Positions 1-64,000 of a stretch of 64,000 nt of DNA are shown here, one piece after another. Each line of letters starts with the position of its first letter. Position 1 is the first letter of the stretch. This stretch comes from an uncultured candidate division Zixibacteria bacterium (GTDB lineage Bacteria; Zixibacteria; MSB-5A5; UBA10806; 4484-95): the NCBI GenBank assembly GCA_963668625.2, contig CAXXKA010000006.1, positions 416,001-480,000 of the forward strand. The letters are read 5' to 3'. The notes under the pieces were generated by a model. That model saw only the letters and a list, made by a program, of their open reading frames with translations, did no database searches and was not told the origin of the DNA. A program made the translations under genes and the position numbers.

Positions 1-504
1 AATGCGGAATCTCGTGGTACCGGCAGTAGCGTCATAGGGTACGGCAATATCCATCGTTAAAGTGATATCAGCACCGCTGCCTAAGTAGTAACACTCGGAT
101 GCGTCAAAAATCTCATCGGCATTCCAGTCAAACCAGACCCGGGCATGCTCGGTGTATCCATCCGAGAAATAAGTTACTGATAACGTATATGTGCCGCCAG
201 GAGTCACATCGGTGGATAAACTGGTATAATCGCCGTAGCTGGTCGGCCCATCCTGTCCTGAATTATTATTGATGTCACCAAATGTAACATTGGTGATCCA
301 GTCATCAGTCTGGTTCGTATAAGTGGAGGCGCAGTAGTCTTGCGTATCGGTTATGATATCACTGTTATCGAAATTATCCATAGCTGCAAGTTCAATTGCT
401 ATCTTTTCGGCATCAGTTTTAACGGTGCCCGCAATTGATAAACTGGCTATGACAAATGTTAGAATCATGGATACAACTAAATACTTGTTGTTAAAAATGC
501 TCAT
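1..504 (-). CDS. Secreted GEVED-domain protein, 5' part only (runs off window start; not in ORF track)
   Basis: Read manually: SD GGAG then ATG at 504, MSIFNNKYLVVSMILTFVIASLSIA signal peptide, then YCAS..DDWITNVTFGDINNNSG..YGDYT..VWFDWNADEIFD..TTRFRI, typical of the GEVED module; open to position 1. Confidence 0.8.
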   Translation of the reverse strand, partial: MSIFNNKYLVVSMILTFVIASLSIAGTVKTDAEKIAIELAAMDNFDNSDIITDTQDYCASTYTNQTDDWITNVTFGDINNNSGQDGPTSYGDYTSLSTDVTPGGTYTLSVTYFSDGYTEHARVWFDWNADEIFDASECYYLGSGADITLTMDIAVPYDATAGTTRFRI

Positions 505-824
505 GTTTGCTCCTACTCCCAAAAAAACTAAAAACTTAACTACTAAAATTTAAGTATACGCCTAAAAACACCTCCTAACTGCTGGATATTATGTTGTAAA
601 GTATTAATAAGGAGAATCACTATTCACCTGCGGATATTATACGAATTTATAGAGAATTGTCAAGCATTATTTGCAGGCCAGTAGGGCTAAAATATTAAGC
701 GAACCCCTTATCCATTAAAGACTTGAAAGCTCGTATCCAACATGTAAAACGATATTACATTATCACTTATGATAATGATGATATTTTTATTTTGAATTAA
801 TAATAGATTGATATTGTTATTTAT

Positions 825-1571
825 TTATCGCTTTTTTCTTGGCGCAAAAAGTTTTTGGGGCAAATCGGGGTTTGCCTTTATCCGTGATAATACATATTCG
901 ACTTTTAGTTTATTGGATGTTGAACTCAGTTCAATCCTTCCGGGGAAAAGCATCCCATCTCCCGATTTACGCCAATCATAGTAGTTGGCTTCATAAATGA
1001 CCGGGTTAAAAAGCGAGAAGCGGTTGAAGATGAGACTGATCGGAGTACCGCTATCCTTGTTCAGCTCGATTATTATCAGACGGTCCATGCCTTTGCTGCA
1101 ATAAATCAAACGGTTGCCGTTTTTTTCGAGGTATTCGTAATTTTTCAGTCCCTTGAAAAAAAACACCGACTGTAAGATAGATTCCAGGTCCACCTCATAA
1201 TTATCGATACGTATTTGATCTAACAACGTTATACTTTCCGAGTAATCTTCTCTCGGAATCTCCCAGAACCCGCGGCCGTGAATAATCGCTCCCCTGGCGG
1301 CATCGATTCCCAGGGCGGCCTCGGCTAAAAAAGCGAAACTATCCGGGGCGGCATATACGAGTTGGAGGTTTGTCTTGTATGTCCGCTCGCCGCTTAAAGT
1401 AAAATCGCCTTTAAACGCCAGCGATTCGATAGAATCATATTTCGAACTGAAATATTGCCAGAGCTTTTCCGGTGATTGGGAAGGAATAATTTCAGGCGAC
1501 GGTTTAGTCCCGCAGGAATGTATGATTACCGCCGAAATAACGATGAATATTAGTTTATATTTAGAATCCAA
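825..1571 (-). CDS. Lipoprotein, DUF4292/LolA-LolB-like
   Basis: Lipobox IIHSC; C-terminal YYDWRK..FPGRIEL..IKAN..LP..LF pattern resembles LolA-like folds. Confidence 0.5.
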   Translation of the reverse strand: MDSKYKLIFIVISAVIIHSCGTKPSPEIIPSQSPEKLWQYFSSKYDSIESLAFKGDFTLSGERTYKTNLQLVYAAPDSFAFLAEAALGIDAARGAIIHGRGFWEIPREDYSESITLLDQIRIDNYEVDLESILQSVFFFKGLKNYEYLEKNGNRLIYCSKGMDRLIIIELNKDSGTPISLIFNRFSLFNPVIYEANYYDWRKSGDGMLFPGRIELSSTSNKLKVEYVLSRIKANPDLPQKLFAPRKKR

Positions 1572-2202
1572 AATTTTGCCCGGTGAACAACGAACCGAAT
1601 AGTTGAACGAACGGCCCGAACACTATCGCGAAAAAGTGAAAACCTCCAAACGAGGAAAGCAATATCAAACCAATTAAAATCATCGGGCCATAGCGTACGA
1701 ATGGTTGCATTTTAACGTAAGTTTCCGTCGAAACCAGGCCCTCGAGAATATGGAAACCATCCAGAGGTGGTATTGGCAGAAGGTTAAAAATAGTCAGGAT
1801 GAGATTAATCCAAACCGCCAGGTAAATCATCATCAGGATGATCTCGCCAACCTGGCTGCCTGCGAGCAGGGGACTGAAAAGCCTGAATATCAAACCGAAC
1901 ACGAAAGCTGTAATAAAATTCGAGACCGGCCCGGCTAACGCTACCCAGAGATTATCCTTCCTTGGATTCGCGAAATTTCGGGGATCAACGGGAACCGGCT
2001 TGGCCCAGCCGAAGCCGATGAATATTATAGCCAGCGTACCGAATAAATCCAGATGCGCCAGGGGATTGAATGTTAAACGTCCGGCCATCTTGGCAGTAGG
2101 ATCGCCAAGTCTGTAGGCTATATAGCCATGCGAGAATTCATGCACGGTTATCGCCAGTAAGAATACCGGCGCCAGTAAAACCAGTCTTTCAAGATTAAAC
2201 AA
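1561..2202 (-). CDS. Site-2 protease (peptidase M50)
   Basis: HEFSH zinc motif, GRLTFNPLAHLD, GWAKPVP, ALAGP, FNLLPIPPLDG. Confidence 0.95.
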   Translation of the reverse strand: MFNLERLVLLAPVFLLAITVHEFSHGYIAYRLGDPTAKMAGRLTFNPLAHLDLFGTLAIIFIGFGWAKPVPVDPRNFANPRKDNLWVALAGPVSNFITAFVFGLIFRLFSPLLAGSQVGEIILMMIYLAVWINLILTIFNLLPIPPLDGFHILEGLVSTETYVKMQPFVRYGPMILIGLILLSSFGGFHFFAIVFGPFVQLFGSLFTGQNFGF

Positions 2203-2278
2203 ATTACCTCCGTATCCATCACATTATATGCTTAAAAAACGCTTGAGGGCAAGTGTTTGTTTCAGCCAATAGTAATGG

Positions 2279-2899
2279 TTACATATATTGTTCGAAAGAT
2301 TCCTTTACCTGCCTGTTTGCTTTGGATACATGACCGTTGCCCAAAATGAAGAACCGCCAGAGTTTATCATTTCCTTTATCACCGATACCGATTCGCGATG
2401 AACGCCAAACATTTTCAGGTCGGTAACCGTCGTCCACTACATATATCTCATTTTTGGTCAGATCGAGGCCATTTTGCTCGGTTGTAATACCGAATGCCCT
2501 GGCCATCTTGCCGGGCCCGCTGGCTACGTTAGTTATTTCAGTCACGCCCCGGTTGGCCATCATATTCTCGATACCATACAGGGGCTCGAGTCCTCGCAAA
2601 AGAACCGCCGCCGGAAAGCCCTTACGCTCGGTTACGAAATTTAACATATAGTGATTGCCATAGGTGAAATAGACATACAAATAGCCGGGATCATTATACA
2701 TTATCTCGTTACGCGGTGTCATACCCCGGCAAGCATGACAGGCCGGATCGTCCTCGCCGATATAAGCCTCGACCTCCACCAGCCGACCGCCAAGTTTCAC
2801 GCCATCTGCTTTATAAACAAGTATTTTGCCCGGCAGGTCGATTGCAACATCCAATGTCGGCCTATCATAAAAAGTTCTATTAAGTTTTATCTGCTTCAT
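2279..2899 (-). CDS. mpg: DNA-3-methyladenine glycosylase (AAG/MPG family)
   Basis: VEVEAYIG..DPACHA, YVYFTYG.H, AAVLLR.LEP, SGPGK, RIGI, WRF; start set at MKQIK (ORF track 2917). Confidence 0.92.
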   Translation of the reverse strand: MKQIKLNRTFYDRPTLDVAIDLPGKILVYKADGVKLGGRLVEVEAYIGEDDPACHACRGMTPRNEIMYNDPGYLYVYFTYGNHYMLNFVTERKGFPAAVLLRGLEPLYGIENMMANRGVTEITNVASGPGKMARAFGITTEQNGLDLTKNEIYVVDDGYRPENVWRSSRIGIGDKGNDKLWRFFILGNGHVSKANRQVKESFEQYM

Positions 2900-3719
2900 A
2901 GAATGGTTTGATTGCAACTCCCGAATCGGCGAGAGTTGCTATTGCTTCACGTATTCCCTCACCAAGGTGTTTAACGTTATGAGAGTCGGAGCCTATCGAA
3001 TTGAATACAGCTCCTGATCCGATAGCGTCTTCGATAAAATCAGGCTGGGGGAAAAACGAATCTCCTCCGTGACGGCGATAAGAGGTGTTAACCTCGAAAC
3101 CGGTACTGGTTCTTATCATCGCCTTAACGACTTTTTCCAGATATGATTTATGAATGGAGAATATTTCCTGTCCATAGTGGAAAACACCCCTGAGCAGGTA
3201 GTAATCGGCATGCCCTAAAATATCGAACAAACCGCAGTTCGCGGCGTTATATAAAAGTTCGAAATATGCGCCTGCAAGTTTTACCAGTGGATTAATATTG
3301 AAATAATCGGTTGCCTCTCTTTTACTCGCGATATTGATACCATCTATGATATGAACCGAACCGATCAGGTAATCAAAATCGAATATCTGTTTGAGACGAT
3401 AAATTTCCGATTCAACGCCCGGGAAGTAGTCCACCTCCATCCCGATCAGTATTTTCAGATCGGGGAACTTGTCCCGGGCAGTCATGCAATCATCCATATA
3501 ACGGCCGATCGTGTAGTCGTTAATCCTGAGCTTTTCGCCGTCTACAATCATGAACGGATCGATATCATCTCGAGCGGGATTGATATCGAAATGAGTGCTA
3601 AACCCTATTACCGGTATTTTCAATTCGTTCGCTCTCATGCAGTATCTATCGATACTCGTGTCGGAGTCTATCGAGTAATCGGGATGTACATGAAGATCGC
3701 AGGGAATTAACTTAGCCAC
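2880..3719 (-). CDS. PHP-domain phosphatase, HisJ (histidinol-phosphatase) family
   Basis: DLHVH, GMEVDY, DYLIGSVH, DILGH.D, FEVNTS, GSDSH. Confidence 0.85.
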   Translation of the reverse strand: MAKLIPCDLHVHPDYSIDSDTSIDRYCMRANELKIPVIGFSTHFDINPARDDIDPFMIVDGEKLRINDYTIGRYMDDCMTARDKFPDLKILIGMEVDYFPGVESEIYRLKQIFDFDYLIGSVHIIDGINIASKREATDYFNINPLVKLAGAYFELLYNAANCGLFDILGHADYYLLRGVFHYGQEIFSIHKSYLEKVVKAMIRTSTGFEVNTSYRRHGGDSFFPQPDFIEDAIGSGAVFNSIGSDSHNVKHLGEGIREAIATLADSGVAIKPFYEADKT

Positions 3720-4339
3720 GGATTATTTTCTTTCTCGTAACCAATGGTAGTTTCCGGACCATGCCCGGGCAATGCCCTTGTTTGGTCGGGGAGGCTCAGC
3801 AATTTATCGTTTATCGCTTGTATCAGTGTTCGATGATCGGAGCCGGGCAGATCGGTACGGCCGATAGAGCCGAAAAATAAAGCATCACCGGTGAATACGA
3901 CATCGTCGACAAAGAGAGATATGCCACCCGGCGTATGTCCGGGAGTATGAAGTATTCTAATGATATGATCACCCAGCATAATTTCATCATCCTCGACCAG
4001 TAACTCATCGGCGGGTTTGGTGGTAAAAGACTTATCGTGGTAATAAGACAGGTTTTTCCGTGCCTGTGTCAGCATTATGGCATCTTCCTGATGAATCAAT
4101 ACAGGGGCATCGATAGCAGCTCGCAAATCGGGCAAGCCTTTGATATGGTCGATATGCCCATGCGTCAGGATTACTTTTTCCACCTTAATACCTTTCTGCT
4201 CGATAAAACCGAGTATACGTTCGGCTTCATCACCCGGATCTACAACGATAGCTTTGCCATCACTGTGGATAATGTAGCAGTTCGTTAAAAAATCACCAAC
4301 TTCTAATACATCAATGCTAATCGATTCAGGCATCCTCAT
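3707..4339 (-). CDS. MBL-fold metallo-hydrolase (glyoxalase II-like)
   Basis: THGHIDH, HTPGHTPG, FTGDALF, GRTDLPG, PGHGP. Confidence 0.93.
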   Translation of the reverse strand: MRMPESISIDVLEVGDFLTNCYIIHSDGKAIVVDPGDEAERILGFIEQKGIKVEKVILTHGHIDHIKGLPDLRAAIDAPVLIHQEDAIMLTQARKNLSYYHDKSFTTKPADELLVEDDEIMLGDHIIRILHTPGHTPGGISLFVDDVVFTGDALFFGSIGRTDLPGSDHRTLIQAINDKLLSLPDQTRALPGHGPETTIGYEKENNPWLS

Positions 4340-6176
4340 CTCCCCGATGAAAGTGATCGTATATTTTAACCGCTAATTTATTCGGAATCCCATGTGTATC
4401 TAACAACTCTTGTAGCTTTGCTTTCTTTATCGCATCTACCGAGCCAAAAGTTCCCAAAAGGGCGAATTTTCGTTTTTCACCGATTCCTTCGATTTGATCC
4501 AACTCCGAGGAATCGATTTTTTTCGAACGTAATTTGCGATGGTAAGTAACTGCGAACCGATGAGCTTCATCTCTTACTTGTTGGAGTAGCTTTAAGGCGG
4601 ATGATGTTCTGGGGATCGATATCGGTTCGGATCTACCGGGCAGGTAAACCTCCTCGTAACGTTTGGCCAGCGAGGCGCATTGCTGTTGGATTATGCCTAA
4701 CTCCCGTAATGCTCCCAGGGAGGCGTTGAGCTGTCCTTTGCCACCGTCGATTAATAAAAGGTCGGGATAATTCTCGTTGTTCTCAGCAAGATGGTTGAAA
4801 TAACGGCTGACAACCTCCGCCATCATTGAAAAATCATCCTGTCCCTCTATCGTTTTAATCTTAAACCTTCGATACCCTTTCTTCATAGGTTTGGCATCAC
4901 TGAAAAATATTACAGAACCAACCGCATCCGTACCCCCTAAATTCGATATATCGCAGGCTGCGATAGTGCGGGGTATGTGTTTTAAGTACAAATCACGCTG
5001 AAGGCTTAAAAGCACGCCGGGCGGTTTTTTTCTGGTCGCGCTTTTTTGTGCCAGTAGTTCACCCAATAGCAATTTCGCGTTTTTGATTGCCAGTTCGACA
5101 ACCCTGTGTTTTTCGCCGATTTTGGGATGAACTATTTTAATGGTTTTTTCTTTTTTTTCTTTGAACCACTGCTCGATAAGATTTTGCTCATCGACCTCCT
5201 CGTTTAAAAATACCTCGGTGGGTAAGAAAGTTATCGATTTATAATAGCGCAGTAAAAATGACGATATGATTTTGGCGTTGTCAATCTCCTCGGGTGCGGT
5301 CATGTAGTAATGTTGACGGCCAATCAATACACCCTGCCTGACTTGCAGTACCACTATACACACATCGGCGCTACTCCGAGCCTGTACGATGATATCGCGG
5401 TCGGCCAGGTCCTCGCTAACCACTTTTTGTTTCTCGACTACTGATCTTATTCCGGCTATTTGATCACGAACCTGGGCGGCTTTTTCGAATTCCAGTTTTT
5501 CGGAGTACTCGTTCATCTTGTCATCTAGATTATTGATCACTTCATCCGAACGACCGGATAAGAACAATAATACGTTATTGATAATTTCACCGTACTCCTC
5601 GGGAGAGGATTTATCCGGTTCGCACACTCCCGGACATCTGCCGATGAAGTAATCCAGGCAGACACGGTACTTTCTTGTCGAGGGCAATTGAAGGTTGCAC
5701 GAGCGCACCGGGAAAATCTTGCGAACCAGTTTGAGTGTCCGGCGCATGCCGCCAACATTGGTAAACGGCCCGAAATACTTGGCGCCGTCATCCTTGATTT
5801 GACGGACAACCAGTACTCGCGGGAAAGCCTCGCTGGTGATTTTTATGTACGGGTAACGTTTATCATCCTTGAGATTGACATTGTAATACGGCTTATGTTC
5901 TTTTATGAGATTCGATTCTAAAATCAAGGCTTCCAATTCCGAGTCAGTGGCCAGCGTGTCAACATCCGCGATAGAACTTACGAGTTTGCGGGTTCTGGGA
6001 TGATCGATTTTTTTGATGAAATACGATTTGACCCGGTTTTTTAAAGATTTAGCTTTGCCAATATAGATTATGGTTCCCTCGGTATTTTTAAACATATAAA
6101 CCCCGGGGGAACCGGAGAGATTTTTCAACTTGGTTTTGAGACTTACCGAGATATTAGTACTTTCGTTTTCAGTCAT
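4326..6176 (-). CDS. uvrC: Excinuclease ABC subunit C
   Basis: GIY-YIG PGVY..IIYIGKAKSLKNRV, LKDDKRYPY, DISN, DGGKGQ, RDEAHRFA, HhH tail. Confidence 0.98.
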   Translation of the reverse strand: MTENESTNISVSLKTKLKNLSGSPGVYMFKNTEGTIIYIGKAKSLKNRVKSYFIKKIDHPRTRKLVSSIADVDTLATDSELEALILESNLIKEHKPYYNVNLKDDKRYPYIKITSEAFPRVLVVRQIKDDGAKYFGPFTNVGGMRRTLKLVRKIFPVRSCNLQLPSTRKYRVCLDYFIGRCPGVCEPDKSSPEEYGEIINNVLLFLSGRSDEVINNLDDKMNEYSEKLEFEKAAQVRDQIAGIRSVVEKQKVVSEDLADRDIIVQARSSADVCIVVLQVRQGVLIGRQHYYMTAPEEIDNAKIISSFLLRYYKSITFLPTEVFLNEEVDEQNLIEQWFKEKKEKTIKIVHPKIGEKHRVVELAIKNAKLLLGELLAQKSATRKKPPGVLLSLQRDLYLKHIPRTIAACDISNLGGTDAVGSVIFFSDAKPMKKGYRRFKIKTIEGQDDFSMMAEVVSRYFNHLAENNENYPDLLLIDGGKGQLNASLGALRELGIIQQQCASLAKRYEEVYLPGRSEPISIPRTSSALKLLQQVRDEAHRFAVTYHRKLRSKKIDSSELDQIEGIGEKRKFALLGTFGSVDAIKKAKLQELLDTHGIPNKLAVKIYDHFHRGDEDA

Positions 6177-6273
6177 ACTAATATATTAAACTTTAGTAAA
6201 CGCTCAAGTCAACAAACTAAAACGCAAAAAATATGGAATTTTTAATTATCGGGATATTGTCGTTGGTTTGACC

Positions 6274-6378
6274 TTACACCGGAACTAAAACTATCGCGGC
6301 CAGCAGGCAAAGAAGGCTGAACGCATAAAAGAATACGGGTCTCGGTTCAATCATTTTGTCTTCATTGAAACTGTACAT
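6274..6378 (-). CDS. 34-aa small membrane peptide (MYSFNEDKMIEPRPVFFYAFSLLCLLAAIVLVPV)
   Basis: Strong SD AGGAGGT just before ATG 6378; single hydrophobic C-terminal helix; below ORF-track size cutoff. Confidence 0.55.
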   Translation of the reverse strand: MYSFNEDKMIEPRPVFFYAFSLLCLLAAIVLVPV

Positions 6379-6409
6379 AATACCTCCTAAATCATAGGCG
6401 ATTTAAAAT

Positions 6410-6476
6410 GGGAGCGGCGGAGGGGGGATACCCTGAGTCATTCAGGGGGGCCGGCAAAACCGGCATCACCGCTCCC
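6410..6476 (-). ncRNA. Putative structured RNA (multi-branch hairpin) in the leader of the small ORF
   Basis: GC-rich island in AT-rich DNA; GGGAGCGG/CCGCTCCC closing stem enclosing GCCGG/CCGGC and CCCTGA/TCAGGG hairpins and a C-rich stretch ATCCCCCCTCC. Confidence 0.45.
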
Positions 6477-6514
6477 AAAAAATCTTAACCCTTAATCAGC
6501 TATATGATTTAAAG

Positions 6515-6529
6515 GCAATATATATGCCA
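6515..6529 (-). promoter_or_regulatory. Sigma54 (RpoN) -24/-12 promoter
   Basis: Minus strand TGGCATATATATTGC, GG-N10-GC spacing matching TGGCAC-N5-TTGC. Confidence 0.65.
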
Positions 6530-6691
6530 TTATCAAAAAACAATGCGAAGAATTACGATTGATTTATCCATCACTTTTAATTTAATAAATATCAATAAAT
6601 AAGCAAGAGCTAAAACAGGGATATCATGGGCAGAAAAATCATATAATATCGGATATAAATTGTTATGTGCAATATCTTTCATATAATGAAT

Positions 6692-6722
6692 AAAAAAGCG
6701 GCTGAGAATGATCTCAGCCGCT
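6692..6722 (-). terminator. Rho-independent terminator
   Basis: AGCGGCTGAGA/TCTCAGCCGCT stem with U-tract on minus strand after 6746 gene. Confidence 0.8.
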
Positions 6723-6745
6723 GGCGGTTGTAGGTTTGCAAGAAC

Positions 6746-8512
6746 TTATTTAATGAGTACAGCTTGTTTGGTTTCAGATATACCATCGGCGGTGAGTTTG
6801 TAATAGTAAACGCCGGAGGCGACATCCGAGGCATCCCAGTTAACATGATGTTCACCGGCTGCTAAGTCCTCGTTCATTAAAGTAGTAACTTTAGCGCCAG
6901 TGATATCATAGATATCAATCGTGACATTGCTGGCTACATTTAAGTTAAACGAAATAGTGGTAGTGGCGTTGAACGGGTTGGGGTAGTTCTGGTTTAAAGC
7001 AAAACTAGTAGGCAGGTTAGTTTCCTCATCGATACCCGTAGTCAACAGAGCGTCGGCGGAATACGTCATATAACGCATCGGATTCTCTGTAGCGGAACCT
7101 TCCTCCTGAGGAATACCGCCGGCATCCTTATCGTTGGTGTAGAATACGTGAATATTTTCATCCACAACCTCAGCCAGGCTTGACCAGTGATCACTGTCGC
7201 ACTCACCCGGGAAACAATCAGGAGTATGCGAATTGGTTATATTGATCGGATCTGCCCAGTTTAAACCACCATCACGACTTCCGGTTGCGTAAATCTCGCC
7301 ATTAGCGAAACCACCGGTGGAGACATCAGAGGTGTCAAACTGAGTCCAGGTCGCGAACAGGGCATTATCGGACTCTCTCGTGCCCAGGCTCATCTTACAC
7401 ATCGAACGATTCCATGCGCCGGAGATATCACCCCACAATGAATCCGGGAAATCCTGGATAGTGGTGATCTGATCGGTAGCCTCACTCCAGTGCTCCATGA
7501 ACGTTTTGTAGTAGATACCCTCATCGGTCACCCATTGAGCATTCCATAAGAGCTGGATATCGTCGTTATAGTCGATCAACACATCTAGATCGGTATAGGC
7601 CCAGAGCGAATCGTTGTCGGTGCCGTAGTTGGTCACATTGTTACGGCCATAGCGCCAGTTCCAAGTAGTACCGTCGTCAGAGACATAATAGCAGATATCG
7701 TTGTTCCACTGGGTGGTGGTATCCTGAGTTTTAGGATAGGCCAGCACTACACGGTTGGAAACCGGCGAGGAGGCCATAATGGAGCCGATAACCTGAGCGG
7801 TATCGACCAGTACGAAATTGGACCAGGTTGAGCCACCATCCTCCGAGCGAGTGTAACCAACCCTCTGGATACGGCGATCGGTGTTTTCGCTGGCGACGAC
7901 ATGAATGAAGTTTTGATTATCGACCGTACCATAAGGCCAACTGCAGATACCCGGGCTCTCAGGAGTCTGGGGATACAATTGGTTTGGAATCTGATATTGA
8001 GTGAAGAAACCTAAACCCAGGGGTTCATCCTCTATAGAGACATAGTCGTAGTCACCATTATGATAGAAGATAGCGGCACGGTTGCCATCATAGATATCCA
8101 TATTGGTGTAGCCTGCGCCACTATTCTCACTTACCTGACTACCCTCGTCATTGAAGTAAAAGGCGCCATCAGAATCAACCCAGTTATGGTAAACGTGACG
8201 GGGAGCCGGCGGATAAGGCCAGCCGAATAGTTTCATGAAAGCAAAGTATTTGTTGCCGTTTTCATACAAACAAACACGATTACCGCTGGAGCCGTTGGTT
8301 TGATAATCGTAATAAGTGTAACCAACGATATCGCCCGGTGACTCTGCCACAGCGCCCGGAGTGTAGGGGATAGCATCCGAGATGTTTAATTCCTCTTCCC
8401 CAGTTAAACGCGGCAGGTTTACCTCGGGCATAGTTTTCGAAAGTTCAGCCGAGGCATTGGCAGCGATAAAGATCACTGTCAAGGCAATAACCCATAGTAG
8501 CTTTTTAGCCAT
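6746..8512 (-). CDS. Secreted Asp-box/BNR beta-propeller-like protein with C-terminal sorting domain (T9SS type A/FlgD-Ig-like)
   Basis: Signal peptide; SEDGGSTW, SDDGTTW, SRDGGLNW Asp-boxes; QNYPNPFN...SGVYYYKL...VLIK tail. Confidence 0.85.
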   Translation of the reverse strand: MAKKLLWVIALTVIFIAANASAELSKTMPEVNLPRLTGEEELNISDAIPYTPGAVAESPGDIVGYTYYDYQTNGSSGNRVCLYENGNKYFAFMKLFGWPYPPAPRHVYHNWVDSDGAFYFNDEGSQVSENSGAGYTNMDIYDGNRAAIFYHNGDYDYVSIEDEPLGLGFFTQYQIPNQLYPQTPESPGICSWPYGTVDNQNFIHVVASENTDRRIQRVGYTRSEDGGSTWSNFVLVDTAQVIGSIMASSPVSNRVVLAYPKTQDTTTQWNNDICYYVSDDGTTWNWRYGRNNVTNYGTDNDSLWAYTDLDVLIDYNDDIQLLWNAQWVTDEGIYYKTFMEHWSEATDQITTIQDFPDSLWGDISGAWNRSMCKMSLGTRESDNALFATWTQFDTSDVSTGGFANGEIYATGSRDGGLNWADPINITNSHTPDCFPGECDSDHWSSLAEVVDENIHVFYTNDKDAGGIPQEEGSATENPMRYMTYSADALLTTGIDEETNLPTSFALNQNYPNPFNATTTISFNLNVASNVTIDIYDITGAKVTTLMNEDLAAGEHHVNWDASDVASGVYYYKLTADGISETKQAVLIK

Positions 8513-9076
8513 TGTTCCTCCTTACTTTGGGCTTTGCATAAAAGCATTTATGTCAGTTAGTTTGACTACAGCTTTTAAGGCAGTATACTTCTGTTTTAAA
8601 GAACTTCTTGATCTGTTTATGGTAAATGAAATATAAACAGAAATTCACGAATGTCAAATAATATATTCATGATGCAGTGCTAAGGTGCAATAAATTAAGG
8701 AAATAGGTATTTTACTTAATCGGTACCGCCTTTCTCGTTAAAATGTTCATATCCGTCGTTAGTTTAATGAAATAAATTGCTGAGCAGTAACTAATTGAAT
8801 ACCGGTTGATATTCAGGGGAAGTATCCAGCAAACACTGAATGCGAGTATCGCTATCATCAGACAGGATGCTGATGATGCAGATACGAATACAGCTAAAGA
8901 AATGAGTATTAAAATCGTTACCAGTGATGCGTGCATGCTCGCACTCCCCAAAATCATTATAGACGAGCATTATATATTAGCTATTATGTCGATGTCGAAC
9001 CTGGTTGCAAGCGCAATGTACCTAACATGATAAAAATATAACTTTTTTACAGGATGTCAAGCTGCTTTTAAGCTTA

Positions 9077-9327
9077 TCATTTAATCAAAACAGCTTTATT
9101 GACCTCTGATTGCTCGCCTGCTTTTAGTCTATAAATATATGTCCCTGATGCCAGCTTATCCGCGTTCCAGTTGATTTTATGCACTCCGGCGGGAAGGTGC
9201 TCTTTGATAAGAGTCTCAACCAGCGCGCCGGTGATATCGTAAATCTCAAGGCTGACCTGCTCCGGCTCTGGCAGCTCGAATGAGATGGTAGTGGTTTGGT
9301 TGAACGGATTGGGGTAGTTTTGCGATA
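9077..9327. repeat. Sorting-domain DNA block, array 1 copy a
   Basis: Near-identical DNA to 10930-11222 and 12953-13245. Confidence 0.9.
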
Positions 9328-10834
9328 AAATATAATCAGATGGTATGTTATCAACTATTCTTGTGTTGTCGACCATCCAATACTCTAAATAGTTTATTGG
9401 ATTTTCGGTTGGGCACCCCTCATTATAAATGCAGCTACCGGCATCTTTATCATTGATATAAATCAAATTTATTGAATAACCATTGTAATTTTCAGCTAAT
9501 GATGACCAATTATCATTAGCACATTCTCCCGGTTGACATCCAGGAGATGCTGAACATGTAATATTACGCATATAATACCAGTGGTTATTATTCTCATATC
9601 GACTTGACATATAAATATCACCATTGCCAAACCCGGAAGCCGCCACATCCGAGGTATCGAATTGCGTCCAGGTGACTACCATTTCATTCCAATTATAAGA
9701 TGCACTTAAATTCATTTTACAGATAGGTCGATTCCAGGCTCCGGAGATATATGTCCATTGCGAGTCTGGGTGATGAGTTATTTCACAAATCTCATTGAAA
9801 TATTCATTATAATACAATAGGTAAGTCCTGAAGTAGACGCTATCCTTAACAACCCATTGAGCATTCCAAACCGCATTGATATCATCATTGTAATCTATAA
9901 CGAAATCCAGATCTGTATATGCGTACAAAGAGTCAGAGTCGTTTTCGTAATCAGTGATATTATGCCTACCGTATCTCCAGTTCCAGCTATGGCCATCCCG
10001 CGACTCGAAGTATACGATATCATTTTTCCATTGAGTGGTTGTATCACATGATTTCGCGTAACCAATAACTACTTTATCAGAAACAGGAGATGTCGTAACA
10101 ACTGAGCTAATAACTTTTACCGTATCAATGAGTACCATATCTGTCCAGGTAATACCGTCGTCATCAGATCTGCAATACGTTAACCTGAACCTGCCTCGAT
10201 CAGCGTATTCATTCATTACTAAATGGATATTGTTATTTCCATCAATTGCTATCGACGATATTGACATACGACCTGAGAAAGCCGGTGAGCTATGACTATA
10301 GCGAGCTGCTGGATAGTAGTGATCAAAGATTCCCACACCCGGTTGATACATCTCGACGGCGACCGTGACGTTTGAATCGTAAGCATCATGATTATAAGAA
10401 ATCGCGCTGGTATTATCATTAAATGCTCCTAATGTCGGAAGTAACGAGGGGGTATTTTCACTTGCACTTCCGCCTTCCTCATCAGCATACCAATCACCAT
10501 CCTCGCTGATCCAGTTAAAATACACATGGCAGGGAGCGGGCGGGAGTGGCCAGCCGAATAACTTAGTCCAGCACATGTAAACTGAGCGATCCTCACATAC
10601 AGCTATTCGGTTACCTGATGAGCCTATTGATTGCTGATCATAAAATGAGTATCCCGCTATATCACCCGGCGAGTCAGTCGCTAAACCATGATTATAAGGA
10701 ATGGCATTAACCATTGAGCTAGTATCAGGTATATATTTAAAATCATGTTCTATTAATTGCATTTTTGCCGACTGCTGAGCTGGTAAAGGGTAGCAAAATA
10801 TTAATATTATTAATACAATAAAGATATTCCTCAT
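9077..10834 (-). CDS. Paralog of 6746 gene, Asp-box protein with C-terminal sorting domain
   Basis: Shares SPGDI.GY..YD.Q, QW.NDI.Y, AYTDLD, GAWNR..CKM, WTQFDTSDV motifs; start set after SD GGAGGA. Confidence 0.85.
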   Translation of the reverse strand: MRNIFIVLIILIFCYPLPAQQSAKMQLIEHDFKYIPDTSSMVNAIPYNHGLATDSPGDIAGYSFYDQQSIGSSGNRIAVCEDRSVYMCWTKLFGWPLPPAPCHVYFNWISEDGDWYADEEGGSASENTPSLLPTLGAFNDNTSAISYNHDAYDSNVTVAVEMYQPGVGIFDHYYPAARYSHSSPAFSGRMSISSIAIDGNNNIHLVMNEYADRGRFRLTYCRSDDDGITWTDMVLIDTVKVISSVVTTSPVSDKVVIGYAKSCDTTTQWKNDIVYFESRDGHSWNWRYGRHNITDYENDSDSLYAYTDLDFVIDYNDDINAVWNAQWVVKDSVYFRTYLLYYNEYFNEICEITHHPDSQWTYISGAWNRPICKMNLSASYNWNEMVVTWTQFDTSDVAASGFGNGDIYMSSRYENNNHWYYMRNITCSASPGCQPGECANDNWSSLAENYNGYSINLIYINDKDAGSCIYNEGCPTENPINYLEYWMVDNTRIVDNIPSDYILSQNYPNPFNQTTTISFELPEPEQVSLEIYDITGALVETLIKEHLPAGVHKINWNADKLASGTYIYRLKAGEQSEVNKAVLIK

Positions 10835-10929
10835 AATGCTTGTTCCTCCCAATCGTACAGTTTGGATAGAGCAATAATTCTTACTCTTATTATAAATGAA
10901 AGCAAATTAGCAGTTACCATTATTAATTA

Positions 10930-11222
10930 CTATTTAATTAAAACGGCTTTATTTATCTTTGATAACTCGCCCGCTTTGAGCTTGTAAAAATACGTCCCTG
11001 ATGCCAGCTTATCCGCGTTCCAGTTGATTTTATGCACTCCGGCGGGAAGGTGCTCTTTGATAAGAGTCTCAACCAGCGCGCCGGTGATATCATAAATCTC
11101 CAGGCTGACCTGCTCCGGCTCTGGCAGCTCGAATGAGATGGTAGTGGTTTGGTTGAACGGATTGGGGTAGTTTTGCGATAGCGATAGCTCGCGGGGGAGA
11201 GGGGAGTTGTCATCGATACCGG
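10930..11222. repeat. Sorting-domain DNA block, array 1 copy b
   Basis: Central ~185 bp nearly identical to copy a; linker shared with copy c. Confidence 0.9.
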
Positions 11223-12930
11223 TGGTGGCGTCCATTACTATATTAAGAAAGGAGTGGTATTCTGATACATATATATAATGAAAGAATTGTGTTCTGTATC
11301 CCGGCTTGGAAACTTTAATCGAGTGCTCTCCCGCCTCGGGGTAGACACTATAAATACCATTATCTCCCGTGAGAGAACTGGCAGTTGTGTAGAGCACCTC
11401 AACAAGCACGTTTTCGACAGGGGTCACTGAATCACCCTCCGTTATATTGCCTGATAAAGTCCCGCCAAAACCATCAATGATACAGAAATATTCATCATGA
11501 TATTTTACCTCATTGTTAGTCGCGGCGCCTTCACCGAGCATCGCGCTCCCCGGATCTTGATCATTGATATATTCCATGAAAAGTTCATCATGCATATTGC
11601 TTACCATAGATACATAAACTTCACTTGCACAATCTCCCGGCGCGCAGCCGGGTGAAGATGTGGCCGTAAAATTAACCGGTTGTTCCCAATAGTGATACCC
11701 AAAATAAGCAATCGAGTAGTATATATCGCCATTACCGAATCCATCAGCGGAGACATCAAGTGTATCATACTGTGTCCAGGCGATAACATAATTTCCGTTA
11801 TCAATCTGGGTCATATTCATTTTACATATAGGTCGATGCCATGTCGGTTGTATATCCGCCCAGGTAGAATCCGGGTGATGGCATACCTCATCGAGCGTGC
11901 CGATATCCTCATTGAAAAAGTACAGGTATGTTCTGTAATAAACATCCTCCTGCGTTGTCCACTGGGCGTTCCATGCGAGATTGATATTATCATGCGAATC
12001 TATCATCAAATCCAGGTCCGTATACGCCCATAGTGAATCGTCATCATTAGCGTAATTAGTGATATTAACTTTGCCGTTTTCGAAATCCCAGTTTATACCA
12101 TCCTCCGATTCGATATAGACGATATCGTTATGCCACTGTGAACTTAGATCGGAGGGTTTGTGATAGGCTATGACAACTTTATCGCTTGCCGGTGATGCCT
12201 CGATCATCGCGCCTATTACGGTGCAGGTGTCGATTACTACAGGATCAGTCCAATTACGACCACCATCATCTGATTGAGTGTAAGCTAGCCTAAGAGGTCC
12301 ATCGCCTGTGTTCTCGTGCATGATAATGTGAATGACATTGTTTCTATCAACTGCTACCTGCGGCCATAGACAATAACCGGGGTAGTCATCCATCTGCGGA
12401 AATACTTGATTAGGCACAATATGATGATACCAATCATCATGATAATATCCTTCTGCTAAAAATATTACGCCCATAGTATCCCAATTAAAAGACTGAAATG
12501 CCAGGGCATGATAATTCTCATTGAAAATATCAAGCGATGGGAATAAACTTGGTTGATAACCGCTTAATGGTTCCCCCTCCTCGTTTGATGGCCAATGCCC
12601 ACTTCCTCCATTCCAATTATAATAAACCAAACTCGAATCGTTTAGCGTTTGCCAGTCATATGCTTTTATCCAGGTGAAATACATACTGCCATCTACGCAT
12701 ATACCAGTCCTGTTGCCAACAGAACCGATAGATTGCATATCCCAATAGGTATGACCAATTGTAGCGATGTTAGCTACTGCCGGCGCGCTTTCAGGAATAA
12801 TCTCAACCTCGGGTAATTCCTCCGCGCCTGTTATAAACCTGTTATGATCTAAAGGCATTTTATCAGATGATTGCGCGATAAGCATTGAACTGCATAATAA
12901 TAGCATTGATAATATATAGAATTGCCTCAT
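10930..12930 (-). CDS. Paralog with extra carboxypeptidase-regulatory-like domain and C-terminal sorting domain
   Basis: Same core motifs; GTLSGNITE..PVENVLV..GIYS..SKPGY domain; CTD. Confidence 0.85.
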   Translation of the reverse strand: MRQFYILSMLLLCSSMLIAQSSDKMPLDHNRFITGAEELPEVEIIPESAPAVANIATIGHTYWDMQSIGSVGNRTGICVDGSMYFTWIKAYDWQTLNDSSLVYYNWNGGSGHWPSNEEGEPLSGYQPSLFPSLDIFNENYHALAFQSFNWDTMGVIFLAEGYYHDDWYHHIVPNQVFPQMDDYPGYCLWPQVAVDRNNVIHIIMHENTGDGPLRLAYTQSDDGGRNWTDPVVIDTCTVIGAMIEASPASDKVVIAYHKPSDLSSQWHNDIVYIESEDGINWDFENGKVNITNYANDDDSLWAYTDLDLMIDSHDNINLAWNAQWTTQEDVYYRTYLYFFNEDIGTLDEVCHHPDSTWADIQPTWHRPICKMNMTQIDNGNYVIAWTQYDTLDVSADGFGNGDIYYSIAYFGYHYWEQPVNFTATSSPGCAPGDCASEVYVSMVSNMHDELFMEYINDQDPGSAMLGEGAATNNEVKYHDEYFCIIDGFGGTLSGNITEGDSVTPVENVLVEVLYTTASSLTGDNGIYSVYPEAGEHSIKVSKPGYRTQFFHYIYVSEYHSFLNIVMDATTGIDDNSPLPRELSLSQNYPNPFNQTTTISFELPEPEQVSLEIYDITGALVETLIKEHLPAGVHKINWNADKLASGTYFYKLKAGELSKINKAVLIK

Positions 12931-12952
12931 ACCGTTTACTCCTCATCCATTC

Positions 12953-13245
12953 TCATTTAATCAAAACAGCTTTATTGACCTCTGATTGCTCGCCTGCTTT
13001 GAGCTCGTAAAAATATGTCCCTGATGCCAGCTTGTCCGCGTTCCAGTTAACTTTATGTGCTCCGGCTAAAAGGCGCTCCTCTATAAGAGTCTCGACCAGC
13101 GCGCCGGTGATATCGTAAATCTTTAGCTCGATCTCTCCCGGTTGGGGCAGCTCGAATGAGATGGTGGTGGTTTGGTTGAACGGGTTGGGGTAGTTTTGCG
13201 ATAGCGATAGCTCGCGGGGGAGAGGGGAGTTATCGTCGATGCCGG
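12953..13245. repeat. Sorting-domain DNA block, array 1 copy c
   Basis: 3'-most ~48 bp identical to copy a; linker gcgatagctcgcgggggagaggggagtt shared with copy b. Confidence 0.9.
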
Positions 13246-14947
13246 TTATTTCGTCCAGTTGGAAACTTACATATGTGTGCGATTCCCATTCAATTTCAAC
13301 TCCATATCTCCAATCAGTACGGTAGCCATCCAGTGATGCTTGAACCTCAATATGACCAATGGGAACGCCAAAATAACACCCGCCATATTCATTAGTTGTA
13401 TCTCTATTACATTCTTGGCCAGAGATGAAGGTGGTTATAATCGCTCCAGGTAAAGGCTCGCCTGATGAGTTCGTGGCAGAGACCATTAAGCTTCCCATAT
13501 CGCCTTGCCAAGCTATGCTTATATCTTGTATTATGATTGGGTTTTCAGTAGCCGAACCTTCATCATATATAATCGAGCCGGGATCTTTATCTTTTATGTA
13601 GCTCATATATTGTGAAAACTGATAATCATTAACGACTGAACATGAAATTTCGCTTTGGCCCTCGCCGGGATAACATCCCGGACTACGTGTGTTGGTAATG
13701 TTTCCATACCGGTACCAGCAATAATTATATTCTGGTATATATGCCTGGTGAAGATCAGCATTACCATAGCCGTTAGTTGAAACGTCAGATGTGTCAAATT
13801 GCGCCCATGTTAAAAAGAAGTTATTTTGTGAATAAGTATAACTTTGACTAAGATTAAGATTGAAAATAGGCCTGTTCCAGATACCGGCAATATCACACCA
13901 CAAGCTTTCCGGGAAGTGATGAACCTCTAATATATCATCTGTATACTCCCTATAATTATACAAATAGGTCCTGTAGTAAACCAGTGAATTGCTAATCCAT
14001 TGAGCTGTCCATACTATTTGAAGGTAATTGTTTTGATCAAAAATAATATCAAGATTGTTATACGCGCTCAAGGAGTCATCATCATTTGAGTAATTGGTGA
14101 TGTTGGTTCCACCATAACGCCAATTCCAGTCTGTTCCGAATTCCGCTATATGATATACAATGTCATTATACCATTGACTTTCATAGCTGAAGGGTTTTAC
14201 ATAAGCGACCGCGACATGGCTGCTATTCTCATTTGCGGATGATTCAATCACACTTGCTGGTAATGTGCAAGTATCGACCAGTTCCGGCTCAATCCAGTGT
14301 TGCCCCTCATTTGAGGATCTTGTGTAATATAAACCAAGCAAGTCGTTTTCAAAAAACTTGTACATCAAAAGATGTATTCTGTTTTGCGAGTCTACTGTGA
14401 TATAAGGCCACATATATCCTTCCGGACAACCAGGTGGATAATAGTAATCGAATACTCCTTGCTCTGATCCTCCACGATCAATTGCAATTGCTATACCCTT
14501 TTGGAAATTAGTATTTCTGCCGTGATACGCAATAACAGCACGATTACCGTAAATAATATCGATACTGGGATGGGCGGCCATTTCTAACGTATCTACTATT
14601 CCTATATTTATGATATTACCATTAGAATCAATCAGAGCATATTTTACATGAGTAAGTGTAGTTGGAGGATACCATTCCGGTAAATCTGTCCAGCAATTAT
14701 AAATATTGCCGTTTTCGCATAAATCAATTCTATTGCCTGATACACAAAATGATTGAAAGTCGTAGTATGTCGTTCCGAGTTCTATATCAGTAACAAACAT
14801 TTCTTGATCAGTATTTCCTGTAGTGTTCCATATATCCTCCAGCGGATTCGGAACAGGAATATTTATCATCGGCATAGTTTTAGACGAATCTGCATAAAGG
14901 GCGATCGATAAAACTAATATTAGTATTGAAATAATAATTACTCGCAA
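12953..14947 (-). CDS. Paralog with extra carboxypeptidase-regulatory-like domain and C-terminal sorting domain
   Basis: Same core motifs; GEPLPGA..TNEYG..ASLDGY; CTD; probable TTG start at 14947 after SD GGAGGAG. Confidence 0.83.
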   Translation of the reverse strand: MRVIIISILILVLSIALYADSSKTMPMINIPVPNPLEDIWNTTGNTDQEMFVTDIELGTTYYDFQSFCVSGNRIDLCENGNIYNCWTDLPEWYPPTTLTHVKYALIDSNGNIINIGIVDTLEMAAHPSIDIIYGNRAVIAYHGRNTNFQKGIAIAIDRGGSEQGVFDYYYPPGCPEGYMWPYITVDSQNRIHLLMYKFFENDLLGLYYTRSSNEGQHWIEPELVDTCTLPASVIESSANENSSHVAVAYVKPFSYESQWYNDIVYHIAEFGTDWNWRYGGTNITNYSNDDDSLSAYNNLDIIFDQNNYLQIVWTAQWISNSLVYYRTYLYNYREYTDDILEVHHFPESLWCDIAGIWNRPIFNLNLSQSYTYSQNNFFLTWAQFDTSDVSTNGYGNADLHQAYIPEYNYCWYRYGNITNTRSPGCYPGEGQSEISCSVVNDYQFSQYMSYIKDKDPGSIIYDEGSATENPIIIQDISIAWQGDMGSLMVSATNSSGEPLPGAIITTFISGQECNRDTTNEYGGCYFGVPIGHIEVQASLDGYRTDWRYGVEIEWESHTYVSFQLDEITGIDDNSPLPRELSLSQNYPNPFNQTTTISFELPQPGEIELKIYDITGALVETLIEERLLAGAHKVNWNADKLASGTYFYELKAGEQSEVNKAVLIK

Positions 14948-15113
14948 AATACTCCTCCCAATCATACAGTTTGAATAGAACTGATATTCTTACACCCGCC
15001 TACTAAAGAACGAAAATTAACAATATATAGTCAAATAAAAAGATAATAGCAGCATACAAGATGAGGTTATTCCGGAGTTAAGTCCCTCGTGGCCGAAGGA
15101 CGTCCTCGGCTGG

Positions 15114-15177
15114 CAGCTTTCGTTTGCAGGCAGACCAGTTGGGGCGACGCCCGGGCAAGCGATGACGTATCCCAACC
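15114..15177. repeat. REP-like palindromic repeat, related to 30559-30610
   Basis: gcaggcagacc(a/g)gttggggc...gacgta(t/c)cccaa shared in opposite orientation. Confidence 0.6.
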
Positions 15178-15260
15178 AAAAAGAGGTTGGTTCGATCTCA
15201 GGATATCTGCCAGTCAAGAGGAAATAACTATATAGGGGATATAAAAACGACTATTAATAT

Positions 15261-16148
15261 CTAACGGTAATGCTTTTCCAGCTTCTCTTTTATCTCATCA
15301 ATGTTTTGTTGATAAAGAAGTGGCGCTGTGTCGATGAATTCCTCGAAATAAACTTTAGCCATGCCCGAATCTCCGATGGCCTCGTAGACATTGCCCAGCA
15401 TCATTTTAGCCGGTGAATAGTGCGGATCGATGCCCAGAACGGTCATGAAATTCTCGATCGCCTGTTCGACCTGGCTGTTATCGAACGCTATGACACCCAT
15501 GTTATAGTACAGCTCGGTGCTTTCCAGGCCGTACTCGCGGGCTTTATTGAAATAGTACAAAGCCGAGTCGGGATGACCCGTAAATCCCAGATCGACACCT
15601 AAATTGAGATAGGCCTCGGGCAATGAATCGTTCAAAGCCAGGGCCTTTTGATAGCAATCAATAGCCTGATCAATACTGTCCATGTAATCGTAGGCCACGC
15701 CGATATCGTATAGTACGCCGACCGAGTCCTCGGTATGCGCCAGCGAACGACTGAAACATATTAACATCTGCTCGCCATCCGAAAATAGCTCGTGAAGGTA
15801 CCCCAGTTTGCGCCACGATTTCGCGTTGGTGGAATCGGCGGCGACCGATTTTTCGTATTGCTCGTACGCGCCGGGTATGTTGTCCTGAAGGTCGTGGTAT
15901 AGTCCGCGAAGGTAATACAGGTGGCTCAATTCAGGGCCGGACTCGTTGATTGCCAGAATATTCTCGGCCTGTTCGATATAGTCGGCGGCATCATTGAAGT
16001 TTTTCTGGTTGATAAATATCTCTACCAGTTCCAGACGGGTACGCCAATCCTTGGGATTATTAGCGGTTATCTCCTGAAGTTTCGAGATATCCTCGGGTTT
16101 GTCGAAATTGGAGGATATCAGGAACAGCGCAAGCAGTACGTATTTCAT
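15261..16148 (-). CDS. Tetratricopeptide-repeat protein
   Basis: Multiple TPR helices (AYLNLG, LYYNMG, LGNVY); start set at MKYVLL. Confidence 0.88.
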   Translation of the reverse strand: MKYVLLALFLISSNFDKPEDISKLQEITANNPKDWRTRLELVEIFINQKNFNDAADYIEQAENILAINESGPELSHLYYLRGLYHDLQDNIPGAYEQYEKSVAADSTNAKSWRKLGYLHELFSDGEQMLICFSRSLAHTEDSVGVLYDIGVAYDYMDSIDQAIDCYQKALALNDSLPEAYLNLGVDLGFTGHPDSALYYFNKAREYGLESTELYYNMGVIAFDNSQVEQAIENFMTVLGIDPHYSPAKMMLGNVYEAIGDSGMAKVYFEEFIDTAPLLYQQNIDEIKEKLEKHYR

Positions 16149-16202
16149 GTTATGGATATCGGCGGGAATTGGTTTGGGATGAGTTAAAATATAGTGGCGA
16201 TA

Positions 16203-16282
16203 TGTCATCTCCACGAAAGCGGGAATCTGGTTGATTAACCTCTAAGGTATGATGAGGAGATCCGCGTTTTCACGGGGATAAC
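16203..16282. repeat. Inverted REP doublet (ATTCCC-N8-GGGAAT type)
   Basis: tgtcatctccacgaaagcgggaatct ... agatccgcgttttcacggggataac; same family as 50578-50643. Confidence 0.7.
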
Positions 16283-16302
16283 CGACGGCATACAGAGATC
16301 AC

Positions 16303-16330
16303 AAAAAAGCCGGGCGTTTTAACCCGGCTT
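16303..16330 (-). terminator. Rho-independent terminator after cysS
   Basis: AAGCCGGG/CCCGGCTT stem plus U-tract. Confidence 0.8.
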
Positions 16331-16361
16331 GATTAATTAGCTAATTATCAAAAAGGTTATA

Positions 16362-17762
16362 TCAGAGTTTACGTTTCCAGCGAGTACCGGAGGGGCCGTC
16401 CTCTAATATGATACCCATCGAATCGAGTTGATCGCGAATCCTGTCGGCCTCGGCGAAATCCTTATCTTTGCGTGCCTGAATACGTTTCTCGATCAGTTCC
16501 TCGATCTCGGAATCAAGCGATCCGCCCTCATCCACATAGATAATACCCAACACCGAATCGAAACCTTTCAGCGTGGTTTCGACTGCTTCGGCATCAACTT
16601 TGGAGAGCTGTTGTTTTTCGCGGGCTACGTTAACATCCTTGACGAAATCGAACACGGCCGCGAAAGCAGGGGAGATGTTCAAATCATCATCCAACGAGCT
16701 TTCGAATTTCTCTTTAGCCTTGTTGATAGCTGCCGCGATATCAGGATTGCTGCCATCACCCTCAGTGTTTGCCAGGGAGTCTTTAAAATCGCGTAATCGG
16801 GTGATTGCGTTGGTAGCGGCTTTGGCCGCCTCGAACGTGAAATTCAACTGCATGCGATAATGAGTTGCCAGCAGAAGGTAGCGTACCGCCGAGAGGTTCA
16901 AACCCTTCTCCTGTAAATCCTGAATAGTGTAGGTGTTGCCTAACGATTTGGACATCTTCTGTCCCTCGACTATCAGGTGGGCGCAGTGAAGCCAATAGTT
17001 TACGAATTTCTTGCCGGTTGCTCCCTCGGCCTGGGCTATCTCGTTTTCGTGATGCGGGAACATGTTATCTATACCGCCGGTGTGTATATCGAATGACTCG
17101 CCCAGGTATTTCATGCTCATGGCGGAGCATTCGATATGCCAGCCCGGTCGACCTTTGCCGAGCTCGGTTTCCCAATAAACCTGGCCGTCCTCCGGCGTCC
17201 AACCTTTCCACAGCGCGAAATCGGAGGCCGTGTCTTTTTCGTACTCGTCGGAGTCGATCCTGGCGCCGGTTTTCAACTCGTCCAATTTCATGTGGGATAG
17301 CTTACCGTATTCGGGAAACGAGGCAATCTTGAAATAAACCGAATCGCCCGATTTGTAACCGTGACCTTTTTCCAGAAGTATCTTCACCATATCCACCATC
17401 TCCGGTATATGAGTGGTGGCTTCAGGGTAGTGCTCGGCACGCTCGATATTCAGAAGGTCAAGATCGCGGAAGAACATCTCTTTGAATTGCTTGGTGTGCT
17501 CATCCAGAGGTATACCTCGAGCGTTGGAGTCGCGAATGGTTTTATCATCTATATCGGTGAGGTTCATCACCTGCGTAACTTTATTACCTTTGTACTTAAG
17601 GTAGCGGCGAAGTAAATCCTCGAACATGTACGCTCGGAAATTACCGATATGCGCCTGGGCGTATACCGTGGGGCCGCAAGTGTACATGCCCACCTCGCCG
17701 TCTTTGATCGGTTTGAATTCCTCGTTTTGACGGGTTAATGTATTGAAAAATTTGAGCGCCAT
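16362..17762 (-). CDS. cysS: Cysteine--tRNA ligase
   Basis: CGPTVY, HIGN, GRPGWHIECSAM, HHENE, KMSKS. Confidence 0.99.
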   Translation of the reverse strand: MALKFFNTLTRQNEEFKPIKDGEVGMYTCGPTVYAQAHIGNFRAYMFEDLLRRYLKYKGNKVTQVMNLTDIDDKTIRDSNARGIPLDEHTKQFKEMFFRDLDLLNIERAEHYPEATTHIPEMVDMVKILLEKGHGYKSGDSVYFKIASFPEYGKLSHMKLDELKTGARIDSDEYEKDTASDFALWKGWTPEDGQVYWETELGKGRPGWHIECSAMSMKYLGESFDIHTGGIDNMFPHHENEIAQAEGATGKKFVNYWLHCAHLIVEGQKMSKSLGNTYTIQDLQEKGLNLSAVRYLLLATHYRMQLNFTFEAAKAATNAITRLRDFKDSLANTEGDGSNPDIAAAINKAKEKFESSLDDDLNISPAFAAVFDFVKDVNVAREKQQLSKVDAEAVETTLKGFDSVLGIIYVDEGGSLDSEIEELIEKRIQARKDKDFAEADRIRDQLDSMGIILEDGPSGTRWKRKL

Positions 17763-17763
17763 A

Positions 17764-18834
17764 TTACCTCTCGGTTAGTTTCCTGACTGTCTCCTTATCG
17801 AGTTTCTTTATTACGGCAATAAGCAGTTTAACCAGGTTATCGAAATCATCGCGATGAATGATGCTCGTATGACTGTGAATGTATCGAGTGGCTACACCGA
17901 CATATATGCTGGGCACGCCCGAACGACTGAGATGAATCCTGCCGCCATCGGTGCCGCCACGAGCCAGAGCGCCGAAATGGAACGGGATGCCGGCTTCCTC
18001 GGCGGTATCGATGACGAAATCACGCAGTTTGCGATGAGCTATCATGGTGCCGTCGAGAACGTTAATCGATGGGCCGGAACCGAGCTTACCGCCCTCGTAT
18101 TTCTTGGAATCCGGGCCGTCCGTGGCCAGGGAGACATCCGCGACGAAAGCGATATCGGGATCGACCGCCCAGGCGGATGTTGCCGCGCCACGAAGCCCGA
18201 CTTCCTCCTGAACCGTACCTACGCCGAAAACAGTGTTGGGGTGATCGACGCCTTTGAGCTTATTGATTACCTCAACGGCGGCGGCGACACCGATCCTGTT
18301 ATCGAACGCTTTATTCAAATACATCTTGGGATTATGCATTACCGTGAATTTCGTATCCGGTACTATAGGATCGCCGGGACGAATTCCCATCTCTTTGATA
18401 TCGATATCTTTTGTCACGCCGACATCGATATACATATCATCCAGATCGAGCACTTTCTTGCGCTCGTCGGCTTTAAGGATGTGCGGCGGTTTGGAACCGA
18501 TTACACCGAGCACATCACCCTTTGTTGTTCTGATAATAACTCTCTGGGCCAGGGCTACATGTCCCCACCAACCGCCAAGCGGCAGGAATTTGACATAGCC
18601 GTCATCGGTAATATCTTTTACGATAAATCCGATCTCATCCAGGTGACCGGCAATCATGATTCGAGGTGAATCGGTCGTGCCTTTTTTCTTGGCGATTATG
18701 CTGCCGAGTTTGTCATAGGTTACCTCATCGGCTGCTTCGAGATGCTCGTTCGCTACTTTGCAAATGTCCTCTTCGAAACCAGATACGCCGTGAGCGTTGG
18801 TCAGATCCGCTAATAGTTTTTCAGTTTTATCCAC
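17764..18834 (-). CDS. M42 family aminopeptidase
   Basis: GVSGFE, HLDEIG, KAFDNR, VQEEVGLRGA, GGTD, RYIHS. Confidence 0.95.
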   Translation of the reverse strand: MDKTEKLLADLTNAHGVSGFEEDICKVANEHLEAADEVTYDKLGSIIAKKKGTTDSPRIMIAGHLDEIGFIVKDITDDGYVKFLPLGGWWGHVALAQRVIIRTTKGDVLGVIGSKPPHILKADERKKVLDLDDMYIDVGVTKDIDIKEMGIRPGDPIVPDTKFTVMHNPKMYLNKAFDNRIGVAAAVEVINKLKGVDHPNTVFGVGTVQEEVGLRGAATSAWAVDPDIAFVADVSLATDGPDSKKYEGGKLGSGPSINVLDGTMIAHRKLRDFVIDTAEEAGIPFHFGALARGGTDGGRIHLSRSGVPSIYVGVATRYIHSHTSIIHRDDFDNLVKLLIAVIKKLDKETVRKLTER

Positions 18835-18843
18835 TGTCGCTCC

Positions 18844-19566
18844 TTATTTTAAAACAATAGTCTCTAGTTCGTTCAAATCCTCGATCGAATAATCCGGCTC
18901 GATACCGTCGGGGTTTTCCCGTCCGGCGCGATATCTCCAGACGGATTCTATTCCCGAATTCGCCGCCCCGGCCACGTCCGCATCGAAACGATCACCTATG
19001 AATATCGCCTCGGATGGCTCGACGTTGGCCTTGTTCAACGCCATCTCGAATATCGCTTTTCCAGGTTTTCTGACACCCACGCTCGAGGAGAATATGGTAA
19101 AATCAAAATACTTTAGCAAGCCAAAACGTTCCATTTCTCCAAGATGATATTTTTCGGGGAAGATCGAATTCGATATCAATCCGATTATAAGACCGGCTGC
19201 CTTTAATTTTTTCAGGATAGTATCGGCATTGGGTATCATCGTCAATTGCTCGGTAACGGGTTTATAGTATATCCCGGCGAATTCCTCTACAAAGCCATCC
19301 TCGGTTCTTAAGCCCATGCGCTTGAATATCTCGGCTACAACGCCGAACAATTCTACCTCGGAGTAGTTCTCGCGGCTATCCAAAATATCTCTCAAATGAC
19401 GGTAAAATTCTGGGCCGAATTCGTTTACTACAGTTAAATGGGGAAATTTCTTTTTAGCGAAGGGGAAAGCGGCCATTATCCCTTTTTTGCCAAGTTCGTC
19501 CCAGGTGTAGTTTTCGTATTCGATCAAGGTACTGCCCAGATCGAAAAACACCGCTTTATATTTCAT
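18844..19566 (-). CDS. HAD-family hydrolase
   Basis: FFDLGSTL, ISN, RKP..IF, IGD...DV.GA. Confidence 0.9.
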   Translation of the reverse strand: MKYKAVFFDLGSTLIEYENYTWDELGKKGIMAAFPFAKKKFPHLTVVNEFGPEFYRHLRDILDSRENYSEVELFGVVAEIFKRMGLRTEDGFVEEFAGIYYKPVTEQLTMIPNADTILKKLKAAGLIIGLISNSIFPEKYHLGEMERFGLLKYFDFTIFSSSVGVRKPGKAIFEMALNKANVEPSEAIFIGDRFDADVAGAANSGIESVWRYRAGRENPDGIEPDYSIEDLNELETIVLK

Positions 19567-19580
19567 ACATTCTCCAAAAT

Positions 19581-20621
19581 TCATTTATCTTTATTTTTGA
19601 AATCCTCGATAGCGATTTCACATATTCTCTCTAATAACCGGGGAAAGTCCATTCCGGTTGCCTTGGCGGCTTTCGGTACCAGCGAATGCGAGGTCATACC
19701 AGGCAGAGTATTTGCCTCCAGGCAGTAGAAATTATCATTATCATCGAGGCGATAATCGACTCGCCCGAAACCGTTGCAGTTAAGTGTACGGAAAGCCTGC
19801 AATCCTGATTCCTGTATTTTTCGGGCCAGGTGATTATCCAGCTTAGCGGGGCAGATATACTCGGTCCTGCCATCGGTATATTTGTGCTCGTAATCGTATA
19901 ATCCGCTTTCGGGACGGCACTCGGCCAACGGCAATGCCTCATCACCAAGAATAGCTACGGTGAGTTCTCGGCCTGCTATGAATTTCTCCACGAGAAGCAA
20001 ACTGTCATACTCATATCCGAATGTAAGCGCGCTTTTAATCTCGGACATGTTTTTAACCAGTGACAAGCCTACCGAGGAGCCCTGCCTGACCGGTTTAAAT
20101 ATCACAGGATAATCCATACGTGATTTAATTTTGATATCTATGGCCGAGACATCAGAGTCTTTACCCCGCTGCAACAGGAAGAATTCCGGTGTGGGTATGT
20201 TATCAGCCATGAATAATTTCTTGGTGATAAGTTTATCTAAAGCCATTGCCGAACCCAGCACGCCCGAGCCGGTGTAGGGAATGCCCGCTAAATCGAGTAT
20301 TGCCTGGATGGTGCCGTCCTCGCCAACACCACCGTGCAGCACCAGGAAGATAACATCAACCTGTTTCAGCGGCTCGGCTTTTATCGCCTCTATTATCATC
20401 TTATCCGAGAAACTTTTAAGGTTTTCGCTTCGTGGAGGTAGTTGATTAACCTCGGCAATTGCCGTAATCCGCTCATCCGATAACGGCTCGTAACCGAACG
20501 CCGGGTCTACCGGGATAACGCCGTGCCCGGCCTGGCGAAGCCCCTGTACTACGGCGGCCCCGGAAACCAGGGATACCTCGCGCTCGGCTGAGGTTCCGCC
20601 CATGAAAACAGCTATTTTCAT
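19581..20621 (-). CDS. ddl: D-alanine--D-alanine ligase
   Basis: GGTSAEREVSL, LHGGVGEDG, GSSVG, YDYEHKY, LEANTLPG. Confidence 0.97.
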   Translation of the reverse strand: MKIAVFMGGTSAEREVSLVSGAAVVQGLRQAGHGVIPVDPAFGYEPLSDERITAIAEVNQLPPRSENLKSFSDKMIIEAIKAEPLKQVDVIFLVLHGGVGEDGTIQAILDLAGIPYTGSGVLGSAMALDKLITKKLFMADNIPTPEFFLLQRGKDSDVSAIDIKIKSRMDYPVIFKPVRQGSSVGLSLVKNMSEIKSALTFGYEYDSLLLVEKFIAGRELTVAILGDEALPLAECRPESGLYDYEHKYTDGRTEYICPAKLDNHLARKIQESGLQAFRTLNCNGFGRVDYRLDDNDNFYCLEANTLPGMTSHSLVPKAAKATGMDFPRLLERICEIAIEDFKNKDK

Positions 20622-21229
20622 TTGACCTTCCTATTTTTCAGGTAAATGATAACAAGCCACACTACGAGTATTAAACTCATAATTGATACCAGTAAAATAT
20701 TGAAATGTTTGATAAATTCAATCAATTTCTGCCAGTTGGATTTCACCAGGTACATACCGCCGATAAGCGTGAAATACCAGATCATGAAACTTACCAGTGA
20801 CAGCCCGGTCATACGGGCGACAGGTACCTTGCCGATTCCGGCGGTGATCGCGATTAACGACCTGAGACCGGGGATAAACCTCGAGGCCAGCAACACCGAG
20901 TATCCCCATTTTGCAAACCAGCGCTCGATGCGTTCCATATTTTCCGGCTTGAAATAGGAATTATTATATTTCTGAAAAAATGCCCGTCCCCGGGTATAAC
21001 CTAAATAGTAAAGCACCATCGCCCCCGAAAGTCCGCCGACTGTTGCCGAAAGAAAGACGAACAAATAATCGAGATCACCGGTGCCTGCCATAAACGCTCC
21101 CGCCAGATAAATCAAATCGCTGGGCCAGGGGGGGAACACGTTTTCTATGAATGTTGACATACCTATTATCGCGTAGATCGCGATAGCCTGTTTGGTTGCC
21201 AGGTATAATAGTATCTCCTCGAAACTCAT
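20618..21229 (-). CDS. DedA family membrane protein
   Basis: ENVFPPWPSD, YYLG, RFIPGLR. Confidence 0.92.
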   Translation of the reverse strand: MSFEEILLYLATKQAIAIYAIIGMSTFIENVFPPWPSDLIYLAGAFMAGTGDLDYLFVFLSATVGGLSGAMVLYYLGYTRGRAFFQKYNNSYFKPENMERIERWFAKWGYSVLLASRFIPGLRSLIAITAGIGKVPVARMTGLSLVSFMIWYFTLIGGMYLVKSNWQKLIEFIKHFNILLVSIMSLILVVWLVIIYLKNRKVK

Positions 21230-21720
21230 AATCGCTCGTATATGGTTGCGATTGCCAGGGCGGCGATGCCCTCTTTACGGCCGGTGAATCCCATCATTTC
21301 GGTGGTTTTACCTTTTATGTTTATTTGATCTAATTCTATCATCAGTATTTTGCTGATGTTTAATTTCATTTGATCTGAATAGCTAGATATTTTAGGTTTT
21401 TCGGTAATAACGGTAATATCGATGTTGCCGATTGCTTTGTTACCGGCATTTAATCCGCGGTAAACATCCTCTAATATTTTAATGCTGGAAATGTCTTTAT
21501 TGGCCGGATCGGTATCGGGGAACATCATACCGATATCGCCCATACCGGCTGCGCCTAACAATGCATCGGCAATGGCGTGACAAACCACGTCGGCATCACT
21601 GTGACCGGCCAATCCCAGCGGAAAGTCTATCTCGACACCGCCGAGTATGAGCTTTCTGTCTTCAGCGAATTTGTGCGCATCAAAGCCGATTCCCGATCTT
21701 ATGCCTGAAAACGTTTTCAT
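21226..21720 (-). CDS. ispF: 2-C-methyl-D-erythritol 2,4-cyclodiphosphate synthase
   Basis: GFDAH, HSDADV, GDIG..FPD, KTTE.MGFTGR.EG. Confidence 0.98.
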   Translation of the reverse strand: MKTFSGIRSGIGFDAHKFAEDRKLILGGVEIDFPLGLAGHSDADVVCHAIADALLGAAGMGDIGMMFPDTDPANKDISSIKILEDVYRGLNAGNKAIGNIDITVITEKPKISSYSDQMKLNISKILMIELDQINIKGKTTEMMGFTGRKEGIAALAIATIYERL

Positions 21721-22403
21721 CTCATCAACTCCTTTGCCAGTATCAAATCCTCCGGTGTGGTGATCTTGATATTATCATACGAACCCTCGACTACTTTCAC
21801 CGGCAAGCCATATCGTTCGGCCAGGGAAGCGTCATCGCTGGCATCGGTTTCCGCCTCGGCCGCTTTTTTATGAATCTCGAAGATGGTTTGAAACTGGAAT
21901 ACCTGCGGGGTTTGTGCCAGGTATATATTATCACGGGGAAGAGTCTTACAGAACATATCATCATTAACATATTTGACCGTCTCTTTGGCTTTGATAGCCG
22001 GTATCGCTCCCCGTGTTTCGTTAACCTGCTCGAAAAGTGTCTCTATGAGGGTGTTGGATACTATCGGGCGTACGCCATCGTGTATTGCCACTATATCAGT
22101 AGTACGCGGACAGGCGGTTAAGCCGGCCAGCACCGACTCCTGCCGGTTCTCTCCGGCGGTAGTGATTTTGTTTATCTTCTTGAACCCGTATTTATCGACT
22201 ATCGCCTGCGAGGCGTAAGCCAGGTAATCCTGGTGCACCACCAGGATGATTTCATCTATAAGTCGGCTGCGTTCGAACGGTGTTATTGCCCAGGCTAAAA
22301 TCGGCTTGCCGTGAATATCGAGATACTGCTTGGGCATATCGGCGCCCATCCTGGTACCGGTTCCGCCGGCTACTATCACCGCCAGGTTTCGACGTGTTTT
22401 CAT
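21717..22403 (-). CDS. ispD: 2-C-methyl-D-erythritol 4-phosphate cytidylyltransferase
   Basis: AGGTGTRM..PKQY, RQESV, IHDGVRP, QTPQ, NIKITTPEDL. Confidence 0.97.
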   Translation of the reverse strand: MKTRRNLAVIVAGGTGTRMGADMPKQYLDIHGKPILAWAITPFERSRLIDEIILVVHQDYLAYASQAIVDKYGFKKINKITTAGENRQESVLAGLTACPRTTDIVAIHDGVRPIVSNTLIETLFEQVNETRGAIPAIKAKETVKYVNDDMFCKTLPRDNIYLAQTPQVFQFQTIFEIHKKAAEAETDASDDASLAERYGLPVKVVEGSYDNIKITTPEDLILAKELMR

Positions 22404-23443
22404 AATATCAACATAGCATCACCGTAACTATAGAAACGGTAATCTCTCTCCATAGCTTCTTTATATGCCGCCATGATAGTATCTTTATCCGCCAGCGCCG
22501 AGACCAATAAAAGCAAAGTCGATTTTGGCAGATGGAAATTGGTCAACAGGCAATCCACCACTTTATATTCATAGGGCGGATAAATAAATTTATCGGTATA
22601 TCGTCCGGGAGTAGCCTCAAGCTTGCCGGTCTCGATGTCATAGGCGCTTTCCAGTGAGCGAACGCTGGTAGTGCCTACGCCTATGATTCGCCTGTTTTCG
22701 GCTTTAGCTTTGTTTATCGTATTCGCCGTAACCTCCGGGATGGAGAAATACTCCTCCTCCATTTTGTGAAGAGCCGCGTCCTGAACCGTTATCGGTCTGA
22801 ATGTTCCCAGCCCGGGGTGAAGCGTGACGTAAACTATCTCGACGCCCAGCTTTCGCAGGCGATCGAAAATCTCCTCGGTGAAATGGAATCCGGCCGTGGG
22901 CGCGGCAACGGCTCCGACATTCTGCGCGTACACGGTTTGGTAGGTGCTCTTGTCTTTCTCTTCCGGGTCGCGCGCGATATATGGCGGTAGAGGCACCTCG
23001 CCGTAACGCCAGATCAGCTCCATGAAATCATCATCACAGGTAAATGTCACTACCCGGCCACCGGCCTCGGTACGCTCGCCAAGATGGGCAGTCATCTTGC
23101 CCTCGGCCAGATCGACTATGGTACCTGGCTGTAATCGTCTACCGGGACGAACCAGCGCTTCCCATTTAAGAGGCTCCAACTGACGTAGTAGAAATAATTC
23201 GACTTTACCGCCGGTGCCCTTTTTCTGGCCGTAAATTCGCGCCGGAAAAACTTTCGAGTTATTCAAAACGATAATGTCACCGTCTTTAAGGTAATCGGTG
23301 ATATTATCAAAGCTGCGATGATCGAACGCGCCTTTTTCCCTGTCCACCACCAGCATCTTCGAGGAGTTGCGCGGCTCGGCGGGGTAGAGAGCGATTTTCT
23401 CTCGGGGTAGATCGTAGTCGTATGTCGAAATATCTATTTTCAT
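22400..23443 (-). CDS. queA: S-adenosylmethionine:tRNA ribosyltransferase-isomerase
   Basis: PLPPYI, YQTVYA, AAPTAG.HF, TNFHLPKSTL, YRFYSYGDAM. Confidence 0.98.
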   Translation of the reverse strand: MKIDISTYDYDLPREKIALYPAEPRNSSKMLVVDREKGAFDHRSFDNITDYLKDGDIIVLNNSKVFPARIYGQKKGTGGKVELFLLRQLEPLKWEALVRPGRRLQPGTIVDLAEGKMTAHLGERTEAGGRVVTFTCDDDFMELIWRYGEVPLPPYIARDPEEKDKSTYQTVYAQNVGAVAAPTAGFHFTEEIFDRLRKLGVEIVYVTLHPGLGTFRPITVQDAALHKMEEEYFSIPEVTANTINKAKAENRRIIGVGTTSVRSLESAYDIETGKLEATPGRYTDKFIYPPYEYKVVDCLLTNFHLPKSTLLLLVSALADKDTIMAAYKEAMERDYRFYSYGDAMLIL

Positions 23444-23658
23444 TTTTTAAAGTACCTTATCAGATAAAATATGAGTGAAAGAACGATCGATAACAACAGG
23501 GAGGTGGCAATCGGAAAAGCCAATGTGTAATTCTTCTTCTTTATGATGATATCACCGGGCAAGCTTCCCAATCCGAGTTTTCCCCCTATAACGAACAAAG
23601 CGCCAATTGTAATCAGCGCCGCTCCGATTATCAGTAATACCTTTCCGATATCCGCCAT
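23440..23658 (-). CDS. DUF2905 small membrane protein
   Basis: LG.LPGDI...FPI.TS.LLS; usual position between ruvB and queA. Confidence 0.85.
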   Translation of the reverse strand: MADIGKVLLIIGAALITIGALFVIGGKLGLGSLPGDIIIKKKNYTLAFPIATSLLLSIVLSLIFYLIRYFKK

Positions 23659-23659
23659 C

Positions 23660-24682
23660 TTACAATAACGATTGCTGGTCACCGCTTTGCGGTTTTATGT
23701 TCAGATGCTTATACGCGGGCGCGCCGACAACCCGGCCGCGCTTGGTGCGTTTGATGAAGCCGATTTTCAACAGGAACGGTTCGACCATCTCCTCGATTGT
23801 ATCGACCTCCTCGTTGATTGTAGCCGCCAGCGCCTCGACACCAACCGGGCCGCCGGAGTAGTATTCGATGATAGTAGTGAGCAGCTTCCTGTCCAGGTTA
23901 TCCAGGCCGACCGGATCGACACCCTCCATATCGAGCGCCTTGTTAACGGAATCCAGATCGATTTTGCCGTTGCCTTTCACCTGGGCGAAATCACGTACTC
24001 GTCTCAGAAGCCTGTTGGCAATGCGCGGTGTGCCCCGGCTCCTGCGAGACATCTCGGCACAGGCCTCGTCATCTATCGAGACCTCGAATATTAATGCCGA
24101 ACGTTTGACTATCTCGGCCAGTTCCTCATCGGGGTAAAAATCCAGGTGATGGAATATCCCGAAACGGCTTCGCAATGGCGCGCTTAGAAGGCCCGCCCTG
24201 GTGGTAGCCCCGATTAACGTGAATTTTTTCAGGGGGACATTGATCACTCTCGCGTAAGCGCCTTTGTCCACCACGAAATCAACCTTATAGTCCTCCATGG
24301 CGGGGTATATGAATTCCTCCACCGAGGGCGCCAGGCGATGAATCTCATCTATGAAAAGTATATCTCCGGTGTCGAGATTGGTTAGTATGCCCATCAAGTC
24401 GCCGGTTCTCTGCAGGGATGGACCCGAGGTTACCACCAGGCGCGTGCCCATCTCGTTTGCCAGGATATGCGCCAGCGTGGTTTTGCCCAGCCCTGGCGGG
24501 CCGTAGAAAAGGATGTGCTCGTGAGGCTCGCTTCTTTGCTTGGCAGCCTCGAGTGAAACCGATAATTTCTCGATAGCCTGTCTTTGGCCTATGTACTCGT
24601 CTAGTTTGGATGGCCGAAGGGATACTATCGCTTGCTCGTCCTCATCGGAATAAGCCAGCGGTGTTACTACGCGTTCTCTCAT
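23660..24682 (-). CDS. ruvB: Holliday junction helicase RuvB
   Basis: LRP..L.EYIGQ, GPPGLGKTT, FIDEIHR, GATTR, RGTPRIA. Confidence 0.99.
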   Translation of the reverse strand: MRERVVTPLAYSDEDEQAIVSLRPSKLDEYIGQRQAIEKLSVSLEAAKQRSEPHEHILFYGPPGLGKTTLAHILANEMGTRLVVTSGPSLQRTGDLMGILTNLDTGDILFIDEIHRLAPSVEEFIYPAMEDYKVDFVVDKGAYARVINVPLKKFTLIGATTRAGLLSAPLRSRFGIFHHLDFYPDEELAEIVKRSALIFEVSIDDEACAEMSRRSRGTPRIANRLLRRVRDFAQVKGNGKIDLDSVNKALDMEGVDPVGLDNLDRKLLTTIIEYYSGGPVGVEALAATINEEVDTIEEMVEPFLLKIGFIKRTKRGRVVGAPAYKHLNIKPQSGDQQSLL

Positions 24683-24683
24683 G

Positions 24684-25313
24684 CTACATACTCATACCGG
24701 ATTGCTTGAAAATCTGTTCCAGCATATCCTCGGTCGATTTATATTTCTTGCCCGCGGCGATTGCCCGTTCGATCATGATTTTTGCCTCATTTTGAGGATA
24801 TTGCAGCTGCCTCAATATTTGAAGTACCTCGGCGGCGAAATCAGGCGGTTCGGCCGGTTTGGAAAGCGCTTTATCACCCTGAACCAGCGCGAATTTGGCT
24901 ACCCGTCCTTTTAGCTCGGCGATAATTTTTTCGGCCATGCGCGGGCCTATTCCGGGCAACTCCGTAAGTTTCTTCACATCCTCGGTCTCTATGGCTTTGG
25001 CAATGACGTTAATCGGCAGTATGAGTGATTTCAACGCTTTCTTGATTCCGAGTCCCGAGACATTCGTCATTATCGTGAAGAACTCTCTCTGCACGGTGTC
25101 CTCGAAACCTACCAACCGGGGGAACTGATTACCGATATTCGAGCCCTCGATATAATAAATAGTGTACAGGTGAATCTGTTCGCCGTTTGTTTTACTTTTC
25201 ATCCTGTCCAGCAGACTGGAGGGTAGCATGACATCGTATGTTAAACCGCTAACCTCGATAGAGACACGGTCGTTTTCTATCTGAATGAATTTTCCGCTAA
25301 TCTGAGAAATCAA
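24684..25313 (-). CDS. ruvA: Holliday junction DNA-binding subunit RuvA
   Basis: VSGLG.K.A, LPGIG.RMAEKII.ELK; probable TTG start right after ruvC stop. Confidence 0.93.
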   Translation of the reverse strand: MISQISGKFIQIENDRVSIEVSGLTYDVMLPSSLLDRMKSKTNGEQIHLYTIYYIEGSNIGNQFPRLVGFEDTVQREFFTIMTNVSGLGIKKALKSLILPINVIAKAIETEDVKKLTELPGIGPRMAEKIIAELKGRVAKFALVQGDKALSKPAEPPDFAAEVLQILRQLQYPQNEAKIMIERAIAAGKKYKSTEDMLEQIFKQSGMSM

Positions 25314-25314
25314 T

Positions 25315-25839
25315 TTAACGCTCCCCGTTTTCGAGATGGCTAATATGACAGAGGGCAACCGCCAGCGCGTCAGCGACATCGGCAGGTTCCGGTATTTTGG
25401 GCATGCCGAGTTTCGATTTTATCATCTGCTGCACCTGCATTTTGGAGGCTCGACCGTTGCCGGTAAGTGATTTTTTTATCATCGTGGCGGCGTAGCTTTT
25501 AACCGGCAAGCCGGCGTTGGCCGCACTGAGAAAGACCGCGCCCCTGGCATGTCCCATTATTATCGCTGTTTTCGGGTGACGGTAATGCGAATACAAATCC
25601 TCGATGATTACTATTTCAGGTTCGAACTCCGAGATAACCTCGTTAAGGCCGTCATGGATTTCTTTTATCCGCTGCTCCATAGCCGCTTTTCGATCCGTGC
25701 GGATACAGCCGGCCTCCAGAACTTCAATAGTACCGCCATCGTTTCTTAAAACGCCATAGCCGGTTATACCGAGACCGGGATCGACCCCGATATAAACCGG
25801 CTGTTTGGCTTTACGTGATTTTTGCCCGCCCGGGGGCAT
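25315..25839 (-). CDS. ruvC: Holliday junction resolvase RuvC
   Basis: GVDPG...TGYG, IE, GHARG, TGNGRA.K.QV, ADALAVALCH. Confidence 0.97.
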   Translation of the reverse strand: MPPGGQKSRKAKQPVYIGVDPGLGITGYGVLRNDGGTIEVLEAGCIRTDRKAAMEQRIKEIHDGLNEVISEFEPEIVIIEDLYSHYRHPKTAIIMGHARGAVFLSAANAGLPVKSYAATMIKKSLTGNGRASKMQVQQMIKSKLGMPKIPEPADVADALAVALCHISHLENGER

Positions 25840-25841
25840 AA

Positions 25842-26594
25842 TTATTCCGAAAGCTCCTCTAAGACACTCTCATCGATATCGAAATTGGCGTACACTTTTT
25901 GCACGTCCTCATGCTCTTCCAAAGCCTCGAATAAGCGGATCATCTGCTCGGCTTGCTTACCCTCGATCTTTACTGTCGATTGCGGCAGCATCGTCAACTC
26001 GGCGGCGCTCATCTCCACACCCTTTTCCTCCAGGGTACTTCTGACCACCTCCAGGTCGGTATACTCGGTGTAAATTTCATAGATACCGTTTTCGGAGGTG
26101 AAATCCGTGGCGCCGGATTCGATAGCCAGATCCATTAGCTCATCCTCCTGGCCCTTTTCCAATTCGACCGTGATGTATCCTTTCTTATCGAACATCCAGC
26201 CGACACAACCGGCCTCGCCCAGGCTACCGGCGCTTTTCGTAAACAGATGTCTTACCTCGGATACTGTCCGGTTTTTATTATCGGTTAGTACCTGCACCAG
26301 TACGGCAACTCCACCGGGTCCGTAACCCTCATAGTTGGCCTCCTCGTAAGTAGTGCCGGGAAGCTCGCCGGTACCTTTCTGGATGGCGCGCTTTATGTTG
26401 TCCGCAGGCATGTTGGCTGCTTTCGCGGTCGCGATAGCGGTTCTCAGACGGGGGTTCATTTCAGGATCGCCACTTCCGCCGTCACGGGCGGCGACAGTTA
26501 TCTCCTTAATCAGCTTGGTAAACACCTTACCGCGCTGGGCATCCAATTTGCCTTTCTTACGTTTAATAGTCGCCCATTTGCTATGACCGGACAT
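25842..26594 (-). CDS. yebC: YebC/PmpR family protein
   Basis: MSGHSKWATIK, YEGYGPGG, TDNKNRT, DVQKVYAN. Confidence 0.97.
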   Translation of the reverse strand: MSGHSKWATIKRKKGKLDAQRGKVFTKLIKEITVAARDGGSGDPEMNPRLRTAIATAKAANMPADNIKRAIQKGTGELPGTTYEEANYEGYGPGGVAVLVQVLTDNKNRTVSEVRHLFTKSAGSLGEAGCVGWMFDKKGYITVELEKGQEDELMDLAIESGATDFTSENGIYEIYTEYTDLEVVRSTLEEKGVEMSAAELTMLPQSTVKIEGKQAEQMIRLFEALEEHEDVQKVYANFDIDESVLEELSE

Positions 26595-26915
26595 ATTACC
26601 TCCGTAATTTTATCTGAATATCTTTTCAGTATAATTTATCAAAATCGGTCGTTCTTAGCAAGCGGATTTGTTAGGATATGATTGTCAAAGTAATGGATAG
26701 TTTTGAGCCGGGGCAATAAGCTTGATGTACCGGATATTGGTTTACCACAACGTAGGTCGGTATTCTGTAGTGAATAATGGTGGGCGGAGATACCTGGCAA
26801 TATCTTTTGGGATAGTCCGAGAACATTAGCTTGCCTACTCGTTAATGCAGAAAGGGATTTATCGCGGAAAAAGGAATATACAATACTTAATGATAAAGAT
26901 ATCATAAAAAAGTGC

Positions 26916-26943
26916 TTGACAAAATAACATTTATATATATAAT
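26916..26943 (+). promoter_or_regulatory. Consensus sigma70 promoter
   Basis: TTGACA-N16-TATAAT facing the long 26.95-27.69 kb intergenic region. Confidence 0.55.
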
Positions 26944-27520
26944 GACATAAAGTAATTTGAGGTGAGAAATCACTAAGCGTAATAATAGTTGTATTGAAGT
27001 AATATTGACCCGCTAATGGCTTAGTTAAATCGATTGGCGTTTAGTTGTTTTCGCGATTTAATGGCTTAATATGGGTTAATTACTGATTTTCCCACCTTGA
27101 ATATTAAACAATATAGCGAATTTTAAAGGGGAGGCTAACCTGGTAAATTCAATACTTTTAGAGGGATTATTGGCTTTTTTTATAATCGCCGTTTACAATC
27201 AGAATGCTATTCCATCTCTCATAATGATTAATTTCTGGGAAAAGAAATTATAGTCCAAACAGCGGGGGCTGGTGATCATGTCTGGCTGGATGAAAGTATT
27301 ATTGGTGTTCAGGTATAATGATAATATGGCAAGAAGGGGGCTGCTATGTTTTATCTGATCGTATCTGCACCATTTTGGCATCCGTTTCAAGTGATGCTGG
27401 GAGTATTATTCATCCAGCCGGCTGGTCGCCGGAAGTATTATCTTGAAGACTGTAATTATGGAGAAATCTTTAATATGTGCCATTAATCCTTTATAACGTA
27501 ACAAGATACGAGAAATTAAC

Positions 27521-27535
27521 GGGCATGTTATTTGC
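27521..27535 (+). promoter_or_regulatory. Possible sigma54 promoter for 27689 gene
   Basis: GGGCATGTTATTTGC, GG-N10-GC. Confidence 0.45.
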
Positions 27536-27688
27536 ATTTTAGTTAAAACGAGGTTTAAGAAATTTATTATTACATAGTAACTTAGTTAAAAGGAAAACGG
27601 GGGTTAACTGAAAAACATTGCATAGTAATGTCTGATGTTTTCACTTTTTCCGCAAAACAAACTGTATTAGATAGACAGGAGAGAGGGA

Positions 27689-28747
27689 ATGAAGAGAATG
27701 GTAAAGTATGTAGTATTAGCTTTAATGATCGGTATGATGATTACCGGCTGCGAAAATAGCAACAATCCTGTAGAATTAGAGTCTCCCGGCTCATTAGCGT
27801 TGTGGGTATTACCCGATGGCGCCGTGTTCGAGTCTGCAACTTTGAATATCTACATTGCGATTCCCAGTAACCAGACCGTGAATGTCCACAGGGTAACATC
27901 CGCCTGGGATGAGGGCGCAGTGACCTGGAATAATTTCGGTGGCGCTTATGATGCCGCTATCGAGGATTCGTTCGAGTGTGATGCCAACGATTGGCGCAGT
28001 GTCGATTTGAGCGCGACAGTCATGGGCTGGATAAGCGGTGATTATACCGATTATGGCGTGTTGCTCGATCAAGAGATCATTCCATATCCGCGTGGTATTT
28101 ACCACAGCCGTGAAGCTTACATAAACGAGCCTTACCTGATGATTACCTACATGCTAAATGGTGATAGCGTAACCGAGTATATCATCGCCGAGGCGGATGC
28201 CTATATATCTCAGGCCGAGCCGGATATTAACTTCGGTTTCGAGACAACGTTATTTACCGGTTTTGCCGCAGACAACAACCTCGAGAAACAAAGCCTTCTC
28301 TGGTTCGATATTGAGGGCGAACCAGAGCCGGAGGGCTGCACCGGCACAATCGGTTACTGGAAGAATCACGCCGGCATGAAACATCAGGCCGACATGGTAA
28401 CGCCGCTACTGCCGATTTGGCTAGGCGATGCGGACGGCGACAAGAGCCTGTATATCGATACCGCCGAGATGGCCGTGGATGTATTGAAGATGAAAACCTA
28501 CGGCCGTAATTCCAACGGGGTCACCAAGCTTTACGCCCAGTTACTGGGCGCGAAACTCAACCTGGCCAATGGCGCCAGTGGTGATGATGTCGCTGATGCT
28601 ATCGCGGAAGTCGACGCGTTCCTGGCCATGTACGATTGGAACGACTGGGATGATTTAGATAATGATATGAGGGGTGAGGTCATCCAGCTTAAGGATATAT
28701 TTGATGATTACAACAATGGAGTAATTGGCCCCGGCCATTGTGACTAG
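27689..28747 (+). CDS. Lipoprotein with DNRLRE/CBM96-like domain (circularly permuted) and TIGYWKNH C-terminal domain
   Basis: Lipobox ITGC; W.E..VTWNN, YGVLL, SRE..P.L.I.Y, ADAYI..NFG, LLWFD; GCTGTIGYWKNH, AQLLGAKLN. Confidence 0.75.
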   Translation: MKRMVKYVVLALMIGMMITGCENSNNPVELESPGSLALWVLPDGAVFESATLNIYIAIPSNQTVNVHRVTSAWDEGAVTWNNFGGAYDAAIEDSFECDANDWRSVDLSATVMGWISGDYTDYGVLLDQEIIPYPRGIYHSREAYINEPYLMITYMLNGDSVTEYIIAEADAYISQAEPDINFGFETTLFTGFAADNNLEKQSLLWFDIEGEPEPEGCTGTIGYWKNHAGMKHQADMVTPLLPIWLGDADGDKSLYIDTAEMAVDVLKMKTYGRNSNGVTKLYAQLLGAKLNLANGASGDDVADAIAEVDAFLAMYDWNDWDDLDNDMRGEVIQLKDIFDDYNNGVIGPGHCD

Positions 28748-28801
28748 TAATCATCGTTTAACGTAATGTCGTAATTAAAACGGCATGAAAAACCGCCAGA
28801 G

Positions 28802-28830
28802 CCTGCCGGAGAGATCCGGCAGGTTTTTTT
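28802..28830 (+). terminator. Rho-independent terminator
   Basis: CCTGCCGGA/TCCGGCAGG followed by T7. Confidence 0.88.
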
Positions 28831-28868
28831 ACATTGAACTTTTATTTTATTGATATTAAATAATAAGT

Positions 28869-29696
28869 ATGAGGAATCTGTTCACATTGCTGATTTTACT
28901 AGTGTTGTGTATTTCAGTTTATTCGCAAGAATTAGTTTATCCATGGTTGACAGATAACGACTCTGCCTCAAGTCTAGTTAATCGCATAAACCCTCCTGAT
29001 GATTTCACGAGAATTTCTACCGAGTCTGGTAGTTTCTCTGAGTGGCTCCAAAACCTGCCTTTAAAGCCAGGCAATCCTCCAATCTATTATCATGATGGTA
29101 GAAAGAAATTCATGCAACTGGCTAATTTTGCGGTTATCGATATCGATATAGGCGAGAAGGACCTTCAGCAATGCGCCGATGCTGTCTTACGTCTACGGTG
29201 TGAGTATTTTTACTCGAAAAAGGATTATGACCTAATCGCCTTCAATTTTACCAGTGGTGATAAATTCTGCTATTCTGAATGGCTTGAGGGTAAAACTCCA
29301 GTTATAAAGGGCAATGTTGTACGATGGATCCAAAAAGGAAAACGAACTGATAATAGAGGTATTTTCAAAAAGTATCTGGAGATACTATTCACCTATGCAG
29401 GTTCATATTCATTAAGCAAAGAATTAAATACGGTTGATGATATAACCGATATGAGAATCGGTGATGTTTTCATAGAGGGCGGATTTCCGGGCCACGCCAT
29501 GATAGTGATTGATATGGCTGAAAATCGAGAGACGGGGGGAAAAGTCTTTCTGTTGGCTCAAAGTTATATGCCTGCCCAGAGTATTCATATAGTTAAAAGG
29601 CCGCTTTTAGGGGCATGGTTTAATCTCGATTTCGAGGGTAAGCTTCGGACACTGGAATGGGCATTCGATAAAGATGATCTGATGCGGTTCAAGTAA
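28869..29696 (+). CDS. DUF4846 family secreted protein
   Basis: DLQQCADA..RLR.EY, GG.PGHA, LLAQSYMPAQ. Confidence 0.85.
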   Translation: MRNLFTLLILLVLCISVYSQELVYPWLTDNDSASSLVNRINPPDDFTRISTESGSFSEWLQNLPLKPGNPPIYYHDGRKKFMQLANFAVIDIDIGEKDLQQCADAVLRLRCEYFYSKKDYDLIAFNFTSGDKFCYSEWLEGKTPVIKGNVVRWIQKGKRTDNRGIFKKYLEILFTYAGSYSLSKELNTVDDITDMRIGDVFIEGGFPGHAMIVIDMAENRETGGKVFLLAQSYMPAQSIHIVKRPLLGAWFNLDFEGKLRTLEWAFDKDDLMRFK

Positions 29697-29717
29697 TTAT
29701 CAGCTTGTTTAAACTAA

Positions 29718-30500
29718 CTACACCTTCCGGGCCTTCACCGCCAGCATCAGTGGAAACTTCTTCGACTCATCCGGGGGATACCAGTAGCCATCATCATGTT
29801 GTATCCAGTCATCCCGGTAATTGTTGAAACTGAATGGATACTCGCCCAGGCGCTCTATCCTTAGCCCAGCATTGATAAGGGCATTGAATATCTGAGAAAC
29901 CGTGTACTGATACTCGATACTATCTCCCTCGATAATCGTGTCTGTCTCGCAGTAGTCCGGCTCGTTAGGATAGACTAAAGGCCCATCACAGAAATAGTCC
30001 TCGGCCGGATCATAAGCGGGGTAAACAACTGGATGAGAATCGATAAAGTATAATATACCATCAGGTTGAAGGAAATGAGACACAATCTCAGCCCACTTGT
30101 TTACATCAGCAAGCCAGCCTAATGTACCGTACGATTGATACACGATATCGAATTTTTGCGAAAGAACATTCGGCAAATCAAACAGATCGGAACGGATGAA
30201 CTCTGCTTTCAGGCCCGCCCTGGCTTTCACCTCGTTGGCTACCTCTATAGCCCGGTCTGATATATCCGCGCCTGTTACGATAGCTCCCTCGCGCGCCCAG
30301 GAGAGCGTATCAAGCCCGAAATGGCACATCAGGTGGAGAAGCTTTTTGCCGGTGACATCACCCAGCGCCTCTTTTTCAAGGTGATATAGCGAGGAACCGC
30401 CCTCGATGACCTGATTTGTTTTATACGATGGATGGTTCACATGCAGGTCTGTCATAATATTCCAGCGTTTGCGGTTATTTTCGTGATGTTCTATTGGCAT
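29718..30500 (-). CDS. Class I SAM-dependent methyltransferase
   Basis: LLHL.CHFGLDTLS, FDIVY.SYG. Confidence 0.9.
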   Translation of the reverse strand: MPIEHHENNRKRWNIMTDLHVNHPSYKTNQVIEGGSSLYHLEKEALGDVTGKKLLHLMCHFGLDTLSWAREGAIVTGADISDRAIEVANEVKARAGLKAEFIRSDLFDLPNVLSQKFDIVYQSYGTLGWLADVNKWAEIVSHFLQPDGILYFIDSHPVVYPAYDPAEDYFCDGPLVYPNEPDYCETDTIIEGDSIEYQYTVSQIFNALINAGLRIERLGEYPFSFNNYRDDWIQHDDGYWYPPDESKKFPLMLAVKARKV

Positions 30501-30558
30501 ATCGGTATCCTTTTATTCCTATATGGCAGGCAAGAAGAGGCAGCCCCGAAAGACACGT

Positions 30559-30610
30559 GATTGGGGTACGTCCTCGTGCCCCAACCGGTCTGCCTGCTAA
30601 TAAAAGCCGG
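30559..30610. repeat. REP-like palindrome related to 15114-15177
   Basis: ttggggtacgtcctcgtgccccaa hairpin followed by ccggtctgcctgc. Confidence 0.6.
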
Positions 30611-30652
30611 CGGACAGCCTCAAGGAATCTTCCAGCTATTTAGATTACTCAG

Positions 30653-31408
30653 TTAAATTTCAAACCCACGCTTTTCGAACTGTTTCCTTATGGGGTCGAG
30701 CTCTTTGAACCACTGTCCCCATTTACGGGAGATATGCTCGGTCCAACTGTAGGTATCGAACGTGAACGTTTCCTCTTTGTTACCTTTAAGATCGATCATG
30801 ATATTGCCGTCGCGATAATAATCCTGGGCCAGATAACCCTCATCCATTGTCTGCATAGCCTCATCAATTTCCTCATCGGTAAACTCCGGGTACTCATCCT
30901 CGAACAGGGTAAAACCGAGAGGATATCGCGGGCGGATCGGCTTGTCCTCATCGGGGTACCCCATGACAAGTTGCACCAGTGGGAACACGCGTTTTGGTAA
31001 CTTGTGACGTTTGGCCAGCGCCTCGGCCTCGTAGGGCACCATGCCGATATAGCAACTGCCCAATCCCAGGCTCTCGGCGGCGATCACCATGTTCTCACCC
31101 ATCAGGGTAACATCCTGTATGCCTAACAGAAACATGAACAGGTCGTTTGTTATCATCTCCCAGCCGCGTTTTTTCATGATAAGCTCCATGCGATGGGAGT
31201 CCATGCAGAATATGAACGATATAGGCGCGCCCCAGGGGATATGCTCTTTATCACGGGTTAGTATAACGCTGCCCATTTGCGCGGCAAACGGCGCCTGTTG
31301 GCCGGCACGCACTATCGTTTCGATAACCTCCTTGGATGGGACATCATCTTTATAGTTGCGTACGGATTTACGATTCATTATGGCGTCTATAACAGGGTTC
31401 GTTAGCAT
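30653..31408 (-). CDS. Nitroreductase family protein
   Basis: RKSVRNY, AAESLGLGSCYIG, MGYP..RPR; SD GGAGG before 31408. Confidence 0.92.
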   Translation of the reverse strand: MLTNPVIDAIMNRKSVRNYKDDVPSKEVIETIVRAGQQAPFAAQMGSVILTRDKEHIPWGAPISFIFCMDSHRMELIMKKRGWEMITNDLFMFLLGIQDVTLMGENMVIAAESLGLGSCYIGMVPYEAEALAKRHKLPKRVFPLVQLVMGYPDEDKPIRPRYPLGFTLFEDEYPEFTDEEIDEAMQTMDEGYLAQDYYRDGNIMIDLKGNKEETFTFDTYSWTEHISRKWGQWFKELDPIRKQFEKRGFEI

Positions 31409-31434
31409 GGTTACCTCCCGTTTATTCAATCGGC

Positions 31435-31707
31435 TTAGTTTGTTAACTGCGTCCGGCAGTCATCAACTATATATGATGGAATCATCTTGAGAGCCAGATA
31501 AATTAGTAGCGGAATAATTATCAAATCATCAAGATGTCCTATGACAGGAATAAAATCGGGTATAAGATCGAATGGCATCAGGAAATATCCGACTGCTAAA
31601 AATAGGATTGCTCTGGGCAGCCACGGGGTGCGGGAATCACGCATGACCGTACGATACAGCGCTATCTCGTTTTTGAGATTTTTAGCGAATGATTTGAGAT
31701 TGTTCAT
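31435..31707 (-). CDS. DUF1232 (YkvA) membrane protein
   Basis: D.RTPW, Y..MPFDLIPDFIPVIGHLDD. Confidence 0.92.
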   Translation of the reverse strand: MNNLKSFAKNLKNEIALYRTVMRDSRTPWLPRAILFLAVGYFLMPFDLIPDFIPVIGHLDDLIIIPLLIYLALKMIPSYIVDDCRTQLTN

Positions 31708-31884
31708 ATTGATATATAACATTTTTATGAGATTATCATAAATAAAATTCATTAATCAACCAAACTATAACCGAGCAGAATCAGGTACTGAGATAATACA
31801 ATTCTTGATGTTTAGGCTAATGCTCGAAACATATAGTAATAGTTTTCGTAGATGTGGTAAAGCTGTTAATCCACGCAAGTTTCT

Positions 31885-33666
31885 TTGGAGGAGCAATTGA
31901 ATAAGCAGAAATCTATAATCGCTAAAAGTAGTGTTGGAGTTTATCTAGCATTGTTTTCTTTTATCGTTCTTTCTTTTCCAGCTACAGCGGATAATGTCCC
32001 CGCGCTTATTACCGAGCCATACCCACAAAAATGGCAGAATGAAATTTCTGATCTGATGGCTAAAGCCCGTATTCCCGGCTTGTCGGCTGCAATTATACAG
32101 GATGGAGAGATTGTCTGGGCGGATGCTTTCGGTGTTAAAAACGATTCTACCGGAGAGCCATGCGATAAGCAGACTATTTTCGAAGCGGCATCGATGACAA
32201 AGCCGTTATTTGCCTACATTGCTCTTCTATATGCTAAAGAGGGTAAGCTTGATTTGGATAAGCCGCTGGTAAAGTATCTACCAAAGCAATTAATTGCCGA
32301 TTCAGTTTTAACCCATCCTTTAGATCGACCAGGTTTCCGCAGGGATTGGTTCGAGAAAATCACAGCTCGTCATGTATTAAGTCACTCAGCCGGAATGCCG
32401 CATGGCAAACCGATCGATGAGTACTATCCTCTTTTATTCGAGCCGGGTAAAGAATTTAAGTATTCCGCTTCGGGATATCGTTTTCTTCAGCTTGTTATAG
32501 AGTATATGGAGGGAGCAACGCTAGATGAAATTGCTAAAAAGCGAGTTCTCGATCCTCTGGGGATGACTGAAACCTCGCTGGTATGGCGGGATGAATACGA
32601 GCAAACCGCGGCTAACGGTCATGATATGTTCGGTGTTCCACAGGTGCATCGCCGATGGTCTCGTGCGAACGCGGCGGCCTCTATGTATACCACGGCTACT
32701 GATTTCGCTAAGTTCATCTGCGCGATTCTAAATAATAAGCAGTTAGAAAGCGATGAAACTACCTCGATGCTTTCTCCTCAAATAGAAATTGATGATCATC
32801 TGTCCTGGAGTTTGGGATTCGGCAGGCAGAGTGATTCGAACGGTATGGCGTTCTGGCAATGGGGAGACTACGGTATCTATCGTAACTTTGTTCTTGCCTA
32901 TGAAAAACAAAAATGCGGAATTGTGTGGTTTACGAATAGTTTCTACGGAATTAGTATCCTGGATGAGTTGGTGGAAAAATGCCTGGGAGGTAAAGAGCAT
33001 GCAAATAATTATCTCGAATATCCGGCTTACAACTCGCCATCAATGCGCTTTATTTTCTCTGCCATTGACAATGGAGTCGAAGCTGCAATGAAGCACATCG
33101 ATGAATATAATGGTGAAGATTACGATGATGTAAATGAGCTAACTATCAATGATATTGGATATACATTTTTGAATGATAATCGTATTGGTGAAGCTATCTC
33201 TCTATTTCAATACAATGTAAAGGAGTATCCTAAATCATCCAATGTGTGGGATAGTTACGCTGAGGCATGTATGGTAGCAGGTGAACTTGATTCGGCTGCG
33301 ACATATTATAAGCGAGGGCTCGAGATAGATTCAAGCAACGGTAGCGCTAAAAAGCATCTCGAATGGATAAGTACCGAGCTGAACGCGCGCGAAAATCCAC
33401 TTAAGCTTACCGGCTTGGAGTTATCAGTGTACGCCGGGGATTATGGCCCCCGTCATTTGAGAGTACAAAACGATACGCTATACTATCGTCGTGATGGCAG
33501 CTCTAATCCCGAACGATATCTCTATCCATTGAAACCGGGATGGTTCGGACTTCAGGATAACACTGATTGGCGATTTCATTTCGAAATAGATGAGACTGGT
33601 AAAGCTGTCGCTATCGAGGGCTGGGTGTACAGAGGCATGGTGGATAAACACGCACGGGATAAGTGA
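31885..33666 (+). CDS. Serine hydrolase (beta-lactamase/AmpC-like fold) with C-terminal TPR
   Basis: IPGLS, ASMTK (SxxK), LSHSAG, FEPG..FKYS; YP.S.NVWDSYAEA; start uncertain. Confidence 0.9.
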   Translation: MEEQLNKQKSIIAKSSVGVYLALFSFIVLSFPATADNVPALITEPYPQKWQNEISDLMAKARIPGLSAAIIQDGEIVWADAFGVKNDSTGEPCDKQTIFEAASMTKPLFAYIALLYAKEGKLDLDKPLVKYLPKQLIADSVLTHPLDRPGFRRDWFEKITARHVLSHSAGMPHGKPIDEYYPLLFEPGKEFKYSASGYRFLQLVIEYMEGATLDEIAKKRVLDPLGMTETSLVWRDEYEQTAANGHDMFGVPQVHRRWSRANAAASMYTTATDFAKFICAILNNKQLESDETTSMLSPQIEIDDHLSWSLGFGRQSDSNGMAFWQWGDYGIYRNFVLAYEKQKCGIVWFTNSFYGISILDELVEKCLGGKEHANNYLEYPAYNSPSMRFIFSAIDNGVEAAMKHIDEYNGEDYDDVNELTINDIGYTFLNDNRIGEAISLFQYNVKEYPKSSNVWDSYAEACMVAGELDSAATYYKRGLEIDSSNGSAKKHLEWISTELNARENPLKLTGLELSVYAGDYGPRHLRVQNDTLYYRRDGSSNPERYLYPLKPGWFGLQDNTDWRFHFEIDETGKAVAIEGWVYRGMVDKHARDK

Positions 33667-33682
33667 TAGGCCAAATCATATT

Positions 33683-33737
33683 CTCGTTCCCAAACTCCGA
33701 TTTGCGAACGTCCCGTATTCTAGAAACTTTGTTTCGA
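33683..33737. repeat. REP-like hairpin pair
   Basis: ctcgttcccaaactccgatttgcgaacg followed by gaaactttgtttc. Confidence 0.5.
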
Positions 33738-33802
33738 TTCGATCAATCGAGAGGATATTTCCGATTCTTCATGGTATTGGTATCTAAAACATAGATAAAA
33801 CA

Positions 33803-33831
33803 AAACCCGCACGGCGTTAACCGGGCGGGTT
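33803..33831 (-). terminator. Terminator after EF-G paralog
   Basis: AACCCGC/GCGGGTT stem with A/T tract. Confidence 0.6.
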
Positions 33832-33877
33832 ATATCAATATAGCGAACCAACCACAATCCGCTATTATATTTCGATA

Positions 33878-35962
33878 TTACTTCTCCTCGGTTTCGCCGC
33901 TTTCTCTTTCGATTTCGGCTACTACCTTCTCGGCGATCTCGCGCGGAACTTCCTCGTAATGCGAGAATTCTCGATTATGCGTTCCGCGTCCCTGGGTGAG
34001 CGAACGAAGCGAGGTTGAGTATTTATACATCTCGGCCTGAGGTATCTGGGCGCGGATAATCTGGCTCTTGCCGTCAGGATCCATACCCATGATTCTGCCG
34101 CGACGGGAGGAGACATCACCCATGACATCACCCATGTATTCTTCGGGCACTCTGATCGTGACATTGAAAATCGGCTCGAGCAAATACGGATCGGATTGCT
34201 CGTAAGCGGATTTGAATCCCATCGAACCGGCGATTTTGAACGCCATATCGGAGGAGTCAACGCTGTGATAAGAGCCATCATAACAGGTAACTTTGAAATC
34301 GATCACTTTAGTCTTGGCCAGGCCGCCCTCTTGACGGGCCTCTATGATACCTTTTTCCACCGCCGGGACGAATTTGCCGGGGATAACACCACCAACGATG
34401 GCATCCACGAACTCGAAATCACCGCCGCGAGGGAGAGGCTCCATGCGAAGCCAGCAGTCGCCGTATTGACCGCGTCCACCAGACTGACGTTTGAACTTGC
34501 CCTGCACCTCGACTTTTTTGCGAATCGATGACTGGTAGGGGATACGCGGTTTGCCAAGCTCTACCTCAACGCCGAAACGTTTTTTCAAACGACCGGTGAT
34601 AACATCCAGGTGAAGCTCGCCCTGTCCCTCGAGCAATGTCTGATGCAATTCGCCATCCAGGATCACCTTGATAGTGGGGTCTTCCTCGCTGAGCTTGTTC
34701 AGGCCGCTGGCGATTTTGTCCTCATCACCTTTCGCTTTGGCATTGACTGCCAACTGAATGGAGGGACTGGGGAATTCTATCGGAGGATACTGTATCTCGG
34801 AACCCTTGGTGGCTAGAGTATCACAGGTGCGGGTGGCTTTTAGTTTAACCAGCGCGCCTATATCTCCAGCGACAATCGAGCCGCCCTCGGTTCGCTCTTT
34901 ACCGTTCAAGAAATATATGGTACCGATTCTCTCGGAATCACGTTTACGAGTGTTCATTACGTCATCACCAGTACTGATTTTGCCTGAGATAACTTTAAAA
35001 AACGAAAGTTCGCCGACATGCTGCTCGGAGATTGTTTTGAAAATGAACAATGATGGTTTCTCATCGACGGAAACCTTGGTGGTAACCTCTTTATCGCCTA
35101 ACAAAGCCGTTACCTCGCCCTTGTAATCGGGAGCAGGGTAAAATCTGACGACCGAATCCAGGAAATTAGTGACACCGGCAACCAATGTGGCAGAGCCGCA
35201 GAATATCGGAGAGATAGAGCGATCGGCAATGCCTTTACGTAAACCAGCGGTCAGTTCATCATCGGTTAGCTCGCCGGCATCGAAAAACTTCTCCATCAAC
35301 TCTTCATCCGACTCGGCGGCAGCCTCGACCAGCTTATCGTGCCATTCCTGGGCGGCGTCTTTCATATCGGCCGGGATATCCTCGGATTCGGCTTTGCCGT
35401 CCTTGCCGAATTTCATTGCTTTCATGCTTACCAAATCGATTATGCCCTTAAACTCGAGACCATCACCCCAGGAGAGCACGAACGGCATGGCATGATTGGA
35501 GAAATTTTCCTGAATAGCATTAACGCAGCTTAAATAATTGGCATTTTCTTTATCCATACGGTTTACGAAGAAGGAGCGGGGCATATCATATTGATTAGTA
35601 GTCCGCCAGACCCCCTCGGTACCGACCTCGACGCCGGTGACACCGTTTACCACTATTACAGCGGTATCAGCAGCGCGAAGACCACCCATGACCTCGCCGT
35701 AAAAATCGGCGTAGCCGGGCATATCTATAATATTGATTTTTGTACCTTTTATATCTACATGGCCTAAAGCCGTGTTAATTGATATCTTACGTTCGATTTC
35801 GTCCTCGGTATAATCCGTGACCGTGTTACCAGCATCGATACTGCCCAACCTCGAGATGACCTTACCAGCATAGAGCATAGCCTCTACCAGCGAGGTCTTA
35901 CCCGTGGTGCCATGGCCGGCAACTCCTATGTTTCTGATTTTGTCGACAGAGTATTCCTTCAT
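33878..35962 (-). CDS. fusA: Elongation factor G paralog (EF-G2-like, outside str operon)
   Basis: GHGTTGKTSL, DMPG, NRMD, GQGELHL, QSGGRGQYG, DGSYHSVDSS. Confidence 0.93.
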   Translation of the reverse strand: MKEYSVDKIRNIGVAGHGTTGKTSLVEAMLYAGKVISRLGSIDAGNTVTDYTEDEIERKISINTALGHVDIKGTKINIIDMPGYADFYGEVMGGLRAADTAVIVVNGVTGVEVGTEGVWRTTNQYDMPRSFFVNRMDKENANYLSCVNAIQENFSNHAMPFVLSWGDGLEFKGIIDLVSMKAMKFGKDGKAESEDIPADMKDAAQEWHDKLVEAAAESDEELMEKFFDAGELTDDELTAGLRKGIADRSISPIFCGSATLVAGVTNFLDSVVRFYPAPDYKGEVTALLGDKEVTTKVSVDEKPSLFIFKTISEQHVGELSFFKVISGKISTGDDVMNTRKRDSERIGTIYFLNGKERTEGGSIVAGDIGALVKLKATRTCDTLATKGSEIQYPPIEFPSPSIQLAVNAKAKGDEDKIASGLNKLSEEDPTIKVILDGELHQTLLEGQGELHLDVITGRLKKRFGVEVELGKPRIPYQSSIRKKVEVQGKFKRQSGGRGQYGDCWLRMEPLPRGGDFEFVDAIVGGVIPGKFVPAVEKGIIEARQEGGLAKTKVIDFKVTCYDGSYHSVDSSDMAFKIAGSMGFKSAYEQSDPYLLEPIFNVTIRVPEEYMGDVMGDVSSRRGRIMGMDPDGKSQIIRAQIPQAEMYKYSTSLRSLTQGRGTHNREFSHYEEVPREIAEKVVAEIERESGETEEK

Positions 35963-36065
35963 TTATTCCTCCAGGGTTCCACTTTTCGATTTCAAAGATT
36001 TCAAAGATAATAAAGAGAGGTTTGATTGTCAATAGGATATGCGGAGCGGATTGGCTGGAATGGCG

Positions 36066-37553
36066 CTACTCGATCTCAACCCGGGCCTGCTTAGCCAACT
36101 TAACCATCTCCCAGTACGGTGGATTGTATCCTCGATCGGCCTCGAATTCCTCCGCTAATCGTATCAATCGGGCTTTGATAGCAGCGTGCTTTTTAGAGAA
36201 ACGTTCGTTTTTCAAGCCTGCGACAGCATTCATGCCCTCCGGTATCGGACCGATTCCGCCGCACAGGTTTTTTGCCTCGGAATAGGCTTTAGCCACCCGA
36301 GCTATAGGCAGCTTGTACCAGTCGTATTCGAGCATCTCGCCGTTGTTGGCATCCTCCAACATAATATCTATGACCGCGTTATCGAGATGGTCTTTCAAAA
36401 GCGATTCAGGATTGTACCATTCGGCTACTACTCGAAGCTGTGGGTCGTATTCCAGATCGGACGGCTCCTGCGTCTCGAAATGTTTCACACCGAATGCCGC
36501 CAGCCACGAGCGCACACCAGAGGATGAGATGTTCGATATTCCCATCCACAGCGTCACGCCCATCTGAGAGTAAGCGTTCGAGGCCACCTCCGAACAGAAC
36601 AGCTTACCGCCATCGTTAAAATTCATCTCAAAATCGTAGGGTATATGTTCGATTAATGCTCGATTCAATACTATCTCAGCGGCTTTATGAGGCAACATCG
36701 GATCGGATTCCAACTGGGGGGTATCGGCTCTCATTCGCAATACCAGAATACGAAGCTTGTAATCATCCAGGTATTGATCGATAGTGGCAAGCTTGACACC
36801 GCACTCGATATGCGATTCTATAATCGATACCTCGTTGGTGGTTTCATCAACATGAACCAGGGCAACGTGCGAGAAATTGCCGGGGTAATCGTTACCCCGA
36901 GCGATAAGCGCTGAGGTCGGAGCGCCACCTCGAGAGACCAGTATATCACCGCTGTGAATTTTTATACCGAGAATCTCCGCCTCAGGTGTCATCGATGGCT
37001 CATCGCAGGCTATCGTAAGGGCAGGGAAAGATGATTCCGGTGATTGCAGGATGACTTCCTCGATAGCGGTACGCGTACCGAACAACAAGCGATATAGCCT
37101 GTCCCGTGTTTCCTCGGAGTTCATATCCCATTTTGATGACTGATCTTTGACTGCCTGTCTTAACTTGTTGCGCAGTTCTATTAATTTCGGCAGATGCTCG
37201 GACTGGGCTCCTATTAACGGGCATAGCTCGAAAAAGTTTTTTTCTATGGATGACAAGGCGGGGGAGCCAGGTTCAAGATCGGTGCTATAAAGTAAATCAA
37301 GTGAGTTCGATATACGCTCCAGTTCCACACTAATAGAATCATGAAGCGATACTGAGTCCAACTCTTTAGCCCGTACGAATGACGATTCGAGATATATCCA
37401 ATATTCGTCCTGATCCCATATAAACGGGCTGATCTCTCCCGGAGGCTGCGGCGAGTGTTCAGGCGGCGGAATGAGAAGCGCCAGGTATATAAGGAGTAGA
37501 CCAGTTGGTATACCCCAGAATATTTTTTTATAGTTGATATAAATTTTCTTCAC
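36066..37553 (-). CDS. Permuted papain-like amidase (YiiX/YaeF, NlpC/P60 superfamily), membrane-anchored
   Basis: GDILVSRG, FSHVAL (His) precedes YDF..LFCSE (Cys); N-terminal TM. Confidence 0.85.
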   Translation of the reverse strand: MKKIYINYKKIFWGIPTGLLLIYLALLIPPPEHSPQPPGEISPFIWDQDEYWIYLESSFVRAKELDSVSLHDSISVELERISNSLDLLYSTDLEPGSPALSSIEKNFFELCPLIGAQSEHLPKLIELRNKLRQAVKDQSSKWDMNSEETRDRLYRLLFGTRTAIEEVILQSPESSFPALTIACDEPSMTPEAEILGIKIHSGDILVSRGGAPTSALIARGNDYPGNFSHVALVHVDETTNEVSIIESHIECGVKLATIDQYLDDYKLRILVLRMRADTPQLESDPMLPHKAAEIVLNRALIEHIPYDFEMNFNDGGKLFCSEVASNAYSQMGVTLWMGISNISSSGVRSWLAAFGVKHFETQEPSDLEYDPQLRVVAEWYNPESLLKDHLDNAVIDIMLEDANNGEMLEYDWYKLPIARVAKAYSEAKNLCGGIGPIPEGMNAVAGLKNERFSKKHAAIKARLIRLAEEFEADRGYNPPYWEMVKLAKQARVEIE

Positions 37554-37723
37554 GACATTTCTCCTGATTGTTTTTCTATCTAATCATCGAGAATCAGGTA
37601 TTTCTCTTGGAGAAGATTAAAAGATTGTCCACCATATAGCAAGCTATAATTAATTATGCCCGGGTGTTAGCCTGGTAATTTGCGAATGATGGTTTATATG
37701 AGAAACGAGTCAATAGTCAGATA

Positions 37724-38617
37724 TCAGAAAAGTAGCTTTCTCGATGATTTGAAATCATGATGTTTGCCGCTTATCGGATCATCGAATTCCATTTCCCTGG
37801 CGATCAACTGGAGCGGATTATTGAAATCATCCGATCGTTCGCTTAGAAGCCGGGGGTGGTAACGGTCATTGATAATGTGGCTGCCTATAACCTGCAGGTG
37901 AAGGCGAATCTGATGCCCTTTGCCGGTCAAGGGCTCGATCCTGAATTTCATCAAATCATCCTTCTCGCCGATTACCTTGATTTTAGTCCTGGCATTTACC
38001 GGGCCATCGCAGTTTTTCATCAATGGCCAATTCTCGGATTCCTCTATTCGATTTTCGATCAACCACTCTCCTGTAGTTTTGCCCGTGGGTTTGGTGCCGA
38101 TAGCCTCATATACTTTTCTGATTTTGCCTGATCTGAATAATTGATGGTAATCATTTCGAGATTCCTTACAAGCCGAGAATATGACCACGCCGGCTGTTTC
38201 ACGATCAATCCTGTGCAATGGAACCAGATTATCGTTATGTAAGCTTTTCAGCAGGCGGTTTAATAAGCATTCTTTAACATAAGGCCCTGATGGTTGAACC
38301 GGCAGAAAATGTGGTTTACAGACAGCCACCAGATGATCATTTTGAAAAAGAATCTTTTCTTTAAATGGGATGATTATCTCATCAGGAACTTCCCTGTAAT
38401 ACGATAATCTCATACCCGCTTTGTAAATGGTTTTGAGATTGATAGGATTTCCGCCGGGATCCGAGATTGATCCATTATTGATTCTTTCCAGCCATGTTTC
38501 CTTTTTTATATGCGGAAAGTGTTTAATCAAAAATTCGAGAATCGTGACGTTTTCATCATCATGTTTTGGAAGCGTAATAAAAGATTTTTTTTCTGATCTC
38601 GAATTATTTATTTTCAC
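37724..38617 (-). CDS. RluA-family pseudouridine synthase
   Basis: KPHFLP, LHRIDRETAG, P.TGK.HQIR.H. Confidence 0.92.
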   Translation of the reverse strand: MKINNSRSEKKSFITLPKHDDENVTILEFLIKHFPHIKKETWLERINNGSISDPGGNPINLKTIYKAGMRLSYYREVPDEIIIPFKEKILFQNDHLVAVCKPHFLPVQPSGPYVKECLLNRLLKSLHNDNLVPLHRIDRETAGVVIFSACKESRNDYHQLFRSGKIRKVYEAIGTKPTGKTTGEWLIENRIEESENWPLMKNCDGPVNARTKIKVIGEKDDLMKFRIEPLTGKGHQIRLHLQVIGSHIINDRYHPRLLSERSDDFNNPLQLIAREMEFDDPISGKHHDFKSSRKLLF

Positions 38618-38893
38618 AAACGATTACCCTAGTAGTAGATTTTAGCCTGACTCTAATATAAGCAATTTCCCGGATTGGCAAATCAATTTGTTTATTATCA
38701 GTTCAGGAAATTTAAATCCTGAGTTCTTCCCATACGGGAGAATTGTGATTATATGGCGAATCTTACTGAGGTATACTGTGTTAGATCCCGCTGTAATCGA
38801 CGATTTTAGCCAATTTTAAAAAGATGGAATAAACATTTTCCCCGCGCCGTAATATATTCCAGAAACGAATAAAACTTAACATTGGAGGATCGG

Positions 38894-40537
38894 ATGAAAA
38901 GGGTAATCTTTTTCATAGGTGTATTGGTGTTGATCGCAATTCTAATTGCCTGCAGTAGTTCCAAGGATCACAGAAAAGGCGGGGTTATTGATTCGCCTAA
39001 AAAACGCGGTGAAATTTCTTATGTAGGTGATGAAAAAGCTGCTTCAAATTTGTCGGGTCCGGCTTCTCCGTCGCCTTACGCAGCCCACCGTTGTGAAATG
39101 GATTATCCGTATCACAATACTGAGCAGTACGACTTCAAATCCGAAAACACGTTCAAGGATGTTATCGAAAATCCGCTGTCAACGTTTTCCATCGATGTTG
39201 ATGCGGCCTCGTACAGCAATGTCAGACGATTTATCAATAGCGGTTCTTTACCGCCCGAAGATGCCGTGCGTATCGAGGAGATGATAAATTATTTCAGCTA
39301 CGACTATCTCCAGCCCGCTAACGATCAACCGTTTTCGGTAAACACGGAGATATCCTCCTGTCCATGGAACAGCGGTCATCGCCTCGTGCATATCGGCCTG
39401 AAAGGTCAGGATATCGAACTGGAGAATATGCCTGCCAGTAATCTCGTGTTTCTGCTTGATGTCTCGGGGTCGATGAACATGCAGAATAAACTGCCGCTTC
39501 TAAAAGCCTCGTTCCGGTTACTTGTCGATCAGCTTCGCCCCGAGGACAGAGTGGCTATAGCCGTTTATGCCGGTTCGGCCGGACTGGTTTTGAAATCCAC
39601 TCCGGGGGATCAGAAAGAGAGGATTTTAAACGCGATAGAGAGACTTCAAGCGGGAGGCAGCACCGCCGGTGGAGCGGGAATCATACTGGCTTATAACGAG
39701 GCGCAGAATAATTTCATCAAGGGAGGCAACAACCGGGTGATACTGGCTACCGATGGTGATTTCAATGTCGGCGTCTCCAGTGATGGCGAACTTGTCAGAA
39801 TGATTGAGGAGAAACGCGAGAAAGGCGTGTTCCTGACCGTGCTTGGTTTCGGTACCGGTAATATTAAAGATTCCAAGATGGAGAAACTGGCTGACAGGGG
39901 CAACGGCAATTACTCTTATATCGATAATATCCAGGAGGCTCGTAAAGTGTTAGTCAGCGAGATTGGCGGTACGCTGTTCACAATTGCCAAGGATGTTAAA
40001 ATACAGGTAGAATTCAATCCCGCCCGGGTACAATCGTACAGACTGGTCGGCTATGAGAACCGCCTTTTGAATCGCGAGGATTTCGAGGATGACACCAAGG
40101 ATGCCGGCGAGATTGGCGCCGGACATACAGTGACTGCTCTGTATGAGATAGTACCTCGGGACATAGATAAAGTACTAAATGATGATGACGGTTTAAAATA
40201 CCAGAATGTCAATATCGATTCCGAGGCGCTTGGAAGCCCGGAGTTGATGACATTGAAACTTCGATACAAACAACCTGACGGTGACAAGAGTAAATTAATC
40301 ACCAGCCCTATCATCGATAACGGTCGCGCGTTAAGTAAAACCTCGGATAATTTCAGGTTCTCCTCGGCCGTGGCACAATTCGGGATGTTGTTGCGCGATT
40401 CCAAGTTCAAAAGCGATGCCACATTCAGTAACACATTGAAACTGGCTAAAAGTAGCAAAGGTAATGATCCGATGGGCTACAGGGCGGAGTTCATTCGCCT
40501 GGTAGAATCATGTATATTGCTTGCGGATAGTAATTAG
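38894..40537 (+). CDS. YfbK-like VWA-domain lipoprotein
   Basis: Lipobox LIAC; STFSIDVD.ASY, DVSGSM MIDAS, ATDGDFNVG, IAKDVKIQVEFNP, YRAEF. Confidence 0.93.
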   Translation: MKRVIFFIGVLVLIAILIACSSSKDHRKGGVIDSPKKRGEISYVGDEKAASNLSGPASPSPYAAHRCEMDYPYHNTEQYDFKSENTFKDVIENPLSTFSIDVDAASYSNVRRFINSGSLPPEDAVRIEEMINYFSYDYLQPANDQPFSVNTEISSCPWNSGHRLVHIGLKGQDIELENMPASNLVFLLDVSGSMNMQNKLPLLKASFRLLVDQLRPEDRVAIAVYAGSAGLVLKSTPGDQKERILNAIERLQAGGSTAGGAGIILAYNEAQNNFIKGGNNRVILATDGDFNVGVSSDGELVRMIEEKREKGVFLTVLGFGTGNIKDSKMEKLADRGNGNYSYIDNIQEARKVLVSEIGGTLFTIAKDVKIQVEFNPARVQSYRLVGYENRLLNREDFEDDTKDAGEIGAGHTVTALYEIVPRDIDKVLNDDDGLKYQNVNIDSEALGSPELMTLKLRYKQPDGDKSKLITSPIIDNGRALSKTSDNFRFSSAVAQFGMLLRDSKFKSDATFSNTLKLAKSSKGNDPMGYRAEFIRLVESCILLADSN

Positions 40538-40540
40538 AAT

Positions 40541-40668
40541 CACCACTGTCCGGCCTTTCCATCTCGTTGCGAGGCGCCGCTTCGCAACGTGGCTTGTTTG
40601 CCGGCAGAATGCGCGTTTTTCATGACTCGAGAAGGTTTCCAGGCTGCGCTTGGAAACCGGGAAACCAA
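40541..40668 (+). mobile_element. One-ended copy of the MITE at 47092
   Basis: Begins CACCACTGTCCGG; ~125 bp highly similar to reverse complement of 47218-47346. Confidence 0.8.
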
Positions 40669-40673
40669 AAAGA

Positions 40674-40709
40674 AAAGAGGTGTCGGGCAATGATACCTGA
40701 CACCTCTTT
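40674..40709. terminator. Bidirectional terminator between convergent genes
   Basis: AAAGAGGTGTCGGG/CCTGACACCTCTTT stem. Confidence 0.75.
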
Positions 40710-40739
40710 AAGGATATTCAACTGGTTTTCTGCTATGGA

Positions 40740-41441
40740 TTAGTCAATAAACTCAAGAGTATTGATTTCCATCGAGTTACTCATAGAAGTGAAACTCCAG
40801 ACATCGCTTTCATACTCGAAGTCATCACCATACCAGGCAACTACTTTCCAGTAGTAAGTAGTGTTCCCCTCGAAGCCAAAAGATATATCATTGACCGTGT
40901 GTGAAAGCGTGCCGCTCTCATCGATTGTCCAGGTATCGATAGAAGCATCGTTATCGACATTAGCGGTTGCCGTGCATGTAAACGAGTTAGCGTCGCTGGT
41001 TATCGCGTAGGAGTAAACATCATTAGCATCGACAGTCAAATCGAGGCTCGTCGAGAAAGAATTAGGTTCACCAGCGGAGGCGATATCTCCGTTGCCGGTA
41101 TAAGTGGCGTTTTGAGTGTGGTAATCGACCTGGGCATCGTAAACATCATTAAGGAAATTCTGGGCAATATCACATCGCTGCCAGGCGGAGATTAATTCGG
41201 TTTCGGTCAGGTTGGCATATTCTAAAGATGGATTATTCGTTGTACCGAAATAAAAATCATACTTGATGGAATCGGAGGGCATACCCTGTACATTCCATTC
41301 GAAAGTAATACCACGACCTAAATCAGTAACGCCGTCAGCCGGGGAAGGATCAGTGATTGATGGTCCGACTGGAGCGGTAGAGTTCTCGGAACAACCGATA
41401 AACAACAACATGGCCAATAGTAATACGATTGTGAATTTCAT
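40740..41441 (-). CDS. Lipoprotein: FN3/Ig-like domain with inserted type IV pilin-like head domain
   Basis: Lipobox FIGC; PADG..FEW..YDFYFGT..P [insert ~aa 86-186] NTTYYWKVVA..SDVWSFT. Confidence 0.7.
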   Translation of the reverse strand: MKFTIVLLLAMLLFIGCSENSTAPVGPSITDPSPADGVTDLGRGITFEWNVQGMPSDSIKYDFYFGTTNNPSLEYANLTETELISAWQRCDIAQNFLNDVYDAQVDYHTQNATYTGNGDIASAGEPNSFSTSLDLTVDANDVYSYAITSDANSFTCTATANVDNDASIDTWTIDESGTLSHTVNDISFGFEGNTTYYWKVVAWYGDDFEYESDVWSFTSMSNSMEINTLEFID

Positions 41442-41482
41442 CCTTGTCTCCTTTTGTTGTATTTTATAATATTTCTTTAAAG

Positions 41483-41494
41483 GTTATCGTCAGT
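41483..41494 (-). promoter_or_regulatory. Conserved upstream motif ACTGACGAYAAC (copy 1)
   Basis: 42 nt upstream of ATG 41441; same motif 44 nt upstream of paralog. Confidence 0.5.
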
Positions 41495-41856
41495 CTGAGT
41501 TGCGGGTTTAATAGCGCTGTAACTTGATGAAATACAAAACATTAATAGGGTGAAACTGAAATCCGATATTTTCATTCGTAAATAAAGTTAGTTGTTTTAT
41601 TTTTCGTTTCGATGCCTCGGCGATCGTAGAATACTTTCCCAACCATAGCCTTTATGAGGGGAGAAGTAACCTGTCATTATGGCTGATAACAATTTACGGA
41701 CTATCATAAAAGATATCTCTACTGGATAGAGTTACTTTTAGACTTTTGTAGAGGCGTTATAGCGGCTGGATAAGTGTTAGAGCCGGGAAATTCTCATTCT
41801 TAGAGACAACGCATTTTATGCCTTTACTCTATCGAATCGCTGTAAAAAGTTGAAAC

Positions 41857-41884
41857 AAAAAGGCCGGGGTGGTTATCCCGGCCG
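41857..41884 (-). terminator. Rho-independent terminator
   Basis: GGCCGGG/CCCGGCC stem with U-tract on minus strand. Confidence 0.75.
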
Positions 41885-41907
41885 TGCAATTTGCATCATT
41901 GAGCGTT

Positions 41908-43161
41908 TCACTCGGTGGTAAAACTCCAAACATCACTGGTCAGCGATTGATTATTGCCGTACCTGGCCACGATTTTCCAGTAGTACGTAGTATTCGATTG
42001 ATATGCCACCGGCTCATCATCGACAGTATGGGTTATAGTACCGGTTTCATCAATTGACCAGGTGTCAACAATGGCATCAATATAATCGAGATTCGCTGTC
42101 GCTGAGCAAGTATAGACGTTTTCACTTGCGACAATCGTGTATGAGTATATATCAAGCGGGTATAATATTATGTGATATTCTGAAATCATATTCCCGGGAT
42201 TAGAGTTCGAAAAGGTTACTCCATTGCCAAAATAAGTATCATTTACTGAATGATAATATTCCTGACGATCATGAAGTTCAAGTAGTGTTTGCTGTGTTAT
42301 TTCTTGAAGTTTCCACGGTGTAGCGCAAATCGTATTATCGTAATTTCTAATCGTCCTGGAGGGATCACTGGTAGTATCGAAATAGACATCGAAGCTTACG
42401 AGACTGGTAGCCAATCCATCGAATTCCCATTGGAAAACGAAATCATCCGTTACACCTGTGGCGTTATTTGCCGGGGATACCAGTGTCAATACCTGATCGC
42501 TGGGCTGTACGCTAAAATGCCAGGTGTCGCTAACGAGTGAATCGTTATCTCCGCTTCTGGCAACTACTTTCCAATAGTAAGTGCCGCCCGGTTCGAATGG
42601 ATTGTCTATATCTTCAATAGTGTGTACCAGGTAATTGTTCTCATCTATTTTCCAGGTGTCGATAGTATCATCATTATCCAAATTAGCGGTTGCGGTGCAG
42701 GTAAAATGGTCGGCATCGTTTTGCATGCGATATGAATACACGTCAAGGGAATCCATCACTAAGTTTAAATATTGTTCCCAATAATCAGGAATGCCGGGGT
42801 GTACGATTTCACCATTATAAATGTAAGTGTCTTCCTGATCTCTATACACTTGCTCCGCGTCATGGATTTCCTGCAGGAACTCCGCTGCGATTGCCTGTCT
42901 TTGCCAGATTGTAAGTAGCTCGCTTTGATCTAAATCGGTTGATACCAATGGTGGATTTGTGTTCGTGCCAAGATAAAAATCATAACGAGTACCGGCGGGA
43001 AGATCATCGGCTTCCCAATCAAATACAAAATTTAAACTTGTTATAGTAGCGCCATCGGCCGGGGCCGGGTTTGAAAATGCCGTGTCAGTCGGCTCTGTCC
43101 CATTATCATCACATCCTATAAACAGCAGAATGCTTAGTAGTAATACGATCTTGAACTTCAT
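41908..43161 (-). CDS. Lipoprotein with two tandem FN3-plus-pilin-like modules
   Basis: Lipobox FIGC; module repeated twice (FTCTATANLDNDDTIDTWKIDE; YTCSATANLD..VDTWSIDE; TYYWK.VAR..SD.W.F). Confidence 0.7.
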   Translation of the reverse strand: MKFKIVLLLSILLFIGCDDNGTEPTDTAFSNPAPADGATITSLNFVFDWEADDLPAGTRYDFYLGTNTNPPLVSTDLDQSELLTIWQRQAIAAEFLQEIHDAEQVYRDQEDTYIYNGEIVHPGIPDYWEQYLNLVMDSLDVYSYRMQNDADHFTCTATANLDNDDTIDTWKIDENNYLVHTIEDIDNPFEPGGTYYWKVVARSGDNDSLVSDTWHFSVQPSDQVLTLVSPANNATGVTDDFVFQWEFDGLATSLVSFDVYFDTTSDPSRTIRNYDNTICATPWKLQEITQQTLLELHDRQEYYHSVNDTYFGNGVTFSNSNPGNMISEYHIILYPLDIYSYTIVASENVYTCSATANLDYIDAIVDTWSIDETGTITHTVDDEPVAYQSNTTYYWKIVARYGNNQSLTSDVWSFTTE

Positions 43162-43204
43162 TTCATCTCCCTGGTTATAATCAATGGATATCTCTATTAT
43201 TGAA

Positions 43205-43216
43205 GTTGTCGTCAGT
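43205..43216 (-). promoter_or_regulatory. Conserved upstream motif ACTGACGAYAAC (copy 2)
   Basis: gttgtcgtcagt versus gttatcgtcagt at 41483. Confidence 0.5.
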
Positions 43217-43274
43217 TAGAACGTAATATTTAATCAGTATGTAAGTTAATACATTTCATCACTTTAGTTAAAAC

Positions 43275-43301
43275 GAAACCAAAAACTAATAATTTCGTAT
43301 A
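43275..43301 (+). promoter_or_regulatory. ECF sigma (SigW-like) promoter
   Basis: GAAAC-N16-CGTATA upstream of DUF4097 gene. Confidence 0.5.
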
Positions 43302-43355
43302 TAAATCAGTCGAATGATACTTACTTTGAAAATCTAATAGATTCAGGAGGATATA

Positions 43356-44264
43356 ATGAAAATTAAAGTTAAAATGATAGCATCCGTGATTGTTGTTATG
43401 TTGCTATTGGGGGCGGTGCAGGCTCTTGCTGATGAGATAGTCAGGGAGTTTGATCCTAAAGCGAGAGTGATTATCGAAACTGTCTCCGGCGATGTCGAGA
43501 TCCGAAAGGGGGGATCGGATAAGATAAAGGTCGTTGTCGATGCGAATGTTCGCCCCCGGGATTCTTTCGAACCTATATTCAGGGATCGCGGCAGATCTCT
43601 GAGATTAGAAGAGCGTATATACGAATCTAACAGCGGCAGAATTACCTGGACTTTAACCGTACCTAACGGCACCGAAATCAAATTCAACTCCGCCTCAGGA
43701 AATATGACCATCGAGGATATCGAGGGCGAATTCTCGGGAAGTACAGCCTCGGGTGACTATAATATTTACAGCTGCAAAGGCATTTTCGATCTCAATACCG
43801 CCTCCGGTGATTACACTCTCGAAGATTGTTCCGGTGAGTTCGATATCAACTCCGCCTCGGGTGATTTCTCCATTCGGCATATCAAGATAGATGAGAGGAG
43901 TAAGATAAATACCGCTTCCGGAGATATTACGGGTCGCGATGTTTTGGTCAATGGATACTGTGATTTCGGTTCGGCCTCCGGCGATGTCAAGATAGTACTT
44001 GGCGAAAGCCCCAAGGATGATATCAAAGTAGGTTCGGCCTCCGGTGACGCCAGCCTGGATTATAACGGCAACAAGATGGTCGGGTTTTTCGAGGTGTCCG
44101 CCAAAAGACGTAACGGCCATATACGTTCCGACCTCGATTTCGATAACGAGGAAGAGTATCGTAAAAACGGCCAGTGGTATGTTCGTAAAACAGTGAAATT
44201 GAATGATAATGAGCCGCTAATAACGGTTGGAACGGCCAGTGGACGGGCGGAACTCAAGAAATAA
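43356..44264 (+). CDS. DUF4097 beta-strand repeat protein
   Basis: Signal peptide; repeated (S/T)ASGD units. Confidence 0.88.
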   Translation: MKIKVKMIASVIVVMLLLGAVQALADEIVREFDPKARVIIETVSGDVEIRKGGSDKIKVVVDANVRPRDSFEPIFRDRGRSLRLEERIYESNSGRITWTLTVPNGTEIKFNSASGNMTIEDIEGEFSGSTASGDYNIYSCKGIFDLNTASGDYTLEDCSGEFDINSASGDFSIRHIKIDERSKINTASGDITGRDVLVNGYCDFGSASGDVKIVLGESPKDDIKVGSASGDASLDYNGNKMVGFFEVSAKRRNGHIRSDLDFDNEEEYRKNGQWYVRKTVKLNDNEPLITVGTASGRAELKK

Positions 44265-44302
44265 TTAAAATACTTTTACATACTTGATTAAATTGTAACA
44301 AT

Positions 44303-44339
44303 AAAAAAACTGCCGTATAATATATCCGGCAGTTTTTTT
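44303..44339. terminator. Bidirectional terminator
   Basis: A7-CTGCCG...CGGCAG-T7. Confidence 0.8.
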
Positions 44340-44465
44340 AGTAGACAATTGTTTTTTGTCTCGCTTTTGATTTTCCCAGGCTCCATATCCCAATATTTAC
44401 AAAGGTGGCGGGTAATGTGATATTTGCCAACCTGGATATTCAGCGATCTTGTTCTGCAAACTAGT

Positions 44466-44698
44466 TTATTCCGGAAAGTCAGGATGGATGACTATATCGA
44501 TTCTCCTGTTTTTCGCTCTTCCTTCCGAGGTTTCATTATTGGCGATTGGTTTAGTTTCGCCAAAACCCTCGGATGTTATTCTCGATTCATCCATTACCAT
44601 ATTAGCTAAAAGATAAGATTTTACCGCTTCAGCTCTTTTTCCGATAATTCGAAGTTCAAATCATCGCTACCGTATGAATCCGTGTGCCCTTGAATGGT
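44466..44698 (-). pseudogene. OmpA C-terminal (peptidoglycan-binding) domain fragment, 5'-truncated and frameshifted
   Basis: Manual translation: TIQGHTDSYGSDDLNFELSEK / frameshift in A-run near 44636-44640 / RAEAVKSYL..RITSEGFGETKPIANNETSEGRAKNRRIDIVI. Confidence 0.85.
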
Positions 44699-44780
44699 TT
44701 GCTGCGAGAAAAGGATACTATATCTGATGTTTTATCAGTATAATTGGTTATTAATGATTGATTGTATTTGCCAAAACTTA

Positions 44781-45116
44781 CTATCCGGGCGGCCAGTGAA
44801 GCCATCTACCACCAAGTAAATGAAGATGTACATGATATACCGATTGCCCGCCATGTTCGCGACAGTTAATCACCGTGCGATAGCCTTTGGCGGATACACC
44901 CAACTCGACCGCCAGCTCGGCAGCTTTGGAGGTCATCTTGCCTAATAATTCAGGTGGTGTGTCCTCGATAGTTTCGTAATGCTTTTTGGGGATAACCAGA
45001 ATATGAGTTGGCGCCTGCGGGTTGATATCATGAAAAGCGAATAGCTCATCATCCTCGTATATCTTTATCGAGGTTCTTTCTCCGGCGGCTATCTGGCAAA
45101 ATAAGCAGTTAGACAT
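44781..45116 (-). CDS. HIT family nucleotide-binding protein (HinT-like)
   Basis: CLFC, DINPQAPTH.LVIPKKH, GQSVYHVHLHLLGGR..WPPG. Confidence 0.95.
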   Translation of the reverse strand: MSNCLFCQIAAGERTSIKIYEDDELFAFHDINPQAPTHILVIPKKHYETIEDTPPELLGKMTSKAAELAVELGVSAKGYRTVINCREHGGQSVYHVHLHLLGGRWLHWPPG

Positions 45117-45365
45117 TTGGAATCTATAGCATAAGTTAGAGTTTATATCAATTATTAAATTAATAGAAATGTATGTGTAAAAACCGGGTTTCACGAGTAC
45201 ACTCAGCAAAACTCATTATAGTCTCTTGAAAGACTATTTTCTGATTCAATAGTATTAAAATATCCTGAAATTGGCTATTAAAGGATTATTAGCTATAGCC
45301 GAACTTTTAAATAGTAGGATTCAAAATGTAAATCAATTTTAATGTTAGAATTTAAAGGAGAAATT

Positions 45366-46655
45366 ATGTTTAGTATCTCAAAGAAAGCAGCATTGTTAAT
45401 CATCCCATTAACCCTTTGTTTATTTTTCGCGTGTAGTGATGATGATTCGACTTCATCGGGTACCGGAGATCTTGCGGGCAAGTATGTTGGTGTAATTATT
45501 GAAAGCGGTTACGATACTCCCGGTGAAATGGACGCCACGGATTTTGGTTTTGTCGGCGAGACTTTCGCTGTTGAAGTAACAGACAATCTCATGCTTGTTG
45601 TCAATGAGAATAGCGTTTACAATGATGAGGTGAGTCTTCAGCTGACGGAGGCTACGGAAGATACTTATACCGGGGCTTTCATTGATAATGAGGTTGATTA
45701 CACGCTTACACATAATTTTACTATTACCTATAATGAGGATTTAGCGAAGTGGCAGGCTGGTGTTGAGCTTGTGCTGGATTCGGGCAGTGATGGTGATACG
45801 GATGATACAGGTTTAATCAATATCGTTTTAGAGCAGAGGCTTGACTGGAGTGAATACCCGACAGAATGGGCGGTTGCAAACTCCTATACCGATGGTAATA
45901 CCGGTTTCGTTGAACTGGAGGTTATGACCGCTGCTTTAGGAGCCGAGGGTATTATACATGGTCTGGTTTTTTATAATGACGGAGATTCGATTAGAGCGCG
46001 GCAATATATAAGCGATAGTCCCGAAGTTCTTACTATTGTCATTCAGGAAATGAACGATGACTATATCCGTTTCTCAGCAATTGATCAGGAACTACCATCA
46101 ACTACAATTACACCTGATCCTGAGGATTGGAATACAGATGCCGGTTTATCGGATGTTCATTTAATTCCGACGACTCGCATGGCCGGTTTCGTTGCGGATG
46201 AGGATACGATTACAGTTGAATCGCAAGCAGACTACGATACGGATGGCCAGGATGGCGGCAGCACATATTCATACTTCGGCGCTAATATAACCGGTGTAGA
46301 AGTTACTTATACTATCAATAATGATGGCACGATGGATACTGAGATGGGTGGCGATCCCGAAACCAGAGATTTAGGATACATGGAGTTCTCCGGGATAGGT
46401 TACCTGGTTTCCCCGCGCATTGATACATCAGGGAATGATCTGGATGTAAGCTACCTGGTTATGGAACTGGATGCATCAGGTAATGCAACCGGTGATGGTC
46501 TTATTCAGGGGTATGATATTCCCGATACTGACCTCGATGGTGAGCTTGATGATGACGAGGCTGAGAATATCGATAATGAGGGAGTTGCGGTTTTCGGTGA
46601 TGGCCTCGATCCCGATTTATTTGATTTCATAACAACAACAATACCTACATTGTAG
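45366..46655 (+). CDS. Highly acidic hypothetical lipoprotein
   Basis: Lipobox FFAC; D/E-rich; DTDLDG and DTDG motifs; followed by terminator. Confidence 0.75.
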   Translation: MFSISKKAALLIIPLTLCLFFACSDDDSTSSGTGDLAGKYVGVIIESGYDTPGEMDATDFGFVGETFAVEVTDNLMLVVNENSVYNDEVSLQLTEATEDTYTGAFIDNEVDYTLTHNFTITYNEDLAKWQAGVELVLDSGSDGDTDDTGLINIVLEQRLDWSEYPTEWAVANSYTDGNTGFVELEVMTAALGAEGIIHGLVFYNDGDSIRARQYISDSPEVLTIVIQEMNDDYIRFSAIDQELPSTTITPDPEDWNTDAGLSDVHLIPTTRMAGFVADEDTITVESQADYDTDGQDGGSTYSYFGANITGVEVTYTINNDGTMDTEMGGDPETRDLGYMEFSGIGYLVSPRIDTSGNDLDVSYLVMELDASGNATGDGLIQGYDIPDTDLDGELDDDEAENIDNEGVAVFGDGLDPDLFDFITTTIPTL

Positions 46656-46685
46656 AACCTGATTTAACAGATATACTAATTTAAG

Positions 46686-46712
46686 ATGGCAGGGGTTTTA
46701 AACTCCTGCCAT
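46686..46712 (+). terminator. Terminator hairpin
   Basis: ATGGCAGG/CCTGCCAT stem. Confidence 0.65.
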
Positions 46713-46780
46713 TACTTTATACTCTTAATCTAACAATCAGCACTGATGCACATAAGTTTGATTGCCGGTAAGACCGGGTA

Positions 46781-47053
46781 TCAGATCAAATTAAACTTGA
46801 ATAGTATTAATCCCAGAACGGCTAACGCCGCCGAGTTGATTGAGGCCAGTCACAGGTAGTACAATAGGCCAGGGTTTCCCGATTCTTCGATAGTAATCTC
46901 TTTATATTGATTTAGGTATTTAAAGATGTAAATCCGAACTAGAAAAATATTAATCTTGATATTTCTCTTATCAAGCTCTCTGAAAATCAGGATGGTTGCC
47001 AGAATATTTATCGTCACGAAAGCGCATGTCAGATAAATCAATGCCGTTAACAT
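46781..47053 (-). pseudogene. Small two-TM membrane protein interrupted by in-frame TGA at 46850-46852
   Basis: SD GGAGGT before ATG 47053; frame continues after the stop with a second hydrophobic helix (LYYL*LASINSAALAVLGLILF). Confidence 0.6.
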
Positions 47054-47091
47054 TTTATACACCTCCGTTAAGTTCCTCTATCATATAATAC

Positions 47092-47346
47092 CACTAGTGT
47101 CCGGTGTTTTTCGTTAAATTTTAAATTTCTCCTTGGAATTGTTAATGAGAAATATTTTCCGATATAATTATTTTATTCAGCGTATCATTCATCCTGACAT
47201 ATCCTGCCGATGTTAGGCTTGGTTTTCTGGTTTCCAAGCGCTGCTTGGAAACCTTCTTGAATCATGTAGAATGCGCATTCTGCCGGCAAACAAGCCACGT
47301 TGCGAAGCAGCGCTTCGCAACGAGATGAAAAGACCGGACAGTAGTG
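47092..47346. mobile_element. Complete 255-bp MITE
   Basis: TIRs CACTAGTGTCCGGT / ACCGGACAGTAGTG; 9-bp direct repeat ATATAATAC at 47083-47091 and 47347-47355; no coding capacity. Confidence 0.9.
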
Positions 47347-47438
47347 ATATAATACATTTAAATGATGAGAATATTCATAAGTAGCGACCGATAATAGAAT
47401 GCAATATACGCACTATAAGAAGTTAGATGATTAAAGAT

Positions 47439-48362
47439 TTATTCTTGTTTGGTGATAGCCTGTAAAGATTCCGCCTCAATGAATACTTTCTTAACATGGG
47501 GAAAAGACTGCTTTATGTTGTTATCAAGTCCGGCTATAATTTGCTCCAGCTCGACTACGGATATCTCATCGGCGAACTCTATACTGAGATTCACCAGGAT
47601 AAACTCCGGCCCAACATGCATGGTGAGTATCTCATTAGCTTTGATTATGCCCTCTTGTTGATTGACGATCTCGCGTATACCCTGTACTACTTCAATATTG
47701 GCGCGTTCGCCTATTAGCAACCCTTTAGTCTCATAAGCCAGCCAGATAGCGGTGCCGCCTAATATCAAACCGATAATAATCGAGGCGATAGAGTCATACG
47801 ACGTATTGCCCGTTAGCTGGGTTAACATCACGCCCAGCACAGCTACGATAATACCGAGCATCGCCGCGGAGTCTTCAAATAGCACCACGAATATCGAGGG
47901 ATCTTTGCCGCGTTTAACAGCCTCAAGATATGACCGTCTGCCTTTTACTTTAGAGAACTCCCGCAGCGCGAATAACCAGGCGGCCGCCTCGAACACGAAT
48001 GCAAGGCTAAGTACTATATAGCTGAGCATGAAAGAGTCTATTTGCTTCGGGTGCTGAAGGTGACGGATGCCCTCGTATAGCGAAACCCCCGAGCCGACCG
48101 CGAATATCAATATGGCAACCACGAAACTCCAGAAATACACCTCTTTACCGTGACCAAACGGGTGGATTTCATTGGCCGGGCGGTTGGCTCGTTTTAAGCC
48201 ATACAACAGAAGAATCTGATTGCCGGTATCGACCGTGGAGTGGATGCCCTCCGAGAGCATGGCCGAACTGCCGGTAAATATCGCCGCTATAAACTTGCTG
48301 ATCGCAATTAGAGTGTTACCAACCAGCGCTGCGTAAATAGCTTTTTTAGAGGATGATGCCAT
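47439..48362 (-). CDS. Cation diffusion facilitator transporter
   Basis: SEGIHSTVD, HPFGHGKE.YFW, FEDSAA, KVFIE. Confidence 0.93.
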   Translation of the reverse strand: MASSSKKAIYAALVGNTLIAISKFIAAIFTGSSAMLSEGIHSTVDTGNQILLLYGLKRANRPANEIHPFGHGKEVYFWSFVVAILIFAVGSGVSLYEGIRHLQHPKQIDSFMLSYIVLSLAFVFEAAAWLFALREFSKVKGRRSYLEAVKRGKDPSIFVVLFEDSAAMLGIIVAVLGVMLTQLTGNTSYDSIASIIIGLILGGTAIWLAYETKGLLIGERANIEVVQGIREIVNQQEGIIKANEILTMHVGPEFILVNLSIEFADEISVVELEQIIAGLDNNIKQSFPHVKKVFIEAESLQAITKQE

Positions 48363-48369
48363 AAAAAAG

Positions 48370-48398
48370 ACTATAGCATGAATATCGGGGAAGGTCAA
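48370..48398 (-). promoter_or_regulatory. Sigma70 promoter giving a probable leaderless CDF mRNA
   Basis: TTGACC-N17-(TGc)TATAGT, then 7 nt to ATG; no SD. Confidence 0.6.
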
Positions 48399-48544
48399 GT
48401 GTCCAGACGCAAGAAACATGATCTATCTCGATACGAAGCTCCGGAATCGTTGAAAAACCAGAAAGCGGTATTTACGAGTGAATCAATGTAATCAGTCTAT
48501 TGAAGGTGGCGCGTATGAATAGTACTGGAGCAAACGCGAATTGC

Positions 48545-48799
48545 TTATCTATAGCGTATTTTCAATCCCAGGATGATAACCGCTAACGTTATGGTGATCA
48601 GGTTGGCAACGATAATGGGAATGGCGTCAATTATAAATCCATAAATGATCCAGAGTAGCAAACCTAATATGAATGCGATATACATGACAATAGAAATATC
48701 TTTGGTCGATTTGGTGCGCCAGGCTTTGGTCAGTTGAGGTATAAATGATATCGTTGTCAAAGCCCCGGCCAGGTAGCCGAGAATCGCTGCTACATCCAT
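48545..48799 (-). CDS. SemiSWEET (PQ-loop) sugar transporter
   Basis: LTTISFIPQ..K.W.TKST.DIS, LW.IYG, PII.AN. Confidence 0.92.
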   Translation of the reverse strand: MDVAAILGYLAGALTTISFIPQLTKAWRTKSTKDISIVMYIAFILGLLLWIIYGFIIDAIPIIVANLITITLAVIILGLKIRYR

Positions 48800-48938
48800 A
48801 GATGCGATATTATAGGTGAGATGCTGTTTATGCAAGAGAAATAAATAGGCTCATGTAAGTTTAATGGTACCTGCTACTACTTCCTGTTGGATAATATCAC
48901 TGAGCCGCGCTTTAAGGCAAGTGGTTCCAGGTCGGGGA

Positions 48939-49685
48939 TTAAATCTCCCCGGCTTTTTCCATAACCAGTGCCGCGAAAAGTATAGCGGCGGTCTCCACCC
49001 GGAGCCGTCTGGGGCCGAGTTTTACCGGCTTGAAACCGTTATCTATTGCCCGGGCAACCTCAGGTGGAGTCAAACCCGATTCGGGGCCGACCAGTATAAG
49101 AACCTCCCGGGGGCCGTCATACAGAAGCTCTTTCAAGTTCTCCGGCGAAAGACGCATATCGGCGATAAGCGAAACATGATAATCGATGGACATCCGAATG
49201 ATATCCTCGTAACGAACCAGCTCGGCGATTTCCGGCGTGATCGTTCGCAACGATTGCTTGGTGGCGGCCCTGGCGATTTTTTGCCATCTGGATAGCTTAC
49301 GGTTGGATGATTTATCGAGTTTGTCATCGGCTAGTGTTCTTTCGGAGGTGAAGAAGATGAACTTGCTCACACCTAACTCGGTGCCTTTTTCTACGATGAA
49401 ATCTATCTTGGCCGGGCGCGCCAGACCTACGGCCAGGGTGAGCTTTATTAGAGGCTCGTTCTCCAGGCGGGTCGTTTTGATTATCTCGCCGGTGACAGAA
49501 CTGAGCGATATCTCCTTTATTATTGCCTGATGTTTCCGGCCCTGGCCATCCACGGCGTAGAATATATCGCCCACCTGTGCCCTCATTACTTTAGCCAGGT
49601 GACGGGACTCCGTAGAATCGAGTGTGAACCGTCGCCCCTCGATAGAATCGGGGGAGACCATGAAATTTGTTGCTTTAATTTCCAC
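48939..49685 (-). CDS. rsmE: 16S rRNA m3U1498 methyltransferase
   Basis: HLAKVMR, EKGTELGV, VGPE.GL, LGPR.LR.ETA; start uncertain. Confidence 0.95.
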   Translation of the reverse strand: MEIKATNFMVSPDSIEGRRFTLDSTESRHLAKVMRAQVGDIFYAVDGQGRKHQAIIKEISLSSVTGEIIKTTRLENEPLIKLTLAVGLARPAKIDFIVEKGTELGVSKFIFFTSERTLADDKLDKSSNRKLSRWQKIARAATKQSLRTITPEIAELVRYEDIIRMSIDYHVSLIADMRLSPENLKELLYDGPREVLILVGPESGLTPPEVARAIDNGFKPVKLGPRRLRVETAAILFAALVMEKAGEI

Positions 49686-50562
49686 TGCCGGATGCTTTCG
49701 AGGCGATATAGCTGACCCATTCCTCGCCGAGCAGCTCATCGCGGATTATATATGGTTTCTTCAAAATGAAATCCAGAAAACGCTGTTTATCGAATGTCGG
49801 TATACCAGAATAGATAACCTGTCCACCGGGTTTGAGCGATTTGTCAAGCTCCGTGTACACCTCTATAATCTGGTCGATACTGAGGTTGGCGGCGATGATA
49901 TCCACCGGCTTTTCAGGTATGTATTTGCCTGATTCGATCACCTCAACTTTGACCTTGTTGAGCATTATATTCTCGCGAGCGCATTCGATCGCCTCCGGGT
50001 CGATATCGCAGGCGATGACTTTATCCGCGCCCATCTTGTATGCCGCTATTGCCAGCAAGCCCGAGCCGCAGCCGTAGTCGAGTACGCGTTTTCCCATCAC
50101 GCCCAGTTTCTCAACGCCGGCCATACACTGCGCGGTTGTCTCGTGATGTCCCGTGCCGAACGCCATTTTTGGATCGATTACCACCTCGATCTCGCCGGGT
50201 TGTATATCGTAGCTCTCCCAGGTCGGCCTGACCACCAAGTTCTCGGTGACATGAATCGGCACGAATGTTTTCTTCCAGCCGGCCATCCAGTCCTCGGCCT
50301 CGATGAAATCCAGCGAGATGATATCGTACTGAGCGTCATCGAAATTGCCCCTGATCGACTCGAAAAACTTCTCGATTTCCTCATGAGTAAACAGCTCGTT
50401 TTTATCGGGGCTGAGATACGCGGTCAACACGGTCTGTCCGTTTAGCTGTCCGTCCTCGGCGACTATGCCTCCGGTATTTCGTTCGAGAAGGTAATTCGAG
50501 AATATCTCCATGATATCATTGGAGCAGGAGATCGAGATTTTCTGGTATTTATTTTCAGACAT
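49675..50562 (-). CDS. prmA: Ribosomal protein L11 methyltransferase
   Basis: DW...WK, IDPKMAFGTGHHETT, VLDYGCGSG.LAI. Confidence 0.96.
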   Translation of the reverse strand: MSENKYQKISISCSNDIMEIFSNYLLERNTGGIVAEDGQLNGQTVLTAYLSPDKNELFTHEEIEKFFESIRGNFDDAQYDIISLDFIEAEDWMAGWKKTFVPIHVTENLVVRPTWESYDIQPGEIEVVIDPKMAFGTGHHETTAQCMAGVEKLGVMGKRVLDYGCGSGLLAIAAYKMGADKVIACDIDPEAIECARENIMLNKVKVEVIESGKYIPEKPVDIIAANLSIDQIIEVYTELDKSLKPGGQVIYSGIPTFDKQRFLDFILKKPYIIRDELLGEEWVSYIASKASGSGN

Positions 50563-50577
50563 TACATTTTCCTCGTG

Positions 50578-50643
50578 TGTTATTCCCACGAAAGGGGGAA
50601 TCTGTCAGTAAGTAATGAGATTCCCGTTTTCACGGGAATGACA
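50578..50643. repeat. Inverted REP doublet (ATTCCC-N8-GGGAAT type)
   Basis: tgttattcccacgaaagggggaatct ... agattcccgttttcacgggaatgaca. Confidence 0.75.
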
Positions 50644-50716
50644 TCAATAAAACCCACATACCTCAGGATGGAAGCTATGCGACATCCTGAGGTACCAGCG
50701 CCAACCTCTTGAACAG

Positions 50717-50948
50717 TAGGTCAAGCCCACTCGGGGCTTGACTAACCCGCATAGGAAACATGACGCTTATTGACTATATGATTAAACGGGGGGAAGGTCA
50801 AGGGAGATGTGGGGGGATGAGGGATATCAGAATTGGTATATAAGGCAGTATCTATTGTAATTCGTTTTTATACAATCAATTTTATAACTATTATAAACGC
50901 GCGTTAGTCCCCAATTGGGCTGGCACGCCCCGAGTCAGAGTGACCTAC
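50717..50948. repeat. Inverted pair of GTAG-type REP-like ends flanking ~150 bp
   Basis: gtaggtca..actcggggc..gactaacc at left; reverse complement gttagtcc..gccccgagtc..tgacctac at right. Confidence 0.55.
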
Positions 50949-50957
50949 GAATGGAAA

Positions 50958-52124
50958 TCACACCCCAAGCGTCTCACGCAATTTCTCGAAAAACGATTTA
51001 TCTACTTTTAGCGGACGGTCTTTGCCTAGATGGGCTAGTCGGGCGAATAGCTCTTTCTCCTCCGAGGATAACTTGTTCGGCGTAATCACCAGTACGCGTA
51101 CCAGCTCATCACCGCGGCCGTAGCCATTGAGATGGGGAATACCCTGACCGCGCAGACGGAATATCTTGCCCGATTGAGTACCTGCCGGAATTTTCAACGA
51201 GATATCACCCTCAAGCGAGGGGACTTTTATTTCATCACCTAATGCCGCCTGGCTGAAACTGATCGCCTGTTCGCAGACTATATCATCTCCGTGACGGGTG
51301 AAATGCTCGTGCTCCTGCTCATCCACGATGACCAGGAGATCGCCGGCCGGACCACCTCTGGGGCCGGTATCACCCATATTGCGGACAGGGATATAGTTGC
51401 CGGCGGTAACACCGGGTGGGAATTTCACTTTAACCTGCGATTTGCCTTTCCTGCGGCCGTTTCCGGCGCACTCGATACAGGGCTTCTCGATTATCTGACC
51501 GGTTCCGCTACAATAAGGACAGGGGGAGACTCGGATCATCTGCCCCAGTAGCGAGCGGCTGACCGTACGCTGTTCACCGCTACCCTGGCATCGCGGACAG
51601 GTTTTCTTGGAGGTGCCTGGTTCGGCGCCTGTGCCATCGCAGTTTTCGCAGTTCACCTGACGGGTAACATTTAGCTTTTTCTCGACACCATTTGCTATCT
51701 CCTCGAGAGTCAGGGGGATACTGATGCGAAGGTCGCGGCCGCGCTGCGGTCCAGATCGGCCTCTCGAACGACTGGCGCCGCCGAATATATCATCGAAACC
51801 ATCAAAGCCGAAACCGCCGAAATCGCGCATAAACGCCCTTAAGGCATCGCTTAAATCGAATCCGTAAGAGCCACCCGAGAATCCATTGAAACCGCCGCCC
51901 TGTAGCCCTTGATGGCCATATTGATCGTATAGTTGACGTTTTTGGGAATCCTTTAAAACCTCGTAAGCTTCGGTAGCCTCTTTGAATTTCTCCTCGGCGG
52001 ATTTGTCACCCGGGTTTTTATCAGGGTGAAAAAGCAAGGCTTTCTTGCGATAGGCTTTTTTTATATCATCTTCGCCGGCTTCCCTCGGGACTTCCAGCAC
52101 TTCGTAGTAGTCTCTTTTTTCCAT
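50958..52124 (-). CDS. dnaJ: Chaperone DnaJ
   Basis: J-domain HPDKN, G/F region, four CxxCxGxG repeats. Confidence 0.99.
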
Positions 52125-52231
52125 AACACTCAAATAATCGTCAGAATATAAGATAAATCAAGTACCCAGTCAACTCTCTTAATAGACGATTTATAACAAC
52201 GACCAGAATGATTGAATTGTTCGTGGTAATT

Positions 52232-52588
52232 TTACCTGAATCTTATCTGGGTGTCATCGATTTGCTCGAATACTACAAGTTGATCGTAAGCAGTTGAGGG
52301 TATGCGGTCAAGCATACGGTTTTTGGTCACCAGTACGACATGATATTTATTGTTAAACTGGCGACGAAAAGCCATAACCTTCTTTAAACCACCCTGGGGG
52401 GCAAATGAGGTGACAGGCTCTACGACGATAACCTTGTTGTGAAAGCGCTTACCGATAATTATGAAGCTGGGTTCGTACTTAAACGGTTTAGGACCGTCGC
52501 CATCGATAATAAAAGTCTCAGCCTCGGTAGTGAATTCGATTTTTTGCGCTTCAAGCCATTCTTTTGTTTTTTCTACTATTTTACTCAT
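52232..52588 (-). CDS. Hypothetical protein, possible degenerate PD-(D/E)xK nuclease fold
   Basis: WL..KIEF..E..F..YEPSF..VVEPV..K...F pattern. Confidence 0.55.
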   Translation of the reverse strand: MSKIVEKTKEWLEAQKIEFTTEAETFIIDGDGPKPFKYEPSFIIIGKRFHNKVIVVEPVTSFAPQGGLKKVMAFRRQFNNKYHVVLVTKNRMLDRIPSTAYDQLVVFEQIDDTQIRFR

Positions 52589-53049
52589 CTTCCAAAATCA
52601 GTAAGACATCAGCAGTAACACTTCAACACATCACGAAATTTTATCAATGGATAATTCAAGATATCCTTAATCAATCAATTATAGTGTTTTAGTCCGAGGA
52701 TTTCAAGAGGAAAATGTTCTTTCTGGATATTTATTGTACAAATAATAACAGGGCGAGCCGTAACTCGCCCCATTCGCAGGAACATAGGAATTTTTAATCT
52801 CAAGGAATTAGCCCATTGGGCTAATCCCTTTATCTAACCAAATACCACCCGAGAGATGGAAATAAGATATTCTGTGAAAATAATAATAATCAGAATCTAA
52901 ATATAGTCAATACGCCAAAGATACGTACGTAATTCGTAAGTATGCTTACAGTATACAAGTTCTAACTATATTTTATATAATAGATTAGAAGAGATAAAAG
53001 AATAATGAACCTTGTTGGAATGATACTAATAATGTATTAAATAAATAAT

Positions 53050-53076
53050 GCCTGGATGACTTATTGCCATCCAGGC
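53050..53076 (-). terminator. Terminator hairpin
   Basis: GCCTGGATG/CATCCAGGC. Confidence 0.6.
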
Positions 53077-53091
53077 TAACAAATTCTAATA

Positions 53092-54351
53092 CTATTTCAC
53101 CAGCATCATTTTTTTGGTATCACTGAAATTATCCGTTGTTATTTTATAGAGATATACTCCGGATGAAACGTTATCGGCGTTCCATACTACCTGGTACTGG
53201 CCTGCAGGTTGAATGGCATCCCGGAGAGTGCTGACTTTACAGCCGAGTATATCGAATATCTCGATTGTTACATTTGAGGCCTCAGGCAATTCGTACTTGA
53301 TCAGGGTGGAGGCATTGAAAGGATTGGGGTAATTCTCTAAAAGTGCATAAGAGGTCGGGATATTCGAGTTTGGCTCGTTTACATCAGTTTGATATAAAGC
53401 CGGTATTAACTCGATAAATCGGTAAGAACCCTCGGCTTTTACCTCAATGATATTCCCGGTTTCAGGATCCAATTCGGCGACATAGTCACCGTTAGTGGCC
53501 AGTATGTTGCCATTTCCAAGCCTGTATACGCCACGGCCACTATCCCAGGTAAACTGGAAAATAGTTTCATCGAGATTAAATCCTGTAATGACATTCTCAG
53601 AAAACCCGGCATTTAAAAATTGTCCCTCATTGGCTAAGTCAAACTGGACTTGTTCCGGAAAATTAACACTGAAAATTTCATGATCCAACTCGCCATTAGT
53701 ATTGTACATTCTCACATTATCCGATGTACCCTGGATATCGCAAAGTAGTGATCTGCCGTCCTCTAAAAACATGATATCGAAGGGATCGCTACCATCGTTG
53801 ATAAAATCCTCAAGACGGTTATGGGGGCCATCGAACTCGGCCACGTATTCATCACCGCTGGTTACGAATAGATGCCCGTCCCGGAAATCGATTCCCCTGA
53901 TATTATTCAACCCATCATCGCTATTGGCATACGTATCGAGATAGTTTCCTTCGCGATCGAAAATAAAAACCGCGTCGGAGACCTGATCCGATATATAGAT
54001 ATTATCATCAGGGCCGGCCATTGCGCAAACAGGTGTCGAGAACTGCTCGAATGAGGGAATAAAACAACCCAGGTAATCTCCCGAGTAAGGATCGAACATA
54101 TCGATACAGTCATCCGTTGATTCCGGGATCAATAATACGTCTGCGCTATCCGGCAGCGATTCGGCAATCACAGGAATATCTCCCGGAGCGACATTGTTGT
54201 GGATTACGGCTCCCAGTTCGTAACCTAGCTCTTCGTAGCCCTCGGGGTACGAGAGTATACTAGATTGAGCTGCTCCCGAGGCGCCCGCGGTAAATGCAGC
54301 GAGTATAATCGCTATAAATACCAGCGTTAACAATTTGTAGATTTTGTTCAT
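53092..54351 (-). CDS. Secreted NHL/beta-propeller protein with C-terminal sorting domain
   Basis: Signal peptide; GPDDNIYISD..VFIFD..G, GIDF repeats; NYPNPFN tail. Confidence 0.85.
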   Translation of the reverse strand: MNKIYKLLTLVFIAIILAAFTAGASGAAQSSILSYPEGYEELGYELGAVIHNNVAPGDIPVIAESLPDSADVLLIPESTDDCIDMFDPYSGDYLGCFIPSFEQFSTPVCAMAGPDDNIYISDQVSDAVFIFDREGNYLDTYANSDDGLNNIRGIDFRDGHLFVTSGDEYVAEFDGPHNRLEDFINDGSDPFDIMFLEDGRSLLCDIQGTSDNVRMYNTNGELDHEIFSVNFPEQVQFDLANEGQFLNAGFSENVITGFNLDETIFQFTWDSGRGVYRLGNGNILATNGDYVAELDPETGNIIEVKAEGSYRFIELIPALYQTDVNEPNSNIPTSYALLENYPNPFNASTLIKYELPEASNVTIEIFDILGCKVSTLRDAIQPAGQYQVVWNADNVSSGVYLYKITTDNFSDTKKMMLVK

Positions 54352-54497
54352 ACTTACTCCTTTCAGTTAATTGGGATATATGAAATTAAGATAACCGCAT
54401 ATCGAGCCAAACATTTATTGAAATTTCAATTAGAATTCTTATTAAAAGATACTTTATGTTTTAAGATTGTCAAGTATAATTATCAGGAAATAATTCG

Positions 54498-55820
54498 TTA
54501 TTTGACCAGAATCATCCTTCGTGTTCCTTCGAAATCATCAGCTTGCAGTTTATAAAAGTACACACCCGATGATAAATTTTCCGCATTCCAAATGACATTG
54601 TGAACACCGGCCGGCTTTTCTTTTTCCTGAATTGTTGCTATCTTCCGTCCAACTATATCGAATATATCGATTTTGATATCGGAGTGAGAAGGCAGCTCAT
54701 AGCTGATCAGGGTAGAGGAGTTGAATGGATTGGGGTAATTTTGGAATAAGGATATCTTTGAGGGGATTCTGGTGTCATCTCGTATACTTACCGAATCCTG
54801 TTGAATAGTGATGAAGTCGATATACCAGCCGGCGTCAACACCATTACGATCAACCTGTAAAAGAAAACCTAATTTGACCATCCGATCGCTGTAATCGTTA
54901 AGCGGATAGGTGAAGAGCGACCATACCGGGCTATCATCATTGAACGGGCCGCCAATCGTAATCCAGTTCGAATCGGGATGATCGATTTTAACCTGGACAT
55001 AACCATAATCAGGATCGTTATCGGTAAATTTAAACCAGTGATAGAAGGTAAGCCGGGGATTGACTCCGGCAGGTGGAACCGGAAAGGCGGGGCTGGTCAA
55101 CCTCGAGTTAGCATAGTTGGGATATCTTGCGTCCAGTATAGTCCCGGCGCAGTTTTCTCCCTCGTAAGCGGCTCCGGGTCCCGGAGAGCCGGGGATTCCA
55201 ACCTCCCAAATTCCAGCGGAGGCGTACCAATCACCGATACCTGCCTCGAAATTTTCGGTATTGTCGGGAAATGGAGTATCCCATTCGCCTTTTTCTAGTG
55301 TTAAATAATCCATATACCAGCCGGCGTCACCGTTACTGACATCCGATTCGAAATAGAATCCGGGCCTGACTGAAAGTCCCGCATACGGAGTTAAATCGAT
55401 TTCCAACGGGGTCCATATGGGGCTATCGTTTATTATTGCTGAAGAGATATTTATCCATTCATCATTAACCAGTAGCTGAACGTAAACGAAATCGTCATCG
55501 TTATCACGAAACTTGTACCAGTGGAAGAATTTTAACCGGGGATGTTCCTCGGCATTTGGAATCAATATCACCGGTCCCACCAGTCTCGTGTTGGCGTTAT
55601 TAGGATAGGTGGAACTAAGTACGGTACCGGCACAGTTTAGCTCCGAGTAAGCCTCGGTTGGTCCCGGAGAGTTGGGATCTCCGATTTCCCAGATTCCATT
55701 AGTCGCATACCAATCATTCCAGCCGTCCTCCCAATCCTCCAACCAGACTATCTCGGCCCGGCCTGATACGACAAGTAACGAACACACTAATATCCCGATA
55801 AGAATAGCGATCCTTAACAT
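54498..55820 (-). CDS. Secreted protein with two tandem jelly-roll (MAM/cleaved-adhesin-like) domains and C-terminal sorting domain
   Basis: Internal repeat DWYA..GIWE.G.P.SPGP..AY...NCAGT..YPN.AN.RL..GWY.D; CTD. Confidence 0.82.
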   Translation of the reverse strand: MLRIAILIGILVCSLLVVSGRAEIVWLEDWEDGWNDWYATNGIWEIGDPNSPGPTEAYSELNCAGTVLSSTYPNNANTRLVGPVILIPNAEEHPRLKFFHWYKFRDNDDDFVYVQLLVNDEWINISSAIINDSPIWTPLEIDLTPYAGLSVRPGFYFESDVSNGDAGWYMDYLTLEKGEWDTPFPDNTENFEAGIGDWYASAGIWEVGIPGSPGPGAAYEGENCAGTILDARYPNYANSRLTSPAFPVPPAGVNPRLTFYHWFKFTDNDPDYGYVQVKIDHPDSNWITIGGPFNDDSPVWSLFTYPLNDYSDRMVKLGFLLQVDRNGVDAGWYIDFITIQQDSVSIRDDTRIPSKISLFQNYPNPFNSSTLISYELPSHSDIKIDIFDIVGRKIATIQEKEKPAGVHNVIWNAENLSSGVYFYKLQADDFEGTRRMILVK

Positions 55821-56061
55821 TTTCGCCTCCTATGTTAATGGTTCAAATACTCAAAAAATGGACGACATAAATTGCTTTTACCTTTTATTAAATACCGCAT
55901 GATGCTTTTTATTAGTGATTACGCATGAAGTCGGATAGGTGAAAGGAAATTGGTTTAGAATACTTTGTCAATAAAATTCGATAAAGAGGGATAACATATA
56001 TTGATACTTGTTAGAGTAATTGTCAGATTCATGATAAAGTAATTATTGAAATGAAGCAGCC

Positions 56062-56217
56062 CACTACTGTCCGGCCTTTCCATCTCGTTTTCAAGCGCTG
56101 CTTCGCAACGTGGCTTGTTTGCCGGCAGAATACGCATTCTACATGACTCAAGTAAGTTTCCAGGCAGCGCTTGGAAAACAGGCAACTAAGCCTGACATCG
56201 GCAGGACTTGTTATGAT
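56062..56217 (+). mobile_element. One-ended copy of the MITE at 47092
   Basis: Starts CACTACTGTCCGG; ~155 bp similar to reverse complement of 47190-47346. Confidence 0.8.
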
Positions 56218-56222
56218 GGCTA

Positions 56223-57500
56223 TTATTTAATAAGTAATAATCTCTTAGTATCGTTATAATCGTTAGCCTGCAGCTTGTAGAAATACACTCCCGAGGCCAA
56301 CTCATCCGCATTCCAAACCACCTGATGGCTCCCCGCCGGTTGTGTGCCATCCTCCAGCGTGGCGATATGTCGTCCGAGTATATCGTAGATATCGAGCTTG
56401 ACCTCCGATGATACCGACAGCTCGTAGCTAATCTGGGTGGAGGCGTTGAACGGATTGGGGTAGTTCTGGTGAAGTCCTATGACATTAGGTTCAGAAATTA
56501 AATCATCCCCGATACCGTTTTGGTTTATCCTCAATACGTCGAATGAATCGTAAGTAGTAACATATAAGTATTCGCCGTTTTTCTCTAAATCCCCTATATC
56601 ATTCGATAAGCTTATGGAAGATACAACATTTTGTACGGTGGGATTGCTAATATCCAAGCAGTATATTGTTTCATCCAAAGCAAGATACAGGTAATTATCG
56701 TCAATCTCCAGGTAGATGTAAAAATTAAAATTACTATCTTCGATTGTGTATTCAGTCACATAAGACAGATGGGCAGGAAGGGAAACATCAAGAACTAATA
56801 CGCTCGTGCAGTTGGCGAGAAAAGCAATGTCATTAGTGATATCGAATTCGTAAGCAAAGGTATTGTATTCATCAAAAGATCCCACCATAACGTAATAATT
56901 TGGATTGGATATATCGTACACTTTTAGGGTATGTGAAACGCAATTGATGAAAAGATAATCACCATAAACGCGCATATACTGCTTTCGACCTGGAACATTT
57001 AAATCCTGATGGAGAATCGGGGCGGAGGGATCAGAGATATCGAAAATATGCATAGTGGCAATCCCTCCTCCAACAAAAATGTAGTTGCCATAGAATTCCA
57101 TAGAATCCCATAGCCTTATACCGAGTTCGGTTTGGCTTTGCTCCACGGGTTGAATAGGATTAGAGATGTCAATAATACTTAGCAAGCTATGAATAGTCCC
57201 GACTCCAGTGGATATATTTATACAGTACAGATTATCTCCGTATATTTTGATTTTTCTTGCTGAGTACCCCGTAGGATTGGGAATAGTATCAATGATTTCT
57301 GGATTATCAGGATAGGTTACATCAATGACAGAAATCCCGAATCCCGGTTCAATCATATAGACATAGTTATCTTTAGTAGTCAGTAATCTTGGGGCTTGAG
57401 GGAGTTCAATAGAGCTAACCAGTTCAAGGTATTGAGCCGATGTTGGAGACACAAACAGGCTAATAAATACTAATGTGATGATTGTTAATAATTTATTCAT
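56223..57500 (-). CDS. Secreted LVIVD-repeat beta-propeller protein with C-terminal sorting domain
   Basis: Repeated (I/V)(I/F/Y)D(I/V)SNP..P units; CTD DNA nearly identical to downstream array. Confidence 0.87.
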   Translation of the reverse strand: MNKLLTIITLVFISLFVSPTSAQYLELVSSIELPQAPRLLTTKDNYVYMIEPGFGISVIDVTYPDNPEIIDTIPNPTGYSARKIKIYGDNLYCINISTGVGTIHSLLSIIDISNPIQPVEQSQTELGIRLWDSMEFYGNYIFVGGGIATMHIFDISDPSAPILHQDLNVPGRKQYMRVYGDYLFINCVSHTLKVYDISNPNYYVMVGSFDEYNTFAYEFDITNDIAFLANCTSVLVLDVSLPAHLSYVTEYTIEDSNFNFYIYLEIDDNYLYLALDETIYCLDISNPTVQNVVSSISLSNDIGDLEKNGEYLYVTTYDSFDVLRINQNGIGDDLISEPNVIGLHQNYPNPFNASTQISYELSVSSEVKLDIYDILGRHIATLEDGTQPAGSHQVVWNADELASGVYFYKLQANDYNDTKRLLLIK

Positions 57501-57636
57501 TGATTCTCCCGGGTCATAATTAAAACTATCAAATATCTCGTTAGTTAGTTTATGATCTTATATTAAGATCACCTTAAATAATAATATAACATGCCGAATT
57601 GTCAATATAATTATCCATCTTTATTGCGCCATAATA

Positions 57637-59238
57637 TTATTTCACCAACACCATTCTTTTTCGCTCAATATAATCCTTAGCCTGCAGCTTGTAGAAATAC
57701 ACTCCCGAGGCCAACTCATCCGCGTTCCATACCACCTGATGGCTCCCCGCCGGTTGTGTGCCATCCTCCAGCGTAGCGATATGCCGCCCGAGTATATCGT
57801 AGATATCGAGCTTGATCTCGGATGATACCGGCAGCTCGTAGCTAATCAGGGTGGAGGCGTTGAACGGATTGGGGTAGTTTTGATGAAGTTGCACTCTTTC
57901 AGGCAATGCTATCGGATCATCGATATCGCTAATCCATTGATTGAAATACAGCGCTCCCATATCAGCGTGGGTGGAATCGGGATCAAGGGGAGACCAGGGC
58001 GCGCCGGTATCTATGCAAGGGGATTTGGTTTCATCCTCGATTGGGTAGTTAGCCCAGGTGATATGAAAGTCACCGTTATCGGGATCGGCAAACAGCGGGT
58101 TGGCGTCGATGTTGCCCTCGCCCGGCCAGCCGCCTTCAATGCAGGAATAGTAAACATGGGAACTATCGCCGAATAAGTATAGGTTATCTTCACCATACAT
58201 TGATGTATTTTCCAAAAAGATGCAGTTAGCTATAGAGTCAGTTTCTGTTAATAAAACTACGATAGCGCCGCCATTATAATATGCCTGGTTTTTCCAAAAT
58301 GTATTATTAATTAAATCTAACTCACCATCACTTACTGCTAAACCTCCGCCATTTCCCTCATAGGAATAGTTATTGTAAAATATATTGTTTTTAACTAAAG
58401 AATGCGAACGATAGCAAAGTAAACCACCGCCAGCATATCTTGAGCCGTTTGCATCAAATGTATTATTAAGTATATCACCATTACTACACTCAAGTATAAC
58501 TCCTCCTCCGGAAAAATCAGATAGGTTATTACTGATGATATTATCACAGATTAAGACATCAGAAAAACTACATAAAATTGCACCACCCCAGACGCCACCT
58601 AGATAATAAAACACGTCGTTATCATTTATTGAATTAGAGACTATCTCTGCAGTAGAAGTATCACAACAGATACCGCTACCACCAAATCCGGCATAATTGT
58701 TAATTAGTATACATTCTTGAATTGTAATTGTAGCGTTACTCGCATAAATGCCTCCGCCGTAATTCTCAAAAGCTATATTATTACGAATATTGGAATATGT
58801 AATTTTAAAATTCATATCATCTATAAAGATTCCAGCACCGTTCTTTGTGTAATATAGCGAGCAAAATGATTCAAATGGAATAAAACCCCACTCGATTATA
58901 CAATATGCTAATTCACAACTATCACTGGCCGAAAGAAATCGAAGGCCGTGCCATCCCACCAAGGTATCGGCAGTAGTGAATGTGATCGAATCCGTGGCAT
59001 TTCCTATTGCTCTCAGGGTAGCTGATGTATCTACTATAAATGTGTAGTACCCCTGAAAATCAAAATAGCATCCGGCCTGTATTTCAAGCGATTCACCCTG
59101 TGGCACGCGGAGATCACCGACCACCTCATAGGGGCTGTTGGCTGAGGATAATATACCTGAAATATCTCCTGATATCGGAGTAGCAATACTTGTTACACTA
59201 AACGATAATATAGCGATAGCTGTCATAATATATTTCAT
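57637..59238 (-). CDS. Secreted parallel beta-helix (Pmp-like GG.I/N repeats) protein with C-terminal sorting domain, array 2 copy 1
   Basis: Signal MKYIMTAIAIL; SPY.V.GD..VP; GGGI/GGAI..N repeats; GNIDA.PLF..SPCID.G.P..DMGA; CTD. Confidence 0.9.
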   Translation of the reverse strand: MKYIMTAIAILSFSVTSIATPISGDISGILSSANSPYEVVGDLRVPQGESLEIQAGCYFDFQGYYTFIVDTSATLRAIGNATDSITFTTADTLVGWHGLRFLSASDSCELAYCIIEWGFIPFESFCSLYYTKNGAGIFIDDMNFKITYSNIRNNIAFENYGGGIYASNATITIQECILINNYAGFGGSGICCDTSTAEIVSNSINDNDVFYYLGGVWGGAILCSFSDVLICDNIISNNLSDFSGGGVILECSNGDILNNTFDANGSRYAGGGLLCYRSHSLVKNNIFYNNYSYEGNGGGLAVSDGELDLINNTFWKNQAYYNGGAIVVLLTETDSIANCIFLENTSMYGEDNLYLFGDSSHVYYSCIEGGWPGEGNIDANPLFADPDNGDFHITWANYPIEDETKSPCIDTGAPWSPLDPDSTHADMGALYFNQWISDIDDPIALPERVQLHQNYPNPFNASTLISYELPVSSEIKLDIYDILGRHIATLEDGTQPAGSHQVVWNADELASGVYFYKLQAKDYIERKRMVLVK

Positions 59239-59890
59239 CCAATTTCCCTTTCCGCTATTAAGATAATAAACAATCTCCATTTGTCAAATATTAACTCTAT
59301 AAATCTATATAAGCACTAGAATTAACATATTGTAGCTATAATGATTACAAATTTTATAAAAGCTTGTATGGTTTTATTTAATCAGCATGAGTTTTCTGGT
59401 TGCATTGTATTCCTTGGCCTGTAGCTTGTAGAAATACACTCCCGAGGCCAACTCATCCGCATTCCAAACCACCTGATGGCTCCCCGCCGGTTGTGTGCCA
59501 TCCTCCAGCGTGGCGATATGTCGCCCGAGTATATCGTAGATATCGAGCTTGACCTGTGAGGCTATCGGCAGCTCGTAGGAAATCAGGGTGGAGGCGTTGA
59601 ATGGGTTGGGGTAGTTTTGATGAAGCCGTACTCTTTCGGGTAACGCGATCGGGTCATCGATATCGCTAATCCATTGATTGAAATACAGCGCTCCCATATC
59701 GGCGTGGGTGGAATCGGGATCGAGGGGAGAGAAGGGCGCGCCGGTATCTATGCAGGGGGATTTGGTTTCATCCTCGGATGGATAGTTATCCCAGGTGATA
59801 TGAAAGTCACCGTTATCGGGATCGGCAAACAGCGGATCGGTATCGATGTTGCCCTCGCCCGGCCAGCCATTTTGGATACAGGAATATTCT
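59050..59890. repeat. Direct repeat (gene 5' end, promoter, intergenic region and next gene 3' end), matching ~60790-61630
   Basis: Intergenic ctataaatctatataagcactagaattaacatattgtagctataatgattacaaattt duplicated at an offset of ~1743 bp. Confidence 0.9.
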
Positions 59891-60981
59891 AATTGTAAAG
59901 AGTTATCCGGATTATATAATTGTGAAAGAGGATCTAAGCTATCGCCATTAACTTCATTATTCCAAAAAATATTATTTGTAAATGTGTCAAGAGAACTATT
60001 ATTGATTTGAAGACCGCCTCCAGAATTCATTGACCGATTTCTACAGATGGTATTAAAACTTATACTTCCTTGGGAATCGTAGAAAACAATTCCGCCACCA
60101 AATGCCCAACCTGCTGAATTTTGTACAACTATATTGTTAGATAATACTATCAAGGAACACAAACTTACTACTATTCCTCCTGCCCTATCTAGAGCCTCAT
60201 TATCAATGAAGGTGTTATTAGATATTTCCCCTGATGAATGTCCAATATATGCACCACCGCCTGCTTGCCCACAGTAATTATTATTTATTGTACAATTTCT
60301 TATTTCAATATTAGAATACCAAATATTTAGTCCACCTCCCCAATCACCTCCTAGAGAATACCATGAAGTATCAGCCGCTATTGAGCACGAGATCAGACTT
60401 AATTCAGAATTAGTACAAAACAAACCACCCCCTTCAAAACTTGAATTGTTGTAACTTATTTCTGATTCTATTATTTTGATATTCGAGTATTCTGAATATA
60501 TTCCACCGCCAAGTCCCTCATAAGCTTTGTTATGGCTTATCTTAGAATTAATAATTTCAAGAATCGAGTTACTTGTGAAAATCCCTCCGCCATGGGTTAA
60601 TAACCCCTGATTGAGGGCTCTTGCATATCCCTTTTCAATTACGCAATATTTCAATATACATGTGTCGGCGCAGTTTAAGAACCTAATTGCGCCCCAGCCC
60701 GGGTTAACATTCGTAGCTGTAAAAACGATGGAATCATCAGGAGCGCCAAGTGCTTTAAATACAGCGGAAGTATCTATAGTGAAAGTGTAATTGCCCTGGA
60801 AATCGAATATACACCCGGCCTGTATTTCCAGCGATTCACCCTGTGGCACGCGGAGATCACCTACTACCTCGTAAGGGCTATTTTCAGAGGATATAATCCC
60901 CGATATATCTCCTGATATCGGAGTCGCAATGCTTATTACACTGAGCGATAATATAGCGATAGCTGTCATAATATATTTCAT
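59374..60981 (-). CDS. Parallel beta-helix secreted protein, array 2 copy 2
   Basis: Same architecture as copy 1. Confidence 0.9.
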   Translation of the reverse strand: MKYIMTAIAILSLSVISIATPISGDISGIISSENSPYEVVGDLRVPQGESLEIQAGCIFDFQGNYTFTIDTSAVFKALGAPDDSIVFTATNVNPGWGAIRFLNCADTCILKYCVIEKGYARALNQGLLTHGGGIFTSNSILEIINSKISHNKAYEGLGGGIYSEYSNIKIIESEISYNNSSFEGGGLFCTNSELSLISCSIAADTSWYSLGGDWGGGLNIWYSNIEIRNCTINNNYCGQAGGGAYIGHSSGEISNNTFIDNEALDRAGGIVVSLCSLIVLSNNIVVQNSAGWAFGGGIVFYDSQGSISFNTICRNRSMNSGGGLQINNSSLDTFTNNIFWNNEVNGDSLDPLSQLYNPDNSLQLEYSCIQNGWPGEGNIDTDPLFADPDNGDFHITWDNYPSEDETKSPCIDTGAPFSPLDPDSTHADMGALYFNQWISDIDDPIALPERVRLHQNYPNPFNASTLISYELPIASQVKLDIYDILGRHIATLEDGTQPAGSHQVVWNADELASGVYFYKLQAKEYNATRKLMLIK

Positions 60982-61116
60982 CCAATTCTCCTTTTCGCTA
61001 TTAAGATAATAAATAAACTCCATTTGTCAAATATTAACTCTATAAATCTATATAAGCACTAGAATTAACATATTGTAGCTATAATGATTACAAATTTCAT
61101 ACAAGCTTGTATGGTT

Positions 61117-62727
61117 TTATTTAATCAGCATGAGTTTTCTGGTTGCATTGTATTCCTTGGCCTGCAGCTTGTAGAAATACACTCCCGAGGCCAACTCATC
61201 CGCATTCCATACCACCTGATGGCTCCCCGCCGGTTGTGTGCCATCCTCCAGCGTGGCGATATGTCGCCCGAGTATATCGTAGATATCGAGCTTGACCTGT
61301 GAGGCTATCGGCAGCTCGTAGGAAATCAGGGTGGAGGCGTTGAATGGGTTGGGGTAGTTTTGATGAAGTTGCACTCTTTCAGGCAATGCTATCGGATCAT
61401 CGATATCGTTAATCCATTGATTGAAATATAGCGCTCCCATATCGGCGTGGGTGGAATCGGGATCAAGGGGAGACCAGGGCGCGCCGGTATCTATGCAGGG
61501 GGATTTGGTTTCATCCTCGATTGGGTAGTTAGCCCAGGTGATTTGAAAGTCACCGTTATCGGGATCGGCAAACAGCGGATCGGAATCGATATTGCCTTCG
61601 CCCGGCCAGCCGTTTTGGATACAGGAATAAATAAACGATAATGTCGAATCAAGATCGATAATCTGAGCGTTAGGATGTATTTGATCATTATTAACAGAAT
61701 TTGCCCAGATAATATTGTTCTCTAAATTACTAATGGTGCTATTAGCAATATGAAAACCGCCACTGAATGCCGCGCCATTATTACCATAAATCGTATTATT
61801 ACTAATTACCCCGTTAGTATTACCTACCATAACTCCACCTCCCATGCCATATTGAGTTGAATTAAAAGCGATAATGTTATTTACCATATTCAATTCAGGG
61901 CAATTAGTAAAAGAAATACCTCCAGCAGCTTCAAAAGCAGCGTTGCAAAGAATTTTATTATTTTTCATATTCACGGTTGACTGGCTTAATAATACCCCAC
62001 CTCCACTTTGTCCGCAATAATTATCCGAAATAATACAATTATCGATTAAAACATTCGAACGAGTAATTGACAATCCTCCGCCCCAACCGCTTCCTAAAAC
62101 ATACCTGGATGTATCAGCTGAAATAATACTGGAGGATATGGAGATATCTGATTTTGTACAACAAATACCTGCGCCATCCCAACTGGATTTGTTGTTGACT
62201 ATCTCAGATTCAATAATTTCTACAAAGCAAGAATCACCTATAAAAATTCCACCGCCGCTTCCCTCATAAGCTTCGTTTTTCCTGATCGAACTATTTTTTA
62301 TAACTAGATTAGAATTAATAGTATATATACCTCCCCCGAAGGTTTGATCCAATGGTGGAATACTACGGGCAAAACTATGTTCAATTATGCAATGATTTAA
62401 TATACATGTATCACCACAGCTGAAAAACCTTAAAGAACCCCATCCCGGGTTAACATTCGTAGCTGTAAAAACGATGGAATCATCAGGAGCGCCAAGTGCT
62501 TTAAATACAGCGGAAGTATCTATAGTGAAAGTGTAATTGCCCTGGAAATCGAATATACACCCGGCTTGTATTTCAAGCGATTCATCCTGTGGCACGCGGA
62601 GATCACCTACTACCTCGTAAGGGCTATTTTCAGAGGATATAATCCCCGATATATCTCCAGATATCGGAGTCGCAATGCTTATTACACTAAGCGATAATAT
62701 AGCGATAGTTGTCATAATATATTTCAT
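61117..62727 (-). CDS. Parallel beta-helix secreted protein, array 2 copy 3
   Basis: Same architecture as copy 1. Confidence 0.9.
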   Translation of the reverse strand: MKYIMTTIAILSLSVISIATPISGDISGIISSENSPYEVVGDLRVPQDESLEIQAGCIFDFQGNYTFTIDTSAVFKALGAPDDSIVFTATNVNPGWGSLRFFSCGDTCILNHCIIEHSFARSIPPLDQTFGGGIYTINSNLVIKNSSIRKNEAYEGSGGGIFIGDSCFVEIIESEIVNNKSSWDGAGICCTKSDISISSSIISADTSRYVLGSGWGGGLSITRSNVLIDNCIISDNYCGQSGGGVLLSQSTVNMKNNKILCNAAFEAAGGISFTNCPELNMVNNIIAFNSTQYGMGGGVMVGNTNGVISNNTIYGNNGAAFSGGFHIANSTISNLENNIIWANSVNNDQIHPNAQIIDLDSTLSFIYSCIQNGWPGEGNIDSDPLFADPDNGDFQITWANYPIEDETKSPCIDTGAPWSPLDPDSTHADMGALYFNQWINDIDDPIALPERVQLHQNYPNPFNASTLISYELPIASQVKLDIYDILGRHIATLEDGTQPAGSHQVVWNADELASGVYFYKLQAKEYNATRKLMLIK

Positions 62728-62852
62728 CCAATTCTCCTTTTCGCTATTAAGATAATAAATAAACTCCATTTGTCAAATATTAATTGTGCCCGTTACCTAA
62801 GTCTAATAATTAACAAATAACTATCTACGATGTAATTAGAAATTGATATTTA

Positions 62853-62880
62853 AAGATCCCGGGTACAATCCCGGGATCTT
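62853..62880 (-). terminator. Terminator hairpin
   Basis: AAGATCCCGGG/CCCGGGATCTT. Confidence 0.75.
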
Positions 62881-62905
62881 GATTAATACTACTGGTTTTC
62901 AGACT

Positions 62906-64000
62906 CTATTTTTGATGTACATTTGTGTTGTTTTTTGCACGAAGCTTTTTCTCGATGACTGTTATTTCGTCACGAATTGAGTTAACGGGCATCGATTTGA
63001 TCACCTTTTTATTTAATAACAGCGATCCACTATTAGGACAATTAGAACAAAAAACGGGCGCTGAACCACCGCCGAAATAACTTATGAGATAACTAACATC
63101 ACCGCCTATAACTGAGCAATCACCATTAGCGTCCGCAGCATGATACAAGAAATTGGTCGGGCACATGCAGGAATCAGGCGGAACAGTTCCTCCTCTAAAA
63201 TAGTTTACTAGATAGGTGATATCTCCTCCAAGCACACTACCATCACCGTTAGCATCACCGGCAACTGCGTCCGCACAATAATGAACAACTTCAATAGAAT
63301 CCTTATAAAGAATGTAATTGCCTTTCAAACATGAAACGGTAATCCAGCCGGTTGTTTGAGGATTAAGTTTCGGCGTCATATTACCGGTGGAGTTGGTATA
63401 ACCTCTTTCGAAAACCTCATCACCTTTCGATAAAGTCACCATAACATTCGGAATACCTGCCTGAGTTAGACTATCTTTTACAATAATTGTTGTACTATCG
63501 ATACTATAAATCATTACCGAATCTGGATAATCTGCAACTAGATTTCGCGGAGACGTTCCACCCCATAGAAACATTGATGGGTCACCAAACAAGGTGTTAC
63601 CATAAATTATCTCTTTAGAATTTGTTGTACTTTTAATTACATAGTGGGTAGGCCCAATCCGGCTTCCATAGGTGCTACCGTTAGGACCGAATAGCCATTC
63701 TGCACGAGTCATCTCTAAACTTGTAGAGGCGCTGACCCAGCCGACGCGAGTATTATAAGTACCAGCTACTGCTCCTCCATATAGCAATAATTCATCCTCA
63801 GCTAAACATCTCGCATAACCATACCCGTCTGGAGGCAGTTCACCGAAGAAAACATCTTGATCATCGCAATCAAGAGCTCCAAGATAGCACGAAATTGAAA
63901 AATGAACGTATTCTCGTCCCTCATTCTCTATATCGCCTATATATCCCCAGGTAGGATAGTTAGTTGCGCGCCACGTGTCAGTTGTTACGCCTGACCAGTT
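62906..64000 (-). CDS. C25 (gingipain-like) cysteine peptidase with C-terminal dockerin-like domain, 3' part (extends beyond window)
   Basis: Frame open to 64000: FSISCYLG (putative catalytic Cys), CLAE, GGAVA..NTRVGW, LFGDPS; GDANGDG.V.GGD..YL..YF twice with flanking Cys. Confidence 0.85.
   Translation of the reverse strand, partial: NWSGVTTDTWRATNYPTWGYIGDIENEGREYVHFSISCYLGALDCDDQDVFFGELPPDGYGYARCLAEDELLLYGGAVAGTYNTRVGWVSASTSLEMTRAEWLFGPNGSTYGSRIGPTHYVIKSTTNSKEIIYGNTLFGDPSMFLWGGTSPRNLVADYPDSVMIYSIDSTTIIVKDSLTQAGIPNVMVTLSKGDEVFERGYTNSTGNMTPKLNPQTTGWITVSCLKGNYILYKDSIEVVHYCADAVAGDANGDGSVLGGDITYLVNYFRGGTVPPDSCMCPTNFLYHAADANGDCSVIGGDVSYLISYFGGGSAPVFCSNCPNSGSLLLNKKVIKSMPVNSIRDEITVIEKKLRAKNNTNVHQK

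Follow-up and report, generated by a model that had tools for sequence, protein, structure and literature searches.

What is the head of a type IV pilin doing inside a lipoprotein? To our knowledge, such heads are usually regarded as nothing more than the exterior of the filament. The question is raised by two adjacent genes, encoding the proteins P0001 and P0002, in a stretch of 64,000 nucleotides (the window) from an uncultured bacterium that probably belongs to the Zixibacteria.

Two predicted lipoproteins with three split FN3 modules

The sequence-only reading had described two lipoprotein genes with three copies of one FN3 module, each copy split by an insert of about 100 residues. Both genes lie exactly where it had placed them (Table 1), and both proteins start with MKF(T/K)IVLLL..LLFIG↓C. 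The three modules were confirmed as well. P0001 is a single module and P0002 consists of two (residues 1-222 and 223-417), and the FN3 motifs PADG..W..YD.Y.G ... TYYWKVVA ... W.FT bracket an insert of about 103 residues. The three inserts are 38-50% identical to each other.

Table 1. Features of the two lipoprotein genes, in positions of the window
Feature	Position	Strand	Basis
P0001 gene, 233-aa lipoprotein, one FN3-with-pilin-head module	40740..41441	-	ORF list, translation, homologues
P0001 signal peptide and lipobox, residues 1-17, MKFTIVLLLAMLLFIG↓C	41391..41441	-	read from sequence
P0001 FN3 N-terminal half, ~residues 26-85, strands A, A', B, C, C', E	41187..41366	-	model strands
P0001 pilin head insert, ~residues 86-188	40878..41186	-	prepilin identity, fold matches
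P0001 FN3 C-terminal half, ~residues 189-222, strands F, G	40776..40877	-	model strands
P0002 gene, 417-aa lipoprotein, two FN3-with-pilin-head modules	41908..43161	-	ORF list, translation, AlphaFold model
P0002 signal peptide and lipobox, residues 1-17, MKFKIVLLLSILLFIG↓C	43111..43161	-	read from sequence
P0002 module 1 FN3 N-half	42910..43083	-	alignment, model strands
P0002 module 1 pilin head, ~residues 85-187	42601..42909	-	phmmer envelope 86-185; helix 85-110, strands 143-182 in model
P0002 module 1 FN3 C-half	42502-42600	-	alignment, model strands
P0002 module 2 FN3 N-half	42319..42495	-	module boundary, alignment, model strands
P0002 module 2 pilin head, ~residues 282-385	42007..42318	-	phmmer envelope 283-382; helix 282-307, strands 340-380 in model
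P0002 module 2 FN3 C-half	41911-42006	-	alignment, model strands
Terminator-like hairpin, 7 G-C pairs and T run, just past P0002 stop	41862..41883	-	
Promoter-like site CTGACG-16-TATTAT, upstream of P0001	41466..41493	-	consensus match only
Word ACTGACGAYAAC, also upstream of P0002	~43205-43216		shared word, spotted by eye

The stop codon of P0002 directly precedes the terminator-like hairpin, which indicates that the two genes are separate transcription units. The promoter-like match before P0001 is not significant, since seven such sites were found where 8.9 were expected. An Rfam scan of positions 40500-43600 returned nothing credible, its lone match having an E-value of 0.85.

Both proteins start with an n-region, an h-region and a lipobox cysteine at position 17, the parts of a lipoprotein signal. 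Among the 35 fusion proteins from our searches that start with Met, an h-region followed by Cys was detected in 27 with a regular expression and in five more by eye, while the other three are fragments. P0001 and P0002 are predicted to be lipid-anchored envelope proteins, with a Sec/SPII signal in place of the class III signal of pilins. The fusion lipoproteins have acidic residues after Cys+1, and such residues have opposite meanings for sorting under the E. coli and the Bacteroidota rules.

The insert is related to the heads of type IVa pilins

When P0001 was searched against 5.8 billion proteins (356 candidates), six proteins were found at E ≤ 0.001: P0001 itself, two fusion homologues and three prepilins. 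The prepilins (P0005-P0007; 141-142 aa, Pfam N_methyl) match the insert only, with 44-48% identity and E-values of 3e-13 to 9e-17. The genome also encodes two PilA paralogues of its own (L001:679-1107 and L001:1501-1929), both of full length (142 aa), in a locus with the order PilR - pilin - pilin - PilD. These are 41-49% identical to the three fused heads, with 49% for the head of P0001 and 41% for that of P0002 module 1. The alignment of inserts and pilins begins at QSEAK in alpha1-C and extends to the final pilin residue, with nine invariant columns across 21 sequences. The acidic loop (..NLD.D...DTW.I; residues D163, D165, D169, W171 and D185) is invariant across pilins and fusions.

The only Pfam head family touched by the inserts and the own pilins is that of the Neisseria minor pilin ComP (PF16732, ComP_DUS), and all matches stay below its cut-off of 27.3 bits: 21.2 bits for P0001 (E 5e-4), 16.9 bits for residues 290-357 of P0002 (E 0.012) and 27.2 bits for an own-genome pilin (E 7e-6). 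The inserts are thus not members of ComP_DUS. ComP has a basic stripe; the three heads of the window are strongly acidic (net charge -14 to -19), which makes a ComP-like binding of DNA unlikely.

The sequence-only reading had likened the insert to a type IVa pilin past alpha1-N, and this is borne out by the identity to bona fide prepilins, the sub-threshold PF16732 matches and the fold search described below. Judged by these alignments, the resemblance is not due to chance, and the insert is genuinely homologous to type IVa major pilins. The same reading had seen a deltaproteobacterial motif in the insert. It does align with PilA of Myxococcus xanthus (8tj2_C), where the QSEAK..L..Y helix and the segment N.DNEATFDDW.I line up with the module profile; however, this match is not significant (E 0.22), although it is the best of seven PDB matches to the profile, none of them significant, and the nearest relatives are short pilins of the window's own phylum. 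The M. xanthus protein is a polymerising pilin of 208 aa that has two disulfides and a much bigger head (PNAS 2024, PMC11046646). A PDB sequence search with P0002 alone gave no match at E ≤ 10, and the ESM Atlas gave no usable match.

The fusions share alpha1-C, the alpha-beta loop, the four-stranded sheet and the acidic loop with the type IVa major pilins of their own phylum (the own PilA paralogues and P0005-P0007). In contrast to these pilins, they lack the G↓FTLIE motif and alpha1-N, carry a Sec/SPII signal, have the head nested in FN3 and are unlinked to PilR and PilD. Regular expressions and alignments found no class III signal (G↓(F/M)(T/S)L(I/V)E, with Glu5) in P0001 or P0002, whereas it is present in P0005-P0007 and in the own-genome pilins (PF07963 above cut-off). 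The hydrophobic alpha1-N helix of about 25 residues, which makes up the core of the pilus filament, is likewise absent from both, and FN3 strand E precedes the start of alpha1-C. Cleavage by PilD and polymerisation of pilins need a class III signal and the hydrophobic helix, and therefore the fused head presumably can neither be cut by PilD nor polymerise. This agrees with the earlier view that, having no prepilin motif, these proteins should not enter a pilus by the prepilin route.

A pilin globular domain with its own signal peptide and no alpha1-N is also represented by GSU1497 of Geobacter (PilA-C-like). According to one study, GSU1497 is the product of a pilin gene fission, adjoins the truncated pilin GSU1496 and is needed for the stability of GSU1496 (Front Microbiol 2016, PMC5174107). 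Compared with that account, the resident pilins here are of full length, the head genes are unlinked, the head is inserted in another domain and alpha1-C is kept. The adjacent truncated, helix-only pilin of a Geobacter-type split pilin was not found among the neighbours tested here.

The FN3 domain is predicted to close around the pilin head

In the AlphaFold model of P0001 (pLDDT 86.9, pTM 0.75), the N-terminal half of FN3 forms strands at residues 28-33, 38-41, 46-52, 59-66, 72-78 and 82-84, and the C-terminal half at 195-204, 208-211 and 215-219. Between them the head folds as an alpha1-C helix (86-111), an alpha-beta loop and four strands within residues 144-182, which corresponds to the globular head of pilins, with alpha1-C lying against an antiparallel sheet of four strands. 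The same secondary-structure pattern is seen in both modules of the P0002 model (pLDDT 81.0, pTM 0.51).

The best FN3 matches to the P0001 model were the N-domain of a rhamnosidase (6i60_B, Z 10.4) and 3pdd_A (Z 9.8), and FN3 chains align over residues 26..220 of the model with 88-95 residues at an rmsd of about 2.5 Å. Together with the family motifs, these scores identify a seven-stranded, FN3/Ig_Rha78A_N-like sandwich. PilE (4noa_A) aligns over residues 84..228 with 92 residues, an rmsd of 3.2 and a Z-score of 8.3, which is barely above the range that the tool calls common. Foldseek matched the pilins 6xxd_A, 5v23, 4d40 and 4noa with probabilities of 0.99-1.00 and TM(target) of 0.54-0.67, but with weak E-values (0.018-0.066; no match at E ≤ 0.001). 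In the models, the two FN3 halves do rejoin around a pilin fold, as the sequence-only reading had envisaged, and the insert is predicted to interrupt the sandwich between strands E and F.

The nature of the scaffold is also seen from its relatives. The TYYWKVVA...VWSFT stretch in the C-half of P0001 can be aligned with the F-G portion of plain FN3 repeats. In the homologues P0008, P0009 and P0011, two continuous FN3 domains come first, and a third contains the insert at the equivalent position. PF25788 (Ig_Rha78A_N) is a precomputed annotation of P0008 and P0011, and it matches residues 162-217 of P0002 (module 1) below threshold (19.4 against a cut-off of 27.4). The window scaffold shares motifs and fold with FN3/Ig_Rha78A_N-like repeats (PF25788, PF00041; 6i60_B, 3pdd_A; the plain arrays P0016 and P0017). 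However, the known members are uninterrupted, whereas the window modules have about 103 residues between strands E and F.

No family of Pfam, NCBIfam, PADLOC or PHROGs matched the fused module above cut-off, no curated Pfam or NCBIfam family covers it, and no description of a pilin head nested in FN3 was found in the titles and abstracts of the literature searched. The parts, pilin head and FN3 scaffold, are known families; their combination in a lipoprotein was not found described before, in line with the earlier claim that no such family had been reported.

Fused heads mirror the types of resident pilins

In metagenome collections, 39 fusion proteins were found, with more among the 1011 matches of a homologue search; the frames of the 39 are open and intact, and they come from many samples. 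The fused heads are of two types, which mirror two types of resident pilins. For 7 of the 11 fused heads from six genomes, the best pilin match came from the same genome, and pilin and fusion have lineage-specific features in common (YCLNG in family f2; LLVTAN without Cys in the G186 pilin and its fusion). Among 102 columns, the consensus of the type-2 fused heads has 17 in common with type-2 pilins only and one with type-1 fused heads only.

In a careful tree of 68 of the 225 rows, type-2 fused heads nest with type-2 pilins (support 89/73), and an AU test on the same 68 rows rejected the placement of all fused heads in one clade (dlnL 43.5, p 0.0006). With quick LG+G4 trees of all rows (sets of 196 and 225, with the junction columns retained), a single clade was not rejected, and the trees constrained to it even scored above the free ones. 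The reading of two origins or a head swap therefore depends on the subsample of 68 rows and on the column counts. When the flanks of type-1 and type-2 fusions were compared, with databases of unequal size, the N-flanks scored higher against plain FN3 in all nine modules and the C-flanks scored higher against type-1 fused flanks in eight of nine, mostly by small margins. The subsample tree and the column counts suggest that heads were captured more than once, or were replaced, in parallel with the pilin type that the lineage uses. At the FN3 site, heads of both types have the same location and share the junction Trp, which argues for selection on the arrangement.

Possible functions of the fused heads

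With a confidence that stops somewhat short of even, we infer that the protein is a non-polymerising, lipid-anchored binding module, in which a pilin head is nested in the E-F connection of FN3. The head of the lineage's type IVa major pilin would have been inserted into this connection of an FN3/Ig (Rha78A-N-like) domain, and the fused protein would be exported by Sec and then lipidated at Cys17. One or two heads per protein would be held on a short FN3 stalk, and the conserved acidic loop would be presented at the envelope as a binding or adhesion module. Such a module might bind, at short range, the target of the pilus head or a ligand derived from it. It is also possible, though we consider it doubtful, that the fused head is kept matched to the own pilin as a 'self-pilin' surface token, either for docking of sibling pili and kin recognition or as a mimic that diverts phages. 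On this reading, heads of at least two pilin subfamilies share the FN3 site, each in lineages with pilins of that subfamily, and the token would be a new use of a filament subunit, as a non-polymerising, lipid-anchored signal.

The heads could also dock on own or sibling pili, in bundling, kin recognition or cell-cell adhesion, or on the periplasmic machinery, and so modulate pilus assembly or retraction. The co-variation of head type with the resident pilin and the shared lineage features would fit this idea, as would the pilus machinery of the genome, which looks complete (two secretins and six T2SSE ATPases). The concept has a precedent in another secretion system, for which a preprint reports that a protein of the envelope binds the pilus tip on sibling cells (bioRxiv 10.64898/2026.05.09.723464). 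However, the fusion genes are unlinked to any pilus gene: they are on contig C6 and the pilin locus is on contig C1, and no pilin gene was present among the neighbours tested. A match to the sigma-54-type promoter consensus (TGGCAC-N5-TTGAA) precedes the second of the own pilins, while inspection by eye revealed no such promoter upstream of either lipoprotein gene. Of the 285 genomes surveyed within the phylum, only 6 gave full-length fusion matches, although the pilin head was matched in 193 of the 201 genomes sampled; the fusion, which this query did not detect at full length in the other 279, is thus not a core part of the pilus machine. We therefore regard a partner of the own pilus as unlikely. 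In a predicted complex of P0001 (residues 26-222) with the own pilin head (42-142), the score was 0.01 against a mark of 0.32, which we count neither for nor against such an interaction.

Alternatively, the head might have been captured as a stable small domain and now have a role unrelated to pili, or none, as a neofunctionalised or near-neutral decoration whose likeness to the resident pilin type only reflects the donor at hand. The fused heads diverge faster than the pilins (mean best between-genome identity 43% versus 66%, lower in all 15 genome pairs), a difference that relaxed constraint or a new function without connection to the pilus could explain equally well. At the DNA level, recent gene conversion between fused heads and own pilin genes was not seen, as only the conserved motif matched (70-80% over 44-92 nt). 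Gene context is not conserved either: in the neighbourhoods compared (L009, L011 and two genomes of the same family, one of them of the same genus), only a VWA/YfbK-like gene recurs; no operon is therefore conserved, and nothing points to an island. The rarity of the fusion within the phylum and the presence of the same heads in an unrelated architecture (P0206, see below) point in this direction as well. Nevertheless, we hold this explanation to be distinctly unlikely: the 39 proteins have intact frames in many samples, residues of the core and the acidic loop do not vary, modules have been retained after duplication, and heads of two pilin types occupy one FN3 position and share its junction Trp.

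The sequence-only reading had also proposed a decoy, and lipid-anchored heads on the surface or shed in vesicles could indeed absorb pilus-specific phages or predators without retraction-driven entry. Patchiness, tandem copies and fast divergence are common in genes of arms races, and the fusion has all three, with genes in tandem and modules multiplied; moreover, the type of the head follows that of the resident pilin, and the own genome often supplies the best pilin match. PADLOC-DB (systems described by 2023) had no family for P0001, P0002 or the four neighbours tested at E ≤ 0.01, PHROGs matched none of these six, phage records yielded no homologue, and none of 72 pattern matches in viral contigs was confirmed. 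Given these searches, the position of the genes outside any recognisable defence island, an identity to own pilins that makes for poor surface mimicry apart from the acidic loop, and the fact that a surface-fixed decoy would attract phages to the cell itself, we consider a decoy quite improbable.

In these proteins, a pilin head has come away from the helix through which pilins polymerise and now sits within a second domain that has a predicted lipid anchor. Heads that bind the pilus target would open a way to the ligand of pili in an uncultured phylum, whereas recognition by pili or pilus-binding phages would make them a self-marker or decoy of a new kind. A soluble, monomeric and easily expressed pilin head would suit binding and structural work. 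The clean natural insertion of a domain into an FN3 loop is in addition of interest for protein engineering on FN3 scaffolds.

The same heads were also seen in a protein of unrelated architecture, P0206, which has a Zn-ribbon, a TM helix and two heads.

The pilin head is nested in a split FN3 domain

When P0002, the larger of the two window lipoproteins, was split at residue 222, two modules were obtained. Together with P0001 this gives the three copies of one module claimed by the sequence-only reading, with 38-50% pairwise identity between the heads. Of the 356 candidates from a word-indexed search with P0001 against 5.8 billion proteins, six had E <= 0.001: P0001, two homologues over the full length (84% and 57% identity) and three proteins of 141-142 aa. 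The latter carry Pfam N_methyl and GFTLIELM... and align only over ~90-187, with 44-48% identity, so that the proposed resemblance of the insert to a type IVa pilin head is borne out as homology to prepilins. Sequence homology identifies the insert as a pilin head. Aligned with pilins in A1 and A2, it extends from pilin ..KQSEAK.. (alpha1-C) through the final residues of the pilin. Nine positions, in P0001 numbering L97, Y143, Y145, A158, D163, D165, D169, W171 and D185, show no variation among 21 sequences. PF16732 (ComP_DUS) is the common weak Pfam family of the inserts (E 5e-4 and 0.012) and the own-genome pilin (E 7e-6, 27.2 bits), all of which score at or below the 27.3-bit cut-off. As anticipated, the prepilin motif was absent from both P0001 and P0002 in motif searches and alignments, as was the hydrophobic alpha1-N. 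The deltaproteobacterial pilin pattern of the sequence-only reading held only in part: the Myxococcus xanthus PilA motif (PMC11046646) aligns with the insert, but not significantly.

The scaffold is one FN3 domain split in two. The homologous fusions P0008, P0009 and P0011 contain two unbroken FN3 domains that show these motifs, and the insert sits in the third domain that comes after them; next to the unbroken domains, the position of the extra 103 residues is directly evident. A confident AlphaFold2 model of P0001, based on a 21-row alignment (mean pLDDT 86.9, pTM 0.75), has strands A to E at 28-84, a 26-residue helix at 86-111, a loop, four strands at 144-182 and strands F and G at 195-219. 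In an exhaustive structural comparison, FN3/Ig domains aligned over 26..220 of this model (88-95 residues, ~2.5 A). The best of these were 6i60_B, the N-domain of a Dictyoglomus rhamnosidase (Z 10.4), and 3pdd_A, CbhA Fn3 (Z 9.8). Residues 84..228 were matched by PilE, a minor pilin in truncated form (4noa_A; Z 8.3, rmsd 3.2, 92 residues). The structure prediction suggested by the sequence-only reading thus places FN3 matches on both halves and a pilin on the inserted part. By predicted fold, the scaffold belongs with the FN3/Ig_Rha78A_N-like domains. Foldseek gave no match at E <= 0.001 with the whole two-domain model; the four pilins that it listed (6xxd_A, 5v23, 4d40 and 4noa) had probabilities of 0.99-1.00 and TM(target) of 0.54-0.67. 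In the P0002 model (pLDDT 81.0, pTM 0.51) the element pattern of P0001 occurs twice, and the low pTM would fit a flexible link between the modules.

Both lipoprotein ORFs are present as first described, each with a lipoprotein signal; the translated N-termini read MKF.IVLLL..LLFIG followed by Cys17, a signal peptide with lipobox. Compared with type IV pilins, the head fold is retained and the class III signal and alpha1-N are missing. P0001 and P0002 contain a pilin domain but are not pilins. It is a real architecture that combines known parts and appears to be undescribed. The sequence-only reading knew of no such family, and our literature searches likewise found no description of an FN3 domain with a pilin head inside it, or of a lipoprotein-anchored pilin head. 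For a detached pilin head the closest known parallel is Geobacter GSU1497/PilA-C, which, according to PMC5174107, derives from gene fission, adjoins a truncated pilin and stabilises that pilin. In contrast, the fusions of the window have no gene-fission origin, truncated-pilin neighbour or stabilising role comparable to those in that text.

Distribution of the fusion

A profile-free exhaustive search of 1.84 billion cluster representatives yielded 1011 proteins with E <= 0.001, the majority of which were ordinary FN3 arrays with the two halves matched separately. The head was present in 43 of 262 collected proteins, comprising 39 FN3 fusions, three prepilins and P0206. Fusions have one module (~235 aa), two modules (~430-460 aa) or plain FN3 domains together with a single interrupted one. 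Of the 35 Met-started fusion members, 27 show an h-region and a following Cys by regex and five more by eye; the other three are fragments. Automatic annotation names members 'hypothetical protein' and, once, 'Tfp pilus assembly protein PilE'. P0206, a metagenome protein of 371 aa, combines an N-terminal Zn-ribbon-like CPHC..CWGC, one transmembrane helix and two pilin heads, with neither a prepilin motif nor an FN3 domain, which suggests that the head was recruited outside pilins more than once.

When A1 patterns were searched in one-genome-per-species collections, 78 loci were found, by record title 44 from Zixibacteria, 20 from Ignavibacteria-labelled MAGs, 10 unclassified and four other. 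FN3 flanks were covered in only three; the remainder are pilin genes, mostly in tandem, with two to four paralogues per locus (L012-L086; for example four in L041 and L066, three in L065, L021 and L022). Of 201 genomes sampled within the phylum of the window, 193 gave a match to the pilin head. The module profile gave full-length matches in at least six of 285 genomes (G000, the window's own, G276, G080, G279, G280 and G186), a lower bound since at most ten candidates were scored per genome. The proposed survey of relatives shows that the fusion recurs, but in one same-genus genome and the seven same-family genomes only pilins were matched, with no full-length fusion match.

Two types of fused head correspond to two types of pilin

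The common pilins of the phylum read ..FTCTATANLDDD.., and a second type (..YWG.G .. TDLLVTATC.ILDDD .. CTSDD), one or two residues longer, occurs in families f4, f11 and f16. The type-2 signature was also found in eight fused heads (in P0012, P0137, P0138, P0145, P0178 and P0226). Consensus sequences of the four groups were compared over 102 profile columns: the eight type-2 fused heads had 17 columns in common only with type-2 pilins and one, the junction Trp, only with the other fused heads. Six columns follow type, one follows architecture and 25 are identical in all four groups. In a carefully built mixture-model tree with 68 rows, from which junction residues were removed and long-branch rows left out, the type-1 fused heads lie on one side of a branch (support 93/84) and the type-2 fused heads are nested within type-2 pilins (89/73). 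An AU test on this set rejects one clade for all fused heads (dlnL 43.5, p 0.0006). By contrast, when the full sets of 196 and 225 rows were analysed quickly under LG+G4 with the junction columns retained, one clade for all fused heads was not rejected; here the constrained trees exceeded the free trees in likelihood, the free trees being poorly searched. In both fusion types the insertion point is the same, and a Trp stands three residues N-terminal of the conserved Gln. The head may have been swapped within a fusion that was already there, or it may have been captured on two occasions at one position; comparison of the FN3 flanks favoured neither a shared nor a separate scaffold origin.

For seven of the 11 fused heads from six genomes with pilins and fusions, the best pilin match lay in the own genome (G000 3/3, G276 1/1, G280 1/1, G186 1/1, G279 1/3, G080 0/2); in G080 it lay in a genome of the same family. 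Lineage-specific features are the LLVTAN.. without Cys in both pilin and fusion of G186, and YCLNG, common to pilins and fusions of family f2. With so few genomes, related to one another, such matches are only suggestive of a fused head that tracks the resident pilin of its own genome. A DNA-level search gave no indication of recent conversion between fused heads and own pilin genes. Mean best identity between genomes was 43% for fused heads versus 66% for pilins, and fused heads had the lower value in all 15 genome pairs; by this measure fused heads diverge faster than pilins, with the caveat that the fusions set against each other are possibly not orthologous. Across the six fusion-bearing genomes the net charge of fused heads loosely tracks that of the resident pilins. 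G000 is extreme for both: its pilins, at -9 and -13, and its fused heads, at -14 to -19, are the most acidic. This parallel may reflect habitat, not function.

Possible role of the fusions

The comparisons establish the architecture, show that the head comes from the major pilin of the lineage, and show that the features for PilD cutting and polymerisation have been lost. The lipoproteins would be exported by Sec and lipidated at Cys17, and an FN3 stalk would present one head or two. The head face that would lead into alpha1-N would be taken up by the FN3 domain, with the outer surfaces free. We tentatively favour a binding module that shares, or is derived from, the specificity of the pilus head, because three features were kept together: an acidic loop that is invariant, the lineage's own pilin type and a common FN3 site. 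A docking partner of the pilus or of its machinery seems rather unlikely, and a neofunctionalised or nearly neutral decoration slightly more so. A decoy is the least probable, given the low identity of fused heads to the cell's own pilins and the lack of a defence context: no defence or phage families were matched, and nothing similar to the fusions was found in phage and viral collections.

Gene context and resident pilins

The terminator-like hairpin after P0002 and the 466-bp spacer with a promoter-like site preceding P0001 indicate that the two genes are separate transcription units. Neither a sizeable ORF nor an Rfam family was found in this spacer by ORF and Rfam scans. The word ACTGACGAYAAC lies ~50-65 nt 5' of the start codon in both genes and may represent a promoter or operator that was duplicated; overall, the scan for promoters was not above chance (7 sites observed, 8.9 expected). 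Envelope genes are neighbours, and no conservation of the fusions' gene neighbourhood was seen in the relatives compared. G+C is 47-52% at window 16001-26000 and 50001-52000 versus 40-46% over most of the window.

Coordinates of genes and sites at the lipoprotein and pilin loci
Feature	Location	Strand	Remark
P0001 gene	window 40740..41441	minus	233 aa; ORF of the sequence-only reading
P0002 gene	window 41908..43161	minus	417 aa; ORF of the sequence-only reading
Terminator-like hairpin	window 41883-41862	minus	seven G-C pairs and T run, 3' of P0002 stop
Shared upstream word	window 43205-43216, 41482-41493	minus	
YfbK-like VWA protein	window 38882-40537	plus	own lipobox (..LIACSS); neighbour envelope gene
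DUF4097 'toastrack' protein	window 43356-44264	plus	signal peptide; neighbour envelope gene
Very acidic 437-aa lipoprotein	window 45342-46655	plus	..FFACSDDD, no Pfam family; neighbour envelope gene
PilR-like sigma-54-type response regulator gene	L002:55-1203, contig C1		directly upstream of pilin pair
TGGCAC-N5-TTGAA word	L001:1376-1391, contig C1		
Atypical Arg-bearing pilin paralogue	L012 ~4985-5450, L013 ~4002-4470		upstream of normal pilins

The own genome encodes two 142-aa pilins on another contig than the lipoprotein genes, both exceeding the N_methyl cut-off, in a locus of canonical order (sigma-54-type response regulator, pilin, pilin, prepilin peptidase), as well as two secretins and six T2SSE-family ATPases. 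About 110 nt 5' of the second pilin gene lies a sigma-54-like TGGCAC-N5-TTGAA word; no similar word was seen 5' of either lipoprotein gene. In two other loci, an atypical pilin paralogue has the N-terminus G-L-T-F-I-R-L-L, with Arg at the position of the expected Glu5, and an extended alpha1-C.
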